A stretch of DNA of 62,089 nucleotides from Pedosphaera sp. Its GTDB lineage: Bacteria; Verrucomicrobiota; Verrucomicrobiia; Limisphaerales; SIBH01. The notes under the pieces were generated by a model. The model did no database searches. It had not been told where the DNA came from and was given only the letters and a program-made list of their open reading frames with translations. The stretch is taken from NCBI GenBank assembly GCA_031414955.1, contig JANOQV010000045.1, positions 1-62,089 on the forward strand, written 5' to 3'. The position numbers were made by a program, and so were the translations under genes. Positions 1 through 62,089 of this stretch are shown one piece after another. How positions within the stretch are numbered: the stretch's first letter is position 1; the number at the start of each line of letters is the position of its first letter.

Positions 1-1022
1 CGCTCAATCTTCGCGGGGTCGTTGCCATGATGCGACAGCGGGTGGTGCGGATCGGACACGCCGATCTCGGGATAGGTGCGATTGCTCGTTTCGCGCGCGA
101 GCTGAAACGTGATGACGCGCGTGACATCGCCCTGCATCGCCAGCACCTGGAGGTCGAACATCAGGCGCGCGTGGTCGGCGTAAGCGGCGGGCACGCCCAC
201 GGGACGATCCAGATCAGGCAGCGGATTGTCCTTCGTGTCGGCTTCGGCCTTCTGAATGCGGCGTTCGATCTCGCGGACCGTCTCAAGGTAATGGCTGACC
301 CGCGCACGGTCGCCGGGACCAAGGTTGCGTTGCAAGCGGGCGAGATCGTCAGTGAACGAGTCGAGCAGGCTCGCCTTCTTCTTCAGTGCGGCGCGGCGCT
401 CGGCGATGCTGCCGCCTTCGCCAAACAGGCTTTCAAACACAATGCGCGGATGCGCCTCCGCCGGCAGCGGCGTGGTCGGCGACGACCAGGAAAGATTGTT
501 TTGATACGCGCAGGCGTAGCCGTTGTCGCACTGGCCCACCACCTGGAGATGATCCATCGCGAGTTCGAGGGACGGCAACTGTGTCGCCTGACCGATGCGC
601 TGGGCGGCAATCTGATCGACGGTGGTTCCGAGGTAATAGTCGGTGCTCTCCGTCAGCTTCGCCTTCGCCGCGCTGAGGAAGGCGGAGTTGGAGGTCGCAT
701 GGCTGCCGGGGTAGGCATTTTGCAATTCGAGATTCGTGATGGCCGTGACATGCTCCCGCACCGGCGCGAGCGAACTGAGGATCGGCGAGAGCTGATCAAG
801 CTTGTCGCCCGGCAACGTCCAGCGCGTGATGTCGCAGCCCATCGGCATGAAGACAAAGCCGAGCCGGCGCACCGGCTGGGCGGCGGTCTTCGCCAGTGGC
901 GTCGCGGCGGGAACCATCGCTTCCAGCAGCGGCAACGCCATCGTCGCGCCCATTCCGCGCAGGAAGGTTCGGCGCGGCATGAACTTCTTCGTGATGAACA
1001 CGGCGCTCGACGGGGCTTTCAT
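1..1022 (-). CDS. DUF1552 (HXXSHH-type) domain protein, 3' end runs off the window
   Basis: Manual minus-strand translation from ATG 1022: MKAPSSAVFITKKFMPRRTFLRGMGATMALPLLEAM...TTVDQIAAQRIG...LPSLEL...CDNGYACAYQNNLSW, typical of DUF1552. Not in the ORF track because it has no stop in the window. Confidence 0.85.
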   Translation of the reverse strand, partial: MKAPSSAVFITKKFMPRRTFLRGMGATMALPLLEAMVPAATPLAKTAAQPVRRLGFVFMPMGCDITRWTLPGDKLDQLSPILSSLAPVREHVTAITNLELQNAYPGSHATSNSAFLSAAKAKLTESTDYYLGTTVDQIAAQRIGQATQLPSLELAMDHLQVVGQCDNGYACAYQNNLSWSSPTTPLPAEAHPRIVFESLFGEGGSIAERRAALKKKASLLDSFTDDLARLQRNLGPGDRARVSHYLETVREIERRIQKAEADTKDNPLPDLDRPVGVPAAYADHARLMFDLQVLAMQGDVTRVITFQLARETSNRTYPEIGVSDPHHPLSHHGNDPAKIE

Positions 1023-1142
1023 GATCGTTCGTCTAACACGGATTCCCGGCGTTTGCACCAAGGAAAATCGACGGAGAAACTACCTGGAACATGAGTGCCT
1101 CTTTGAGAACTTCAATATGTGGTGATACGCAAAAGTGATGGG

Positions 1143-4100
1143 TCAAGTCTTGCCTTCAACAGGGTGAAAGAGGGCGAGCAATTTTTCCATCGCGACAAGT
1201 TGTTCAGGCGTGATCTTTTTCTTCGCGAGCATCCGCCTCCGCATGTCGGCGGTGAGGCCAAGCCTCCCGGCAAGATGTGCGACATCGCGCTCGGCGTTGT
1301 AATAGCCAAGGGTGAACTTCGGTTCGTTCTCCTTGGCTTTGACCTCGGAAAGCGCCTCGGCCAGGGCAATCACGACGGTATTGGCAAAGGCAATCTTGAA
1401 AATCGGGCCTTGGAGCGGCGGCGAGAACCCCCAGATCGAGAAGACAAAGACGCGGGCCAACGCCGCGTTGTCCGACTCGTCCGTCCACAGGTAAAGCGCG
1501 GTGGTTGTCGCGTCCCGCAACGGCAGGTCTGTGACGCAGAGCAGATAGTCCACGCTCAGTTTGGCACGAATTTCTTCCATCCTCGGCGCGACTCGCTCGG
1601 CGTTCAGGTAGGCGACGTTCGAACTGCTCGAAGCGTCCGGGGTCCAGAGGCTGCGCGGCGCGGTCAGGTGTTCGAGGCGGAACTCAAAATGATCCTGCGC
1701 GGCGTTCATCGTCGCCAGCGTGGCGTCGAGGTTCTCCCGATAAGGCAAAGCATTTGCCACGTCCCACACCGCGATTGTGATCGGACGGCTCGGCAAAGGG
1801 TCGCGCTTGTCTTTCGTTCCTGTGGGTGCCGCGCGGTGCGGCCAAGACTGTGAACGACTGGCGACCGGGGTGGAAAGGGCGCTGGTCACCAGCGGAGATG
1901 CCAGCGCCTGGCCGATTTTCTGCGGAGTGCATAACCGCGCATTCGGGTTGCGGGCGAAGAGCACAGGCACGCCCCAGTCCATCGGCTCGACGCCGCTGTA
2001 ACGAATGGCGATCCGCGATTCCCGCATGGCATCGCCCAGCCGCAGGCCAGAGGCGAGGCAGGCGTAGAAATGCAGCGAAAAGAGCGAGGCCGCGCGATCC
2101 AGCACGCTGTATTGATTGGCTACCACGGCCGGGATGCCGTCACGCACGAGCGACATGGCGACACCGCGGTTGTATTCCGCGCCCGCGCCGCGGCCGGTTT
2201 CACAGGCGTTGAGGAAGACGATTCGGATGCTCCGACTGCGCAAAATGTCGAGGAGTTGGGAAGCGGAAAGGCTCTGTTGCCGCGCTCCTTCATCTTCAAA
2301 CAACACGTAACCAGTGTTGGTCTTGCGGTCGAATTCGCCATGTCCGATGAAGTGGATGATGTCGAACTCGTCGCCGCGTGCCAGTTCACGCAGCGTTTCA
2401 TGGAGCAGTTTCGGGGTGGCACGGGGGATCACTTTCACTTCAACGAGCCCGGCGCTCGTCAGCGGCTTGAACGCCTCGGCGATATAGCGGCGTTCCTCCT
2501 CAATGGAGAGCGGCACACTGCCGGCCGGCTGCGCCGAGATCACCAGGATCCGGAGCAGCGCCTTGGTGTCGATACGATCGGCTGGCATTGGCGACAAGAC
2601 GTTGCGCACGAACCGAACGTCAGCCGTGGCCAGAAAGGTTTCACTGGCGAAATCAAATGCAAACTCCCACGGAAAATCGGCAACCCAGGGAATCATCGAA
2701 GTGAAGATGATGTTCAGGCGCCGCTTGTCGTGTCGAAAGCGTGCCGCGTCGTAAAGCCTCCGCACCTCACTTGGGAAAAGTGTCTCGAAAAGTACTCCTC
2801 CAAAAACTTGCAGGAATGCGTCCGTCGGGGTGCTGACCACTGTTTTGTCAGGCAGGGTGAAAGTCTGCTCGCGGCCATTGGCGTAGGCGACCATGAAGCG
2901 GTGCATATCGCTGATCTGTTGCCAGCGTTGCCCCGCATTGTCCTTGCTGCCCCGGACGTAAAACGGAACGGCCACGCGCGCGCTGCCATAAGTCGCGAGC
3001 AGCAGAGGAACCGAGTCGTCGGACTCCATCTCCGCGTGTTCCGTTTGTGCAATGACGGTGAGGAAAAGATCGTCCTCGTTGTTCCAACCATCCATGCCGA
3101 GACTGGCCACAGGAGGCTCCGTGCCCCGGGTTGCGGCAGGAACGGGTGTTTTCTCCGTTGCGGCGGCGACCGCAGGCGCCCAGGGTGGGGGGGGCGGCAA
3201 CGAGCGGCTGGCGCGTCGCGTCGCTAGGGGGTGTTGCGTTTCCAGCAGTGTAAGTCCGAGCGGCTCGCCGCGCAGGGCCTTGAGGATGAAGCCGGCGGTT
3301 TCTGCGCGGTGGAAGAAACTGACGTGGTTGACCGCGGCGGGTTCATCCGTGGCCAGATTGCCACCCAAGCCGAAACAGCCAATCCGCTCGCGCGGCACCC
3401 AGGAAGCCGGGCTGGCGTCCGTCTGCCAGCCGCCTTCAGTCGGAACAACCAGATCATTTGCCCCGCCAAAGAAGGCGTCCACCCCCATGTCCGCGAGACG
3501 TGACCACCAGTGCTGGGGCGGGTGAAAATTGGAGGTCAGGGCGTAATAGTGCATGCCCGGAGGAACGCCCGGCGCGGCCTGCAAATCGGCGATGATGTCG
3601 CCCTGCCCATCCATGGCTGCTAGTCCCGGGGCATTGCCGACAACTTTGTCCGCAAACCAGATGAGCGCATTTGACAACCAGTCGGCAGCGGTGAGGAAGG
3701 GGTGATCCGGGAGCAGTTCGAGGAGATTCGCAAACCACGCCAGCTTATCCTCCCAATGCTGCGGACTGGCCAGCGGCGTGCCCGCATTCGGGCTGGCGAC
3801 GAGCACCACTCGTCCGATTTTCAATCGGGCCGCGTCACCGCCCAGGCTCGCCGCCGCCTCAGTCAGAGTGCGCAGCACCAGACCGCCGCGTGAGTGGGTG
3901 ATGACATCAAAATGAAACCTTCCCGGCGGCAGCGCGGCCAGCAGCGTGCGCACATTTTCCTCCGGCGTCGCGCTGAACGTGAAATGATCGAAGGCAAAGA
4001 TGTTTTCGCCATAGATCGAACGGAGGCCGGCAAAAAACGGCTCCGATGCGAGATCACGGAAGGCGCTGCCCGCATTTGAAAAAGTGCCGTGGAGGAAGAG

Positions 4101-4778
4101 CAAACCACGCTCGTTCTCGGGAAATGCCGGCAACCCTGCCGCGAGGTCGCCTGCGGCCAGAGTCGCTTGCGTCAATTGCAGCCAGCCTTGCCGCCGCCCT
4201 TTCCAAAGCTGCTCTTCGAGCTGGCGCGCGAGCCAGGGCACGGCGAGTTGCGCGAGCGGATCGACCACGAGGTCGGCGGCTTTCTTCACCAGTTTGACGA
4301 GGATCGCGCTGACTTTGCCCCATACGCCCCGCCGTGCGGTTTGCGGATCGCCCGCGAGCACCGGCACGGTGAATTCCACTTCCATCGTCGCTGTGGCACC
4401 GCGCCTTGCCGCACGCTGTAACGTCGCCGTTGGCCGGCGGAAGGAAATGGCACCCGAGGCCTGGCGCACAACAAGCAAGACCGATGCATCAGCCGGAACT
4501 GTGGCGCGCAGAGGCAATTCCACATCGCCTGATCCGCGCCGCGGCGCAGACGGCGTCGCCTCAACGACATCCAGCACTTCAAAATCACCCTTTGTCATCG
4601 CCTCGGGCAGGACGGCTCCGGGCGCTTCACCTGTCGCGACGCGACGACGCTCGGCTGCCTTTGGAATGGCTTCCTGCACCGACAATCGCGCAAGCACCCA
4701 GCCAGGTGAGCTCTGCAACTGCGAACCTGGAGTGGCGGCAGTTTTGGAACGACGGCTTGCGGGCGGTCTTTTTTTCAT
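1143..4778 (-). CDS. Alpha/beta-hydrolase (lipase-like) + CHAT (caspase-like protease) multidomain protein
   Basis: FLHGTFS oxyanion motif and ITHSRGG nucleophile elbow. CHAT dyad motifs IIHFIGHG and LNACETG. Uncharacterised C-terminal domain of about 200 aa. Confidence 0.85.
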   Translation of the reverse strand: MKKRPPASRRSKTAATPGSQLQSSPGWVLARLSVQEAIPKAAERRRVATGEAPGAVLPEAMTKGDFEVLDVVEATPSAPRRGSGDVELPLRATVPADASVLLVVRQASGAISFRRPTATLQRAARRGATATMEVEFTVPVLAGDPQTARRGVWGKVSAILVKLVKKAADLVVDPLAQLAVPWLARQLEEQLWKGRRQGWLQLTQATLAAGDLAAGLPAFPENERGLLFLHGTFSNAGSAFRDLASEPFFAGLRSIYGENIFAFDHFTFSATPEENVRTLLAALPPGRFHFDVITHSRGGLVLRTLTEAAASLGGDAARLKIGRVVLVASPNAGTPLASPQHWEDKLAWFANLLELLPDHPFLTAADWLSNALIWFADKVVGNAPGLAAMDGQGDIIADLQAAPGVPPGMHYYALTSNFHPPQHWWSRLADMGVDAFFGGANDLVVPTEGGWQTDASPASWVPRERIGCFGLGGNLATDEPAAVNHVSFFHRAETAGFILKALRGEPLGLTLLETQHPLATRRASRSLPPPPPWAPAVAAATEKTPVPAATRGTEPPVASLGMDGWNNEDDLFLTVIAQTEHAEMESDDSVPLLLATYGSARVAVPFYVRGSKDNAGQRWQQISDMHRFMVAYANGREQTFTLPDKTVVSTPTDAFLQVFGGVLFETLFPSEVRRLYDAARFRHDKRRLNIIFTSMIPWVADFPWEFAFDFASETFLATADVRFVRNVLSPMPADRIDTKALLRILVISAQPAGSVPLSIEEERRYIAEAFKPLTSAGLVEVKVIPRATPKLLHETLRELARGDEFDIIHFIGHGEFDRKTNTGYVLFEDEGARQQSLSASQLLDILRSRSIRIVFLNACETGRGAGAEYNRGVAMSLVRDGIPAVVANQYSVLDRAASLFSLHFYACLASGLRLGDAMRESRIAIRYSGVEPMDWGVPVLFARNPNARLCTPQKIGQALASPLVTSALSTPVASRSQSWPHRAAPTGTKDKRDPLPSRPITIAVWDVANALPYRENLDATLATMNAAQDHFEFRLEHLTAPRSLWTPDASSSSNVAYLNAERVAPRMEEIRAKLSVDYLLCVTDLPLRDATTTALYLWTDESDNAALARVFVFSIWGFSPPLQGPIFKIAFANTVVIALAEALSEVKAKENEPKFTLGYYNAERDVAHLAGRLGLTADMRRRMLAKKKITPEQLVAMEKLLALFHPVEGKT

Positions 4779-4888
4779 AGATGGAATCTTGGAAGGGGTC
4801 GCTTTTCGAGAGGGTCAAATGGCTTTCTCTGTTCAACCGAAGTTGGCTGCGCCCTGATGCTGAGTTTTCCAACGAGTTGTGCGGTCAT
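4775..4888 (-). other. 37-aa bridging ORF between the DUF1592 stop and the CHAT start
   Basis: ATG 4888 overlaps the DUF1592 TGA (ATGA) and its TGA overlaps the CHAT ATG (ATGA). 38 codons, no internal stop: MTAQLVGKLSIRAQPTSVEQRKPFDPLEKRPLPRFHL. Confidence 0.4.
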
Positions 4889-7224
4889 GGATTGACTAAA
4901 CTTCTCATGGTGAACGGAGCGCTGTTGACGACTCCAAGTATGACGGCTGAAAAGCGGAAATCATTCACCTGCGCGTCGCGAACAATTTTGCGGACGGCGG
5001 GCGCGTCGGACGGTTCGATGCCGCGGCCGAGCGCGAAGGTGAGCAACTTCTCGGTCAGCGTGCTGACGAATTGGTCGGGCTGTTTCAGCAAGCCCGCTTC
5101 GAGTCCGGCCACACCGGCGAACTTGCTGCCGTCTGGCAGGCCGCCCGTCACGTCGATGGGCTGGCCGTCCTCCAGCGTGCGCCAGCGGCCGGTGGCGTCG
5201 AAGTTTTCCAGCGCGAAGCCGATCGGGTCCATGAGGTTGTGGCAGCTCGCGCAGGCCGCGTTCGCGCGATGCTCGGCCAGCCGTGCGCGCATCGGCAGCG
5301 AATCGGAGACGGTGTTCTCCTTGAGCGTGGGCACGTTCGCGGGCGGCGGTGGCGGCGGGGTGCCGAGGAGGTTTCCCAGAATCCAGTTCCCACGAATGAC
5401 GGGCGACGTGCGCGTGGCGTACGATGTCACCGTGAGCACGCTGCCTTGCCGCAACAAGCCGCCGCGCTCGCTGCGCTTGTCCAGCGCGACGCGACGGAAG
5501 TGGCTGCCATAGACGTTGGGAATGTCGTAGTGCTTCGCGAGCCGTTCGTTCAGGAAGGTGTAATCCGCGCGCAACAGGTCGAGCACGCTGCGGTCTTCGC
5601 GCACCATGTTTTCGAAGTGCAGCTCGGTCTCGCGGCGGAAAGATTGCCGCAGGTTGTCGTCGAAGTCGGGAAAGAGCCGGAGGTCGGGCGTGAACGATTC
5701 AAGGTTGCGCAGGTGGAGCCATTGCCCGGCGAAGTTGCCCGCGAAATTCCCGGCGCGCGCATCGGCCAGCATTCGGCGCACTTGCTTTTCCAGCACGCGA
5801 GGCTTGTGCAATTCGCCGCGCTCGGCGGTCGCGAGCAGTTCATCGTCAGGAATGCTGCTCCAGAGAAAGAACGAAAGGCGTGACGCCAGCACCACATCGC
5901 TGACCGGATACGCAGTGCCCGGCGCGACACCGGCAGGATCTCGCTCGATGCGGAACAGGAACTCCGGATTGACGAGCACGGCGTTGAGCGCTGCTTCGAT
6001 GCCGGCCTCGAAGCCATTCTCCGACTTCGCGCGACGATAGAACTCCATCGGTTTTTGCAGGTCCACGCTGGTGATGGGTCGTCGGTAAGCCCGGCGTGTG
6101 AGCGTGGAGAGAATCTTCTCGGCGCAGGCATCTTCGTCGGCGGGCTTCGTGGGCTGACTCACGAAAATCCGCTGGCGGCTCGGCGAATCTCCAGGCGACT
6201 TCGAATCGTAGGGACCGTTGATCGAAACCTGATAGATGGCCGGCGTGAGTCGAGGGTGCCGGTGCATGTTGTAGCGCGCCAGATAAGGCTGACGCCGGTT
6301 CTCAAGCAGCGCCGAAGGATTTTTCAGGAACGTGATACCAAGTTGATGCGGTCCCGCCGTCACCGGCACGCGCACCTTCAGATGCGCATCGACCTTCTCG
6401 TGATTTCGATCCCCCTTTGGCGGCACCACGGTGAAGGATCGCACTTGCTGGCGATCCACGAGCACCACGATCTCGTGCGACTCGCGCAAGCCCTCGACCT
6501 CCTCGTTGCGGTCGCGCGTCAGACGAATCTGAATCTCATACTCACCATCGCGCGGGAACGTGTGGTGGATGAGCGCGCCGCCACGCGTGCCCGGCGGCAG
6601 TCCTTCGACGTGCGCCTCCTGCGTGAGGTCGGGCGCGAGGCGAAACGTGTCGCCGCCCGGCTGGCGATACGGCGCACCAACCGCGAGCCGGCTGATTTTC
6701 CCGGCGGCGGAGATGTAGCGGTTCAACAGCGTCGGCGAAAGTTCACCGACCGTCACGTTGTCGAAGCCGTGGCTCGCGTCGTCCTTCGGCAACAGCGCCG
6801 TGGCGTCGATGTCGAGCGCGAGCAGATCGCGGATGGCATTCTGATACTCGGTGCGATTCAGCCGGCGAAAGGTTTCCGTGCGCCCGGGATTGGGATTCTT
6901 CTCCGCCGCGCGGTCGAGCGTGGAGGCCAGCTTGCCCACGACGTCGTCATAAACTTTGTCGTTGGGACGCTCCTTGCCCACGGGTGGCATCTGGCGCGCG
7001 CGCATTTTACGGATGACCTGCTCCCATTCGGCGGAATGCTGCGTGATGCCGTCGCGACTGATGCGCTCCAAGTCGAGTCCGCCCTTCTTCACGTCCGCAT
7101 CGTGACAACTGACGCAGTATTGGTTTACGACGGACTTCACCGGGGCGGCTAAAGGAGTGGGAGGTGATTGCGCCGCGACGGCATGGAAGCCCGCCGCCAG
7201 TACACATGTGAAAAGCAGACACAT
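4885..7224 (-). CDS. DUF1592/DUF1588/DUF1587/DUF1595/DUF1585 (PSD/PSCyt) cytochrome c-like protein
   Basis: Two CxxCH motifs (CVSCH, CASCH), plus RRLNRTEYQNAIRDLL, LASRLSFFLWSSIPDDEL and RTSPVIRGNWIL. Start chosen at the signal-peptide-like MCLLF (7224); 7299 is possible. Confidence 0.88.
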   Translation of the reverse strand: MCLLFTCVLAAGFHAVAAQSPPTPLAAPVKSVVNQYCVSCHDADVKKGGLDLERISRDGITQHSAEWEQVIRKMRARQMPPVGKERPNDKVYDDVVGKLASTLDRAAEKNPNPGRTETFRRLNRTEYQNAIRDLLALDIDATALLPKDDASHGFDNVTVGELSPTLLNRYISAAGKISRLAVGAPYRQPGGDTFRLAPDLTQEAHVEGLPPGTRGGALIHHTFPRDGEYEIQIRLTRDRNEEVEGLRESHEIVVLVDRQQVRSFTVVPPKGDRNHEKVDAHLKVRVPVTAGPHQLGITFLKNPSALLENRRQPYLARYNMHRHPRLTPAIYQVSINGPYDSKSPGDSPSRQRIFVSQPTKPADEDACAEKILSTLTRRAYRRPITSVDLQKPMEFYRRAKSENGFEAGIEAALNAVLVNPEFLFRIERDPAGVAPGTAYPVSDVVLASRLSFFLWSSIPDDELLATAERGELHKPRVLEKQVRRMLADARAGNFAGNFAGQWLHLRNLESFTPDLRLFPDFDDNLRQSFRRETELHFENMVREDRSVLDLLRADYTFLNERLAKHYDIPNVYGSHFRRVALDKRSERGGLLRQGSVLTVTSYATRTSPVIRGNWILGNLLGTPPPPPPANVPTLKENTVSDSLPMRARLAEHRANAACASCHNLMDPIGFALENFDATGRWRTLEDGQPIDVTGGLPDGSKFAGVAGLEAGLLKQPDQFVSTLTEKLLTFALGRGIEPSDAPAVRKIVRDAQVNDFRFSAVILGVVNSAPFTMRSLVNP

Positions 7225-7397
7225 TTCCCTGCGGAAGGCGACGGCATCCGCGCGAAACCGTCCGATGGGAAAAGGCCGTTTCACAGCGGCAGGCACCATG
7301 CCCACAGTGCGAGGCCCGGACAAGACTAAAGCCCCGAAAACGTGGCCGGGGCGTTCGACTCTCGACTCCCGCCCGGGAGCGTGGCAGCTTCGCCCGA

Positions 7398-7766
7398 ATG
7401 GATTCAAAAAAACTCGCGCAGTTCTGCCTGGAATACGCCGACAACCGCAAAGCGGAGAACATTGTCATACTCGATTTGCGCGAGCTTTCTTCCGTGACGG
7501 ATTACTTCGTCATCTGCTCGGGCACGAGCGAGCCGCATCTGCGCGCCATCTCCGACGAGATCAGCACCAAACTGCGCGACGAGCACGACCTTCGCCCGCG
7601 CGCCGTCGATGGCACGCTGCAAACCGGCTGGGTGGTCCTCGATTTCTTTGATGTGATCATCCACGTCATGAAGTCGGACGTGCGCGAGAAGTATGATCTG
7701 GAGGCGCTCTGGAGTGATGCCCCGCGCATTAAACCCCGCAAGGCGCGCAAGGCTCCCGCCGCCTGA
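7398..7766 (+). CDS. rsfS: Ribosome silencing factor RsfS (Iojap)
   Basis: KAENIVILDL..SSVTDYFVICSG...WVVLDFFDVIIHVM...REKYDLEALW. Confidence 0.93.
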   Translation: MDSKKLAQFCLEYADNRKAENIVILDLRELSSVTDYFVICSGTSEPHLRAISDEISTKLRDEHDLRPRAVDGTLQTGWVVLDFFDVIIHVMKSDVREKYDLEALWSDAPRIKPRKARKAPAA

Positions 7767-7774
7767 TCGATGAC

Positions 7775-8491
7775 TCAACTCGCGCGGGGTCGTCGGTTTT
7801 TCGGAATGGTCGGTCGCACGCTAATCTCAAACAGTTCCATCGCAGGGGCGGGCTGCGGCTTGAGCGGCGCGAAACTTCTCCGATGGCAGGGGCACGGACC
7901 GTGCCGGGCGATGGCCGCCAGATGCTGCTTGGTCCCGTAGCCCTTGTGCATCGCGAACCCGTATTGCGGCCACTGCCGGTCCGCCTCCAGCATCATGCGG
8001 TCCCGTGTCACCTTGGCCAGCACGCTGGCGGCGGCGATGGAATAGCTGCGGGCATCGCCGTTCACCAAGGGTGTCTGCAACCAGCGCGCGCTGGAGATTT
8101 GGTTGCCATCAATCAGCACATGCAACGGCGCGGGGTTCAACCGGGCCAGCGCCTCGTTCATGGCCCGGAAGGTCGCTTGGAGAATGTTGATCTCGTCAAT
8201 CACCGCGTGGTCGCTCCAGGCGATGGCGTGGTTGATCTCGGGAAAAGATTTGAGCCGGGCGAAAAACTCGTCGCGCTGTTCGGGCGTGAGCTGCTTGGAG
8301 TCATTCAGTCCGCGCAAGGCATAGGGCAGGCCGTTCACGATCCACTCGGCCGGAAAAATGACTGCGGCGGCGACCACCGCCCCGGCCAGCGGGCCGCGCC
8401 CGGCTTCGTCGACGCCAGCGATGAGAGAGCAGCCGCGCGCCATCAGTTCGCGCTCGAAGTAAAAGCGGGATTTGCTCTGCGCCCTTGCCAC
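7775..8491 (-). CDS. rnhB: Ribonuclease HII
   Basis: IAGVDEAGRGPLAG, DSKQL, SIAAASVLAKVTRD, HKGYGT, HRRSF. Confidence 0.95.
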   Translation of the reverse strand: MARAQSKSRFYFERELMARGCSLIAGVDEAGRGPLAGAVVAAAVIFPAEWIVNGLPYALRGLNDSKQLTPEQRDEFFARLKSFPEINHAIAWSDHAVIDEINILQATFRAMNEALARLNPAPLHVLIDGNQISSARWLQTPLVNGDARSYSIAAASVLAKVTRDRMMLEADRQWPQYGFAMHKGYGTKQHLAAIARHGPCPCHRRSFAPLKPQPAPAMELFEISVRPTIPKNRRPRAS

Positions 8492-8560
8492 TGGCGGGAG
8501 AAACTAGCGGGCGGAGGATCGGCAGCAATGAAGAAATGGCGCAGCTGGAGGAATTAGTCC

Positions 8561-10069
8561 TCAGCGCAACACCCGATAGGCGCGGAAGCGCTGCTCGTTC
8601 GTGCCCCCGACCTGCACCGTGCCCTCGATGGTGAGCGCCACGTTGCTGGCCGTGGTGGAGGAGCCGGTCGCCGTCTTGGAAACCAGCTCCACACGTTTCG
8701 GCTCGGCCACGCCGCCCAGGCGGCCGTTCAAAATCACCAACTGCTTCAGGCTCGCGTTGCTGCCCGCTGCCCGGAAGTAGTATTCGCGCTCCGTGCCGCT
8801 GGCCGGAGTTGCTGCTTTGGCCACGGCCCGCCGCCCGATCTGCACCGGGCGATCCAAGGCTCCCAGTTTGCCAGAATCATATTCCACCACTGTCGCTTCA
8901 TTACTGATGACACCTTCGTAGATGGATTGATCCACGTCGGTCAGGCGAATGGTGTCGCCATTCACTTCCACCGTGAACTGGCTCAACACTTCGGGCGCGG
9001 AGGCCGCTTTGTCGGCGGCCACCCGCGACTGCAAACGCGTGGCCTCGGCCTGCGGTTCGGTGCGCGCCAGACTTTCCGCGAAACGTTCCTGCGGAACCGG
9101 CGCGTCCTGGCGGAAGAAGACCATCGCCTCACCTTTGATCCCGGCGGCCCGCGCGCCATCCGCCGCGACCAAGGACAGACTCCGCGACTCCGCGAGAGCC
9201 TCGGACAACTTGCGTTCCACTCCGTAGGCATCCGCAGCCGGCGGCCCGGCCGCGGCCGAGGCACCCGGGGCGTTCGCTCCCCGGCCCAGAGTCACAGGCT
9301 GCCCGGCCGCACCAAGACCGCCGCTCCCTTCGAAGGCCAGGGTCGCCGGGGGCTGGGTAGCAAACGCCGCTACCTTACCGGAAGCAGGTTTTGCATTCGC
9401 CGCCTCACCGCTCGTGGTGGTAAAGCGCGCCCGCCCACCGGCCGGGGAAGCGCCCGCGCTGATTTCGTCCAGCCGCTTCATGGAATCAGCCAGCGCCACT
9501 GGAGCCGGCGCATTGAGCTGCAAGGCCGGAGTTGTCCCACCCGCCGCCGGAGTCAGCGCATAAAGGCTCTCTGTCTTTTGTTTCGAAACGAGCGAGGTCA
9601 CATCACCCAAATCCTTGATCAGCGCATCCGTCGGAACGTTCTGCACCGGAGTCAAACTGCCGGAGGCCGTCACTACCGCGACCGCCTTCTCCTTGGCCAG
9701 CTCCTTGATGTCCGACTCCGCGCGCAGGTTCTCGCGCACCATCAGGCGCGACTCGTCGGCGAGACTGTCGTTCTTCGCGAGTTGCATCGTCGTCGTGGGC
9801 TGGCTACCGGGACCGAACATCCATACCCCCAGCACCACCGCCGCCACCGACCCGCCCAAGGCCAGCCATCCCCGCCACGCGTTCAGCCACGCCCCGAGAC
9901 TGTGCTTCGCGCCGTCCTGCGCCTGGCTCGCGCCATACTGCCGCCCCACCTCGCCCTGAAGCATCCGTCGTGTGGCCTCGTGCAAAGCAAAATCGCCGCC
10001 TTGCTCGCGGCGTTCCTTCGCGTAACGCCTGAGCAGCTCGTCGATCTTGTCTGGGTCTTCCGTCGCCAT
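8561..10069 (-). CDS. Putative anti-sigma factor (single TM, Ala-rich extracytoplasmic region)
   Basis: Starts 8 bp after the ECF sigma stop. Short N-terminal cytoplasmic segment, TM (WLALGGSVAAVVLGVWMF), long low-complexity linker and a beta-rich C-terminus. Confidence 0.6.
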   Translation of the reverse strand: MATEDPDKIDELLRRYAKERREQGGDFALHEATRRMLQGEVGRQYGASQAQDGAKHSLGAWLNAWRGWLALGGSVAAVVLGVWMFGPGSQPTTTMQLAKNDSLADESRLMVRENLRAESDIKELAKEKAVAVVTASGSLTPVQNVPTDALIKDLGDVTSLVSKQKTESLYALTPAAGGTTPALQLNAPAPVALADSMKRLDEISAGASPAGGRARFTTTSGEAANAKPASGKVAAFATQPPATLAFEGSGGLGAAGQPVTLGRGANAPGASAAAGPPAADAYGVERKLSEALAESRSLSLVAADGARAAGIKGEAMVFFRQDAPVPQERFAESLARTEPQAEATRLQSRVAADKAASAPEVLSQFTVEVNGDTIRLTDVDQSIYEGVISNEATVVEYDSGKLGALDRPVQIGRRAVAKAATPASGTEREYYFRAAGSNASLKQLVILNGRLGGVAEPKRVELVSKTATGSSTTASNVALTIEGTVQVGGTNEQRFRAYRVLR

Positions 10070-10076
10070 CTGCCCG

Positions 10077-10718
10077 TTAGACGGGCAATCCTTTCCTTTT
10101 CTCCCGCGAATTTTCCCGCGCCGGCGGGAAGTGCTGCCGCGCGATGATTTCCAGCTTGTCCAGGCACTTGCTCAGGCGCGAGCTGACCGTCTTGGGATTT
10201 AACTCCAGTTCTGCGGAAATCTCCTCGTAGCTCAAGTCCGCGAAATAGCGCAGCTCGATGACCTCCTGGCACGGTCCGCCCAGTTCCTCCAGCGCCCGCG
10301 TGATCAGCCCCGCGTCCTCCGTGTTCATCAAGGCCCGGTCCGGACCCGGCGCGTGGCTCGGCGGATCGAGCGTGAAGCCGTTCGGGTCGTCGGGGTTCAG
10401 CGGCGCATCCAGCGAAAGCGGCCGCTGCCCGCCCCCGCGCTTGGCCGCGCGCACTTTCTGGATGTAATCATGCGCCTTGTTCGACGCGATGCGGAACAGC
10501 CACGTCTGGAACTGGCAGTGGCCCTGAAACGTGCCCAGGCTCTTCACCACCGTGAGAAACGTCTCCTGACAAATCTCCTCCACATCCTCCGCCGTGAACG
10601 ACGAACTGACCTGGAAGATGAACCGCCCCGCCGCCGCGTAATGCGCGTCGAACAGCTCATCCCACGCCGCTGCCTCGCCGCGCAGGCAGCGTGCAAGCAG
10701 TTGGGCTTCGGCGGTCAT
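10077..10718 (-). CDS. ECF (sigma-70 group 4) RNA polymerase sigma factor
   Basis: Region 2 (EEICQETFL...FQTWLFRIASN) and region 4 (LRYFADLSYEEIS..L.LNPKTVSSRLS). Confidence 0.92.
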   Translation of the reverse strand: MTAEAQLLARCLRGEAAAWDELFDAHYAAAGRFIFQVSSSFTAEDVEEICQETFLTVVKSLGTFQGHCQFQTWLFRIASNKAHDYIQKVRAAKRGGGQRPLSLDAPLNPDDPNGFTLDPPSHAPGPDRALMNTEDAGLITRALEELGGPCQEVIELRYFADLSYEEISAELELNPKTVSSRLSKCLDKLEIIARQHFPPARENSREKRKGLPV

Positions 10719-10768
10719 GGCGGAAAACTAGAACGAGGGGACACGTTTGGCGAGACGCCAGAAGCCGG

Positions 10769-10836
10769 CCTCCTCTCCCGCCCTGCGGGCACCTTCTCCT
10801 CCATTCGGAATGGAGGAGAGGGATGGGGAGAGGAGG
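10769..10836. repeat. REP-like nested palindrome (CCTCCTCTCCC...GGGAGAGGAGG)
   Basis: 11-bp outer inverted repeat 10769-10779/10826-10836 and a perfect inner hairpin TCTCCTCCATT-CGG-AATGGAGGAGA (10795-10819). Confidence 0.75.
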
Positions 10837-11036
10837 TGCTCGTCGCTCACCCCTCGTCCGCAAGCCATCCCCCCTTCGGGTCCATTCGTTTGACCCCATT
10901 CGTTTGAGCTGGCTCCCGCCTCGTCAGTTCCCGTGATCATTTTACAACTCACCAGACACTTGACCCCGCCCTTTCTTAGAAAGTTCCCGGCAATAATTTG
11001 TTCGCCCCGCGCCCCGCCCCGCCCCACCCTCCCGCC

Positions 11037-11762
11037 ATGCGGCTGCCCGTCATCCAGGGGAAAATCGCCCGGCGCATCCTCGCCAACTTCCGCGCCGACC
11101 CGGCGGTCGTGCAGCGCCTGCTGCCCGCGCCCTTCCGCCCCAAGCTCCACCGCGGCTTCGCCATCGCCGGCGTCTGCCTCATCCGCCTCGAACACATCCG
11201 GCCCGCCTGGATGCCCGCGCCCCTCGGCCTGGCCAGCGAAAATGCCGCCCACCGTATTGCCGTGACCTGGACCGACGACGCGGACGCGGAGCGCGAAGGC
11301 GTCTTCATCCCGCGCCGCGACACCGGCTCCTGGCTCAACCAGATCGCCGGCGGACGCGTCTTTCCCGGCGAACACCATGCCGCGTTTTTCACCGTCACCG
11401 ACCTGGCCGGACGCATCCGCTTCGCCATGCGCTCGCGCGACGGTGCCGTGACCGTGAGCCTCGCAGGACGCGAGACCGGGGCCCTGCCGCCCGCCTCCTG
11501 CTTTGGCTCGCTCGCCGAAGCCTCGGCCTTTTTCGAGGGCGGCAGCCTCGGCTACTCCGTGACCCGCGGCGGACGGCGGCTCGACGGGCTGACGCTCCGC
11601 ACCCGCGAATGGCGCGTGAGCGCCCTCGAGGTGGAGGAGATTCACTCCAGCTACTTTGCCGACGCCACGCGCTTCCCAGCCGGCAGCGTGACCTTCGACC
11701 ACGCCCTGCTCATGCGCGACATCCCGCACGAGTGGCATCAGGCCGAGGATTTGTATGTGTGA
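11037..11762 (+). CDS. DUF2071 (YqjF-like) family protein
   Basis: RRILANFRADP..V..LLP.PF.P, GVCLIRL, SENAAHRIAV, FDHALLMRDIPHEW. Start at ATG 11037. Confidence 0.75.
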   Translation: MRLPVIQGKIARRILANFRADPAVVQRLLPAPFRPKLHRGFAIAGVCLIRLEHIRPAWMPAPLGLASENAAHRIAVTWTDDADAEREGVFIPRRDTGSWLNQIAGGRVFPGEHHAAFFTVTDLAGRIRFAMRSRDGAVTVSLAGRETGALPPASCFGSLAEASAFFEGGSLGYSVTRGGRRLDGLTLRTREWRVSALEVEEIHSSYFADATRFPAGSVTFDHALLMRDIPHEWHQAEDLYV

Positions 11763-11778
11763 ACTGTTGTGCAGAACC

Positions 11779-11991
11779 AAGCCCGGAGGGCTTCAACGTG
11801 AATAGCCCCGGGTCGCACGGCACGAGCGAACCCGGGGATCGGCTGCCTCTACGGCGACAACCCCGGATGGGGTTGAACCCGGCGCATGTTCAAGCGCGCG
11901 ATGGTTCGACCCCTTTTCGGGGTCGGAGTCCGGTCGGCAACTCAAACCCCGGTTGCACCGGGGGCTATTCACATTCAAGCCCTCCGGGCTT
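11779..11991. repeat. MITE/REP-like palindromic element with 31-bp terminal inverted repeats
   Basis: AAGCCCGGAGGGCTTCAACGTGAATAGCCCC versus GGGGCTATTCACATTCAAGCCCTCCGGGCTT (2 mismatches), with internal CCCC..GGGG hairpins. Confidence 0.8.
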
Positions 11992-11994
11992 CGT

Positions 11995-12162
11995 TCCGGC
12001 CTGGATGGCGGGAGCGAGAAGAAGAGCGAATGGCACACGCGCCTGGCCGGAGATTTCCGGGGCTGGGACAAGGACCACGCCCGATTCGAGTCCACGATGG
12101 ATCAGGTCATCAAAGCCCTCCGCGCCTCTGGCGCTGACACAAGCGACGTGTCAGCACGGTGA
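11995..12162 (+). pseudogene. Probable remnant of the C-terminus of a TIR-domain protein
   Basis: Frame reads ...SEKKSEWHTRLAGDFRGWDKDHARFESTMDQVIKALRA, recalling the C-terminal tail (RxxxDFxxW..D..F..V...LRA) of bacterial TIR_2 proteins. No credible start. Confidence 0.45.
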
Positions 12163-12168
12163 ACGCGA

Positions 12169-13956
12169 TCATTTCTTCAATCGGAAGAAGATCGGACTAC
12201 TGGCGGGATTGTTCGTCACCACGTTCTCGCTGCCGGTGACCACAGGCGTCGCGACCACATCCTGCCAGTTGGTCGTGACCAGGTTGGTGTTGGATTGGAG
12301 GGAATAGCCCGTCGCGCTCGCCGTCCAGGCCAGCCGGGCCTGCCCGGCCGCGAGCGGTTCGATGCGCAGAGCCGGCGCGACGGCGGTCACGGCGGCGAAG
12401 GTCAGGCCCAGTCGCAGTTCGTCCACAGTGAAGGTGCCGATGCCCGGGTCTTCGCGGAAGGCGAAGGCGTTCACCGCGACCTCAGCGGCGCTGTCGGTCA
12501 AACCCAAACCAAAGTCGAGATCCGACTCGGAGGCTGGATTCACTACCAGCCTGGCCCGTCCGTCACGAGGGCTGTATTTCACGACCACGCGATAGCTCGT
12601 ATTGGTGGAGAGGTTGGTGGCGAGTTGGACGGGCACGGTTTGCCCCGAATCCAGCAAGCCGAGGCGGAATGTTCCGGGGCCGGCGTTGTTGGTGTTGGCA
12701 AAGATCCGACAGCGGGCGCTGGTGGTGTTGAAGTGGGCGAAATAATCGCCGCCACCGGTGGGCAGGGCGGAGAAGTTCACGAGGAAGCTGGCGTAGAGGT
12801 AGGTGGGGAAATTCGTGGTGTAAGGCCCGCCGGGAAGGATGACGCTCACATCTTCCGTGAACGCGGTGGAGAGCACCATCTTCCCGTCCACCACCTGCAC
12901 CTGTCCCGTGGTCGTGCCGCTGTGATGCGCCCACGGCGGCGTGGCATTCGTGATGAGCGCGCCGTCGGGGTAATTGAATTCATCCGCGAACAATAGCGCC
13001 GGAACCACGGTGACGAGGAACGAGTCGCGGCTGGTGTTGAAGCCATCAAACACCGACACGGTCACGGTGGCGGAGCCGGTCAGATTGGCCGCCGTGATTT
13101 GCACGGTGCGGTTGGACCCGCTGCCGCTCAACGCCGCCGAGATCAGGTTGCTGTCCGAAACGCTCGCGGTCAGGACCAGGAAGTTCGCCGTCGTTTCAGC
13201 GTCGCCCACGAGGAACCCCAGACCCGACCCGGTGGCACCCGCCGCCACTTGCTGATCGGGGATGTTGGAAATGGACGGCGCTTCGTTGCCCGAGAGCGCT
13301 TCGCCGAAGCTGCTCGCGACCAACAGATCATCCACCAGGAGCGCGCCCAGGCCGGGGTCCTGCCGCCAGGCAAAGGCGTTGGCGCTGGACGCCGAGACCA
13401 CGTCCGCCGCCGTGATCGAAGGGTCGCTGTCGGAAGCGGGATCCACCCAGAGCGTGGCCGTGGCGTTGTTGATGACGTGGCGCGTCACCACGGTGTAAGT
13501 CTGGTTGGTGTTCAGGTCCGCAGCCCAGTTGACCGAGGCGGTGGTGCCGCCATTGGCCAGGCCGAGCCGGAATTTTCCGACCGCCGCGCCGTTGGTCACA
13601 ACAAAGACACGCGCTCGCGCGCTGGTGCCATCGAGGTGGGCAAAATAATTTCCGCTCGCACCGTTCGGGGGGGAGAGGACATAGACGGTGAACCGCGAGT
13701 AAAGCGTGGTGCCGCTGCTGGCGGGATACGAGACGGCCAGGGAGGAGGCCACGTCCTCCGTTTCAGTTCGCGTGAGTTCGACCAAGCCATTGGTCACATT
13801 CACCTCGTCGGTGCCGCCGGTGGTGTGGCGCCATTTGCCAGCCGAGGCGTTGGTCAGCACGCCGTTGGTGTAAGGAAACGTGTCGCTGAGCACGATGGCG
13901 GCGCGGAGGTTGAGACACGCGGAGCAGACAAAGAGGAGAGAGAGCAGTGTTTTCAT
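12169..13956 (-). CDS. Secreted protein: two repeated beta-sandwich domains, an Ig/cadherin-like linker and a Verrucomicrobia-type C-terminal domain
   Basis: Signal peptide. Internal duplication ([16 protein letters not shown] / [16 protein letters not shown]). Tail LAW...[12 protein letters not shown]...FFRLKK. Confidence 0.8.
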
Positions 13957-14663
13957 TGGGTTTCAGGAGGATACCAGATCAGATCAGGGTTATTCGTGCG
14001 GCCTCTGCTGGCGGCGTAGTCCCAGTATTCAGGGCTGCGAAACCGGGCCACATGCGAGTCGAGGAAAAGAAAGTTCGCGCCTCGACTGTGCAAGTTGGTG
14101 TGGACGTAGTTGGGAGTGCCGACCGCCGGCAAATTCTTGGAGTCGTAAAGCCAGACGATGACGGATGGATTTTGAAAGGTCGTGAGACGAGCCTGATTTC
14201 CACTCCCGGTCCCGTTCACATTTTCGTTCAGGCAATAGTGAAACAGGTTGTTGCCATTGCTGCGGCGCGGGTTCGAAGGACAAAGCCAAACGACCTTTCC
14301 AGGATCGATGCCTGCATTCGTGCGCCACGGCATGTCGTGATAGCGCGGCAAGTCCATCGCTTTGGGCAGGTCGATGTACCAGCCGACATTGGTTGATGAG
14401 TTTCCGGGATTGGGCGTGCCGTCCTGGGGCAACAGATCGTCGTTGTCGGTGACAAAGAGGTGCGTGGCGAGACCCCATTGTCTCAAGTTGTTCAGACACA
14501 CGGTCGCCTTCGCCTTTCCCTTCGCGTTGTTCAGCGCCGGCAATAACAGCGCCGCGAGAATCGCAATGATGGCGATGACGACGAGCAGTTCGATGAGCGT
14601 GAACGCCAACCGCTTCGCTTGTGGGAAGCGCGGTCTCCACTGAGTGGCCCTTGCAGGAAGCAT
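13953..14663 (-). CDS. Prepilin-type N-terminal cleavage/methylation protein with H-X9-DG-like motif (DUF1559-like)
   Basis: [25 protein letters not shown]...CLNNLRQW and [13 protein letters not shown]. Start at ATG 14663. Confidence 0.88.
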
Positions 14664-14848
14664 GGCTGGAACTGGGTTTGCTGTTGCTGAACTGAGGCGG
14701 ACGCTAGACAAGTCATCCCCTGATGAGCAAGCAGGCGTTTCGGAAATCTTGTGCCTTGGGTGGCCTCTGCCAAATGTGCCCAAGTTAATCCGTGTGCGTA
14801 TTATAAAATTGCGCCACGGCGGGGAGTGCTTGATAGTCGGCGCGTCAC

Positions 14849-15985
14849 ATGAAAAGAGGACGCCTCCAGATCGTTCGTTCGCTCGCGCTGATGGCGGGCG
14901 CGGTTTTCTTTCTCGTCGCCCCAATCCGCGCCGCCGACTGGCCCCAGTTCCGCGGCCATCCCTCCCTCAACGGCCAGGCTGCCGACCCCATCCCGGACAA
15001 GCCGGTGCTGCTCTGGACTTACAAGACCGGCGGCCCGGTGCGCTCGTCGCCGGCGGTCGCGGGCGGAAAAGTGTTCGTCGGCTCGGACGACATGCACTTG
15101 CACGCCATCGACTTCGCCACCGGGAAATCGAACTGGGTGGGCAAGACGGACGGCGTGATTGAATCCTCGCCGCTGGTGCTGGAGGGCAAAGTCTATTTCG
15201 GCTCGGACGACGGGGTGTTGCGCTGTGCAGATGCGGCCACGGGGAAGCCGGTGTGGAAGTTCGAGGCGGGCGACAAGATTCCCGGATCACCGAATTACAC
15301 GCGCAGCGCGGATGGCAAGGGCTGGTCGATCCTGTTCGGGAGTTTTGACAGCGGGCTGTATTGCCTCGACGCGGCCACGGGCCGGAGCAACTGGGTTTTC
15401 CAGACCGGCACGGGCATCAAGGGCACGCCCGGCATCGCCGACGGCATCACGGCCGTGGGCGGCTGCGACGCGGTGCTGCACATCATTTCTCTTAAAGACG
15501 GCTCGAAGCTGAAGGAGATCGAAATCGGCGCGCCGATGATGGGTTCGGTGGCGGTGACGACGAATCGCGCCTACGTGGGGCATTACGAGAACGAGTTCAT
15601 GGCCATCGATCTGGTGAAGGGCACGAACTTGTGGACGTTCAAGGAGCGGGCGTTCGCCTACGTGTCGTCGCCCGCGCTGACGAAGGATCACGTCATCTTC
15701 GGCGGGCGCGACAAGCGTTTGCATTGCGTGAAGCGCGAGACGGGCGAGGAAGTGTGGAGCTTCCCCACGCGCGGCAAGGTGGACAGTTCACCAGTGGTGG
15801 CCGGCGACAAGGTGGTGGTCGGCTCGGACGACGGCCGCCTCTACGTGGTGAGCCTGGCCACGGGCAAGGAATTGTGGAGCTACGAAATCGGCCAGCCCAT
15901 CGAGAGTTCGCCCGCCGTGGCGGACGGGAAGATCATCGTCGGCTGCAATGACGGGAGCGTTTATTGTTTTGGGGTGAAGAAATGA
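14849..15985 (+). CDS. PQQ-binding-like beta-propeller repeat protein (BamB-like)
   Basis: Signal peptide, DWPQFRG, repeated SSP.V....V..GSDDG.L...D..TG...W. Confidence 0.9.
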
Positions 15986-16878
15986 ACGCCGAACAGATTA
16001 TCAAGCGCCGGTGCAATGAGTGGGCGGAGCAATTCAGCAAAGAAGACATCGATCCAGAGAACGACAGCTACTTACGCGATTTAAGGAAGAATTTTTTCCA
16101 AGGGTTGGAGCAAGAGACCGAGAATCAAATCGATGATGGCGATGGGGGCGAACTGAAACGTAGAGGCAGCAAGCCACCAAAATCTGCGGCCTTTCACTCC
16201 TCGACTGTGCTTGTTGTGAACCTAATGCAATACTGGCGCAAGATTGGGCAACTCGGAGCCCTCTCCGAGGTTTTGTTCGGAGAAGGCGCTTGCACTCAGT
16301 TGACGTTTGAATCGAAGCACCCAACGGGAGTGCGTGGGGAAGGGAGGAAAAAAGAGTCGAAGGCAAATTTGGACGCGGAGTTTTTGGGTGCCGGATTGCA
16401 CCTCGCCGTGGAGGGTAAATTTAGTGAGCCGTTTTCCTCGAAGAGAAAAAAAACAGACCTTTTTCGTCCCGTGTACTTCGACAAGTGCCATGAGCAGATA
16501 TGGGATAAACTTTCCAAATGCCGAGAGCTGGCCTGGCAGATTGAGAAAGGGGAACCAGAGCCTCTCTACTTTGAACGGCTGGATGCTGCTCAATTACTCA
16601 AACATTCATTGGCGCTGACCCAAAAATACGGCGCAAAGAAATTTCGGCTCTTGCTTCTATGGTACAAAGTTTCAGCACCGGCTGGCTCTAAAGCGGAAGC
16701 GCAAGTGTCAAAGCTGGAAGAAGAGATTGGGTTCTTTCGCAACCATATTGCTGGCGAAGTGAATTTCGAATCGAAGACTTACCAAAAAGTGTTCGACGAA
16801 CTTCGGGAACATCGTTCCGCACACCCGAGTTATTTCGATTACATGGAAACCCGATACTTTCCCGAATTCAAACAATGA
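15982..16878 (+). CDS. Putative PD-(D/E)XK restriction-endonuclease-like protein (PGN_0703-like)
   Basis: AFHSS..L.VN, FESKHPTG, ANLD...AVEGKFSEPF, LDAAQLLKH.LAL. Visibly lower GC than its neighbours. ATGA overlaps at both ends. Confidence 0.65.
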   Translation: MNAEQIIKRRCNEWAEQFSKEDIDPENDSYLRDLRKNFFQGLEQETENQIDDGDGGELKRRGSKPPKSAAFHSSTVLVVNLMQYWRKIGQLGALSEVLFGEGACTQLTFESKHPTGVRGEGRKKESKANLDAEFLGAGLHLAVEGKFSEPFSSKRKKTDLFRPVYFDKCHEQIWDKLSKCRELAWQIEKGEPEPLYFERLDAAQLLKHSLALTQKYGAKKFRLLLLWYKVSAPAGSKAEAQVSKLEEEIGFFRNHIAGEVNFESKTYQKVFDELREHRSAHPSYFDYMETRYFPEFKQ

Positions 16879-18404
16879 AACCCAACACACTCATTCCCAC
16901 GCTCCTTCTCTCCGTCGCCTGCGCTGCGTCACTCCTTGCGGCCGACGCCGATAAAACCAACGCCCCCGCCGCCAAGAAAGACGACGCCAAACTCGCGCCC
17001 GCCGTGCCCGACGCCACGCGCAAGCCGAGCGTGGTGACGAACACCGTGACCATCGCCGGACAGCTGGTCACCTACGCGGTCGAGACCGGCATGTTGCCAT
17101 TGCTCAAGACAGACGGAGTGCCGCGTGCGTCGGTCTTCTACATCGCTTACACGAAAGCCGGCGCTACGAACCCGGCCACGCGGCCGGTGATGTTTTGCTT
17201 CAACGGCGGTCCCGGCTCGTCATCGGTCTGGCTGCACCTGGGCGGACTCGGCCCGCGCCGCGTGGTCATGAACGAGGACGGCACGCTGCCCAAGCCGCCG
17301 TTCGGCCTGACGGACAACGATTATTCTATCCTGCACGCCACGGATCTCGTGTTCATCGATCCGGTGGCGACGGGTTTCAGCCGGCCGACCAAGGACGAAC
17401 AAGCTGGTCAATTCTTCGGCCAGTCGGGTGACATCGAGTCGGTGGGCGAATTCATCCGGCTCTGGACCACGCGCAATCTGCGCTGGCGCTCGCCCAAGTA
17501 TCTGCTCGGCGAAAGCTACGGCGTGTTCCGCGCGGCCGGATTGTCGGCTCATCTGCACAGCCGCTACGGCATGTATTTGAACGGCATCGTGCTGCTCTCG
17601 GGCGTGATGGATTTCGCCACGATTCGCGAAGGGGCTGGGAATGATTTGCCGTCGCTCTGCTTCCTGCCGACCTTCACCGCCGCTGCGCAATCCCACAAAA
17701 AGCTCCCGCCTGATTTGCAGAATGATTTGCCCAAGGCGCTGGCCGAGGCGCGCGAGCTCATCAAGAGCCAGTATCCGGCTGCGCTGATCGCGGGTGCGTC
17801 GCTGCCGGCGGCGGAACGTGCAACCATCGTCGCCAAGCTCGCGCGGCTTACGGGCCTGCCGCCGCGCGTCATCGAGGACAACGACCTGCGCGTGAGCACA
17901 TCGACCTTCCGCGAAATGCTCCTGCGCGACGAGGGCATCATCATCGGCCGCTACGACGCGCGCATCAAAGGCCGGGACGCGGACAAGTCGGGATCTTCGC
18001 CGCGCTTCGATCCGAGCTACGCGGCGACGCTCGGGCCGTTCTCCGCGGCGATGAACGCCTACCTGCGCGAGGAGCTGAAATTTGAGAACGACCTGCCCTA
18101 CGAAATCCTCGCCGGTGTCGGCCCGTGGACTTTCAGTGCGCAGCAGTCTTATCCGACCACGAGCGACAGCCTCGCGTCGGCGATGAACCAGAATCAATAT
18201 TTGCGCGTGCTCGTGCTCGGGAGCCTGCGCGACCTCGCCTGTCCCATCGACGGCATCCGCTACAGCATCGATCACCTGACCATTGATGCAGCGCAGCGCG
18301 CGAACATCAGCTACGCCGAATACGAGTCCGGCCACATGATGTATGTGAACCTGCCCGACCTGAAGAAGCTGCAGAAGGATTTGGAAAACTTCCTGAAGCC
18401 ATGA
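16875..18404 (+). CDS. Peptidase S10 (serine carboxypeptidase)
   Basis: Signal peptide, FNGGPGSSS, FIDPVATGFS, GESYG nucleophile, SGHMMY catalytic His. Confidence 0.92.
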   Translation: MKPNTLIPTLLLSVACAASLLAADADKTNAPAAKKDDAKLAPAVPDATRKPSVVTNTVTIAGQLVTYAVETGMLPLLKTDGVPRASVFYIAYTKAGATNPATRPVMFCFNGGPGSSSVWLHLGGLGPRRVVMNEDGTLPKPPFGLTDNDYSILHATDLVFIDPVATGFSRPTKDEQAGQFFGQSGDIESVGEFIRLWTTRNLRWRSPKYLLGESYGVFRAAGLSAHLHSRYGMYLNGIVLLSGVMDFATIREGAGNDLPSLCFLPTFTAAAQSHKKLPPDLQNDLPKALAEARELIKSQYPAALIAGASLPAAERATIVAKLARLTGLPPRVIEDNDLRVSTSTFREMLLRDEGIIIGRYDARIKGRDADKSGSSPRFDPSYAATLGPFSAAMNAYLREELKFENDLPYEILAGVGPWTFSAQQSYPTTSDSLASAMNQNQYLRVLVLGSLRDLACPIDGIRYSIDHLTIDAAQRANISYAEYESGHMMYVNLPDLKKLQKDLENFLKP

Positions 18405-18886
18405 AGCCGAAGGTTTATCTGGAGACAACCGTGGTAAGCCTGCTCACCGCACGGCCTGCTCGTGATGTCATCATGATGAGCATGATAGCGCAGACGAAGA
18501 AATGGTGGGTCACAGAGCGCGAGCGATTTGAACTAATAGTGTCGGACATCGTGATTCGCGAAGCCGCCGCAGGAGATGTCGCGGCCGCGCGTCGCCGGAA
18601 CGAAGTATTGCAGCAACTGGTCGCGGTCGAGAATGACGCCGAATCCCAAGCGCTCGCTGATGTGTTCCTCCAAAACATGGCTCTGCCCGCGAAGGCTTCC
18701 GATGACGCGCTGCACATCGCCATCGCCGCAGTAAATCAGATGGACTATCTTTTGACATGGAATTGCCGACACATTGCGAACGCTGCGATGCGACCAAAAC
18801 TGGAAGGGCTGTGCCTCGCCGAGGGTTACCGCTGTCCAATCATCTGCACTCCGCCTGAACTAAGGAAACCTGGTTATGAAGACTGA
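18401..18886 (+). CDS. PIN-domain (VapC-like) toxin
   Basis: VYLETTVVS, DALHIAIA, DYLLTWNCRHIAN, PIICTP. Confidence 0.85.
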   Translation: MKPKVYLETTVVSLLTARPARDVIMMSMIAQTKKWWVTERERFELIVSDIVIREAAAGDVAAARRRNEVLQQLVAVENDAESQALADVFLQNMALPAKASDDALHIAIAAVNQMDYLLTWNCRHIANAAMRPKLEGLCLAEGYRCPIICTPPELRKPGYED

Positions 18887-19058
18887 TCCAATCCTCAATG
18901 AAATCCGTCGCTTCCGCGATGAGCACGCGAAGAAGTTTAACTACGACCTCAACGCCATTTGCGAAGACCATCGCCGTCACGCAGCAGAGTTGAAGAAGCA
19001 AGGTTGGAAATTCGTGAAGCTGCCGCGCCGTCGCCGGCCGACGGCCAAGGCAGCCTGA
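18876..19058 (+). CDS. Small putative antitoxin partner of the PIN protein
   Basis: 60 aa, DPILNEIRRFRDEHAKKFNYDL.AI.ED, overlapping the PIN gene end. Confidence 0.65.
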   Translation: MKTDPILNEIRRFRDEHAKKFNYDLNAICEDHRRHAAELKKQGWKFVKLPRRRRPTAKAA

Positions 19059-19067
19059 GCCACTGCC

Positions 19068-20417
19068 ATGAGCACCATCACCATCGCCCCCGCTCCGACA
19101 CCGACCGCACCTCCGATGCAGAAGGAGACGACCGCCGGCAGCTACTTCATCTCGAACTATCCGCCGTTCTCGTTCTGGAAGCCGGAGTTCATCCCGCAGT
19201 TCAAGGACGCGCTGGAGCGCCCGCCGCAGCCGGGCCACGACCTCGGCCTTTACACGCACATTCCCTTCTGCCGGAAGCGCTGCCACTTTTGCTACTTCAA
19301 GGTCTATACGGACAAGGACTCGGCGGCGATTCGCGGCTACCTCGACGCGCTGTTGAAGGATCTCGCCGCCTACGCCGCCAAGCCCGTCATCGGCGGGCGC
19401 AAACCGCGCTTCATCTACTTCGGCGGCGGCACGCCGAGCTATTTGTCCGAGAGCCAGCTCAAGTTTTTGAGCGAGAGCATGAAGCAGTTGCTGCCCTGGG
19501 ATGCCGCGGAGGAAATCACCTTCGAGGCCGAGCCGGGCACACTCACGGACCACAAGCTCCAGGCCATTCGCGACATGGGCGTGACGCGCCTGAGCCTGGG
19601 CATCGAGCACTTCGACGATCACATCCTGGAGATCAACGGCCGCGCGCATCGCTCGAAGGAAGTCATGCGCGCCTACAATTACGCGCGGGAAATTGGCTTC
19701 CCGCAAATCAACATCGACCTCATCGCCGGAATGGTCGAGGAGACGGAAGAAAAGTGGTGCGAGACCGTGGCCAAGGCCGTGGCGCTCCAGCCCGACTCGG
19801 TGACGATTTACCAGATGGAGGTGCCCTACAACACCGGCATCTATCAGCAGATGAAACGTGACGGGAAACTCGTCGCGCCGGTCGCGGACTGGGACATCAA
19901 GCGCCGCTGGGTCAACTACGCCTACAACGAATTCGAGAAGGTCGGTTACACCGTGACCAGCGCGACGACCGTGGTGCGCGATCCGGCGAAGGTGCGTTTC
20001 GTTTATCGCGAAGGACTTTTCTCCAGTGCGGACATTCTCTCCATCGGCGTGGCCAGCTTCGGGCGGCTGAACGGCGTGCATTACCAGAACCAGCACGAGT
20101 TCGATCCGTATCTCGCCGCCGTGAACAAAGGCGAGCTGCCCGTCTATCGCGCCCATGTGCCAACGGAGGACGAGCGGCTCATCCGGGAGTTCATCCTGCA
20201 CTTCAAGCTCGGCCAGAACAGCGCAAGCCACTTCCAGAAAAAGTTCGGCGTGAATGTGCTGGAGCGTTTCGCTGCGCCGCTGCAACGGCTCAAGGACTGG
20301 GGCTTCCTGACCGTCGAAGGCGATGAGTTGAAACTAAACCGTGAGGCGCTGCTCGAAGTGGACCGGCTCCTGCACGAGTTTTTCCTGCCGGAGCATCTGA
20401 CCAACCGGACGACGTAG
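19068..20417 (+). CDS. HemN-like (class C) radical SAM protein
   Basis: LYTHIPFCRKRCHFC, YFGGGTPS, RLSLGIEHF, INIDLIAG. Confidence 0.88.
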   Translation: MSTITIAPAPTPTAPPMQKETTAGSYFISNYPPFSFWKPEFIPQFKDALERPPQPGHDLGLYTHIPFCRKRCHFCYFKVYTDKDSAAIRGYLDALLKDLAAYAAKPVIGGRKPRFIYFGGGTPSYLSESQLKFLSESMKQLLPWDAAEEITFEAEPGTLTDHKLQAIRDMGVTRLSLGIEHFDDHILEINGRAHRSKEVMRAYNYAREIGFPQINIDLIAGMVEETEEKWCETVAKAVALQPDSVTIYQMEVPYNTGIYQQMKRDGKLVAPVADWDIKRRWVNYAYNEFEKVGYTVTSATTVVRDPAKVRFVYREGLFSSADILSIGVASFGRLNGVHYQNQHEFDPYLAAVNKGELPVYRAHVPTEDERLIREFILHFKLGQNSASHFQKKFGVNVLERFAAPLQRLKDWGFLTVEGDELKLNREALLEVDRLLHEFFLPEHLTNRTT

Positions 20418-20424
20418 AATCGGA

Positions 20425-21012
20425 ATGACACCTGCATCAGACAGCAAGATCCGCCCGGCCTCCGCCGCGCTGCCGTTCGCCTACCCGCTCGACGAGTTTT
20501 ACGCCCTGGCGAACCGCGCGCTGCCGCCCATCGAGCAGGTGCCGGGCGACGCCGTGCCAGAGCCGTATCGGCAGTTGCTCGTGCATCAGAACGACATGAC
20601 GCCGACGCTGGAGAAATTCCACGCCGACCGCGTTCACTTGAAAGTGATCAGCCGGCAGACGCGCGGGGACTTTTATTTCCGCGAGGTGGTGCTGTTCACG
20701 GAGAGGTCGAAGGCACCGGTCGAGTTTGGCGCGATCAAGATCAACCTTGATCTCTTCCCGGCGGCGGCGCGGCGGCACATTCTGGAGGAGAAGGAACCGC
20801 TCGGCACCATCCTGGGCCAGGACCACATCGGGCATTCCAGCCGGCCCAAGGCTTATCTTCGGCTGGAGCCGGACGCCTTCATGCGCGAGGCACTGGGGCT
20901 GGGCGCGGGCCAGATGATCCTCTTCGGCCGGCGCAACACATTGTTTGATCCGCAGCAACGACCGCTGGCGGAGATCGTGGAGATTCTGCCGCCGCAGAAG
21001 GACGAGATTTGA
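20425..21012 (+). CDS. Chorismate pyruvate-lyase (UbiC)/DUF98-like fold protein
   Basis: LLVH..DMT..LE, REVVL, PLGTIL, FGRR......PLAEIVEILP resemble the UbiC fold. Confidence 0.55.
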   Translation: MTPASDSKIRPASAALPFAYPLDEFYALANRALPPIEQVPGDAVPEPYRQLLVHQNDMTPTLEKFHADRVHLKVISRQTRGDFYFREVVLFTERSKAPVEFGAIKINLDLFPAAARRHILEEKEPLGTILGQDHIGHSSRPKAYLRLEPDAFMREALGLGAGQMILFGRRNTLFDPQQRPLAEIVEILPPQKDEI

Positions 21013-22307
21013 AAACGAACCATTCCATCGACGTAATCATCATCGGTGCGGGGCCGGCGGGTTCCAGCGCGGCGGCGATGCTCGCCGGGCAGGGCCATCG
21101 CGTGCTGGTGCTGGAACGTGAACATTTCCCGCGCTACCACGTCGGCGAGTCGCTGATTCCCTTTTGCTACGGGCCGATGGAGCGGCTCGGACTGATTCCG
21201 CAGATGAAGGCTTCCTGCTTTCAGAAGAAGTTCAGCGTGCAGTTTGTGGCTCCGAACGGCAAGGCCAGCCAGCCGTTCTACTTCTTCAATCGCTATGACC
21301 GCGAGACCATCGCCTCGACCTGGCAGGTGTTGCGCAGCGAGTTCGATCAGATGCTCATGGAGCACGCGCGCGGCAAAGGAGCCACGGTGCTGGAAGGCGT
21401 GTCGGTCCTGTCGCTGCTCCGCGAGGGCGCGCGCGTCATCGGCGTCCGCGCGCGCGGCGAGGATGGCGTGGAGTGCGAGTATCACGCGCCCATCACGCTC
21501 GATTGCACGGGCAAGGAGAGCTTCACCGCCGTGCGCAACGGGTGGCGCATGAGAGACCCTTACCTCAACAAGGTCGCCGTCTGGACTTACTACCAAGGCT
21601 CGAAGCGCGAGGCGGGCGTCGACGAGGGCCAGACTACAGTGGCGATGATTCCGGAGAAGGGCTGGTTCTGGCACATCCCGCAGCACAACGACAGGGTGAG
21701 CGTGGGTGTGGTGGCCGAGGGCAAATATCTTTCGCGAGACGGGGTGCGCGATCCGAAGACCATTTTTCACCGCGAAGTGGAGGAGAATGTCTGGATCAAG
21801 GATCACCTCAGCACCGGCCGGCAGGTGGGTGACTACTTCATCACCAGCGAATACTCATTCCACTCGCGGCATTGCGGCGGCGAAGGGTTGCTGCTGGTGG
21901 GCGACGCGTTCTGTTTTCTCGATCCGGTGTTCAGCAGCGGCCTGATGCTCGCGCTCAAGAGCGGCGTGATGGCGGCGGACGCCGTGCATGAGGCCATTGT
22001 CGCCCGCGACTTCTCCCCCGCGCGTTTTGCACCCTATGCGACCGCCCTGCGCCAGGGCATCGAGAACATGCGCAAGCTGGTCTATGCCTTCTACGATCCA
22101 GAATTTTCCTTCGCCAAAGTGATCGAACGCCATCCGCACTTGAAGGACGACATCACCGACTGCCTGAGCGGCGACGTGAACAAGGATTTCAGCAAACTCT
22201 GGAATGCGGTTCGTGAATTCGCCCCGCTGCCCGACGATCTGCCGGTGGGCCAGCCACTGGCCCGGTCGGAAGCGCAAGCCGGCCCTGTCTGCAGCGGCGT
22301 CTCGTAA
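21009..22307 (+). CDS. FAD-dependent oxidoreductase, halogenase/geranylgeranyl-reductase superfamily
   Basis: GAGPAG, FPRYHVGESL, GWFWHIP, VGDAFCFLDPVFSSG. TTG start. Confidence 0.85.
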   Translation: MKTNHSIDVIIIGAGPAGSSAAAMLAGQGHRVLVLEREHFPRYHVGESLIPFCYGPMERLGLIPQMKASCFQKKFSVQFVAPNGKASQPFYFFNRYDRETIASTWQVLRSEFDQMLMEHARGKGATVLEGVSVLSLLREGARVIGVRARGEDGVECEYHAPITLDCTGKESFTAVRNGWRMRDPYLNKVAVWTYYQGSKREAGVDEGQTTVAMIPEKGWFWHIPQHNDRVSVGVVAEGKYLSRDGVRDPKTIFHREVEENVWIKDHLSTGRQVGDYFITSEYSFHSRHCGGEGLLLVGDAFCFLDPVFSSGLMLALKSGVMAADAVHEAIVARDFSPARFAPYATALRQGIENMRKLVYAFYDPEFSFAKVIERHPHLKDDITDCLSGDVNKDFSKLWNAVREFAPLPDDLPVGQPLARSEAQAGPVCSGVS

Positions 22308-22314
22308 GCAGCCA

Positions 22315-24087
22315 CTACGATATTCTCAGCCACACCGTCTTCAAATACGCCGGCTCGGCGCGGCTGATGGGGAAGTCGGGCGGCTGCGGGACATAATGCC
22401 GCTGGAGAATTTTGCGTCCTGAATTCGTCACGGATTCCTCAATCATCACCAGGAATCTTTCCGGTTCCAGTCTCGCCGCGTTCGTTGACGCGAAAAGCAC
22501 TCCTCCGGGCTTCAGCGCCGGCAAGGCGGCGGCGACCAATTGGCCGTAATCTTTTTCGGCCTGCCAGGTGCCGCTTTCCTTCGACCGTGAGAATGTAGGC
22601 GGGTCAAGAATGATGGCGTCGAACGCCCGGCCCTTCTTGGCCAGCCGCCGCAGCCAATCGAAGGCGTCGCCATAAATGAAATTATGCTGCGCCGGGTCGA
22701 GTTCGTTCAGGGCGAAGTTGCGCTGGCCCCACTGCAGATATTTCTTCGACAAGTCGAGGCTGGTGACGCGCGCCCCGGCCTTCGCCGCCGCCACGGAAAA
22801 GCCGCAGGTGTAGGCGAAGGTGTTGAGGACTTCGGGTTGGAGCGCCGAGCATTGCTCGGCCTGGTGGCTAGGCGTGCCAGATCGAGCCGAGCGATGCTCG
22901 GCGCTCCATTCCCCAAAATCCGCCGCGACGTGGTTCATGAGCAGCCGTCGCCGGTTGTCGCGCTGATCGAGGAACAGCCCCACCGAGTAGCCCTCGCTGA
23001 AACTCATCTCAAAGTTCAATCCGTTCTCACGGATGTTAAACCGCTCCGGCGCGGCTTCGCCGAGGAGAAGTCGCGGCGATGCGTCGGCCCGGTCGGCCCC
23101 GCGCAGGTTACGGCTGAGTGTCTTGTGGTAAACGCCGCGTGCCTGGTGCGCTCGTGCCAGCGCTGCGCAAAGTTCACGCTCCGCCGCGTTTAGTTCACCC
23201 GCGCTTTGCCCGAGCAGGAAGTCGCCGAGTTTCTCGACCTGCAATCCCGGCCAGCCATCGCTCGCTCCGTGGATGGCGCGCCACGCATCGGTCAGCGCCG
23301 GATCGATGATGGCGGTGCGCAACGCATCTGGAGCGTGGATCGCTGAGTCCGCGCGAACCTGGCCGTCCGCGCTCCAGTCACACGGCGCGGTGAAGGTCAC
23401 CGCCTCCCCGCTCGCCGGATGTTTCAACGTCAACTCCGCCGCGTGCAGAAACACTCGCGCCGCCGGCGTGCCGCCATAGAGCAAATCGCCGAGAATTGGG
23501 AACCCATGCTCCGCCGCGTGAACGCGAATCTGGTGCGTGCGCCCCGTGACGGGTTCGGCCTCGACGAGCGTATGCCCCCCCGCGGAGGTCAGCACGCGAA
23601 AGCGCGTTTCAGCGCGTTCCCCGGCCGCCACCAACGGGCGGCTCACGTAATTCTCACCCGCCCGCACCAGCGTAGACACCGCCGTGAGTGACGTCTTTGC
23701 CACCGAGCGATCGGTCAGGAGGAGATACTTCTTGTGGGCGTCCCGCGCGGTGAACTGCTCCGTGAGTGACTTGTTGGCCAGCGTCGTTTTGCCGAAGACC
23801 AGCACGCCGCTCGTCTCCTTGTCGAGGCGGTGGATGATGGCGAGTTTCGCCCAGCGCGGTTCGCGGTGCCGCAGCCAGTCATAGACGCCTTCGCCGGCAA
23901 ATGGCGCGGGCGCGTGCGTGTTCCAGCCCGCGGGTTTGTTCACCACGAGCAGATGTTCGTCTTCCCAGAGAATCAACGCCCGGAGGGTAATGAAGAGTCG
24001 TGCCTGTTGCGAATCAATCGGAACGCCGAGCATTGCTCGGCTTGAAGTTTGGTCGTCAGCCGGGCCGAGCGATGCTCGGCGTTCCAC
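22315..24087 (-). CDS. Fusion of RluA-family pseudouridine synthase and RlmI/RlmK-like SAM methyltransferase
   Basis: HRLDKETSG and TGRTHQIRVH (RluA); GLFLDQRDNR, NTFAYTCGFS and ILDPPTF (RlmI/K). Start uncertain: GTG 24087 directly after the nuoN stop, or TTG 23976. Confidence 0.88.
   Translation of the reverse strand: MERRASLGPADDQTSSRAMLGVPIDSQQARLFITLRALILWEDEHLLVVNKPAGWNTHAPAPFAGEGVYDWLRHREPRWAKLAIIHRLDKETSGVLVFGKTTLANKSLTEQFTARDAHKKYLLLTDRSVAKTSLTAVSTLVRAGENYVSRPLVAAGERAETRFRVLTSAGGHTLVEAEPVTGRTHQIRVHAAEHGFPILGDLLYGGTPAARVFLHAAELTLKHPASGEAVTFTAPCDWSADGQVRADSAIHAPDALRTAIIDPALTDAWRAIHGASDGWPGLQVEKLGDFLLGQSAGELNAAERELCAALARAHQARGVYHKTLSRNLRGADRADASPRLLLGEAAPERFNIRENGLNFEMSFSEGYSVGLFLDQRDNRRRLLMNHVAADFGEWSAEHRSARSGTPSHQAEQCSALQPEVLNTFAYTCGFSVAAAKAGARVTSLDLSKKYLQWGQRNFALNELDPAQHNFIYGDAFDWLRRLAKKGRAFDAIILDPPTFSRSKESGTWQAEKDYGQLVAAALPALKPGGVLFASTNAARLEPERFLVMIEESVTNSGRKILQRHYVPQPPDFPISRAEPAYLKTVWLRIS
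22838..22908. repeat. REP-like palindrome, family A, copy 1 (inside CDS)
   Basis: TGGAGCGCCGAGCATTGCTCGGC...GCCGAGCGATGCTCGGCGCTCCA. Confidence 0.85.
24020..24085. repeat. REP-like palindrome, family A, copy 2
   Basis: GGAACGCCGAGCATTGCTCGGC...GCCGAGCGATGCTCGGCGTTCC. Confidence 0.85.
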
Positions 24088-25572
24088 TCAAAGCCCGGCG
24101 ACAGCCTGCGCGAGCGCGAACTTTTGCAGCAGCCAGTCGGGCGCGCAGCCCAGCAGCACGACCGCCGCCGCGAGAACGAGAATGGAAACCTGCACGGGCA
24201 AACTCACCTTCACCACTGCATTCGTCCCCTCTGTCCCATCGGCCACATAAATCTGCTTCAAGATTTGAAGGTAGTAGTAGAGCGAGACGGCGCTGGTCGC
24301 GATGGCGATGATGACCAGCCAGAGCAAGCCCAGCGAGCCGCCCGAACGTGCGGCGGCAGTGAAGACGTAGAACTTGCCGAAGAAGCCGGCCAGTGGCGGG
24401 ATGCCGGCGAGCGAGAGCACAAAAACCAACATGCAGAACGAGAGCACCGGCGATCGACGGCTGAGCCCGGCGAAGTCGCGCAGGCTTTCACCTCCGGTAG
24501 CATTTTCCACCACGCCCACTACGGCGAATGCGCCGAGTGCCGTCACGGAGTAGGTCACCACGTAGTAGAGCAGTGAACCGAAACCCTGTTGCGTGTTCGC
24601 GACCACGGCGAGCAGCGCGTAGCCGGCGTGGGCGATGGCGGAATAGGCCAGCAACCGCTTGACGCTGCTTTGGGCGATGGCGGCGATGTTACCCAGCACC
24701 ATCGAGATGATGGCGAGCATGGCGAGCAGCGATACCCAGCCCGGCGCACCGGCGCGCCACACGGCGCTGCCTTCGTTGCCGGCGAGGCCAATCATCATGA
24801 GGCGCGCGAGGACGAAGAAGCTGGCGACCTTTGATCCCGAGGCGATGAACGCAGCGACCGGCGTGGGCGCGCCCTGATAGGCGTCCGGTGCCCAAAGATG
24901 GAACGGCGCGGCGGCCACCTTGAAAGCAAACCCGATGGCTGTCATCACCAACGCCACGTAGAAGACCGGCTCCGGACTGCCGCCAAGTTTCGCCGCGATT
25001 CCGCCCAGCGTGATTTCGCCGCTGATTCCATAAAGCAGGCTCAAACCAAACAGCATGAACGCCGCCGCCATGCTGCCGAACAGGAAATATTTCAGCGCCG
25101 CCTCGGATGATTTCACGTCGCCCTTGTTGAAGGCCGTAAGCGCGTAGAGCGGCAGGCTGGTGAGTTCGAGCGCGACGAAGATGAGCAGCAGGTTGTCCGA
25201 ACTGACCAGCAGCATCATGCCCACCGTCGCGAGCAACAGCAGGGCGAAGTATTCGCCGATGTGCCTAGTGAACTTCGAGTCGATGGAGATCAGCGCCGTG
25301 ATAATGGTGAGCAGCAGGATGACCTGCTTGATGAAGGCGGCCGTGCGGCCGTAGCTCAACATGCCGTCGAGCAGGCGCACCGGCTGGGTTACACCTGTGG
25401 AGAGTGCGAAGGCCCCGAGACAGCCGAAGGTCAGCACGCCGACCGCCGCCATCCACCGCGTGCGGGTCGAAGTGCCGCGTGGCGCAAGCAAATCCACGGC
25501 GAGAACGAGCAGCGCCGTGATGACGACGACCGATTCGGCCTGAAGCGCGCGGAAAATCTCGGCGTAGTTCAT
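24088..25572 (-). CDS. nuoN: NADH-quinone oxidoreductase subunit N
   Basis: SSEAALKYF, FKVAAAPFHLWAPDAYQGAP, KRLLAYSAIAHAGY, SLAGIPPLAGFFGKF. Confidence 0.95.
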   Translation of the reverse strand: MNYAEIFRALQAESVVVITALLVLAVDLLAPRGTSTRTRWMAAVGVLTFGCLGAFALSTGVTQPVRLLDGMLSYGRTAAFIKQVILLLTIITALISIDSKFTRHIGEYFALLLLATVGMMLLVSSDNLLLIFVALELTSLPLYALTAFNKGDVKSSEAALKYFLFGSMAAAFMLFGLSLLYGISGEITLGGIAAKLGGSPEPVFYVALVMTAIGFAFKVAAAPFHLWAPDAYQGAPTPVAAFIASGSKVASFFVLARLMMIGLAGNEGSAVWRAGAPGWVSLLAMLAIISMVLGNIAAIAQSSVKRLLAYSAIAHAGYALLAVVANTQQGFGSLLYYVVTYSVTALGAFAVVGVVENATGGESLRDFAGLSRRSPVLSFCMLVFVLSLAGIPPLAGFFGKFYVFTAAARSGGSLGLLWLVIIAIATSAVSLYYYLQILKQIYVADGTEGTNAVVKVSLPVQVSILVLAAAVVLLGCAPDWLLQKFALAQAVAGL

Positions 25573-27047
25573 TGCCCCGCTCCTTTCAGGGGCGCCATGA
25601 GCGGCGTGTCAAAGCTCGGGATGATCAAATCAAGCAGCAGGCGCGGGTAGATGCCAATCAGCAGAGTGATGGCCAGCAGCATCACGGCACCGATGCGTTC
25701 AGGCAGCGTGATGGCCGCGAGCGTCTCGCCGTGATGAACGCCGCCCGCGGTTTCGCGCGCACCAAAGAACGCCTTCACCAGCACCCGCAGCGTGTAGGCC
25801 ACACCAATGACAATTCCCACTCCCGCCAGAGCGGCGTAGAGCGGGAAGGTTTTCCAAGCGCCGAGCAACACCTGAAGTTCCGCGACAAAGCCGCTGAAGC
25901 CGGGCAATCCCATCGAAGCCACACTCGCCAGCACGAAGGTCACCGCCGCGAACGGTAGGGCACGGGCCAGGCCCATGCCTTCCAGCGCGGTCAGTTCGCG
26001 CGTGTGCGCCCGGTCATAGACCATGCGTCCGACCACGGCGAAGAGCAGCCCGGCGATGATGCCGTGCGAGAACATTTGCAGCACCGCGCCGGACAGGCCC
26101 GTGACCGAGAGTGTCATCAGGCCGAGCAGCACGAAGCCCATGTGACTCACACTCGAGTAGCCGATGACGAACTTGAAATCCTTCTGCACCAGCGCCACGC
26201 CCGCTCCATAGACTATGCCGATGATGGCGAGAGCCGCCATCGTCTCGCGCCATGCGTCGAGGCCGTCGGGGAACAACGTCATCGCCACGCGCAGTGCGCC
26301 GTACGCGCCGAGTTTCATCACCACACCGGCGAGCAGCATCGATGCGGCGGTCGGCGCGGCCACGTGACCAGTCGGCGCCCAAGTGTGGAACGGCCACAGG
26401 CCCGCAAGGATGGCGAAGCCGATGAACACGAGCGGAAAAGCCCAGAGTTGGAAGGCGTGCGGCAGCGGCTGCGTCGCGAGCGCGAGCAAGTTGAAAGTCG
26501 GCACGGTCGCGATGGCGTAGGTGGCGATCAGGCCGATGAGCACCATCGCGCTGCCCACGAACGAGTAGAGCGCCAGCTTCATCGCGCCGTATTCCTTGTT
26601 GGTCGAGCCCCAGATGGCGATCAGAAAATACTTCGGGATGATGGCGATCTCGTAGAACACGAAGAGCAGGAACAGATCGAAGCTGAGAAACACGCCATAC
26701 ACGCCGCCGATGAGCGTGAGGTAGAGGGCGAAGAACTGGTTCACGCGTTTCTCGATGTTCCACGAGAAGAGCACGCCCGCCACGGCCGCGATGCCTGTCA
26801 GCAATACGAGCGTGAGGCTGATGCCATCTGCCGCGAGGAAGTAGCGCGCGTTGATGGCCGAGATCCACGGGATGTCCAAGATGGTCTGAAAAGCGCCGCG
26901 ATTCGTCCGCTCCAGCACACCCATCAACCCGACGCCCAGTCCCAGCAGCGACGCGAGCAGCGCCACGACGCGGGCCAGTGGCGCGCGTGGAACCAGCGCC
27001 ACGACCGCGGCCCCGAGGAAAGAGATGTAGATGGTCCAGGCGAGCAT
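25569..27047 (-). CDS. nuoM: NADH-quinone oxidoreductase subunit M (second copy)
   Basis: DGISL, FFVFYE-like motif FVFYEI, PFHTWAPTGHVAAP, LAGVVMKLGAYG, GLPGFSGFVAE. Confidence 0.9.
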   Translation of the reverse strand: MLAWTIYISFLGAAVVALVPRAPLARVVALLASLLGLGVGLMGVLERTNRGAFQTILDIPWISAINARYFLAADGISLTLVLLTGIAAVAGVLFSWNIEKRVNQFFALYLTLIGGVYGVFLSFDLFLLFVFYEIAIIPKYFLIAIWGSTNKEYGAMKLALYSFVGSAMVLIGLIATYAIATVPTFNLLALATQPLPHAFQLWAFPLVFIGFAILAGLWPFHTWAPTGHVAAPTAASMLLAGVVMKLGAYGALRVAMTLFPDGLDAWRETMAALAIIGIVYGAGVALVQKDFKFVIGYSSVSHMGFVLLGLMTLSVTGLSGAVLQMFSHGIIAGLLFAVVGRMVYDRAHTRELTALEGMGLARALPFAAVTFVLASVASMGLPGFSGFVAELQVLLGAWKTFPLYAALAGVGIVIGVAYTLRVLVKAFFGARETAGGVHHGETLAAITLPERIGAVMLLAITLLIGIYPRLLLDLIIPSFDTPLMAPLKGAGQ

Positions 27048-27048
27048 A

Positions 27049-28584
27049 TCAGAAGGTCAGCAGCATCTGCTTCACGGTCGGGTTCAGGACGGCGAGCACG
27101 AGGTGCGGAAAAATGCCCAGCACGAACATCGCGGCGATCATGGGCGCGACGGTCAGGCGCTCGGCGGTCGTCAGGTCCACCCAGGAGTGATTCGGCTTCA
27201 ATGGGCCGGTGAAGACGCGCTGGATGGTCGTAAGCAGGAAGACGGCGGTGGCGAGCAGGCCGAGCGTGGCCAGCGCCGTGGCCCACGCGCTGAGGGCGAA
27301 GGCGCCCTTGAAGATCAGGAACTCGCCCACGAAACCATTGAGGCCCGGCAGGCCGAGCGAGGAGAAGAGCGCGATGCCCATCAACCCGGCGAAGACCGGC
27401 GCGGCTTTGCGCAGTCCGCCGAAGTCGTCGAGTCCGCGCGCGCCGCCGTTGCGTTGTTCGAGGAAGCCGACGAAGCAGAACAGCGCGCTGGCGGTCAGGC
27501 CGTGGTTGAACATTTGCAGGATGACGCCGTTGAGCGCGGCGGCGCGGTCGTTGAACAAGCCGGCGTCGGAAGTCTTCAGCACCGCGAACAGCCCGAGCAT
27601 GCAGTAGCCCAAGTGGTTGATGGATGAGTAGGCGACGACGCGCTTGAGGTCCTTCTGTGCGAACGCGGCCCAGGCAGAGAACACGATGGTCGCGACAGCG
27701 AGCCAGAGCAGCGGGGTGAGCATGACGCGCAGCGGTTCGGGGAAAATCGGGAGCAGAATGCGGATGAATCCATACACCCCCATCTTGGACATCACGCCGG
27801 TCAGGACCATCGAGGTCGAGATTGGCGCCTCGGAGTAGGTGAGCGGCAGCCAGGTGTGGAAGGGAACGAGCGGGACTTTGACCGCGAAGCCGAGCAGAAC
27901 CCCGCCAGCGAGCAGGAGCATGAGTGTGTTCTGCGAGAGTCCGCTGACGGCGAGCTTCGTTCCGACGGCTGTGGCGAGTTCACCGCTGCGGGCCAGCTTG
28001 GCCAGTTCCATGAAGTCGAACGTGTTGGTGGCGAGGAACAACCCGACGAAGGCCAGCAACATCGCGATGCTGCCGACCATGGTGTAGATGAAGAACTGCA
28101 TCGCCGCCGCGCCGCGCTTCTCTCCACCCCAGAGTTTGATCAGGAAGAACGCGGGCACGAGGCTCAGTTCCCAGAAGATAAACCAGTGGAAAAAGTTCAA
28201 GGCCGTGAACGTGCCGAACAGTCCGGCTTGCAGGAACAGCATCAGCGCGAAGTAGAGCCGGTTCTGTTGAGCCGTCGGCGTGGCGATGATGGCGAAGGGC
28301 ACGACGATGGCTGAGAGTGCAATCATCAGGAGTCCGAGGCCATCGATGCCGAGGAAGTAATCCACGCCGAGCGAGGGAATCCAGGCGCGCGGTCCCTCGA
28401 CGAATTGGAGCGTGCCAGAGCTGCCATCGAAGTTGCGCCAGAGATAGGCGACAAGCAGGAGCGGCAGGAAGCTGAGGCCGATGGCGAGTTTGCGTGAGAG
28501 GCGGGCATCGGCGCGGCTGAGCAGCAGGAGCAAACCACCCGCAACGGGAAGCAAAGTCAGGATGGTGAGGAAGGCGGTGTTCAT
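27049..28584 (-). CDS. nuoM: NADH-quinone oxidoreductase subunit M (first copy)
   Basis: GIDGL, FIFWE, VKVPLVPFHTWLP, KMGVYG, GLPGLNGFVGEF. Start at ATG 28584. Confidence 0.92.
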   Translation of the reverse strand: MNTAFLTILTLLPVAGGLLLLLSRADARLSRKLAIGLSFLPLLLVAYLWRNFDGSSGTLQFVEGPRAWIPSLGVDYFLGIDGLGLLMIALSAIVVPFAIIATPTAQQNRLYFALMLFLQAGLFGTFTALNFFHWFIFWELSLVPAFFLIKLWGGEKRGAAAMQFFIYTMVGSIAMLLAFVGLFLATNTFDFMELAKLARSGELATAVGTKLAVSGLSQNTLMLLLAGGVLLGFAVKVPLVPFHTWLPLTYSEAPISTSMVLTGVMSKMGVYGFIRILLPIFPEPLRVMLTPLLWLAVATIVFSAWAAFAQKDLKRVVAYSSINHLGYCMLGLFAVLKTSDAGLFNDRAAALNGVILQMFNHGLTASALFCFVGFLEQRNGGARGLDDFGGLRKAAPVFAGLMGIALFSSLGLPGLNGFVGEFLIFKGAFALSAWATALATLGLLATAVFLLTTIQRVFTGPLKPNHSWVDLTTAERLTVAPMIAAMFVLGIFPHLVLAVLNPTVKQMLLTF

Positions 28585-28591
28585 GATTCCC

Positions 28592-28812
28592 CAATCCCAA
28601 AGGGATTGCATCGATTAGCCCAGGGTTGCGAGGCACGAGCTACCCTGGGAATCGAATTCATAAATGCCGCCAACCCTGAAAGGGTTGAATCCAATTGGCT
28701 GGAGAACGCCACGCGCTTCAACCCCTTCAGGGTTGAAAATGTTTTGCGGACCACACCCAGGGTAGCTCGTGCCTCGCAACCTTGGGCTGAGTGATGGAAC
28801 CCCGTTGGGGTT
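28592..28812. repeat. Long palindromic MITE/REP-like element
   Basis: 33-bp inverted repeat AGCCCAGGGTTGCGAGGCACGAGCTACCCTGGG (28617-28649) versus 28756-28788, plus four short CCC-n-GGG hairpins. Confidence 0.85.
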
Positions 28813-28820
28813 ACCAAAAT

Positions 28821-28888
28821 GGAGCGCCGAGCATCGCTCGGCTCGGACGGAATCGAAGCACTCAAAGTCGAGCAATGCTCGGCGCTCC
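28821..28888. repeat. REP-like palindrome, family A, copy 3
   Basis: GGAGCGCCGAGCATCGCTCG...CGAGCAATGCTCGGCGCTCC. Confidence 0.8.
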
Positions 28889-28918
28889 GAACTGCGGGCG
28901 ATGAATATCTTGTTGTTC

Positions 28919-31021
<2,103 letters not shown>

Positions 31022-31022
31022 C

Positions 31023-31061
31023 TCATCCTTTCAACCCGTCCATGTTCTGTAACCGTGTCGT
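31023..31061 (-). pseudogene. Degenerate duplicate of the nuoK 3' end immediately upstream of nuoL
   Basis: Encodes TTRLQNMDGLKG* versus the nuoK end TTQLQDVDKLKG* (31836-31874). Confidence 0.65.
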
Positions 31062-31107
31062 GCCATTGCGCCTGAGGGGAACGCTGCTGAGGGCTCGGTT
31101 TGAAACC

Positions 31108-31135
31108 TTGTCCCAATCCGCGCCCGTGGTAAGCT
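31108..31135 (+). promoter_or_regulatory. Possible sigma70 promoter of the TA cassette
   Basis: TTGTCC, 16 bp, TAAGCT with a TGn extension, about 10 bp before ATG 31145. Confidence 0.35.
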
Positions 31136-31144
31136 CCGCAACGT

Positions 31145-31390
31145 ATGTCATACCTCACCATGGAAGCCGCCATTGACCACGGGCGCATCACGGTTGCCGA
31201 ACCGGACAAGCTGCCGGTGACGGGCAAGGCGCTGCTCACCGTGCTGGATTCGCCGGAGCGCAAGCCGGACTGGGCGAAGGTCATGAGTCTGCTCGGCACC
31301 ATGGAGCACAAGGTGGATGGGCTGGCCGTCGAGCGCGAAGCGCGGGCCGGGTGGGATGAGCGCGAACGCAAGCAGTGGGGCAACCGCTGA
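31145..31390 (+). CDS. Putative antitoxin (VapB-like)
   Basis: 81 aa, TMEAAIDHGRI N-terminal strand and DGLAVEREARAGWD tail; stop overlaps the PIN start (TGATG). Confidence 0.7.
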   Translation: MSYLTMEAAIDHGRITVAEPDKLPVTGKALLTVLDSPERKPDWAKVMSLLGTMEHKVDGLAVEREARAGWDERERKQWGNR

Positions 31391-31776
31391 TGCGCTGGCT
31401 GCTCGACACGAACGTCTGGATTGACGCACACGCGGGCCGGCCTGACGCCGGTCGGGTTTTCGCCAAGGCCCAAGCGACACAGGGAGCGTGGCTGGGCTTT
31501 TCTTCCATCACCAAGATTGAGGCGCTGGGCTTCGCCGGCCTGAGCCCGCAGGACGACAAGGCATTGCGCGAGTTGCTGGCACAGTTCGAGGAACTCCCGG
31601 TTCTTCCCGCCGTGGTGCATGAAGCCATCCGGCTGCGCAAACTTCACAAAATGAAAACGCCGGACGCAATCATTGCCGCCACCGCATTGCTTCAGCAGGC
31701 GGAAGTGGTCACGCGAAATGTCGGCGACTTCAAGAAGGTGGCGGGACTGGCCGTGCTCGACACGCAAAGCTTCTGA
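31390..31776 (+). CDS. vapC: PIN-domain toxin VapC
   Basis: WLLDTNVWID, ITKIE, KTPDAIIAATA, VTRNVGDF. Confidence 0.9.
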   Translation: MRWLLDTNVWIDAHAGRPDAGRVFAKAQATQGAWLGFSSITKIEALGFAGLSPQDDKALRELLAQFEELPVLPAVVHEAIRLRKLHKMKTPDAIIAATALLQQAEVVTRNVGDFKKVAGLAVLDTQSF

Positions 31777-31835
31777 CTTCGCCGCCGTTGAATCGTGGCG
31801 GGAACTGATTCCTTCAAAGCTGGTCAGCAAGGCGT

Positions 31836-32147
31836 TCATCCCTTCAACTTATCCACGTCCTGCAACTGCGTCGTCCGGTAGTGCCGGTAGATGGCGATGA
31901 TGATGGCGAGGCCGACTGCGGCCTCCGCCGCCGCGATGCCGATGGAGAAAATCACGAACATGAGGCCGGTCAGTTCGTTCGCGTTCGCGCTGTAGCGCCA
32001 GAAGGCGATGAAATTCAGGTTGGCGGCGTTGAGCATCAGCTCGATGCCGATGAGGACGAGGATGGCGTTGCGACGCGTCAAGGCCCCGGCCAACCCGATG
32101 CTGAACAGCAAGGCGGCAAAGATGAGGTAGTAGTGAAGCGGAGTCAT
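31836..32147 (-). CDS. nuoK: NADH-quinone oxidoreductase subunit K
   Basis: RRNAILVLIGIELMLNAANLNF, AAAEAAVGLAI. Confidence 0.96.
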   Translation of the reverse strand: MTPLHYYLIFAALLFSIGLAGALTRRNAILVLIGIELMLNAANLNFIAFWRYSANANELTGLMFVIFSIGIAAAEAAVGLAIIIAIYRHYRTTQLQDVDKLKG

Positions 32148-32812
32148 GGTGTGGAACTCGTTTCAACAGGCCGACTGCTTCCAGATTCACCAGCGCCGCG
32201 GTAGGGCGCGCTTTCCTCAGCGCGCCGTGGTAAGGCGTCTGGATGTTCAATCCCCGTTTCCGATTCGTGGCGCGGCGCGGTGGGGACACCGCGCCCTACC
32301 TTCTTCTCCGGTTCATCGCGCATGGCGATGACGACCGCGCCGAGCAATGCAGCGGTGAGGACCAGCGCGATGGCTTCAAGTGGGATGACGTATTGGGTCA
32401 TCAACTTCTCGCCGATGCGGCGCACCTCCGCATTCGGCTTCGTGGTCATGGCCGGTCCGCGTTGCAAGCTCGGGCTTTTCAAGAGCGGCACGGCAATGCT
32501 CGCGCAGACGACGATGGCCACGAGCAATCCCGCCAGCCACGAACGCGAGCCACGCGCAAGTGATACCTCGGTATTGCGCGTAAGCAGGATGGTGAAGACG
32601 ATCAGAATCGCCACCGCGCCGACATAGACCAGGATTTGTGCGAAGCCGACGAACTCAGCGCTGAGGTGCAGATATGCCGCCGCCAGTCCACCGAACGTGA
32701 TGGCCAGGCAGAGTCCACAATGCACGAGGTTCCGCAGGCTCATGGCGCAGGCTGCGCTCACTAGGGTGACTGCCGCGATGATGATGAAGGCGATGGGAAA
32801 GTCACTCGGCAT
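32144..32812 (-). CDS. nuoJ: NADH-quinone oxidoreductase subunit J (with REP-encoded tail)
   Basis: NLVHCGL, AEFVGFAQILVYVGAVAIL, YVIPLE. Start at ATG 32812. Confidence 0.92.
   Translation of the reverse strand: MPSDFPIAFIIIAAVTLVSAACAMSLRNLVHCGLCLAITFGGLAAAYLHLSAEFVGFAQILVYVGAVAILIVFTILLTRNTEVSLARGSRSWLAGLLVAIVVCASIAVPLLKSPSLQRGPAMTTKPNAEVRRIGEKLMTQYVIPLEAIALVLTAALLGAVVIAMRDEPEKKVGRGVPTAPRHESETGIEHPDALPRRAEESAPYRGAGESGSSRPVETSSTP
32200..32300. repeat. GTAG-type REP doublet inside the nuoJ 3' end
   Basis: GGTAGGGCGCG-ctttcctcag-CGCGCCG ... CGGCGCGGTGGGGACACCGCGCCCTACC. Confidence 0.8.
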
Positions 32813-34019
32813 AGCGATAAGTGCGGGTCGGAAACTGGTTGGTGTGCAGCACGCGGCCAAGCGCGACATACGCGCCGCCAATGATGGCCGCGCAGACCAC
32901 CCAGCGGACAGCAAGTGCGCCCGTGAAACCCCATGCCCCGCTAAAATGCCAGAGCGCGGCCACGAGCAGATTGATGAGCGTCAACGGGACGAGAAATTTC
33001 CACGCGAGCTTCATCAGTTGATCCATGCGAAGACGTGGCACGGTGGCGCGCACCCAGATAAAGAGGGCGATGAGCGTGGCAAACTTCAGGAAGAACCAGA
33101 GCCACGATGGGACGAAATTCAGGAACGGCAGCGGCGCGGTCCATCCGCCGAGGAAAAGCGTCACGGCGAAACCAGTGATGGCGAACAGGCCCATGTATTC
33201 GCCGAGGAAAAACAGCGCGTACTTGAAGCCGGAGTATTCGGTGAGGTAGCCAGCGATGATCTCGGACTCGGCCTCGGGAAGGTCGAACGGCGCGCGGTTC
33301 GTCTCGGCGCACGCGGCGATCATGAAGAAGACGAACGCCGCGAAACCCCAGGGCGTGAGCACATGCCAGTGCGGAATGAAACCCAACGAATAGCTCGACT
33401 GCGCCTGGACGATTTTATCCAGCGAAAGCGAGCCGACCATCATCACGACCGCGACGGTCGAGAGGACGAGCGGGATTTCGTAGCTGATCATTTGGGCGAT
33501 GCCGCGCATGGCTCCCACCAGCGCATACTTGTTGCGGCTCGACCAGCCAGCCATGAACACGGCGAGTTCGGAACCGGCACCGAGCGCGAAGAAGAAAAGC
33601 AGGCCGGCATCGAGATCGATGGCGGACATGTTGCGGCCGAACGGGATGACGGCAAACGTAAGCCAGACCGGGATCGCGAGGGCGAGCGGCGCGAGGTAGT
33701 GGACGACCTTGTCCGCAGCGAACGGGACGATGTCTTCCTTGGTCAGCATCTTGATGCCGTCGGCCATGAATTGGCCAAAGCCGGCGAGCCGGATTTTGGT
33801 GAGCGGGATGCCGACGCGGTTCGGGCCGTAACGATTTTGCACGCGGCCGAGGGCTTTGCGCTCGACCACCGTCGTGATTCCAAACGCGAGGGCGAACAGG
33901 CCGATGATGGGAACAATCGAGAGAAGAATCGAAACGAACGGCCGCAGCGCGTCGGGCCAGAACGACCAGGCGACGATCCAGTGCTTGGCGATGACGAAAA
34001 TCTGGTCGGCGGTTTCCAT
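32802..34019 (-). CDS. nuoH: NADH-quinone oxidoreductase subunit H
   Basis: ERKALGRVQNRYGPNRVG, ADGIKMLTKED, QMISYE, ETNRAPFDLPEAESE, EYSG. Confidence 0.96.
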   Translation of the reverse strand: METADQIFVIAKHWIVAWSFWPDALRPFVSILLSIVPIIGLFALAFGITTVVERKALGRVQNRYGPNRVGIPLTKIRLAGFGQFMADGIKMLTKEDIVPFAADKVVHYLAPLALAIPVWLTFAVIPFGRNMSAIDLDAGLLFFFALGAGSELAVFMAGWSSRNKYALVGAMRGIAQMISYEIPLVLSTVAVVMMVGSLSLDKIVQAQSSYSLGFIPHWHVLTPWGFAAFVFFMIAACAETNRAPFDLPEAESEIIAGYLTEYSGFKYALFFLGEYMGLFAITGFAVTLFLGGWTAPLPFLNFVPSWLWFFLKFATLIALFIWVRATVPRLRMDQLMKLAWKFLVPLTLINLLVAALWHFSGAWGFTGALAVRWVVCAAIIGGAYVALGRVLHTNQFPTRTYRYAE

Positions 34020-34024
34020 TCAGG

Positions 34025-34678
34025 TCACATGGGAAATGGTTTGGTCGCGTCGCCGCTGGCGGGCGGTATCTTGGCATCCGGAGCAGCAGGCGCGGCGGCT
34101 TTCGCAACTTCGGCCGCGGCCTTGGCCGCAGCAGCGGCTTTGGCCTTTTCCTCTGCTTTGCGTTTCTCCTCGGCGAGTCGGCCATCGATCTCGGCGGCGT
34201 CCGTGGGATGCAGGTGGTGGAAGTAAGTGTTCGGCTTGGCGAGGTCCGTCTTCCTGAGCAGCAGTTTGTCGAAACGGTCGGTGGTGCTCAGTTCGAAGAC
34301 TTGATCCATCTTGATGGCCTCGAACGGGCAGACCTCGACGCAAATCTGGCAGCTCATGCAGACCGAGACATCGATGTCGAACGTGGCCGGATAGAGCTGC
34401 GGCTTGCCGGCGTAGTCGGGCTTCTTGTCCTTGCTCTTGACGATGTAGATGCACTGCGGCGGGCATTCCTTCTCGCAAATCTGGCAGGCCACGCAGCGCA
34501 GCCCGGCTTGCGAGTCGTCGCCATCGAACACGAGGAACGGAAAGTTCCGGCCATTCTCCTTCGGCGGAACTTTTTCCTCGGGATACTGGACGGTGGTGAG
34601 CCGCGTCTCGTCGTGGTAGCTGCCGACGAAGTTCCTGCCGGTTTCGATGAGACCTTTGATGAGTCCGGTGCCGAGCAT
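34025..34678 (-). CDS. nuoI: NADH-quinone oxidoreductase subunit I
   Basis: TVQYPEE and two CxxCxxCxxxCP motifs (CVACQICEKECP, CMSCQICVEVCP). Start at ATG 34678. Confidence 0.93.
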   Translation of the reverse strand: MLGTGLIKGLIETGRNFVGSYHDETRLTTVQYPEEKVPPKENGRNFPFLVFDGDDSQAGLRCVACQICEKECPPQCIYIVKSKDKKPDYAGKPQLYPATFDIDVSVCMSCQICVEVCPFEAIKMDQVFELSTTDRFDKLLLRKTDLAKPNTYFHHLHPTDAAEIDGRLAEEKRKAEEKAKAAAAAKAAAEVAKAAAPAAPDAKIPPASGDATKPFPM

Positions 34679-34684
34679 GTCAGT

Positions 34685-34850
34685 GGTTGCAGGTTGCAGG
34701 TTGAAAGTTGCTGGTTGGAAAAAGCACCAAGCACCAAGCTCCAAGCACCAGAGAAACATCAAACACCAAGCTCCAATGACGCCGGGCGACCACGTTGGGA
34801 CTTGAAGTTTGGAACTTCTCTGGAGCTTGGAGCTTGGAGCTTGGTGTTTT
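34685..34850. repeat. Heptamer tandem repeats arranged as an inverted pair
   Basis: 5x GGTTGCA-like units (34685-34719), then GCACCAA/GCTCCAA units, then complementary TTGGAGC units ending at the nuoD stop. Confidence 0.85.
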
Positions 34851-36022
34851 CATCGGTCCACCTCCCCCAGCACGATGTCCACGCTGCCGAGAATGATGAC
34901 CACGTCCGCGACGTTGTGGCCGAGGCACATATCTTCGAGGATGGTCAGGTTGATGAGACTGGGTGGGCGCACGCGGTAGCGGAACGGATTCGCGCTGCCG
35001 TCACTGATGAGATAAAAGCCCAGTTCACCCTTCGGTCCTTCAATGCGTCCATAGGCTTCGCCCGGCTTGGGCTTGAAGCTGCGCAGCTTCGCTTTCGGAT
35101 CGATGATGGGGCCGGCGGGAATCTGCGCCAGCGCTGGCTCGAGAATCTTGAGCGACTCGCGCATCTCCAGCACGCGAATCATGTAGCGGTCGAAGACGTC
35201 GCCGTGCTCGCCGACGGGGACGCGGAACGGGAAGCGATCGTAGATGCCATATTTGTCCACCTTGCGGATGTCGTAGCCGACGCCCGCGGCGCGGAGCATC
35301 GGGCCGGTGATGCTGGCGTTGACGGCCAGTTCCTTCGGCAAGACGCCGACGCCTTGGCTGCGCGCGAGGAGGATTTCGTTGCCGGTGAGCAGTGCCTCGA
35401 ACTCGTCGAGGAACTTCGGGAAATTCGCGACGACCTTTTTCGCCTGTTCGATCCATCCGCTCGGCAACTCACAGCGACAGCCACCAAAGCGCATGTAGTT
35501 GCACATCATGCGCGAGCCGCTGAGCGACTCAAAGAGATCGAGGATGTTCTCGCGTTCCCGGAACGCATACATCAGCGGCGTGCCAAGCGCGCCCATGTCC
35601 TGCATGAGGAAGCCGACGAGGCACGCGTGATTGAGCAGGCGCGTCAGCTCAGCGGTGATGACTCGGATGTATTCGGCGCGCTCGGGCACCTGCAGGCCGG
35701 CGAGCTTTTCAACGCTGAGCGCGTAAGCCCAGTTGTTGGTCATCGAGCAGAGGTAATCGAGCCGGTCGGTGTACGGCATTGAGCCGAGGTAGCTCGTGTT
35801 CTCGGCGATCTTCTCGTGATTGCGATGGAGGTAGCCGAAGACGGGCTTGAGCTTCACCACCGTCTCGCCATCGAGCACCACGTCCATGCGGAACACGCCA
35901 TGCGTGGAAGGGTGATGTGGTCCCATCGAGACTTCGAGCAATTCGCCGCCAAGGTCGTCGCCGTTGGGCGCGGTCTTGGGGCGGACCTCGTAGTTGCGGG
36001 ATGGAGTTTCAAGTGAAGCCAT
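34850..36022 (-). CDS. nuoD: NADH-quinone oxidoreductase subunit D
   Basis: [43 protein letters not shown]. Start at ATG 36022. Confidence 0.96.
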
Positions 36023-36657
36023 CAAGACTTCACCTCCAGCGCGGCGTGCTGCTTCGCCTTTTCCAGCACCTCGTCGTGCGGCGTTGGTTCGTATTCGTAA
36101 TCGTCCGGCTCGACGTAGTCTTTGCGCATCGGATGATCTTTGAAGCCATCCCACATGAGCAGGCGGCGCAAATCGGGATGACCGTCGAAGACGATGCCGT
36201 AGAGGTCGAAAATCTCACGTTCCTGGAATTCCGCGCCGCGCCAGACCGGCGTGAGCGACGGCAGGTGGTTTTGATCAGAGCGATTGCCGGTGCGCATCCG
36301 GATGATCAGCGGGCCGTGCTTCAACTCCATGGAGTAGAGGTGATAGACCGCTTCGAGAAAGCCGGGGATTGGCATGTCGGTCGTCTCTTCGACTTCCTTC
36401 TCCACGCCGTCCCCGAGCTTCATCATCTTCGTTTTGATCTTCTCGACGCGGTCAGGCCAATCAACGCCCGTGACATTCGAGGCGTAATCGAAGCGCAATC
36501 CCGTCCCCGTGCGGAGAAAGGTCGCGACCGCCGCGCCATGCGGCGAGTTGAGCAGCAGCGAAGACTGCGCAGGCACGCTGGGGTTCGCGACAATCTCGAC
36601 TTTCGCGCCGGGCACGGCTTGCTCGATCTGCGACTTGATTTGTTCGAGTGAAAGCAT
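36022..36657 (-). CDS. nuoC: NADH-quinone oxidoreductase subunit C
   Basis: [49 protein letters not shown]. Confidence 0.95.
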
Positions 36658-36661
36658 CTGG

Positions 36662-37282
36662 TCAGCAGCCGCCGCGATTCACTGTGGGTGGTTTCCAGAG
36701 GTCGGGATTCGACGCCGGCTCAAGGTCATGCTCGCCAAAGGCCGGAATGGGAAACTCGCTCGGTTGCGACGCGTCGAGATGACGCGGGCGATTGGCACCC
36801 GTGAGAGCCTGTTCCTCGATCTTCTTCTGCAATGTCATCAGCGCATGCAACAGCGCTTCGGGTCGCGGCGGGCAGCCGGGAATGTGGACATCCACCGGAA
36901 TGTAACGGTCGATGCCCTTGAGCACGTTGTAGCCCTGCTTGAACGGCCCGCCAGAGATGGCGCACGCGCCCATGGCGATGACGTACTTCGGCTCAGGCAT
37001 CTGGTTGTAGAGCCGCACGACTTGCGGAGCCATCTTCTTGGTCACAGTGCCGGCGACGATCATCAGGTCGGCCTGTCGTGGCGAAGGACGAAATACCTCT
37101 GCGCCGAAACGCGCGATGTCGAACCGTGCCATCGAGGCCGCGATCATCTCGATGGCGCAACACGCGAGGCCGAATTGCAGTGGCCAGACGGAGTTCTTGC
37201 GGCCCCAGTTGTAGAGTTCGTTGAGCGACGTGGTGAACACGCCGGCCTTGCTTAATTCGCTTCGTAGTCCTTCGTCCACCAC
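36662..37282 (-). CDS. nuoB: NADH-quinone oxidoreductase subunit B
   Basis: [31 protein letters not shown]. Confidence 0.97.
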
Positions 37283-37285
37283 AGG

Positions 37286-37657
37286 TTATTTCCAATTCAA
37301 GACACCTTTGCGCCAGGCCCACACGAGGCCTTCGACCAGCAGCAACAGGAAAATCATAATCGCCACAAACGCGCCGACCGGCAGCGTCTTGAACGCCACG
37401 GCGAAGGGCAGCAGAAAAATCGTCTCGATGTCGAAGACGAGGAAGACGATGCCGTAAAGGTAGTAATCCGATTTGAACTGCACCCAGTCCTTGGCGTCGG
37501 ACTCGAGACCGCATTCATAGACGGCGTTCTTGCTCGGGCCTGATTTGCGCGGCGAATACTGCCTGGCCCAGAGAGCGGCCAGAGCCAGCGGAGTGAGCGC
37601 GAAAACAGCCGCCGCCGCCAGGAACACGGCGAGTAACATGTATGGGCTGTCTTGCAC
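37286..37657 (-). CDS. nuoA: NADH-quinone oxidoreductase subunit A
   Basis: YECG, FLVFDIETIFL, WRKGVLNW. Confidence 0.95.
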   Translation of the reverse strand: MQDSPYMLLAVFLAAAAVFALTPLALAALWARQYSPRKSGPSKNAVYECGLESDAKDWVQFKSDYYLYGIVFLVFDIETIFLLPFAVAFKTLPVGAFVAIMIFLLLLVEGLVWAWRKGVLNWK

Positions 37658-37885
37658 GGGGCTATTTCTTAATGGGTTGAGTCCGGCGTGTCACACACAA
37701 AGCGGCTGGTGAGAAGAACGAGGCAGCCTGGACGCGCCCCAGGGAGGAACTCGGGGTGCTGAGGCCGGTGACATGTTTTAGGGGCATCCCTCTCTTCAGC
37801 GCGCCGGGATGAGGTGGGCACCAGGCTGGAACGTCCCTCCGGCCTGACGTTGACGCGCGGCGCTGGCCCGGCGCACTATTCGCGG

Positions 37886-39295
37886 ATGAAGTTCTCCCGT
37901 CTCCTCGTGGCCGTAGCGATCTCCGCTTCGGTGGCTCAATCCGCGCTGGCGCAGTTGCCGTCCGCCAAGAACTCGAAGGCGAAGGCCACGCCGGCTCCGC
38001 GCACCGCCATTCATCCAGGGCCGTACCTGGAACTCGGACCTTTGCTCGGCCACGTCGGCCCCACGAACGCGAGGGTCTGGCTGAAGGCCTCGGGTCCGGC
38101 CCTGCTCTCCGTCGTCGTGGGCGAGCAGGCCAACTTGTCCGACCGCACCGGCTTCAAGGCGCCCAAGGCGGACGCCGCCTCTTTCTTCAGCACGCAAGTT
38201 GAACTCACGGAACTCTCCCCGGCCACGCGCTATTATTACGCGGTGCTGGTCGATGGGGAACTGGCCACGCCGCGTCCGTTTCCGACCTTCACCACCGCGC
38301 CGGTGCCCGGCACGAGCGGACGACAGCGGTTCGCCTTCGTCTCCTGTGTCGGCAATGACGGATTTAACTCCGCCGGGGCCTGGGCCGATCTCGCCACGCG
38401 CACCAAGTTCGATGTGCTGCTGATGCTGGGAGACAACCACTACGGCAACACCACGGACGCGGCGAAGCACTTCCAGTTCTTCGGCGTCCAACGCCGCCTG
38501 CCGGGCTACGCCGAGATCTCACAGCGCGCGCCGCAATACGCGATCTGGGACAACCACGATTACGGCCCGGAACCTGCCGACAAGCGCCAGCCAAAAAAAG
38601 CCGACTCCTGGCGCGCTTTCCAGATGCTCTGGGCCAATCCCAGCTACGGTGAGCCGGACAATCCGGGCGTCTATTTCAATTTTACCCGCGGCGATATCGA
38701 CTTCTTCATGCTGGACGGCCGCTACTATCGCGATGCGAACAACGCGCCCGAGGACGGCAAGAAAACGCACCTCGGCGAGAAACAACTGGCCTGGCTCAAG
38801 CGCGAGCTGCTGGCCTCCAAGGCGAAGGTGAAGGTGCTGGCCACCGGCGGCGAATGGCAGACCCACGGCCAGGCCGCGTCGTGGACCAGCTTCCCGCGCG
38901 AGCGCGATGATCTCTTCAAGTTCATCGGCGACCACAATATCACGGGGCTGTTGTTGCTCTCCGGCGACCGCCACTTCACGGCCGCGTATCAGGCCGCGGG
39001 CAAATTCATCGAAGTGACGAGCGGGCCCATGGGCAGCCAGAACGTGGATCCCAAGCCGACGCCGGAGATGTTCTGGAACGGAGGCAAGACCGGAAAATTC
39101 TACTGCGTGTTCGATGTGAACACCGCGCCGGCCGAGCCGGAGATCTCCGTGGAGATTTATCGCGCCAGCGAGGGGCTGGCCTTCCGCCGCGCCTTCACCT
39201 GGGACGAGGTGCTGGGCAAGACGGCCATCAAGCCGCTCGCGCAGACACCGCCGAAGGCCCCGGCAAGCAACCGCTCACCGGCGCAAAGTCCGTGA
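37886..39295 (+). CDS. PhoD-like alkaline phosphatase D family protein
   Basis: Signal peptide, LGDNHY, IWDNHDYG, LDGRYYR, LSGDRH. Start at ATG 37886. Confidence 0.88.
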   Translation: MKFSRLLVAVAISASVAQSALAQLPSAKNSKAKATPAPRTAIHPGPYLELGPLLGHVGPTNARVWLKASGPALLSVVVGEQANLSDRTGFKAPKADAASFFSTQVELTELSPATRYYYAVLVDGELATPRPFPTFTTAPVPGTSGRQRFAFVSCVGNDGFNSAGAWADLATRTKFDVLLMLGDNHYGNTTDAAKHFQFFGVQRRLPGYAEISQRAPQYAIWDNHDYGPEPADKRQPKKADSWRAFQMLWANPSYGEPDNPGVYFNFTRGDIDFFMLDGRYYRDANNAPEDGKKTHLGEKQLAWLKRELLASKAKVKVLATGGEWQTHGQAASWTSFPRERDDLFKFIGDHNITGLLLLSGDRHFTAAYQAAGKFIEVTSGPMGSQNVDPKPTPEMFWNGGKTGKFYCVFDVNTAPAEPEISVEIYRASEGLAFRRAFTWDEVLGKTAIKPLAQTPPKAPASNRSPAQSP

Positions 39296-39457
39296 CAGAC
39301 CGCCGCGAAAAACCCAACGCACGAGCGCGCAGCCCAGTCCCACGCCCGCCGCGAGCAGGAGGCCCGTGACCAGCAGCGCAAGGTTCTGCGCGTCCTCGTG
39401 CGCTTGCCGTCCCGCCGCAAGCAGCGCTTTTGAGATCCAGTCCGGGGACGCACTCAT
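39275..39457 (-). CDS. Small hypothetical membrane protein
   Basis: 60 aa with one TM; ATG overlaps the GNAT stop (ATGA). Confidence 0.45.
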   Translation of the reverse strand: MSASPDWISKALLAAGRQAHEDAQNLALLVTGLLLAAGVGLGCALVRWVFRGGLSRTLRR

Positions 39458-39990
39458 GGACGAGTGGCAGGTCGGGAGAAGGAGCTGGCTGCGACCAGCG
39501 ACTTCATCATCACGTAATCATCCATCACGAAACCGCCGCCGATGTCGGCCACGATGGATTCACGCACGGTGAACCCGCGTTTCAAATAAACGGCCACGGC
39601 TTTTTCGTTCCGCTTGTTGACGTTCAGCACGAGCGCGGTCGCACCCTCCACGCGGGCGGCAGACTCGCACTCCTTCAACAGCAGGCTGCCCAAGCCGTGC
39701 CTTTGCCAGTCGGGATGCACGTAAAGTTTGTGCAGTTTGAACTCCGTCGCGCTGGCGCCAGGACCAACCGAGGCGAAGCCGCGCATCGCTCCATCCGCCA
39801 GCACGCGAAACCACGACACCCCGCCCTCCAGTTCGCGGCGCATCGACTCCGCATCGTACATGCGCGCCAGCATGTACTCGATCTGCTCGGTGGAGATGAG
39901 GCCGGAGTAATGCGCGCGCCAGATGACGGCGGCGAGGGCGGCGATCTCTGCGAGGTGCTCCTTCGCGGCTGGCTCGACGACGAGGTGCAT
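39454..39990 (-). CDS. GNAT family N-acetyltransferase
   Basis: LHKLYVHPDWQRHGLGS, LNVNKRNEKA..Y.K.GF. Confidence 0.9.
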   Translation of the reverse strand: MHLVVEPAAKEHLAEIAALAAVIWRAHYSGLISTEQIEYMLARMYDAESMRRELEGGVSWFRVLADGAMRGFASVGPGASATEFKLHKLYVHPDWQRHGLGSLLLKECESAARVEGATALVLNVNKRNEKAVAVYLKRGFTVRESIVADIGGGFVMDDYVMMKSLVAASSFSRPATRP

Positions 39991-39993
39991 CGG

Positions 39994-41397
39994 TCAGGAC
40001 TGCGCCGATTGCTTCTGCCTGCCGACCCAGGTTGCAATGCCCATGAAGATGAGGCTGACCACAAACATCAGCCCGGCGTAGAAGTAAAGCTCCCTGGCCC
40101 CGCTGGCTTTGATGTAACGGGCATTGAGGTCGGTGAACAAGGCGATGAGGAAATGCCCGCCCGCGATGGTCAGCAGCCAGAAACTCATCATGGTGCTGCG
40201 CATGGATTTGGGGGCCTCGGCGAAGGCATATTCCAGCCCAGTGGCCGACACGAGCACTTCGCCCGCGACGAGAACGATGTAGGGCACGAGCTGCCACGCG
40301 AGCGAGAGCTTCTCGCCGGCATCAAGGCGGCCCTGCATCCAGCCGGAGATGACGTAGGTGACGCCGGCCAACACCATGCCCACGGCCATGCGGCGCAAGG
40401 TGGTCGGGCGCAGGCCAAGCTTTTCGCAAAGCGGGTACACCAGGTAAGTGAGGATGGGCACCCAGATCATGACGAGGATCGAGCCGACCGCCTGCATACG
40501 CTCGCCATCCACCTTGAACCCGAGCACAGCGAAGGGCGTCATCTTCTCGCCCTGCAAGACCCAGGTGCTGTTGACCTGATTGTAGAGCGCGAAGAACACG
40601 GGGACCGTGAGGAAGACGAGGAGAATACGGCCGACGGCCCGGACGCCATGCACTTCCTCCGCGCTGAACTTCCCGAGGGCCGCATCCAGCCAGCGCTGGC
40701 CGGGCTTGCGCTGGCCTTGGTTGTTGAACGCGTAGAGGAGCACCTTCATCACGCCGGCCTGATGCGACTGGCGCTGCGGCGGCTGACGTACGTATTTCTT
40801 CCGTCCCAGCCAGAAGATGAACGTCGCCACGGCCATGGCGATGCCCGGCACGCCGAAGGCCCAACCGTAGCCCTTCTCATCCCGCATCATGGGAATGAGC
40901 GCGAAGCCGAACGCGGCTCCGAAGTTGATCGACCAGTAGAACCAGCCATACACGCGGGTCAGCCCCTTTTCATTGCCGGCCGGGAATTGATCGCCCACGA
41001 AGGCCGACACGCAGGGCTTGATGCCGCCCGCGCCGATGGCGATCAGAATCAGCCCGAGGTACACGCCGTTCAAGTTGCCCTCGAAGAGCGCCAGCGCGCC
41101 GTGGCCCGCGCAGTAGAAAAACGAGATGGTGAGAATGGTCCAGTAACGTCCGAGCCATTTGTCCGCCAGCCACGCGCCGAAGAGCGGCAGGAAGTAAACC
41201 GCCGTGGCGAACAGATGGACGATCTTCTTGCCTTCCACGTCGCCCAGATTCAGTTGCCGGCTCAGATAGATGGTCAGGATGGACATCATCCCGTAGTAGC
41301 TGAAGCGCTCGGCGGCTTCATTGCCGATGATGAAAGGGACGCCGCGCGGCAGCCTGCCAGGTTGCGCCGGAGCGGAAGCGGATGTGTTTTCAGCCAT
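39994..41397 (-). CDS. POT/PTR2 family proton-dependent oligopeptide transporter (MFS)
   Basis: NEAAERFSYYGM (ExxERFxYY), GGIKPCVSAFVGDQF, FYWSINFG. Confidence 0.93.
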   Translation of the reverse strand: MAENTSASAPAQPGRLPRGVPFIIGNEAAERFSYYGMMSILTIYLSRQLNLGDVEGKKIVHLFATAVYFLPLFGAWLADKWLGRYWTILTISFFYCAGHGALALFEGNLNGVYLGLILIAIGAGGIKPCVSAFVGDQFPAGNEKGLTRVYGWFYWSINFGAAFGFALIPMMRDEKGYGWAFGVPGIAMAVATFIFWLGRKKYVRQPPQRQSHQAGVMKVLLYAFNNQGQRKPGQRWLDAALGKFSAEEVHGVRAVGRILLVFLTVPVFFALYNQVNSTWVLQGEKMTPFAVLGFKVDGERMQAVGSILVMIWVPILTYLVYPLCEKLGLRPTTLRRMAVGMVLAGVTYVISGWMQGRLDAGEKLSLAWQLVPYIVLVAGEVLVSATGLEYAFAEAPKSMRSTMMSFWLLTIAGGHFLIALFTDLNARYIKASGARELYFYAGLMFVVSLIFMGIATWVGRQKQSAQS

Positions 41398-41518
41398 AGG
41401 TGTGGGCGGACTGTTTCAAAGCGGCCCCGCCAGGGCGAGCGCGAATTGCCGGAGAGAACGCCTGTGGGCGCATCGCCGCGCTTGCTTCGCCGGAGGGCCA
41501 AGGGCCAAGATCGCACGC

Positions 41519-42943
41519 ATGTCCACCCGCCCGCAATTCTATCTCCAGTGGCGTGCCAGCCAGCATCGCCTTCCGGTGCTGCGCGAGAACGACCCGCCGC
41601 CGGAGCACCTGGCGCAGAACATCTGGCATCACCAACGCCTCCGACGCGACGCGTTGCGCCTGCTGGACGGCCGGACCCTGCGCGTGCTGCATCCTGGTTT
41701 TTGGAATCACGGCGCGGGACCGGATTTCCGGGACGGGGTGCTTCAGATCGGCAGCGAGCCGCCTTTCACCGGCGACGTGGAAGTCGATTTGCAATCCTCC
41801 GGCTGGCGCGGACATGGACACGACCGGAACAAGAATTTTGCCAACGTGAAGCTGCATGTGGTGTGGGAGGGGGCGACCAAAACCGAGTTGCCCACGCTGG
41901 CCCTGAAAAGTTTCCTGGATGCGCCCCTCGCCGAACTTGCCCTCTGGCTCACCACCGACGTGGCGAAGCAGTATCCCGAACCACTGCGGGGCCAGTGCGC
42001 CGCCCCGCTGCGCGATTTGTCCGGCCCCCAGGTCGAACAACTGCTGAACGAAGCCGCGCTGGTGCGCTGGGAGCGCAAGGCCGCCGACCTGCACGCGCGC
42101 GCGCGCCACGCCGGCTGGGAACAGGCCCTCTGGGAAGGAATGCTCCGCGCCCTCGGCTACCAGCATAATGTCTGGCCCATGCAGCGCCTGGGCGAACTGC
42201 GCGGGCGCCTGACCGGGGACACGTTGCCGGTGATTTCAACCCAAGCCCGATTGCTCGGCGTGAGCGGCCTCCTGCCGGCGGACCTGACCCGGCACCAGCG
42301 CACGGCCGACAGTTATTTGCGCACGGTCTGGGACCATTGGTGGCGCGAGCGGGACGCCTTCAGCGATTGCGTGCTGCCCAAGAATCTCTGGCGATTGGCC
42401 GGCCTGCGCCCGGCCAACAACCCGCAACGCCGGCTGGCGCTGGCAGCGCACTGGCTGCGCGATGAGACTTTGTTTCAGCGACTGGAGAAATGGCTGGTCG
42501 GTCCGGCGGAAGCAAGTTTGCCCGAATCCCTGCTCAAGGTGTTGCAGCCAGGGGTGGATGAATTTTGGTCGCGGCACTGGACCTTGCGCTCGGCGGACCT
42601 GGCCGAACCGCAGCCCCTGCTCGGCCAGAGCCGAGCCACAGACCTCGCCGTCAACGTGGTGCTGCCGTGGTGCTGGGTGCGGGCGAAGGAAGAAGGCAAC
42701 ACGCGCCTGCAAACCGAGGCCGAGCGACGCTACTTCGCCTGGCCTGCGGCCGAAGACAACTCCGTGCTGCGCCTCGCGCGGGATCGGCTGCTGGGCGGGA
42801 AGAAGGGCGCCCGACTGGCCAGCGCCGCCCGGCAACAGGGTCTGCTGCAAGTGGTGCGCGACTTCTGTGAGCACTCGAACGCGCTCTGCACGGATTGCAA
42901 ATTCCCCGAACTGGTGCGCAACTGGCAGATCACGGCCAGGTAA
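41519..42943 (+). CDS. DUF2851 family protein
   Basis: PGFWN.GAGPDF, GDVE.D, W.GHGH..N.NF..V.LHVVW, RPANNPQRRLA, QQGLLQ...DFC...C..C. Start at ATG 41519. Confidence 0.85.
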   Translation: MSTRPQFYLQWRASQHRLPVLRENDPPPEHLAQNIWHHQRLRRDALRLLDGRTLRVLHPGFWNHGAGPDFRDGVLQIGSEPPFTGDVEVDLQSSGWRGHGHDRNKNFANVKLHVVWEGATKTELPTLALKSFLDAPLAELALWLTTDVAKQYPEPLRGQCAAPLRDLSGPQVEQLLNEAALVRWERKAADLHARARHAGWEQALWEGMLRALGYQHNVWPMQRLGELRGRLTGDTLPVISTQARLLGVSGLLPADLTRHQRTADSYLRTVWDHWWRERDAFSDCVLPKNLWRLAGLRPANNPQRRLALAAHWLRDETLFQRLEKWLVGPAEASLPESLLKVLQPGVDEFWSRHWTLRSADLAEPQPLLGQSRATDLAVNVVLPWCWVRAKEEGNTRLQTEAERRYFAWPAAEDNSVLRLARDRLLGGKKGARLASAARQQGLLQVVRDFCEHSNALCTDCKFPELVRNWQITAR

Positions 42944-42969
42944 TTTTCCGGGCGCGTGAACCCACCCGG

Positions 42970-43272
42970 CTATTTCTCAGCCTTGGCGGCCTTCTCGGCG
43001 ACTTTCTTCTGGTAGGGCGAGTGGAGGTTGAAATAGATGCCGCAGAGCGGGCGGTCATGCTCGGCCTGGCTCAGGATAATGGTGACGTGCCGGTCGAGCG
43101 CGATGCCATGGCGCATGTTTGCCCCGCGCTTGTCGTAGGCCTTGATCGCCTTCTCCATCAGCGATTCGAGGGAGTGCTCACAGTCCTCCGGCACCTTGTC
43201 GATGCAGACGATGTAGCGCTCATAAATTTTGAGGGCCTCATCCATCTCGGGCCTGAACATTTCGGCGGTCAC
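42970..43272 (-). CDS. Hypothetical protein
   Basis: 100-aa ORF with coding-like composition, co-oriented with yggS. Confidence 0.7.
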   Translation of the reverse strand: MTAEMFRPEMDEALKIYERYIVCIDKVPEDCEHSLESLMEKAIKAYDKRGANMRHGIALDRHVTIILSQAEHDRPLCGIYFNLHSPYQKKVAEKAAKAEK

Positions 43273-43335
43273 GAGTCGAAGGTAGGAGTTCGGATGGGAA
43301 ATTTCAAAGTTGAAAGTGCGACCGGCACATCTCGG

Positions 43336-44049
43336 TCAAGGGCCGTCATCCAGTACGGCGGGCTGTAACGGCTTGGGCCGCGCGCCGAAGAGCGCCGTGC
43401 CGATGCGCACGATCGTGGCCCCTTCCTCGATGGCCACCGCGAAGTCACCGCTCATGCCCATGCTCAAATGGATCAGCGACACTCCGAGTTGCTGCTCGCA
43501 TTCCGACTTCAGTTCGCGCAAGCGCCGAAAGGCGGGACGCGCCCGCTCTGGCTCCGGCGACCAGGGCGCGATGGTCATGAGGCCGCGCAGTTCCAGCCGC
43601 GGCAGCGCATTGATGGCTCCCAGATTTTCCAGCACCGAGTCGGACTTGAAGCCGAACTTCGTGGCTTCGCCCGAGTTCACTTCGAGCAAGACCGGTATGG
43701 TCTTGCCGATTTTCTCCGCCCATTTGTTCAATTCCTCCGCCAGCGCCAGGCTGTCCACGCCTTGGATCATCTCGAAGAGTTGCACCGCCTCGCGGCACTT
43801 GTTGGATTGCAAATGGCCGATCATCTGCCAGTGCGCGCGACTGGGGCAGAGCGGGATCTTGGCCTTCGACTCCTGCACCTTGCTTTCCCCGAAGTGCATC
43901 TGGCCGAGAGCCACGGCCTCGCCGATCAGTTCGGGCGGCACGCCCTTGCTCACGGCGAGCAGTTGGACGGAATCGCGCGGACGGTTGGCGCGCGCACACG
44001 CGTCGGCGATGCGCTGCTCGATGGCGACGAAATTATCAGCAAGACCCAT
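43336..44049 (-). CDS. yggS: YggS/PROSC PLP-binding protein
   Basis: LLAVSK, FGESKVQE, IGHLQSNK, LSMGMSGDF..AIEEGAT.VRIGTALFG. Confidence 0.95.
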   Translation of the reverse strand: MGLADNFVAIEQRIADACARANRPRDSVQLLAVSKGVPPELIGEAVALGQMHFGESKVQESKAKIPLCPSRAHWQMIGHLQSNKCREAVQLFEMIQGVDSLALAEELNKWAEKIGKTIPVLLEVNSGEATKFGFKSDSVLENLGAINALPRLELRGLMTIAPWSPEPERARPAFRRLRELKSECEQQLGVSLIHLSMGMSGDFAVAIEEGATIVRIGTALFGARPKPLQPAVLDDGP

Positions 44050-44137
44050 GCGGTGAAAATAGGGAAACAGTGAACCGTGAACCAGCCATCAGTAAGGCCG
44101 TGGGCGAATGGTACGGAGCAGCGTTTGCGTAACACAC

Positions 44138-45883
44138 CTACGGCGCGAACTCCAGGATCCCGAACCGCTCCGGGGTGTGGAATGAGCCGGTCAGGGCCGG
44201 GTTGAAGGCGAGGAAGGCTTTGTTCGCGTAGTCGCAGCGATACAAGTTGATGCGCCAGCGGCCCACGGCCGAAGGCTTGCCCCCCAACGCGGCCATCGGG
44301 ATGCGCATCTCCGCCGTCCAACATTTCGCCTTGGCATCCACGCGCGTGGCCGACTCGAAGCCGCTGCTCCAGACGAAATCCTTCTCGGGAATCTTCACGT
44401 CCAGCCGCTCGTTCGTCGGCGACACCTCGTACTCGGTGTAGCGGCGCACGTTGTTCGCGTCGCTGGCGATGAAGGCTTCCACCACGTCGCGTTCCCAAAG
44501 GCCAAAGCGTTCCTGGGCCTGCACCGGCTGAAACGTGGTCAGGGTGGTGAATGGACACTCGTAAGCGAGGTAAAGAAACTTATCCGACCAGAGAGCGCGC
44601 ACGCTGGTACTCATCTCGGGCCGCACAGCCCCGGAACGGGAGTCGCATTCGAGCGCCACGGACTTCGCGGTCTGCCAGGCCCGCTTCGAGAGGTCGCCGT
44701 TGACCTGGAAGTCGGTGGCCGCGCGATCCGCCCTGAGAACCGGCTTGGGCAACGAGCGCGCCAGGAGCTTGCGGGCGTTGTCGAAATAGATCTTCCGCAG
44801 CACCGGCGCGGGCAGGCCAATGCCGCTGATCGTCCAGTCGCCTTGGATGGGCGTCATGTGCGGGAAGTTGCGGTCGTTCGTCTCCAGCCAGCGCCATTCC
44901 TTGGCGAAGAATTCCGCCGCGTCGTCGTCGGTCGGCGGTGGCTCGTTGCCGCTCGATCCAAGGATGAGCCGGTTGTAAACCTGAAAGTCCGTGGCGAAGA
45001 GGATGCGGTCCTGATGCTTGGTGAAAAGCCGCCGCACCTTCTCCGGATCGTGCCGGCCAATCTCCGGAATGCGCGCGGCCAGGTCCGCCATCATGTTCGG
45101 GTGCTTACTGAGCGCGGCGTCCACCCACTCCAGTTCCTCGGCGTTGTTGGCGAAATGCACACACACGAATGTTGTCTTGGGATGACGGGCGATGACACGG
45201 TTCAGCGCCTCCAAGAGTTCCAAGCGCGGCGGGTATTTGTTCGTGTCGCCGAACCACCAGCTTTTGTGATCCTTCAATTCCTTCCAGCGTTCGTTGCTCT
45301 CCGTGTAAGGCAGCCAGAAGGCGCGCGGGTCGGCGACGTGGATGGACACGGGCATGTTGAGTTCGCCGCAACGCTTCCACATGGGGTCGAGCTTGGGGTC
45401 ATCGATCTTGATCAACTGGCCCGCGCCGTCCTTCAGGTAAAGGCCGAGGCGCTTGTATTCCTTGAAGCCGGCGGCACCGAGGCGGTGGCCTTCCTCGATT
45501 TGCTTCACGGCCTGGGCGGAGAAATCCGGCGCATCCCAGCCAGCGTAATCAAGGTTCATGTATTGCAGGAAACGTCCCGGGAAAAGCGCGTCCGCCATCA
45601 GCTTGTTGCGCTCGAATTCGGACAGGGCATTCGTCCCGCGCGTGACCGAGCCGCCGCTCAGATTCACGGACACGCCGACCCCGACGCGATCCATAATGCG
45701 CACCGCGCGGGAGATGTGCTGAGTGGTGCCGTTGATGTGCTGGTGTAAATCAATGATGCGATGTCCGGCGCGCCAGACGTCGCCTGCCGCGCGCGCCTCA
45801 TGTATGGCGCGCTCAGATAAAGTTGAGCAGCCGGACAGTAGAGCAAGCCAGACGACGGCGCCGGCAAAAATGGATTTGTGCAT
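44138..45883 (-). CDS. Amidohydrolase_2 family lipoprotein with C-terminal CBM9-like domain
   Basis: Lipobox LSGC, IIDLHQH, IHVADP, CVHFAN, LFATD; C-terminal VRALWS...LWERDVVE.F...WRINLYR...FHTPERFG. Start at ATG 45883. Confidence 0.8.
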   Translation of the reverse strand: MHKSIFAGAVVWLALLSGCSTLSERAIHEARAAGDVWRAGHRIIDLHQHINGTTQHISRAVRIMDRVGVGVSVNLSGGSVTRGTNALSEFERNKLMADALFPGRFLQYMNLDYAGWDAPDFSAQAVKQIEEGHRLGAAGFKEYKRLGLYLKDGAGQLIKIDDPKLDPMWKRCGELNMPVSIHVADPRAFWLPYTESNERWKELKDHKSWWFGDTNKYPPRLELLEALNRVIARHPKTTFVCVHFANNAEELEWVDAALSKHPNMMADLAARIPEIGRHDPEKVRRLFTKHQDRILFATDFQVYNRLILGSSGNEPPPTDDDAAEFFAKEWRWLETNDRNFPHMTPIQGDWTISGIGLPAPVLRKIYFDNARKLLARSLPKPVLRADRAATDFQVNGDLSKRAWQTAKSVALECDSRSGAVRPEMSTSVRALWSDKFLYLAYECPFTTLTTFQPVQAQERFGLWERDVVEAFIASDANNVRRYTEYEVSPTNERLDVKIPEKDFVWSSGFESATRVDAKAKCWTAEMRIPMAALGGKPSAVGRWRINLYRCDYANKAFLAFNPALTGSFHTPERFGILEFAP

Positions 45884-46019
45884 AAGGGTCGATGGCCTTG
45901 ATAGCACGGGCCACCGGACTGAACAGCCTCAAATCAGAGCCTCCTTCCGAAGGCGGGCCTGGAGCTGTCCGCCTTGGAACCGAACGGCAGGTGCGCCCAG
46001 TGGCTGGCCTTGCCCCATG

Positions 46020-46110
46020 TTTCTGCCGGCAAATCTTTCTGCCATGAAATCCCAACCCCCTCGTGGTGCCGCCCACATACTTTTATGGAAGAAAGATTTA
46101 CGGGCAGAAA
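46020..46110. repeat. Inverted repeat (TTTCTGCC...GGCAGAAA type) upstream of the carB half-gene
   Basis: TTTCTGCCGGCAAATCTTTCTGCCAT versus ATGGAAGAAAGATTTACGGGCAGAAA (26 bp, 3 mismatches). Confidence 0.7.
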
Positions 46111-46200
46111 TTTGGAAACGGACGCGGTTCATCCCGGTTGCACGCGGTACTTGTCAGCACCCTGGAGGTCAGGCTTACTTTGCCAGATTTTTTGCGGCCC

Positions 46201-47991
46201 ATGACTCCTGAATTATTAGCCAAAGCCAAGTCGCTCGGGTTCTCCGACCGGCAGATCGCCCACCTGTCCGGCCAGACCGAGGATGAAATCCGCGCCTGGC
46301 GCAAACGCATCGGTCTCGTGCCCAGCTACCGGCTGGTCGATACCTGCGCGGCGGAGTTCGAGGCTTACACGCCTTACTTTTATTCCACCTACGATCGCGG
46401 CGACGACGAGGTGCGCCCGAGCGACAAGCGCAAGGTGATGATTCTCGGCGGCGGCCCGAATCGCATCGGCCAGGGCATCGAGTTTGACTACTGCTGCGTC
46501 CATGCCGCCTTTGCGCTCAAGGAGGATGGCTACGAGACCTTGATGGTGAACTCGAACCCGGAGACGGTTTCGACGGACTACGACACGAGCGACAAGCTCT
46601 TCTTCGAACCGCTCACGCTCGAGGACGTGCTGCACATCTATGAGCGGGAGAAGTGCTGGGGCGCCATCGCGCAATTCGGCGGGCAGACGCCGCTCAATCT
46701 CGCGCTTGGACTCCAGAAGAACGGCGTGAACATCATCGGCACCTCGCCGCAGAGCATTGAGATCGCCGAGGACCGCAAGCTCTTTGCCGCGATGCTCGAC
46801 AAACTCGAAATCCCGCAGCCGCCCAACGGCCTGGCCACCAACGAGGCCGAGGCACTGACCGCTTCGAAGCGCCTCGGCTACCCGGTGCTGGTGCGCCCCA
46901 GCTTCGTGCTCGGTGGCCGCGCCATGCAGATTGTTTATTCGGATGCGGAGTTGTCGCACTACATGCGCTTTGCGGTCGAGGCATCGCCCGAGCGTCCGGT
47001 GCTGGTGGACAAGTTCCTCGAAGACGCGACCGAGGTGGACGTGGATTGCATCGCGGATGTCGGTCACTTCGCCGACCCGACGCAGGGCACCATCGTCATC
47101 GGTGGGATGCTGGAGCACATTGAGTTCGCCGGCGTGCATTCAGGCGACGCGGCCATGGTCCTGCCGCCGCACACGCTTTCCAAGTCGGTCATCGAAACCA
47201 TTCGCCAGTACACCCACGCCATGGCGCGCGAGTTGAAGGTCATCGGCCTGATGAACGTGCAGTACGCGGTGAAGGGCGAGAAAGTCTATGTGCTGGAAGT
47301 AAACCCGCGCGCCTCCCGCACGGTGCCCTTCGTGAGCAAGGCCATCGGCCGGCCGCTGGCCAAACTGGCCGCAAAAGTGATGGCGGGCAAGAAGCTCACC
47401 GAACTCGGCTTCACCGAGGAAATCTGGAGCAAGTACTGGGCGGTGAAGGAATCCGTGTTCCCGTTCAACCGCTTTCACGGCCAGGACATTCTCCTCTCGC
47501 CCGAGATGCGCTCGACCGGTGAAGTAATGGGCTTGGACGCCGACCTCGGCATCGCCTATGCGAAGTCGCAGATGGCCGCCAACTCGCCTTTGCCCACGGG
47601 CGGCAAGGTGTTCATCAGCGTGAGCGACGCGCACAAGCCCCATGTGGCGGCGGTCGGAAAGTCTTTCTCCGATCTGGGTTTTGAACTCGTCGCCACCGGC
47701 GGCACGGCGGACGTGATGGAGAAGGCCGGCTTGAAAGTGGAGCGCGTGCACAAGTTGCAAGAGGGCCGCCCCAACGCCGTTGATCTGCTCAAGAACAAGG
47801 AAATCCAGCTCGTCATCAACACGCCCAGTGGTGCGACGCCGCGCGCGGACGAGGTGAAGATCCGCACCACGGCGGTTTACACCGGCACCCCGATCATGAC
47901 CACGCTTTCGGGGGCCAAGGCGGCGGCGCTGGGCATCGCGGCGCTGAAGAAGAGCGGCTACGCGGTGAAGACGGTGCAGGAATTCCACTGA
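46201..47991 (+). CDS. carB: Carbamoyl-phosphate synthase large subunit, C-terminal half only (split CarB2)
   Basis: Starts at [10 protein letters not shown]..., then [28 protein letters not shown], one ATP-grasp domain and an MGS domain. 596 aa from ATG 46201. Confidence 0.92.
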
Positions 47992-48164
47992 GCGGCCCGG
48001 GCTGGAAGCTCATTGGACCGCGCCCTTTGAGCGCCGGTCGCGCCGGCCCTTTCGATCGGGTGGGCCGGCCATTTTGGGCCTCGGTGACAACGGCCCAGGC
48101 AGCAGCGAATTCCGGCAAACGCATTGCCAACGATCCCGGCCCGATCTAAAACCGGCCCGTCACC

Positions 48165-49322
48165 ATGCCGACACTCGTGGCCAACAGTCCGCAGGCTTCC
48201 ATCCGTCGCATTGAATTGCGGCTTGGCATCAACACCGTCGGTCGCGCCGAAGGCAACCATCACGTCATCCCGGAGGCTTCCATCTCCACCCGGCATTGCG
48301 AGTTGATCGTCGATGACGGAAGCGTCTCGGTGCGAGACCTCGGCTCGACCAACGGGACCTTCATCGAAGACCGCCCGGTGCAGCAGGAGGCGCTGGCTCA
48401 TGGACAGCGGATCAGGTTCGGTGGCGTGGAATACTTTCTCGAGGCGTCCGAAACGGTCGGCCCGGCCCGGCCGGGCGACGTGCGCGTCCACCTTCACAGC
48501 GCCGCGACGGAACCGGCCATCGTGCCGCCACCGATGGGCCACACCGCCCACGATTCCATTGCGGCGCTGGCCGCGACCGTAACGGAAGCACCTGGTTTCC
48601 ACGCCTCGCTGCCGGGAGCCTTCGCTTATCCGTTCAAGCGCAATGGGATCATCCTGCTGCTCATCGGTTCGATCCTCTTCGTGGTGCTCGAGTTTCTCTC
48701 CAGTGTGTCCTCTCCGTCCGTCGGTGGTCGCATCCGCGTGACCCGCTTCTCCATCCTGATCACCGTCATCACCGTCGGCTACCTCTATGCCTTCATGCAA
48801 AAAGTGATCGTGCATTCGGCGCAAGGGGAGGACGGGATGCCGGATTTTCCAGAGCTGGGTGAATGGTGGTCGGATATCCTCCAGCCATTCCTGTTTTTGC
48901 TGGGCGTGTCGCTGGTTTCATTTGGGCCCGGCCTGCTCGTGTTGATTTTCAGCGGGGAGAACATTGCGCAGGGAATCCTGGGGATGGCGATGCTGGGTTT
49001 TGGCGCGCTGTACTTTCCCATGGCCTTGCTGGCGGTCGCCGTCTCGGACAATTTCATCGGCCTCAGTCCCCACATTGTCATCCCCTCCATGCTCAAGGTA
49101 TTTCCAGCCTACATCGTCGCCCTGCTCATGATCGGAACGCTCTTTGGGATCCGTCTCGCGGGCGGCCTGGCGGTGAACAGCATTCCCCTGGAAATGATCC
49201 CCATCAAAATCTTTGCCACCTTGGTCATGGGATTCATCTCCCTCTACCTGCTGACAGTGAACATGCGCGTGCTGGGGCTGCTGTTCCGTTCCTATCGCGC
49301 CCGGCTGGGCTGGCTGGGCTGA
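48165..49322 (+). CDS. FHA-domain membrane protein
   Basis: TVGR...ISTRHC...DLGSTNGTF; C-terminal multi-TM region (DUF4013-like). Confidence 0.85.
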   Translation: MPTLVANSPQASIRRIELRLGINTVGRAEGNHHVIPEASISTRHCELIVDDGSVSVRDLGSTNGTFIEDRPVQQEALAHGQRIRFGGVEYFLEASETVGPARPGDVRVHLHSAATEPAIVPPPMGHTAHDSIAALAATVTEAPGFHASLPGAFAYPFKRNGIILLLIGSILFVVLEFLSSVSSPSVGGRIRVTRFSILITVITVGYLYAFMQKVIVHSAQGEDGMPDFPELGEWWSDILQPFLFLLGVSLVSFGPGLLVLIFSGENIAQGILGMAMLGFGALYFPMALLAVAVSDNFIGLSPHIVIPSMLKVFPAYIVALLMIGTLFGIRLAGGLAVNSIPLEMIPIKIFATLVMGFISLYLLTVNMRVLGLLFRSYRARLGWLG

Positions 49323-49387
49323 AATCAACGTCCCGTCAATCGGTCGGCTTATCTGTTGCACTTTGCCGGGCGGGAATTCCTCAACCA

Positions 49388-49604
49388 TTCAAGCCGAATT
49401 CCGAAGCCGGATGGGCGGTCCGGCAACGGGAACGCCGCAACCCTCATCGGAGCGCGGGTTTTCAACCCACCGCAGGTCGCTCCCGCCGAGGATCGAAATA
49501 GTTCCGGCGATTTCCGCCCCGCCCAAGCGCGGCGGGTTGAAAACCCGCGCGCCGGGGCCAGGCCGCTGGCCGGGCCAAGGTTCGACTTCGGAACTCGGGT
49601 TCAA
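49388..49604. repeat. Nested palindromic element: outer 19-bp IR enclosing a REP doublet
   Basis: Outer TTCAAGCCGAATTCCGAAG / CTTCGGAACTCGGGTTCAA (16/19 match); inner GCGCGGGTTTTCAACCC..GGGTTGAAAACCCGCGC at 49449-49553. Confidence 0.7.
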
Positions 49605-50011
49605 GTCCGACGTGCAGCTTGATATCGAGTTGATCTATTTGCTGGCGGGGCCGGGTTGTGGACGATAAATCAATCCCGACCCCGAAACCGGTTCCCTGTT
49701 GCGTTGCCGTAAAACAGGAGGAGCTGGCGATGAGGACCAACGAAGTGAGCATGGTTTTGAACCTTCAACGTTTTGTGTCCGAGCGTAACAGTGGAACCGT
49801 CCCTGGCGAAAGATGCAGCCTCACCGCTTCGCTTCAACGCGTCACCGGAACTTTGACGGATGCAGGGATGCCAAGCGCAGCCCCGACTGGGCGTGAACTT
49901 CCAGCGCCTTCGTTGCTCCTCACTTTTGCGCATCAGGAAATTGAACGCCGGCCGAACGACACGGCGTTCGTGGACGGCAGGTTGAGGGAGTGACGTTCTT
50001 CATCTCGCAAA

Positions 50012-53000
50012 ATGGTTCAAGCGACTTCATGTCAGCGCTGCGGTTCCCAGACCGGTGCTCCATTGCTTGGAGGCCTGTGCGCACCCTGTCGGACGACGGT
50101 CGGCTGGAGCCCGGAACCGGCGCAAGACGTCGATGCACCACGGGCCGCGCAGAACGTGGCGGCGTTGGACAAGACGACCGTTCTTGATTCGGAAGCATTG
50201 TTGCGTGAGACCGAGCCGAGCCGCCGCTTTGGCGATTACGAATTGATTTCAGAAATCGCCCGCGGAGGCATGGGCGTGGTCTACAAGGCGCGCCAGCTTT
50301 CGTTAAACCGGCTCGTGGCGGTGAAGATGATTCTCAACGCGCGCTTCAACAACCCGGAATACATTCGCCGGTTCCGCGCCGAGGCGGAAGCTGCGGCGAG
50401 CCTCCACCATCCGAACATTGTCGCGATTTACGAGATCGGCGAACAGGACGGGCAGCACTTCTTCTCGATGGAATATGTCGAGGGCCGGAACCTGTCTTCG
50501 GTGGTCCGCGAACAGCCGCTGCCCGCGGCCCGCGCGGCCCAGTTCGTGAAAATCATTTCCGAAGCCATCCATTACGCGCACCAGCGGGGCTTCGTGCATC
50601 GTGATCTCAAGCCGTCGAACGTGCTGATCGATTTGGAGGGCGAACTGCGCATCACGGACTTCGGTCTGGCCAAACGGCTGGCGGATTCGGACTTCACGGC
50701 CACGGACACTTCGCAACTGACCGTCTCGGGTCAGGTGCTCGGCTCGCCCAGTTACATGCCCCCGGAGCAGGCCGCCGGACTGAGCAAAGCCGTCGATGCA
50801 CGGAGCGACGTCTATTCGCTCGGCGCGATCCTCTATCATCTCTTGGTGGGCCGGCCCCCGTTCGCCGGCGAAACGATGGAGGCCACTCTGGTGCAAGTGC
50901 TGCAGATGGATCCGCCGCCGCCGCGATTATTGAATCCCGGAGTTCCGCGTGATCTGGAAACGATCTCCCTCAGGTGTCTCGAGAAGCACCGCGCCCAGCG
51001 TTATCAGTCGGCCCGGGAAGTGGCCGATGATCTGGGACGATTTCTTCGGCGCGAACCGATCCTCGCCCGTCCTCTGGGATGGGCGGGCCGGACCTGGCGC
51101 TGGTGCCAGCGCAAGCCGGCGCTGGCCGCGGCCCTCGCGTCGGTCGTGCTCGTGTTCGCCGCCGGACTAACGGGCGTTTTGTGGCAGTGGGCGCGCGCGG
51201 AGGCAAACGCCCGCAGCGAATTGCAGCAGCGGCGGCAGGCCGAGCAGGCGTCAGTTCGCGCCCTGCTGGGCCAGGCCCGATCCGGACGGTTGAGCGGAAT
51301 CGCCGGGCAACGATTCCTCGGCCTGGAAGCGCTCGGACAAGCCGCTGCGATTCAGCCTTCGTTGGAATTGCGCAACGAAGCCATCGCCTGCGCCTCGCTC
51401 GTGGATGTTCGCCGCGGGCCCAGATGGACTGCGGCCGAAGGTGACGTGTTTGCCTTCACGGACGACGCCGGGCGTTACGCCCGGGGCGGACGCGACGGTT
51501 CGATCGTCATCCATGATGCCGCGACCCAGCAGGACGGAGTTACGCTGCCGGCCTCAGGCGCGCCCGTGATGCAACTTCGTTTCAGCCACGGCGGCGGCTG
51601 GCTCGGCGTGGCCCACGGGCAGGACGAGACGGCCCTGACCCGCATCTGGAACGTGCGCGAGCGGAAGGTCGTTTTTGAATTCACCAACACGACCAGTCAG
51701 GCCTTCGATTTTGATGTCGCGCACGGGCTGGTCGCCGTGGGCGACGCGAACGGCATGGTGTCCATTTACTCGCTGACCAACCGGGAACGCGTGCAGTCCA
51801 TTGCCTATGATCGCAGTTGCGACTTTGTTCGATTCGATCCATCCGGTTCCCGCCTCGCCATCTCGAGCCCGGATAGCCTGAACGTGATGCTCTTTGACGC
51901 AACCAGCGGAACCGAGGTCGGTAGGCTGCCGCACAAAGGAGTGGTCCGCGGACTCGCCTGGCACCCCGAAGGCCGCCTGCTCGCGACGGCGTGTGACGAC
52001 AAGCAGATTCATCTATGGGACGTCGAAGGGCGTGTGGAACAGGCGTGGCCGGGACAGCCTCTGGTGCCGACCGACGTGGCCTTCAACCAGCGCGGTGATG
52101 GTCTGGCGTCCTACGGCAGCGACCGGGTGTTGCGATTGTGGAACCTGGCGGGCCGCGAGTTGGTGCGCCTCCCGGACATTTCCCTCGGCGCGCTGGTGTT
52201 TACCGAGGACGATCGATTCATCGCGCATGCGGTGGGCGAGGGCGAAACGTCCCTGCTGGAAGTGGCGTGGCCGGGCACCTCGCACCAGCTCGGCGATTCT
52301 GTCGCGCGAGTTCAGCCCGGTGCGCAATGGAACTCGGGCGCGAGCAATTTTCTCGCGCTGCCGACGTTCGAGGGGGTGGAGCTTTGGAACGCCCGAACCC
52401 GGACGAAGCTGACCAACCTGGCGGTCGGCTCCCTCAATTCCGCGCTGTTCGCGACCGACGGCACACTGGTGATCCGGGGCGTCAATGGGTTGCACGCCTT
52501 GCCGCTGCGGTGGGAAAGACTCGGCGAGGACACGCTGATTGTCGGGCCGCCCATGCTGTTCAATTTCTCCTCCGACCTCGCGCAAATCAGCGTTGGGCGG
52601 CACGGCCTGATTGCGGCGGCGAATGTTGATCGGATCACGTTGTTCCGGCCCGACTCGTTTCTCCCGCTGGCTGAGTTGTCCGGCCAGCCGGGGATTCGCA
52701 CCGTGGCGCTGAGCGCGGATGAGAGCCTGGTCGCCGCGGGCAACTGGGACAGCCAGCAGGTTCGCATCTGGAACGTGCGGGATCGTCTCGTGGTGACAAA
52801 CCTCACGGTGCCGGGCCGCGCGTTGGTGTCGTTCAGTCCGGACGGACGCTGGCTCGCCACCAGCACGGAGAAGGAATGCCGGCTCTGGCGAACGGGGGAT
52901 TGGTCGCCGGCCTGGACAGGCGCCTCGACGGCGCCGGAGCCGCGACCCATCGCCTTCGATCACGGCAGTTCCGTGCTCGCCTGGGCCTCTGCACTGGGGA

Positions 53001-53962
53001 CCGTGCAGTTGCTGGATCTGACGGCGAAGACGACCATCGCCGCCTGGGAGGCCGGAGGACGCGGCACCATCGCCGCCCTGGCCTTTGGGAACGATGATAC
53101 CGAATTGTTCTGCGCGAAGGACGGCGCCCCGCCGATTGTTTGGGAACTGTTGGAAACGCGCAGCGTTCTCCAAGGCATCGGGCTGGATTGGGGTTTGCCG
53201 ACGGCCCGGCGAACTTCGCTCGCCGCTCTGGCACCGCCTCGGGTTCTTGCCGACATCCGGAGATTTAACGTAACCCAGCGCGCCTTCCGTGACCTCCAAG
53301 ATCTGGACCGAAAGCTCAAGGCGACGAACGATTTCAAGAATTGGAAGATGCGCGGCCTGATCAACCTGAATCTCGGCCGCTTCGAAGCGGCGGGTGATGA
53401 TTACGCGCGCGCGCTGTCGTTGGCGAACGACGCCAACTCCTTCGAAATGCGCGCCATGTCCCTCCTGCGCCTGGGTCGCACGGCGGAAGCCGTGGCGACC
53501 TACCGGGAATGCCTCGCCCAACATCCGGGCAATTACGTCTCCCTGGTGCAACTGGCCCAACAGTATTTGCAGGGACCGGCCGAATGGCGGGACATCGACA
53601 CCGGGTTCCGATACGCGGAGGAAGCGGTCGCGCAGTACCCATCCAAAGGCACAGCGCATCTGAGGCTGGCGGCGGCCTACTACTGCCGGAGCAATTACAC
53701 TGCGGCCTTGGAGGCATTGGCGCTGGCGCAATCCGCCAAGTCGCCGGCCGGGCTGGCGACCTGCCTCATGCTTGAGATAATGTGTCACGCGCAAATGGGA
53801 AACAAGCCAGCGGCCCAAGAGGCTTACGGCCGCGCGCTGTCCGCCCTGGCCGAGGACGCGGATTATCCGGAGTATAAATCCATGTTGGATGACACACTCC
53901 GAAAGACGCGCGCTGTTTTGCATGAACATGGAATCGACACCACCACCCGGGCCACACCCTGA
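50012..53962 (+). CDS. Ser/Thr protein kinase with Zn-ribbon, TM, WD40 repeats and TPRs
   Basis: CQRCG..LCAPC, RGGMGVVY, VAVK, HRDLKPSN, DFG, YMPPEQ; WD40 units (LAWHPEG.LLAT.CDD..I.LWD); helical TPR tail. Confidence 0.93.
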   Translation: MVQATSCQRCGSQTGAPLLGGLCAPCRTTVGWSPEPAQDVDAPRAAQNVAALDKTTVLDSEALLRETEPSRRFGDYELISEIARGGMGVVYKARQLSLNRLVAVKMILNARFNNPEYIRRFRAEAEAAASLHHPNIVAIYEIGEQDGQHFFSMEYVEGRNLSSVVREQPLPAARAAQFVKIISEAIHYAHQRGFVHRDLKPSNVLIDLEGELRITDFGLAKRLADSDFTATDTSQLTVSGQVLGSPSYMPPEQAAGLSKAVDARSDVYSLGAILYHLLVGRPPFAGETMEATLVQVLQMDPPPPRLLNPGVPRDLETISLRCLEKHRAQRYQSAREVADDLGRFLRREPILARPLGWAGRTWRWCQRKPALAAALASVVLVFAAGLTGVLWQWARAEANARSELQQRRQAEQASVRALLGQARSGRLSGIAGQRFLGLEALGQAAAIQPSLELRNEAIACASLVDVRRGPRWTAAEGDVFAFTDDAGRYARGGRDGSIVIHDAATQQDGVTLPASGAPVMQLRFSHGGGWLGVAHGQDETALTRIWNVRERKVVFEFTNTTSQAFDFDVAHGLVAVGDANGMVSIYSLTNRERVQSIAYDRSCDFVRFDPSGSRLAISSPDSLNVMLFDATSGTEVGRLPHKGVVRGLAWHPEGRLLATACDDKQIHLWDVEGRVEQAWPGQPLVPTDVAFNQRGDGLASYGSDRVLRLWNLAGRELVRLPDISLGALVFTEDDRFIAHAVGEGETSLLEVAWPGTSHQLGDSVARVQPGAQWNSGASNFLALPTFEGVELWNARTRTKLTNLAVGSLNSALFATDGTLVIRGVNGLHALPLRWERLGEDTLIVGPPMLFNFSSDLAQISVGRHGLIAAANVDRITLFRPDSFLPLAELSGQPGIRTVALSADESLVAAGNWDSQQVRIWNVRDRLVVTNLTVPGRALVSFSPDGRWLATSTEKECRLWRTGDWSPAWTGASTAPEPRPIAFDHGSSVLAWASALGTVQLLDLTAKTTIAAWEAGGRGTIAALAFGNDDTELFCAKDGAPPIVWELLETRSVLQGIGLDWGLPTARRTSLAALAPPRVLADIRRFNVTQRAFRDLQDLDRKLKATNDFKNWKMRGLINLNLGRFEAAGDDYARALSLANDANSFEMRAMSLLRLGRTAEAVATYRECLAQHPGNYVSLVQLAQQYLQGPAEWRDIDTGFRYAEEAVAQYPSKGTAHLRLAAAYYCRSNYTAALEALALAQSAKSPAGLATCLMLEIMCHAQMGNKPAAQEAYGRALSALAEDADYPEYKSMLDDTLRKTRAVLHEHGIDTTTRATP

Positions 53963-54356
53963 CCCGAGGGAAGCGCCGGACTTTGAACCGGCCCTCTGGC
54001 CCACCTGGGATGGCGCCCCGCTGGCCTCCGCTTCCGATCCAAAGTCCGAGCTGAAGCTCCACCTCGCGGCCGCCTACTACGTGATCAATCAGGAGTACCG
54101 CGCCCTGCAGGTGGTGCGCCAGGAACCGGACACTCCGGCGCGCGTCGCCCGCAGTCGCGAAGCCCTGCAACGAATCGAGCGAGCCATCCTGGCCAAAGAG
54201 CGGGTCGAGGCCGAGTGCGCCCCGCACGGTTTGATCCCCGATCCCGTGGTGCGAGATGGCGTGATCGCCGACCTCAAGTTCGGCCCCAAGCACCAGCCGC
54301 GCGCCCAGCCCTCGGCCCTCTCGATGTTTTTCCAGGTCCGCAGGCCGAGCCCATGA
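53922..54356 (+). CDS. Hypothetical protein
   Basis: Overlaps the kinase end; stop overlaps the GT9 start (ATGA); predicted helical hairpin. Confidence 0.65.
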   Translation: MNMESTPPPGPHPDPREAPDFEPALWPTWDGAPLASASDPKSELKLHLAAAYYVINQEYRALQVVRQEPDTPARVARSREALQRIERAILAKERVEAECAPHGLIPDPVVRDGVIADLKFGPKHQPRAQPSALSMFFQVRRPSP

Positions 54357-55423
54357 TTCCCCCGCCGCTCTTATCCCGTGGTTCGCAGGCCGTGCCCCGA
54401 AAATGGATTCTGCGCAGCTTCCAATCCCCGGGCGACATTCTCATGCTCACCGCCGCCGTGCGCGATTTGCATCGCTGCCTGCCCGGCGAATTCCTCACCG
54501 ATGTCCGCACCTCCTGCCCGCAGCTTTGGGAGAACAACCCTTACCTCACGGCCTTGGCCGAAGATGATCCCGGCGTGGAGGTCATCGAATGCCAGTACCC
54601 GCTCATCCATCAGTCCAACCAGGCGTCCTGGCATTTCGTTCACGGATTCACCGACTTCCTCAACCAGCGGCTCGGCGGACGGATTCGGCCCACCGCCTTC
54701 CGAGGCGACGTGCATCTTTCGGCTGCGGAAAAGACCGCGCCATCCCGCGTGGCGGAACTCGCGAGCCAGGATCTTCCGTATTGGATCATCGTCGGCGGCG
54801 GCAAATACGATTTCACCATCAAGTGGTGGAGTTACCAACGCTACCAGCGCGTCGTGGATTTGTTGCGCGGCCGGATCCTGTTCGTGCAGGTGGGCGAGGA
54901 AGGGCATTTTCACCCGCCGCTTTCCGGGGTCATCGATCTGCGCGGCAACACCAGCACCCGGGAATTGATCCGGCTGATGCACCATGCCCAGGGCGTGGTC
55001 TGCCCGGTCACCTTCCTCATGCATCTCGCGGCGGCGGTGGAGACGAGGCAGCGTGTTGATTCCCGCCCCTGCGTGGTCGTGGCGGGCGGACGTGAACCGC
55101 CCCAGTGGGAGGCCTATCCCCACCACCAGTTTATCCACACCATCGGAGCACTCCCGTGCTGCGCGACGGGCGGTTGCTGGCGGTCCCGCACCGTCGCCCT
55201 CGGCGATGGCGACGAGAAGGACGATCCGAAGTCCCTTTGTGTCGATGTCGTGGATGGCCTGCCGCGTTGCATGGATTTGATCACACCCGAGGAAGTCGTG
55301 CGCCGCATCGAACTCTATCTCAGCGGAGGCGCCGCCCGCGGCCTCACGCCGGCGGAATCCGCCCTGGCCGCGCCGCTGTTGAAGCGATCGCTCTTCCAGC
55401 AACTCACGGGCACTGACGTTTGA
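54353..55423 (+). CDS. Glycosyltransferase family 9 (heptosyltransferase-like), Cys-rich C-terminus
   Basis: SPGDILMLTAAVRDL, LWENNPY, IDLRGNTS.RELI, MHLAAA; CC..GGCW...C....PRCMD. Confidence 0.8.
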   Translation: MIPPPLLSRGSQAVPRKWILRSFQSPGDILMLTAAVRDLHRCLPGEFLTDVRTSCPQLWENNPYLTALAEDDPGVEVIECQYPLIHQSNQASWHFVHGFTDFLNQRLGGRIRPTAFRGDVHLSAAEKTAPSRVAELASQDLPYWIIVGGGKYDFTIKWWSYQRYQRVVDLLRGRILFVQVGEEGHFHPPLSGVIDLRGNTSTRELIRLMHHAQGVVCPVTFLMHLAAAVETRQRVDSRPCVVVAGGREPPQWEAYPHHQFIHTIGALPCCATGGCWRSRTVALGDGDEKDDPKSLCVDVVDGLPRCMDLITPEEVVRRIELYLSGGAARGLTPAESALAAPLLKRSLFQQLTGTDV

Positions 55424-55431
55424 CTCCAGAC

Positions 55432-56169
55432 ATGAACGCCTCAACTCCCGTGGTCTCGATTTGCGTGCTGACTTACGGCGACTATCCGCATCTGACTAGA
55501 CGTTGCCTCGGTCCAATCCTCGAGCATTGTCCGCGCAGTTCGTACCAACTGATCGTGGGCGCGAACGAGCCGGGGCGCGAAACGCTCGAATACCTTCAGG
55601 CCTTGCAGTCCGCCGGCCACATCGATGAGTTGATCGTCAGTCCCGCGAACCTCAACAAGTGCCCGATGATGCGCCAGATGTTCGAGCGCGTGCGCGCCGA
55701 ACTGGTCTGGTGGTTTGATGACGACGCGCAAATCACCGCGCCCGATGCCCTTGAACACTGGCTCGACGTGGTCAAGCGCAGCGCCCCCCGGACGGCGATG
55801 TGGGGCCAGACCGCTTATTGCGATCACCAAAAAGCCTTCTGGCATCGCGACGATGCGGTGCAATTTGTGCGTAGCGCGACCTGGTACCGCGGGCTGACGC
55901 CACCGTATTGGGAGCTGGGCGGCCAAGGGGAACTCAACTGGCAGAACACGGGCACGGGCAACGGCCGCTGGCTTTTCATCATCGGCGGGGCGTGGATGAT
56001 TCGCACGGCGGCGCTGCGGGAACTGGACTGGCCCGACCGGCGCCTGGTCAAGAACGGTGACGACGTGTTTCTTGGCGAAGCGCTCCGGCAGACGGGTTAT
56101 GGTTTCGCCGGCCTGCTCGACCTGCGCGTGGATCTCGGCCACGAAGAGCGCCGGGGCCAGGCCTGGTGA
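55432..56169 (+). CDS. Glycosyltransferase family 2 / GT-A fold
   Basis: VSICVLTY, WWFDDD (DxD), GDDVFLGE. Start at ATG 55432 or TTG 55420. Confidence 0.75.
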   Translation: MNASTPVVSICVLTYGDYPHLTRRCLGPILEHCPRSSYQLIVGANEPGRETLEYLQALQSAGHIDELIVSPANLNKCPMMRQMFERVRAELVWWFDDDAQITAPDALEHWLDVVKRSAPRTAMWGQTAYCDHQKAFWHRDDAVQFVRSATWYRGLTPPYWELGGQGELNWQNTGTGNGRWLFIIGGAWMIRTAALRELDWPDRRLVKNGDDVFLGEALRQTGYGFAGLLDLRVDLGHEERRGQAW

Positions 56170-56204
56170 TGTTCCCAACCCCCGGCCTGTGACTCGAAGT
56201 CAGA

Positions 56205-56801
56205 TCACGGCCACGTCGCCTTCGCTGAGTAGTAGGAGGAAGAAGAACTCGGATCCTTTTTGAGCTGCACCGCTTCGAGGATAAGGACGTAGTCGGTGAT
56301 AAATCCCCAGGATGCTAAAGATTCCTGATCGGCTATGAAGGTCACGTTACCGGTCATTGGATATCCATTGGGCTCGATGGGGCTATATTTCTTCGAGCAA
56401 TATGGGTCGCTTGAAATCCCAGTCACGGGCACCAGCGGCCACGTTACGGTCGTCGCAAGCCCAAGCAAATTCCGCAACTGTTTCGCCGACGCGGCAAAAG
56501 TTTGAAACAATGCGTTACTCTGAAAGTCTGCTGGATTGGAACTGGGGAATTGGCTCCACAGTTGATTCAACGTGAACAAGTAGCTGTTTAGTTGCGCCAG
56601 CTTGTCTTCCAACTGCCAGGCAATGTGCCGAAACTGCGCCGGAAAATCGGAGCCTTTGTCGTCCACGGCTTCGGCACCACCTTGTGGCGGCGGAGGACTT
56701 ATCAACGGTGTCTTGCTCAGATAGATGTGTCCATAATTGCTGCCTCCTAATGTGATCTGGAATTGCGTCTGGACGCCAGGGTTCGGAGTGTTTTGTGCCA
56801 T
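56205..56801 (-). CDS. Hypothetical protein (lower GC, orphan-like)
   Basis: 198-aa ORF with natural composition in an AT-richer segment. Confidence 0.7.
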   Translation of the reverse strand: MAQNTPNPGVQTQFQITLGGSNYGHIYLSKTPLISPPPPQGGAEAVDDKGSDFPAQFRHIAWQLEDKLAQLNSYLFTLNQLWSQFPSSNPADFQSNALFQTFAASAKQLRNLLGLATTVTWPLVPVTGISSDPYCSKKYSPIEPNGYPMTGNVTFIADQESLASWGFITDYVLILEAVQLKKDPSSSSSYYSAKATWP

Positions 56802-56907
56802 GCCGGCATTCTGATTTTTCAGAGCACGATCTCAAGTCTCCTCTCAAGGAATTTTTCGCTGTCCAAGTTCCCCTCCCGGGAGAAAGCTCCTTTCAGGTGC
56901 TGACTGT

Positions 56908-58020
56908 ATGAACCTCGTCCCTGCAATGATGGTGGTCGTAGGCTTGGTCGTTGCTTGCCACGGAGCGGACGAACCCGCCGAGGCCCAACGCAAACAGTGT
57001 CGCCGGCAGTTGCTGCTCCTGCGCGACGCGCTCGAAAACTATCGCGAACAGCAAGGCGATTGGCCGGCTTCCCTGACGAACTTGATGCCCCAATACGTCA
57101 CCGACGGCAACCTCCTCTACTGCCCGCGCAACGTCCGCCCGGGCAAGGAAGGCGGGAGCCGATACGAATATGAGTTCTCGCTGAGTGGATCCATCAACGC
57201 GCTCGAATCTGTGATTCCGGGTGGCATCAAGCGCAAAAAGCGGGAATGGAAAGAACGCCAGATTTCCCTGGTCGGAGATGCCATCCCGCTCGTGCGTTGC
57301 CTGGCGCACGGGGAGGATCGTGTCCTGAACCTGCCGCTGGCCGGGCCCATCTATGAGAGTGAAAAGTATTGGGAAAAGAAATTCACAAACGAGGTCATGA
57401 CCCTGGCCGGTTTCGATGACGAACCCCTGTTCGCCCTTGAAGCCGCCGTTTACAACAGCCTCACGCCCCGCGATCCGAAAGCCACACCCGCCCAGGTGAA
57501 CCTCGAAGGCTATTACAACCTTCGACTCGATGATCCTTTGATCGCGCGCGTGGCGCCCGGGGCCGGCTTTCTGTCGAGACCCGATTGGCAATTCGATGCG
57601 CGGGGAGCGATTCAACTGCGCTTTTCCGGAACCAACGGCCAGCCCTTCCCAAAAAACGTGCTCGCGATTTCCATCAACGCGAAGTGTCAGCGCCTGCACT
57701 TCCTCCACGGCATCAGCGAGCCGCTCAAGCCGGGGACGATCGTTGCCCGCTACCTGGTGCGCGATCTCCGCGGGCGATTGCATCCCATGCCAGTCGCCTA
57801 TGGCCGCGACCTCGTGGCCGCCGGCCCCGGAGTGGAGGCATCGCCAGGTCTCGCGCCGCCCCGGGTGATTGAAATCGCGGGTGATGCGAAACGCCCGCCG
57901 GTGAAGCTGTGCCTCAGCACCTGGATCAATCCCTCGCCCGATGTCGCCATCGCCTCCGTTGATTTGCGTTCCGAAGTGACGTCAACAGCTCCCTTCATCC
58001 TGGCCATCACGGCCGAGTGA
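56908..58020 (+). CDS. Secreted/lipoprotein: pseudopilin-like N-terminal module plus C-terminal beta-sandwich
   Basis: Signal peptide (LVVAC), C..QL..L..AL..Y....G.WP.SL..L; tail FDARGAIQL...LHFLHG...YGRD...W.NP.P. Confidence 0.7.
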   Translation: MNLVPAMMVVVGLVVACHGADEPAEAQRKQCRRQLLLLRDALENYREQQGDWPASLTNLMPQYVTDGNLLYCPRNVRPGKEGGSRYEYEFSLSGSINALESVIPGGIKRKKREWKERQISLVGDAIPLVRCLAHGEDRVLNLPLAGPIYESEKYWEKKFTNEVMTLAGFDDEPLFALEAAVYNSLTPRDPKATPAQVNLEGYYNLRLDDPLIARVAPGAGFLSRPDWQFDARGAIQLRFSGTNGQPFPKNVLAISINAKCQRLHFLHGISEPLKPGTIVARYLVRDLRGRLHPMPVAYGRDLVAAGPGVEASPGLAPPRVIEIAGDAKRPPVKLCLSTWINPSPDVAIASVDLRSEVTSTAPFILAITAE

Positions 58021-58370
58021 GGACACGGGTTTGGCTGCGCCTGGAGAAGGGGCGCTGTTCTCTCTGTTTGCTTTTGTGCCAATCGCATGGTTCCGGTTAA
58101 TCACGATTTGAGTTCACCGCTCGAAAGCCTTCGGGAACGGAAGGTTTTCGCCCGCGGCCAGCCGCCCTGTGAGGTGGCTGTGAACCATTTTCTGGTTTTC
58201 TCCTTCCAAAATTTGACGCCGCTACGAACAGGAGTAGCTTGCATCACAGCCAATGAAATCAGGGTTAAAAACCAATTCAACTCCGTGTAGAGGCGGTCAG
58301 TCAGAAGCGCCAGCCGGCGCCACTTCCTAGGGCGCACGCGCTTCGGCTTTCCGTCGCCACGGCGGCGGAC

Positions 58371-59381
58371 ATGAAAGTTGAGGCCACAGTTCTTCGGTGT
58401 GATTCGGATGAGGGTAAATCCGACCAGGGACTCCTGATTTCAAAATCCCCCGCTCGTTCTCCCCGCATCGGTCTGGCCCTTTCCTCCGGCGGGGCCAAGG
58501 GTCTGGCCCACATCGGAGTCGTCCAGGTACTCGAGGAAAACGGAATTCACATCGACGCCATCGCCGGCTCCAGCATGGGCGCTTACGTCGCGGCGGTCTG
58601 GGCTTACGGCCACGATGGCGCGGCCATGGAAAAATTTGCGCGGGACGTGGAAGGACGGTGGTCGTGGCTCCGCCTCCTCGATCCCGTCCTGGTCCCGCGC
58701 TCCGGCTTGCTCCGCGGTGAAAAGACCCGCCGCCGCCTGAAAGCCGCCATCGGCGAGGCGGAGTTCTGTGACCTCGCCCGGCCCTTGCGCGTTGTGGCCA
58801 CGAACCTCAACACCCTGGAGCGCGTCGTGTTCAACTCCGGCGAAGTGGCCCTCGCCGTGCAAGCCAGCAGCGCCATTCCGGGCATCTGTGCGCCGGTGCG
58901 CATCGGCGATGAACTCTTCTTCGACGGCGGCGTGGCTGATCCGCTGCCGGTCGATGTGGCGCGAGAGATGGGCGTCGATATTGTCATCGCGGTCAATGTG
59001 ATCCCCACCCCGGCCTACCTGCGCTGCCGGATGGAATTCGATCGCGAACAGGCTCTGGCCCACAACGAACACTTGCACGGTCTCAAGCGCATCCTGCGCC
59101 GCAGCGTCGATGCCGTGGCCGCCGCCAACGTATTTTCGGTGATGCACCGCACCTTGCTCGGCGCGCAGATGCGCCTGGCCGAGCATTCCTGCCGCCACGC
59201 CGATCTCGTCCTGCGCCCGCTATCCTTCGACGGCCGGTGGCACGACTTCCACCGGCCCGGCAAATACATCGCGCTCGGCCGCCGCACGGCCGAGGAACAC
59301 CTGTCGGAAATAAAGGCCCTCATCAGGAGACAAACGCATGAACACATCACCGCTCACCACCCATTGGCAGTCGCTGCCTGA
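58371..59381 (+). CDS. Patatin-like phospholipase (RssA/NTE family)
   Basis: SSGGAKGLAHIGV, GSSMG, DGG. Confidence 0.92.
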   Translation: MKVEATVLRCDSDEGKSDQGLLISKSPARSPRIGLALSSGGAKGLAHIGVVQVLEENGIHIDAIAGSSMGAYVAAVWAYGHDGAAMEKFARDVEGRWSWLRLLDPVLVPRSGLLRGEKTRRRLKAAIGEAEFCDLARPLRVVATNLNTLERVVFNSGEVALAVQASSAIPGICAPVRIGDELFFDGGVADPLPVDVAREMGVDIVIAVNVIPTPAYLRCRMEFDREQALAHNEHLHGLKRILRRSVDAVAAANVFSVMHRTLLGAQMRLAEHSCRHADLVLRPLSFDGRWHDFHRPGKYIALGRRTAEEHLSEIKALIRRQTHEHITAHHPLAVAA

Positions 59382-60918
59382 ACCAGACATCCGGCAGCTC
59401 CAGGCCGAAAAGCTCCGCCGCTATCTGCACGATGTGGTTCTCCCCTTCTCGCCTCATTACGGCTCGTTGCTGCGGGAGAGCGGGCTGGACGTGGACTCCA
59501 TCCGTTCGCTCGAAGACCTGGAAAAACTTCCCTTCACCGACAAAGCCGATCTGCTCAACACGGAAACGCATCCGCAGCGCGCGCGCGAATTCGTCATCGC
59601 CCCGGACCCGCACGCCCTGGCTTCGCGGCCCTCGACCATCCTGCGCGCGGTGTTTCATGGACGCGCTCGCGTGCGACAGGAACTGGAGTCGGAGTTCCGG
59701 CCCATTTTCCTGACCAGCACCACGGGTCGATCGGCCGACCCGATTCCGTTCCTGTTCACCCGACACGATCTAAACAACCTCGCGCTCACGGGCCGCCGCA
59801 CCTTCGAGGTTTGCGGAGCTCGGACCGAAATGCGGCTGCTGAACATGTTCCCGTTCGCTCCGCACCTGGCCTTCTGGCAGACGCATTACGGCGGCGAGGC
59901 GTTTGGAGTATTCGTCGCCAGTTCCGGCGGCGGCAAGGTTGCCGGCACCGAGGGCCAGTTGCGTTTCATGCGCAAGATTCAGCCCGACGTGCTCATCGGC
60001 ATGCCGACCTTTGTCTATCACGTCCTGCATCAGGCGGCGGAGGAAGGTGTTCGTTGCGAGAAGCTCAAACACCTCGTGCTCGGCGGCGAGAAAGTCCCCG
60101 ACGGCATGCGCCGCAAGCTCGTCTCACTGGCGCAGGAACTGGGCGCGAAATCCGTCGATGTCGTCGCCACCTACGGTTTCACCGAGGCCAAAATGGCTTA
60201 TGCCGAATGTCCGCGCGACGTCGATGAACCCTCCTGCGGCTATCATCTCTATCCCGACCTGGGTATTTTCGAGGTCGTCGATCCGCACACCGGCGAAGTG
60301 CTGCCGCCCGAGACGCCCGGCGAACTCGTGTTCACCCCGCTCGATGCGCGCGGCACGGTGGTGCTGCGCTACCGCACCGGCGATCTCATCGACGGAGGGC
60401 TGACCTATTCACGCTGTCCGAACTGCGGGCGTTGCGCGCCGCGCCTCGTCGGGAACATTTCCCGCAAGACCGAAATGCGCGCGATGCGCCTCGATAAAAT
60501 CAAAGGCACGCTCGTCGATTTCAACGAGCTGGAGCACCTGCTGGATGATTGTGAAGGTGTCTGCGCCTGGCAGATCGAGCTGCGCAAGCGCCACGACGAT
60601 CCGCTGGATCTCGACGAGCTGATTCTTCACGTCGCCCGGCGCGGCGACGCTTCCGAGATTCACCTCGCCCGCGAATTGCGCGAGCGCTTCTTTGCCCGGG
60701 CAGAGATCCATCCCAATCGCATCGAGTTTCACAGCGCCAGCGAGATGCGCGCGTTGCACGGTGTCGGCACGGAGCTGAAGGAACGCAAGTTGGTGGACCA
60801 TCGCCCCGTCCCCATGATTTCGGCGACCAATGCCGCCGGGCCGCGCGTCTTCGTTCCCTCGCCGCTTCTCGCGGAAGAGGAACGCGCGGCCGTTTCTGTG
60901 CTGGAGAACGCCGCATGA
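59338..60918 (+). CDS. Phenylacetate-CoA ligase-like (PaaK/ANL) protein
   Basis: LEDLEKLPFTDK, YGFTE, GELVFT, LRYRTGD. Confidence 0.8.
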   Translation: MNTSPLTTHWQSLPEPDIRQLQAEKLRRYLHDVVLPFSPHYGSLLRESGLDVDSIRSLEDLEKLPFTDKADLLNTETHPQRAREFVIAPDPHALASRPSTILRAVFHGRARVRQELESEFRPIFLTSTTGRSADPIPFLFTRHDLNNLALTGRRTFEVCGARTEMRLLNMFPFAPHLAFWQTHYGGEAFGVFVASSGGGKVAGTEGQLRFMRKIQPDVLIGMPTFVYHVLHQAAEEGVRCEKLKHLVLGGEKVPDGMRRKLVSLAQELGAKSVDVVATYGFTEAKMAYAECPRDVDEPSCGYHLYPDLGIFEVVDPHTGEVLPPETPGELVFTPLDARGTVVLRYRTGDLIDGGLTYSRCPNCGRCAPRLVGNISRKTEMRAMRLDKIKGTLVDFNELEHLLDDCEGVCAWQIELRKRHDDPLDLDELILHVARRGDASEIHLARELRERFFARAEIHPNRIEFHSASEMRALHGVGTELKERKLVDHRPVPMISATNAAGPRVFVPSPLLAEEERAAVSVLENAA

Positions 60919-62089
60919 ACCCTCGCCTCGTCATCATCGATGGAGTCCGGACGCCCTTCCGCAAGGCGGGCACGGATCTCGGACACCTTGATGCGGTCGA
61001 ACTGGGCCGCATCGCCATCACGGCCTTGCTCAAGAACACCGGCCTCGATCCCGCGCTGGTCGATGAAGTAATCCTCGGCTGCGTGTCCCAACCGGCGGAC
61101 GCCGCGAACGTCGCACGCGTCATCGCGCTGCGTTCCGGGATTCCGGCGAATGTTCCGGCGGTGACGGTCCATCGCAACTGCGCCAGCGGTTTTGAGTCAC
61201 TCACCACGGCTTACGAGAAAATGTGCGCCGGGCACGGCAGCATCTTCATCGTCGGCGGCACCGAGAGCATGTCGCAGATGCCGCTCCTCTACAGCCAGCG
61301 CGCCGCGAACAAATTCAGCCGCCTGGCGCGTGCGAAATCATTCACCCAAAAGCTCAGCGCGGCCGCCGCCTTTCGGCCGCGCGACTTCAAGCCGCGCATC
61401 GGGCTCCAGTTGGGCCTTACTGACCCGGTGTGCGGTTTGAACATGGGCGAGACTGCCGAGTTACTGGCGCGCGAATGGAAGATCAGGCGCGAGGAGCAGG
61501 ATCAGTTCGCGCTCGAATCACATCGCCGCGCCGTGGCCGCGCGCTCGAAGCTGGCCGACGAAATTTGCCCCGTCTTCGCGGACGCCAGAAGCCAGACCCC
61601 ATCACCCATCACCGCCGACAACGGCCCGCGCGACAACCAGTCGCTCGCCGCGCTCGCCAAGTTGCGCCCCGTCTTCACCAAGGAATTTGGAACCGTCACG
61701 GCCGGCAACTCCTCCCAGATCACCGATGGCGCCGTGGCCTTGCTGGTTATGGAGGCGGAGCGCGCCAGGGGACTCGGGTTAGCTCCCATTGGCGCGCTCG
61801 TTGACTACGCGGTGGCTGGCTGCGACCCATCACGCATGGGCCTCGGCCCCCTTTACGCGCTGGCGAAACTCGAACGGCAATCCGCGCTGCGCCTCGCCGA
61901 CGCCGATCTGATCGAAGTCAACGAAGCCTTCGCCGCGCAGACGCTCGCCGTGCTGCACGGCGCGGCCTCGGCGGAATTCGCCCGCCAGCATCTCGGCCGC
62001 GAGACCCCTCTCGGAACCATTTCACGCGACCAGCTCAACGTGAATGGCGGTGCCATTGCCCTCGGCCATCCGGTCGGAGCCACTGGTGC
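60915..62089 (+). CDS. Acetyl-CoA C-acyltransferase (thiolase, FadI-like), 3' end runs off the window
   Basis: Manual translation from ATG 60915: IIDGVRTPF...VHRNCASG...TAGNSSQITDGA...EVNEAFA...NVNGGAIALGHPVGATG. Confidence 0.92.
   Translation, partial: MNPRLVIIDGVRTPFRKAGTDLGHLDAVELGRIAITALLKNTGLDPALVDEVILGCVSQPADAANVARVIALRSGIPANVPAVTVHRNCASGFESLTTAYEKMCAGHGSIFIVGGTESMSQMPLLYSQRAANKFSRLARAKSFTQKLSAAAAFRPRDFKPRIGLQLGLTDPVCGLNMGETAELLAREWKIRREEQDQFALESHRRAVAARSKLADEICPVFADARSQTPSPITADNGPRDNQSLAALAKLRPVFTKEFGTVTAGNSSQITDGAVALLVMEAERARGLGLAPIGALVDYAVAGCDPSRMGLGPLYALAKLERQSALRLADADLIEVNEAFAAQTLAVLHGAASAEFARQHLGRETPLGTISRDQLNVNGGAIALGHPVGATG

Follow-up and report, generated by a model that had tools for sequence, protein, structure and literature searches.

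The MIRUs of Mycobacterium, which are said to go back to Supply et al. 1997, provide the nearest described counterpart of the arrangement reported here. In the MIRU sections of PMC12548453 and PMC3184786, the element is a repeat between operon genes whose ORF overlaps its neighbours (-4 spacing), and this ORF is proposed to spare downstream expression. The integron sections of PMC8876359 describe short ORFs of attC, and ORF-11 of attI1, that run through a stem-loop and, by termination-reinitiation, lift the barrier it poses, with little dependence on the sequence of the peptide. Coupling by termination-reinitiation or RNA unfolding, also a feature of synthetic bicistronic design (PMC12548453, PMC10666635), requires very short distances according to the abstract of PMC10666635. 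On noncontiguous operons, PMC11034616 takes the antisense stretch to be untranslated and, for Gram-positives, appeals to uncoupled transcription. In PMC3733652, which describes GTAG/CGTC REPs and RAYT-associated repeats within genes of Opitutus terrae, short REP ORFs are set aside as spurious and the main text does not contain the word 'coupling'. The general principle is already known from MIRUs and integron attC ORFs; in the open-access literature our searches returned no account of antisense relays or of relays from multiple families.

The window analysed here, the whole stretch of 62,089 nucleotides from Pedosphaera sp. (GCA_031414955.1, contig JANOQV010000045.1, 1-62,089), contains a nuo operon (Table 1) with two nuoM genes and without nuoEFG, which we take to be of the kind termed a '2M complex'; the names nuoA-D were assigned by reading translations. 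The GC content is 62%, and Rho is present in the genome. The operon is interrupted by intergenic inserts (171, 334 and 814 nt) that belong to several families; by type, the inserts comprise a heptamer hairpin, palindromes of the REP kind and a vapBC-like pair in antisense orientation. An initial annotation had proposed that every insertion is bridged by an open reading frame leading from the upstream stop to the downstream start. The five junction ORFs that it listed, and a sixth at 4888-4775, are all present, and since the remaining nuo junctions in the window are all <=5 nt, the intergenic inserts of the operon are bridged in 3/3 cases; additional in-frame palindromes within nuoL and rluA had been missed. 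Judged from the sequence, these junk frames probably hand ribosomes on between nuo genes.

Table 1. Positions of the operon, its inserts and the associated reading frames within the window
Feature	Position	Strand	Remark
Host operon nuoA B C D I H J K L M M N	24088..37657	-	complex I-like
57-codon relay ORF, nuoD-nuoI	34680..34853	-	crosses 7-nt-unit (TCCAAGC-type) hairpin
GTAG-type REP-like palindrome forming the NuoJ C-terminal tail	32144..32300	-	ATGA overlap with nuoK kept
277-codon relay ORF, nuoK-nuoL	31006..31839	-	antisense to toxin-antitoxin cassette
PIN-domain (VapC-like) gene, 128 aa	31390..31776	+	antisense to nuo operon
Putative antitoxin, 81 aa	31145..31390	+	overlaps toxin start
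Degenerate second nuoK 3' end	31023..31087	-	43/71 columns identical
Palindromic repeat in frame within nuoL	29545..29635	-	19 further genomic matches
113-codon relay ORF, nuoL to first nuoM	28581..28922	-	ATGA to ATGA
REP-like palindrome after nuoN	24010..24087	-	GTG reads into rluA-methyltransferase fusion
37-codon ORF	4775..4888	-	DUF1592-gene ATGA to ATGA of CHAT-domain gene

As in MIRUs, the ends of the relay ORFs overlap or abut both neighbouring genes. Whereas MIRUs measure 40-100 bp and form one Mycobacterium repeat family, the elements in these Verrucomicrobiota are many and unrelated (hairpins of 60-400 nt, repeats in stacked arrangement and a gene cassette of 814 nt), vary in length with the phase tuned case by case, and show the effect only at junctions that appear ancestrally overlapped. 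In contrast to the integron examples, no integron or attC is present and the hosts are housekeeping operons. The nuoK-nuoL junction resembles a noncontiguous operon in holding opposite-orientation genes within the operon, but here a conserved stop-free frame is present that appears coupled to the gene on either side, in a bacterium that has Rho. The palindromes lie near or inside ORFs, as do the REPs of Verrucomicrobia, and are in frame in the nuoJ tail, nuoL and rluA. The proposed mechanism is the same as in bicistronic coupling, which here would act in two successive rounds across parasitic DNA.

The nuoD-nuoI relay begins at the ATGA of nuoD and terminates 1 nt upstream of nuoI, with flanking tetramers ATGA..ATGC; its hairpin has a predicted folding energy of -88.5 kcal/mol (z -6.1), the insert has 81 further matches in the genome, and the chance of bridging is 0.05 by dinucleotide shuffles. 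TCCAAGC-type arms also flank a four-helix-bundle gene (PF05635) on contig C241, one of four such genes (1/4), the other three carrying different repeat arms, so that the insert has the features of a remnant of such a cassette. The nuoL-nuoM relay crosses two stacked palindromes (predicted -200.5 kcal/mol, z -11.3; 72 further matches; chance of bridging 0.095 by dinucleotide shuffles). This repeat, a candidate for the REP/RAYT type, is multi-copy with a predicted hairpin, and, as judged by eye, its second palindrome looks like the repeat found around a Y1 transposase gene (PF01797) on contig C53. At nuoJ the Pfam domain stops at residue 168 of 228, and the palindrome that makes up the tail has 38 further genomic matches; repeat-bearing 3' gene tails of this kind number two, both overlapped with the next gene, which is too few to weigh.

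The nuoK-nuoL insert, overlooked as such in the initial annotation, consists of two genes on the opposite strand that form a toxin-antitoxin-like cassette, and the 277-codon frame antisense to it is the novel part of the locus. This relay runs from the nuoK ATGA to 16 nt within nuoL. The likeness to VapBC lies in a PIN-domain toxin gene (PF01850, E 5e-15, above cut-off; NCBIfam VapC equivalog models fall below their cut-offs). For the small gene overlapping its start, Pfam and NCBIfam gave no match to a known antitoxin or other family. Homologues of the putative antitoxin occur in 33/401 genomes of the order and remain paired with a PIN or other toxin-like gene. The relay frame is free of stops, of which the other two frames contain 9 and 7 and the amino-acid pairs predict 12.8; synonymous-codon resampling puts the chance of bridging at 0.04-0.16. 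It is open in 13/13 close homologues; among the homologues located in nuo operons (n=11, two different junctions) it is stop-free in 11/11, and in 10/11 it terminates at the start that follows. The degenerate nuoK 3' copy closes a 42-codon ORF (31151-31023) 1 nt upstream of the nuoL ATG, and no sigma-70 promoter or terminator consensus was found in 30900-32000. Opposite-orientation genes lie between operon genes at 11 nuo loci. As a common feature, antisense relays were rejected: of 151 antisense sandwiches in this genome, only 2 carry a bridging frame, against 0 expected.

The conserved stop-free antisense frame suggests a way for a noncontiguous operon to stay translated, and offers a testable answer to the puzzle of transcription and translation across antisense genes in such operons; if true, it would explain their survival in Rho-dependent bacteria. 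Long antisense ORFs would thereby gain a concrete non-protein role, in which translation and not its product is functional. The cassette probably obeys the same constraint as the other inserts, which would restrict its codons so that the reverse frame stays open. Whether the relay filter shapes other genes in this manner, with the toxin-antitoxin cassette persisting as a reverse-strand translated relay of 195-349 codons, tuned anew at a second junction and linked to additional relays and to duplicate ends of genes, is in our estimate evenly balanced.

Bridging rates place these junctions in a wider class. One null retained each spacer and shifted its phase; shuffle and reverse-complement nulls were used alongside it. 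Starts of nuo genes were fixed by homology, whereas genome-wide starts came from our own gene caller, which misplaced those of nuoD, nuoA and nuoM. Against the phase-shift null, 39/54 nuo spacers of relatives are bridged (10.8 expected; 60 spacers minus 6 containing genes), with only 9 similar sequence pairs among them, as are 31/38 in a second Verrucomicrobiota set (8.7 expected) and 29.8/42 when one junction is drawn per genome (9.0 expected). Under a strict definition the counts are 18/54 against 1.2 in relatives and 18/38 against 2.5 in the second set. Repeat-filled spacers genome-wide are bridged in 95/283 cases against 29 expected (strict, 61/283 against 8.8), and the relay frame is open over 90 nt in 99/130 co-directional against 24/50 convergent repeat spacers (p 6e-4; p-values here are overstated because genomes and toxin-antitoxin cassettes are related). 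Relay rate rises only modestly with tight spacing of neighbouring genes (26/63 against 67/215). In Acidobacteriota with the same operon, where many spacers look homologous, the signal is weak by the loose definition (27/92 against 15.0) and nil by the strict one (2/92 against 1.0).

The idea that relay peptides are a general operon rule fails on the same measure. Non-repeat spacers of the genome are bridged at the null rate (121/861 against 119.3); atp spacers (11/39 against 9.7) and ribosomal-protein operon spacers (10/63 against 7.3) are not enriched, even where repeats of the same kinds are present. Nor is every insert relayed: bridging exceeds composition-matched expectation, but 151/283 repeat-filled spacers, operon-internal and promoter-bearing pooled, have neither relay nor in-frame extension. 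What separates the junctions is seen in insert-free relatives, where nuoJ-nuoK is overlapped in 20/30 and nuoL-nuoM in 19/26, and atp and rpl junctions almost never. The junction between the two nuoM genes is overlapped in 0/25, yet in Verrucomicrobiota a bridge is present in 3/3 of its spacers that measure 60-400 nt. On this comparative evidence, bridging is a mark of junctions with apparent ancestral gene overlap. What had been proposed for a single mycobacterial repeat is here measured, with negative controls, as a rule that is specific to certain junctions. Natural insertions serve as a genome-wide test of coupling dependence, positive for nuo and negative for atp and ribosomal proteins.

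We consider it likely that cassettes and remnants at overlapped junctions survive by a relay of ribosomes. Mobile cassettes with hairpin arms (carrying four-helix-bundle, GxxExxY, RAYT or toxin-antitoxin genes), and remnants of them that lack genes, would insert at stop-on-start overlaps, leaving, as comparison indicates, a relic start codon fused to the upstream stop. The hairpin would set the genes 60-800 nt apart and is predicted to hide the downstream initiation region. Ribosomes that reach the end of the upstream gene may begin again at the relic start, read through the insert while unwinding it, and stop on or a few bases from the downstream start, where they would reinitiate or clear the way; an insertion would persist where this works. 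The target of selection, by the statistics, is absence of stops together with phase and not the peptide, and independently initiating genes (atp, ribosomal proteins) would need no relay. If true, the presence of relays would map coupling-dependent junctions. The genome shows no Shine-Dalgarno enrichment (GGAG 5' of starts, 4.2% against 4.3% in the control), and the predicted unpaired probability at -30..-10 is 0.27 against 0.43. Lack of a Shine-Dalgarno-like word is not supported as a junction-level predictor, as such a word does not lower the relay rate within any set, and the absence of such words is therefore context, not a demonstrated cause. The 16S rRNA gene, sought for an altered anti-Shine-Dalgarno, was not found in this assembly; the anti-Shine-Dalgarno is intact in 3 relatives.

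The initial annotation had left open whether such ORFs act through termination-reinitiation or anti-polarity. In the latter case they would only keep the mRNA covered by ribosomes against Rho or hairpin RNase while downstream genes initiate by themselves. Rho is encoded, the 814-nt insert would otherwise be untranslated, and the problem is named for noncontiguous operons in the discussion of PMC11034616; many heptamer relays have arms at their end that lie 9-16 nt before the start, so that both effects can coexist. Any open frame would provide coverage, yet phase is selected: spacers running from start-stop to start-stop have a length of 1 mod 3, the sole coupling class, in 25/30 cases (p 2e-8), and repeat families 0/1 show the coupling phase in 22/31. 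Inserts in atp and rpl operons face an equal Rho risk and go unbridged. Because phase is kept at variable lengths, ribosome hand-over is favoured above simple anti-Rho coverage, and anti-polarity alone, which leaves the phase preference unexplained, appears to us unlikely.

A ribosome relay kept by selection is also to be weighed against a by-product of insertion, in which ATGA target duplication and a built-in open frame (designed in the manner of MIRUs, or left over from a cassette gene) suffice and no later selection occurs. Heptamer arms are nearly free of stops and often open with their own ATG, the genes of full cassettes are welded to both neighbours, in-frame duplicates of the nuoK 3' end supply the closing stop at three loci (L038, L039, L046), and the absence of the heptamer family from convergent spacers (0/81 loci) suggests targeting. 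Against this, the strict heptamer-family relays (n=16) have 16 different loop lengths, and arm, loop and pad lengths span all residues mod 3 while the total stays fixed. Their flanking tetramers, which in MIRUs are direct repeats at both ends, are identical in 9/16 but differ in 7/16 (GTGA..ATGA). Many unrelated families comply, and other repeat families are enriched as well (45/192 against 20.7). We regard this explanation as improbable.

Chance, arising from high GC and near-automatic NTGA starts or from an artefact of start calling, draws on the GC content, a null bridging rate of 10-25% and the null behaviour of non-repeat spacers, but for repeat and nuo spacers the three nulls are exceeded 2-7 fold and nuo starts do not depend on the caller; as an explanation of that class it is refuted, with next to no probability left, and the bridging is selected, not a GC artefact. 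The caveat on GC retains its force for nuoN-rluA and 4888-4775, which are present, fit chance and individually do not rise above it. Read from the GTG immediately 3' of the nuoN TGA, the frame continues into the rluA-methyltransferase fusion; RluA alignments begin at residue 28-38 in most genomes, and nuoN adjoins rluA in 0/13 homologous rluA loci (1.5 kb flanks), indicating that this is not an ancestral nuo junction. The 4888-4775 spacer, a weak case, is unique DNA (0 further genomic matches), of a class bridged at the null rate; its CHAT-domain gene sits between DUF1592 and DUF1552 genes, which in a paralogous pair on contig C109 (one pair) are ATGA-overlapped.

That relay peptides are functional small proteins is scarcely credible: the heptamer-family peptides are similar at both ends, but every reading phase of the arms is used, searches of Pfam and NCBIfam with the nuoD-nuoI and 277-codon peptides gave no match, and relays score -0.27 per codon, equal to a shifted frame, against +0.24 for genes. 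They look non-coding, which bears out their earlier description as junk and accounts for one class of spurious 'hypothetical proteins'. Several nuoH-nuoJ relays start at an ATG at -11, the position of the nuoJ start in the window.

The stop-to-start bridging reported for the nuo operon of this 6.5 Mb, 62% GC genome is a real and selected feature, and it is confined to coupled gene junctions. On the minus strand of contig C45, the window reads nuoA B C D I H J K L M M N and then an rluA-methyltransferase fusion; three nuo junctions are long (D-I, 171 nt; K-L, 814 nt; L-M, 334 nt) and the remaining ones measure at most 5 nt. All of the open reading frames listed in the initial annotation, including those spanning these inserts (relays), were recovered from the sequence. 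The D-I insert is a hairpin built of 7-nt units (z -6.1), with 81 other hits in the genome and arms that also flank a four-helix-bundle gene elsewhere, and the L-M insert consists of two stacked palindromes (z -11.3). The K-L insert carries an antitoxin-like gene and a PIN gene, both antisense, and a degenerate duplicate of the nuoK 3' end closes it. Palindromes are also read in frame, in the NuoJ tail and once each within nuoL and rluA; genome-wide, 76 repeat loci lie mid-way in called genes.

Relay ORFs and in-frame palindromes in the window
Feature	Position	Length (codons)
nuoD-nuoI relay	34853-34680	57
nuoK-nuoL relay	31839-31006	277
nuoL-nuoM relay	28922-28581	113
ORF in spacer 3' of DUF1592 gene	4888-4775	37
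In-frame palindrome within nuoL	29545-29635	
In-frame palindrome within rluA fusion	22835-22915	

The nuoN-rluA site is not an ancestral junction, nuoN lying near rluA in 0 of 13 homologous loci; at 24000-23970 the ATG/GTG present at residue 31-38 of most homologues is missing from the fusion, leaving as starts the GTG after nuoN, an ATG within the repeat and a TTG. The spacer at 4888 is unique DNA 3' of a DUF1592 gene; DUF1552, which usually accompanies that gene, is separated from it by a CHAT gene. The two genes parted by this CHAT/DUF7379 gene (window 1143-4778) overlap in one paralogous pair and are likewise split, by about 2.6 kb, in a second (C230).

A relay was scored when its ORF began within -14 to +12 nt of the upstream stop and ended within -12 to +20 nt of the downstream start, in a frame differing from that of the downstream gene. 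For the main null, one or two nucleotides were removed immediately within the spacer, which breaks phase alone and keeps spacer ends, composition and hairpin; shuffles and reverse complements served as further nulls. Among 39 orthologous nuo loci from 61 genomes searched, with starts assigned by homology, 41 of 60 spacers of 60-400 nt were bridged, against 16.1 expected from shuffling, 10.8 from shuffling with indels and 20 from reverse complements. After removal of six spacers judged to contain real small genes, 39 of 54 were bridged against 10.8 when phase-shifted (37/52 without the window), and only nine pairs among the 54 resembled each other. A second set of 80 loci, with one exact duplicate left out and eight of ambiguous taxon kept as a separate group, gave 31/38 against 8.7 in Verrucomicrobiota, 27/92 against 15.0 in Acidobacteriota and 6/11 against 1.7 in the ambiguous group; when each genome contributed a single junction, 29.8 of 42 were bridged (9.0 expected). 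Under the strict definition, with approximate flanks, the first set gave 18/54 (1.2 expected), the second-set Verrucomicrobiota 18/38 (2.5) and the Acidobacteriota no enrichment (2/92 against 1.0). The nuo operon (L031-L069) is also an insertion hot spot, with small genes at C-D, D-I, K-L and M1-M2 that from their translations read as toxin-antitoxin pairs and GxxExxY-like, transposase-like and HflK/C-like genes; 29 nuo junctions exceed 400 nt.

Gene calls for the genome-wide count came from a purpose-made caller, which put some starts in the wrong place. Bridging there reached 224 of the 1295 co-directional spacers between 50 and 400 nt long, with 159.3 expected. This excess resides in repeats: repeat-bearing spacers gave 95/283 against 29.0, those filled by a repeat 52/89 against 11.2, the main family of 7-nt-unit hairpins (heptamer family) 38/58 against 6.8 and other families 45/192 against 20.7. 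Non-repeat spacers stood at the null (121/861 against 119.3). None of 81 heptamer-family loci lay between convergent genes, and the relay frame was open in 99/130 co-directional versus 24/50 convergent repeat spacers; 151 of the 283 repeat spacers have neither relay nor in-frame extension. In a pst-like (by reading) ABC-transporter operon (C159, about 72.7-74.7 kb), heptamer hairpin and relay recur at three successive junctions. Heptamer relays are also present on C301, where another and more divergent nuoD (45% identity; about 30.5-31.4 kb) marks an additional complex I cluster.

The suggestion that relay peptides are a general operon rule was not borne out, since atp and ribosomal-protein spacers, like non-repeat ones, sit at about the null. 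Among 40 loci each of the atp and ribosomal-protein operons, after dropping junctions with an unreliable downstream start or a hidden uncalled gene, 11/39 (9.7 expected) and 10/63 (7.3) spacers were bridged; many hold the same kinds of repeat as nuo, yet show no enrichment. Their genes almost never overlap, and most nuo junctions often do. In the nuo operon itself, A-B and B-C, where overlap is rare, gave 6/16 against 3.2 and the other junctions 64/76 against 16.3; the exception is M1-M2, never overlapped and usually within 20 nt, which is bridged nevertheless. Relays are restricted to coupled junctions. Separately, about 1.9 kb lies between atpD and atpC in this genome (C173), and the atpA-atpG gap exceeds 400 nt in 9 of 35 genomes.

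The antisense relay of the K-L cassette is conserved. Of 401 genomes from the order, 33 contained an antitoxin match, and 30 loci were analysed. In all 13 close homologues the relay frame is stop-free across the antitoxin (0 stops against 12.8 expected from amino-acid pairs), whereas the second offset frame contains 42 stops (38.3 expected); among 17 distant homologues it is open in two (36 stops against 27.8). Of the 13 close homologues, eleven are located in nuo: nine relays there begin on the nuoK ATGA, that of L243 begins 5 nt past the nuoM1 stop, and that of L246 is truncated by a contig end. In ten of the eleven the frame closes at or close to the following start, L238 being the exception. 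Cassette content varies, the middle gene being present or absent and the toxins differing; six compared cassettes share 68-85% DNA identity over aligned pieces, and the chance of an open relay per cassette is 0.01-0.17. Read by eye, the path to nuoL is continued by 11- and 27-codon ORFs in L239 and by duplicated nuoL 5' fragments in L237. In L237 (G131:C27), downstream of nuoK, the relay leads into a 35-aa piece of the nuoL 5' end, then a small gene, a second such piece of 54 aa, a further ORF and finally the genuine nuoL. ATGA overlaps join the first of these links, and we read the array as serial insertions duplicating the nuoL start region. Against this conservation stand the shared ancestry of the cassettes, the two non-nuo copies that are also open over the antitoxin (L240 and L242, with high chances of openness, 0.52 and 0.91) and the rarity of bridging among the 151 antisense sandwiches of this genome, two of which are bridged.

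Phase is itself selected. Start-stop tetramers at both ends impose one coupling length class modulo 3, which holds 25/30 nuo and 22/31 heptamer spacers, versus 14/38 other-family and 43/135 non-repeat spacers in this genome. A fixed element design fails to explain this phase, because no two of the 16 strict heptamer relays share a loop length and their arms, too, vary in length. The peptides score like non-coding DNA. The relays are probably translated, and their translation would affect downstream genes. In support, coupling is reported to collapse at about 20 nt spacing (PMC10666635) and to be possible through unfolding or scanning (PMC12548453). Rho is present; of two rho-like genes (C142 and C242), one scores above the TIGR00767 cut-off and the other below it.

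Mycobacterial interspersed repetitive units (MIRUs) are inserted at start codons and carry an ORF with -4 coupling (PMC12548453, PMC3184786); the window relays work like a MIRU, yet are not one. Short ORFs act likewise at integron attC hairpins (PMC8876359), Opitutus is known to have REPs that are read in frame (PMC3733652), and the untranslated antisense stretch of noncontiguous operons is called an intriguing problem (PMC11034616). We found no description of multi-family or antisense relays in the open-access literature searched.

The genome has no Shine-Dalgarno enrichment, the anti-SD is normal in relatives, and an SD-like word left the relay rate unchanged within sets. Bridged heptamer hairpins have lower predicted accessibility ahead of the start. 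Genome-wide, the last TTGG(A/G) unit of the heptamer right arm often ends 9-16 nt upstream of the start codon, and this arm may therefore hold an SD-like word exposed only on hairpin unwinding.
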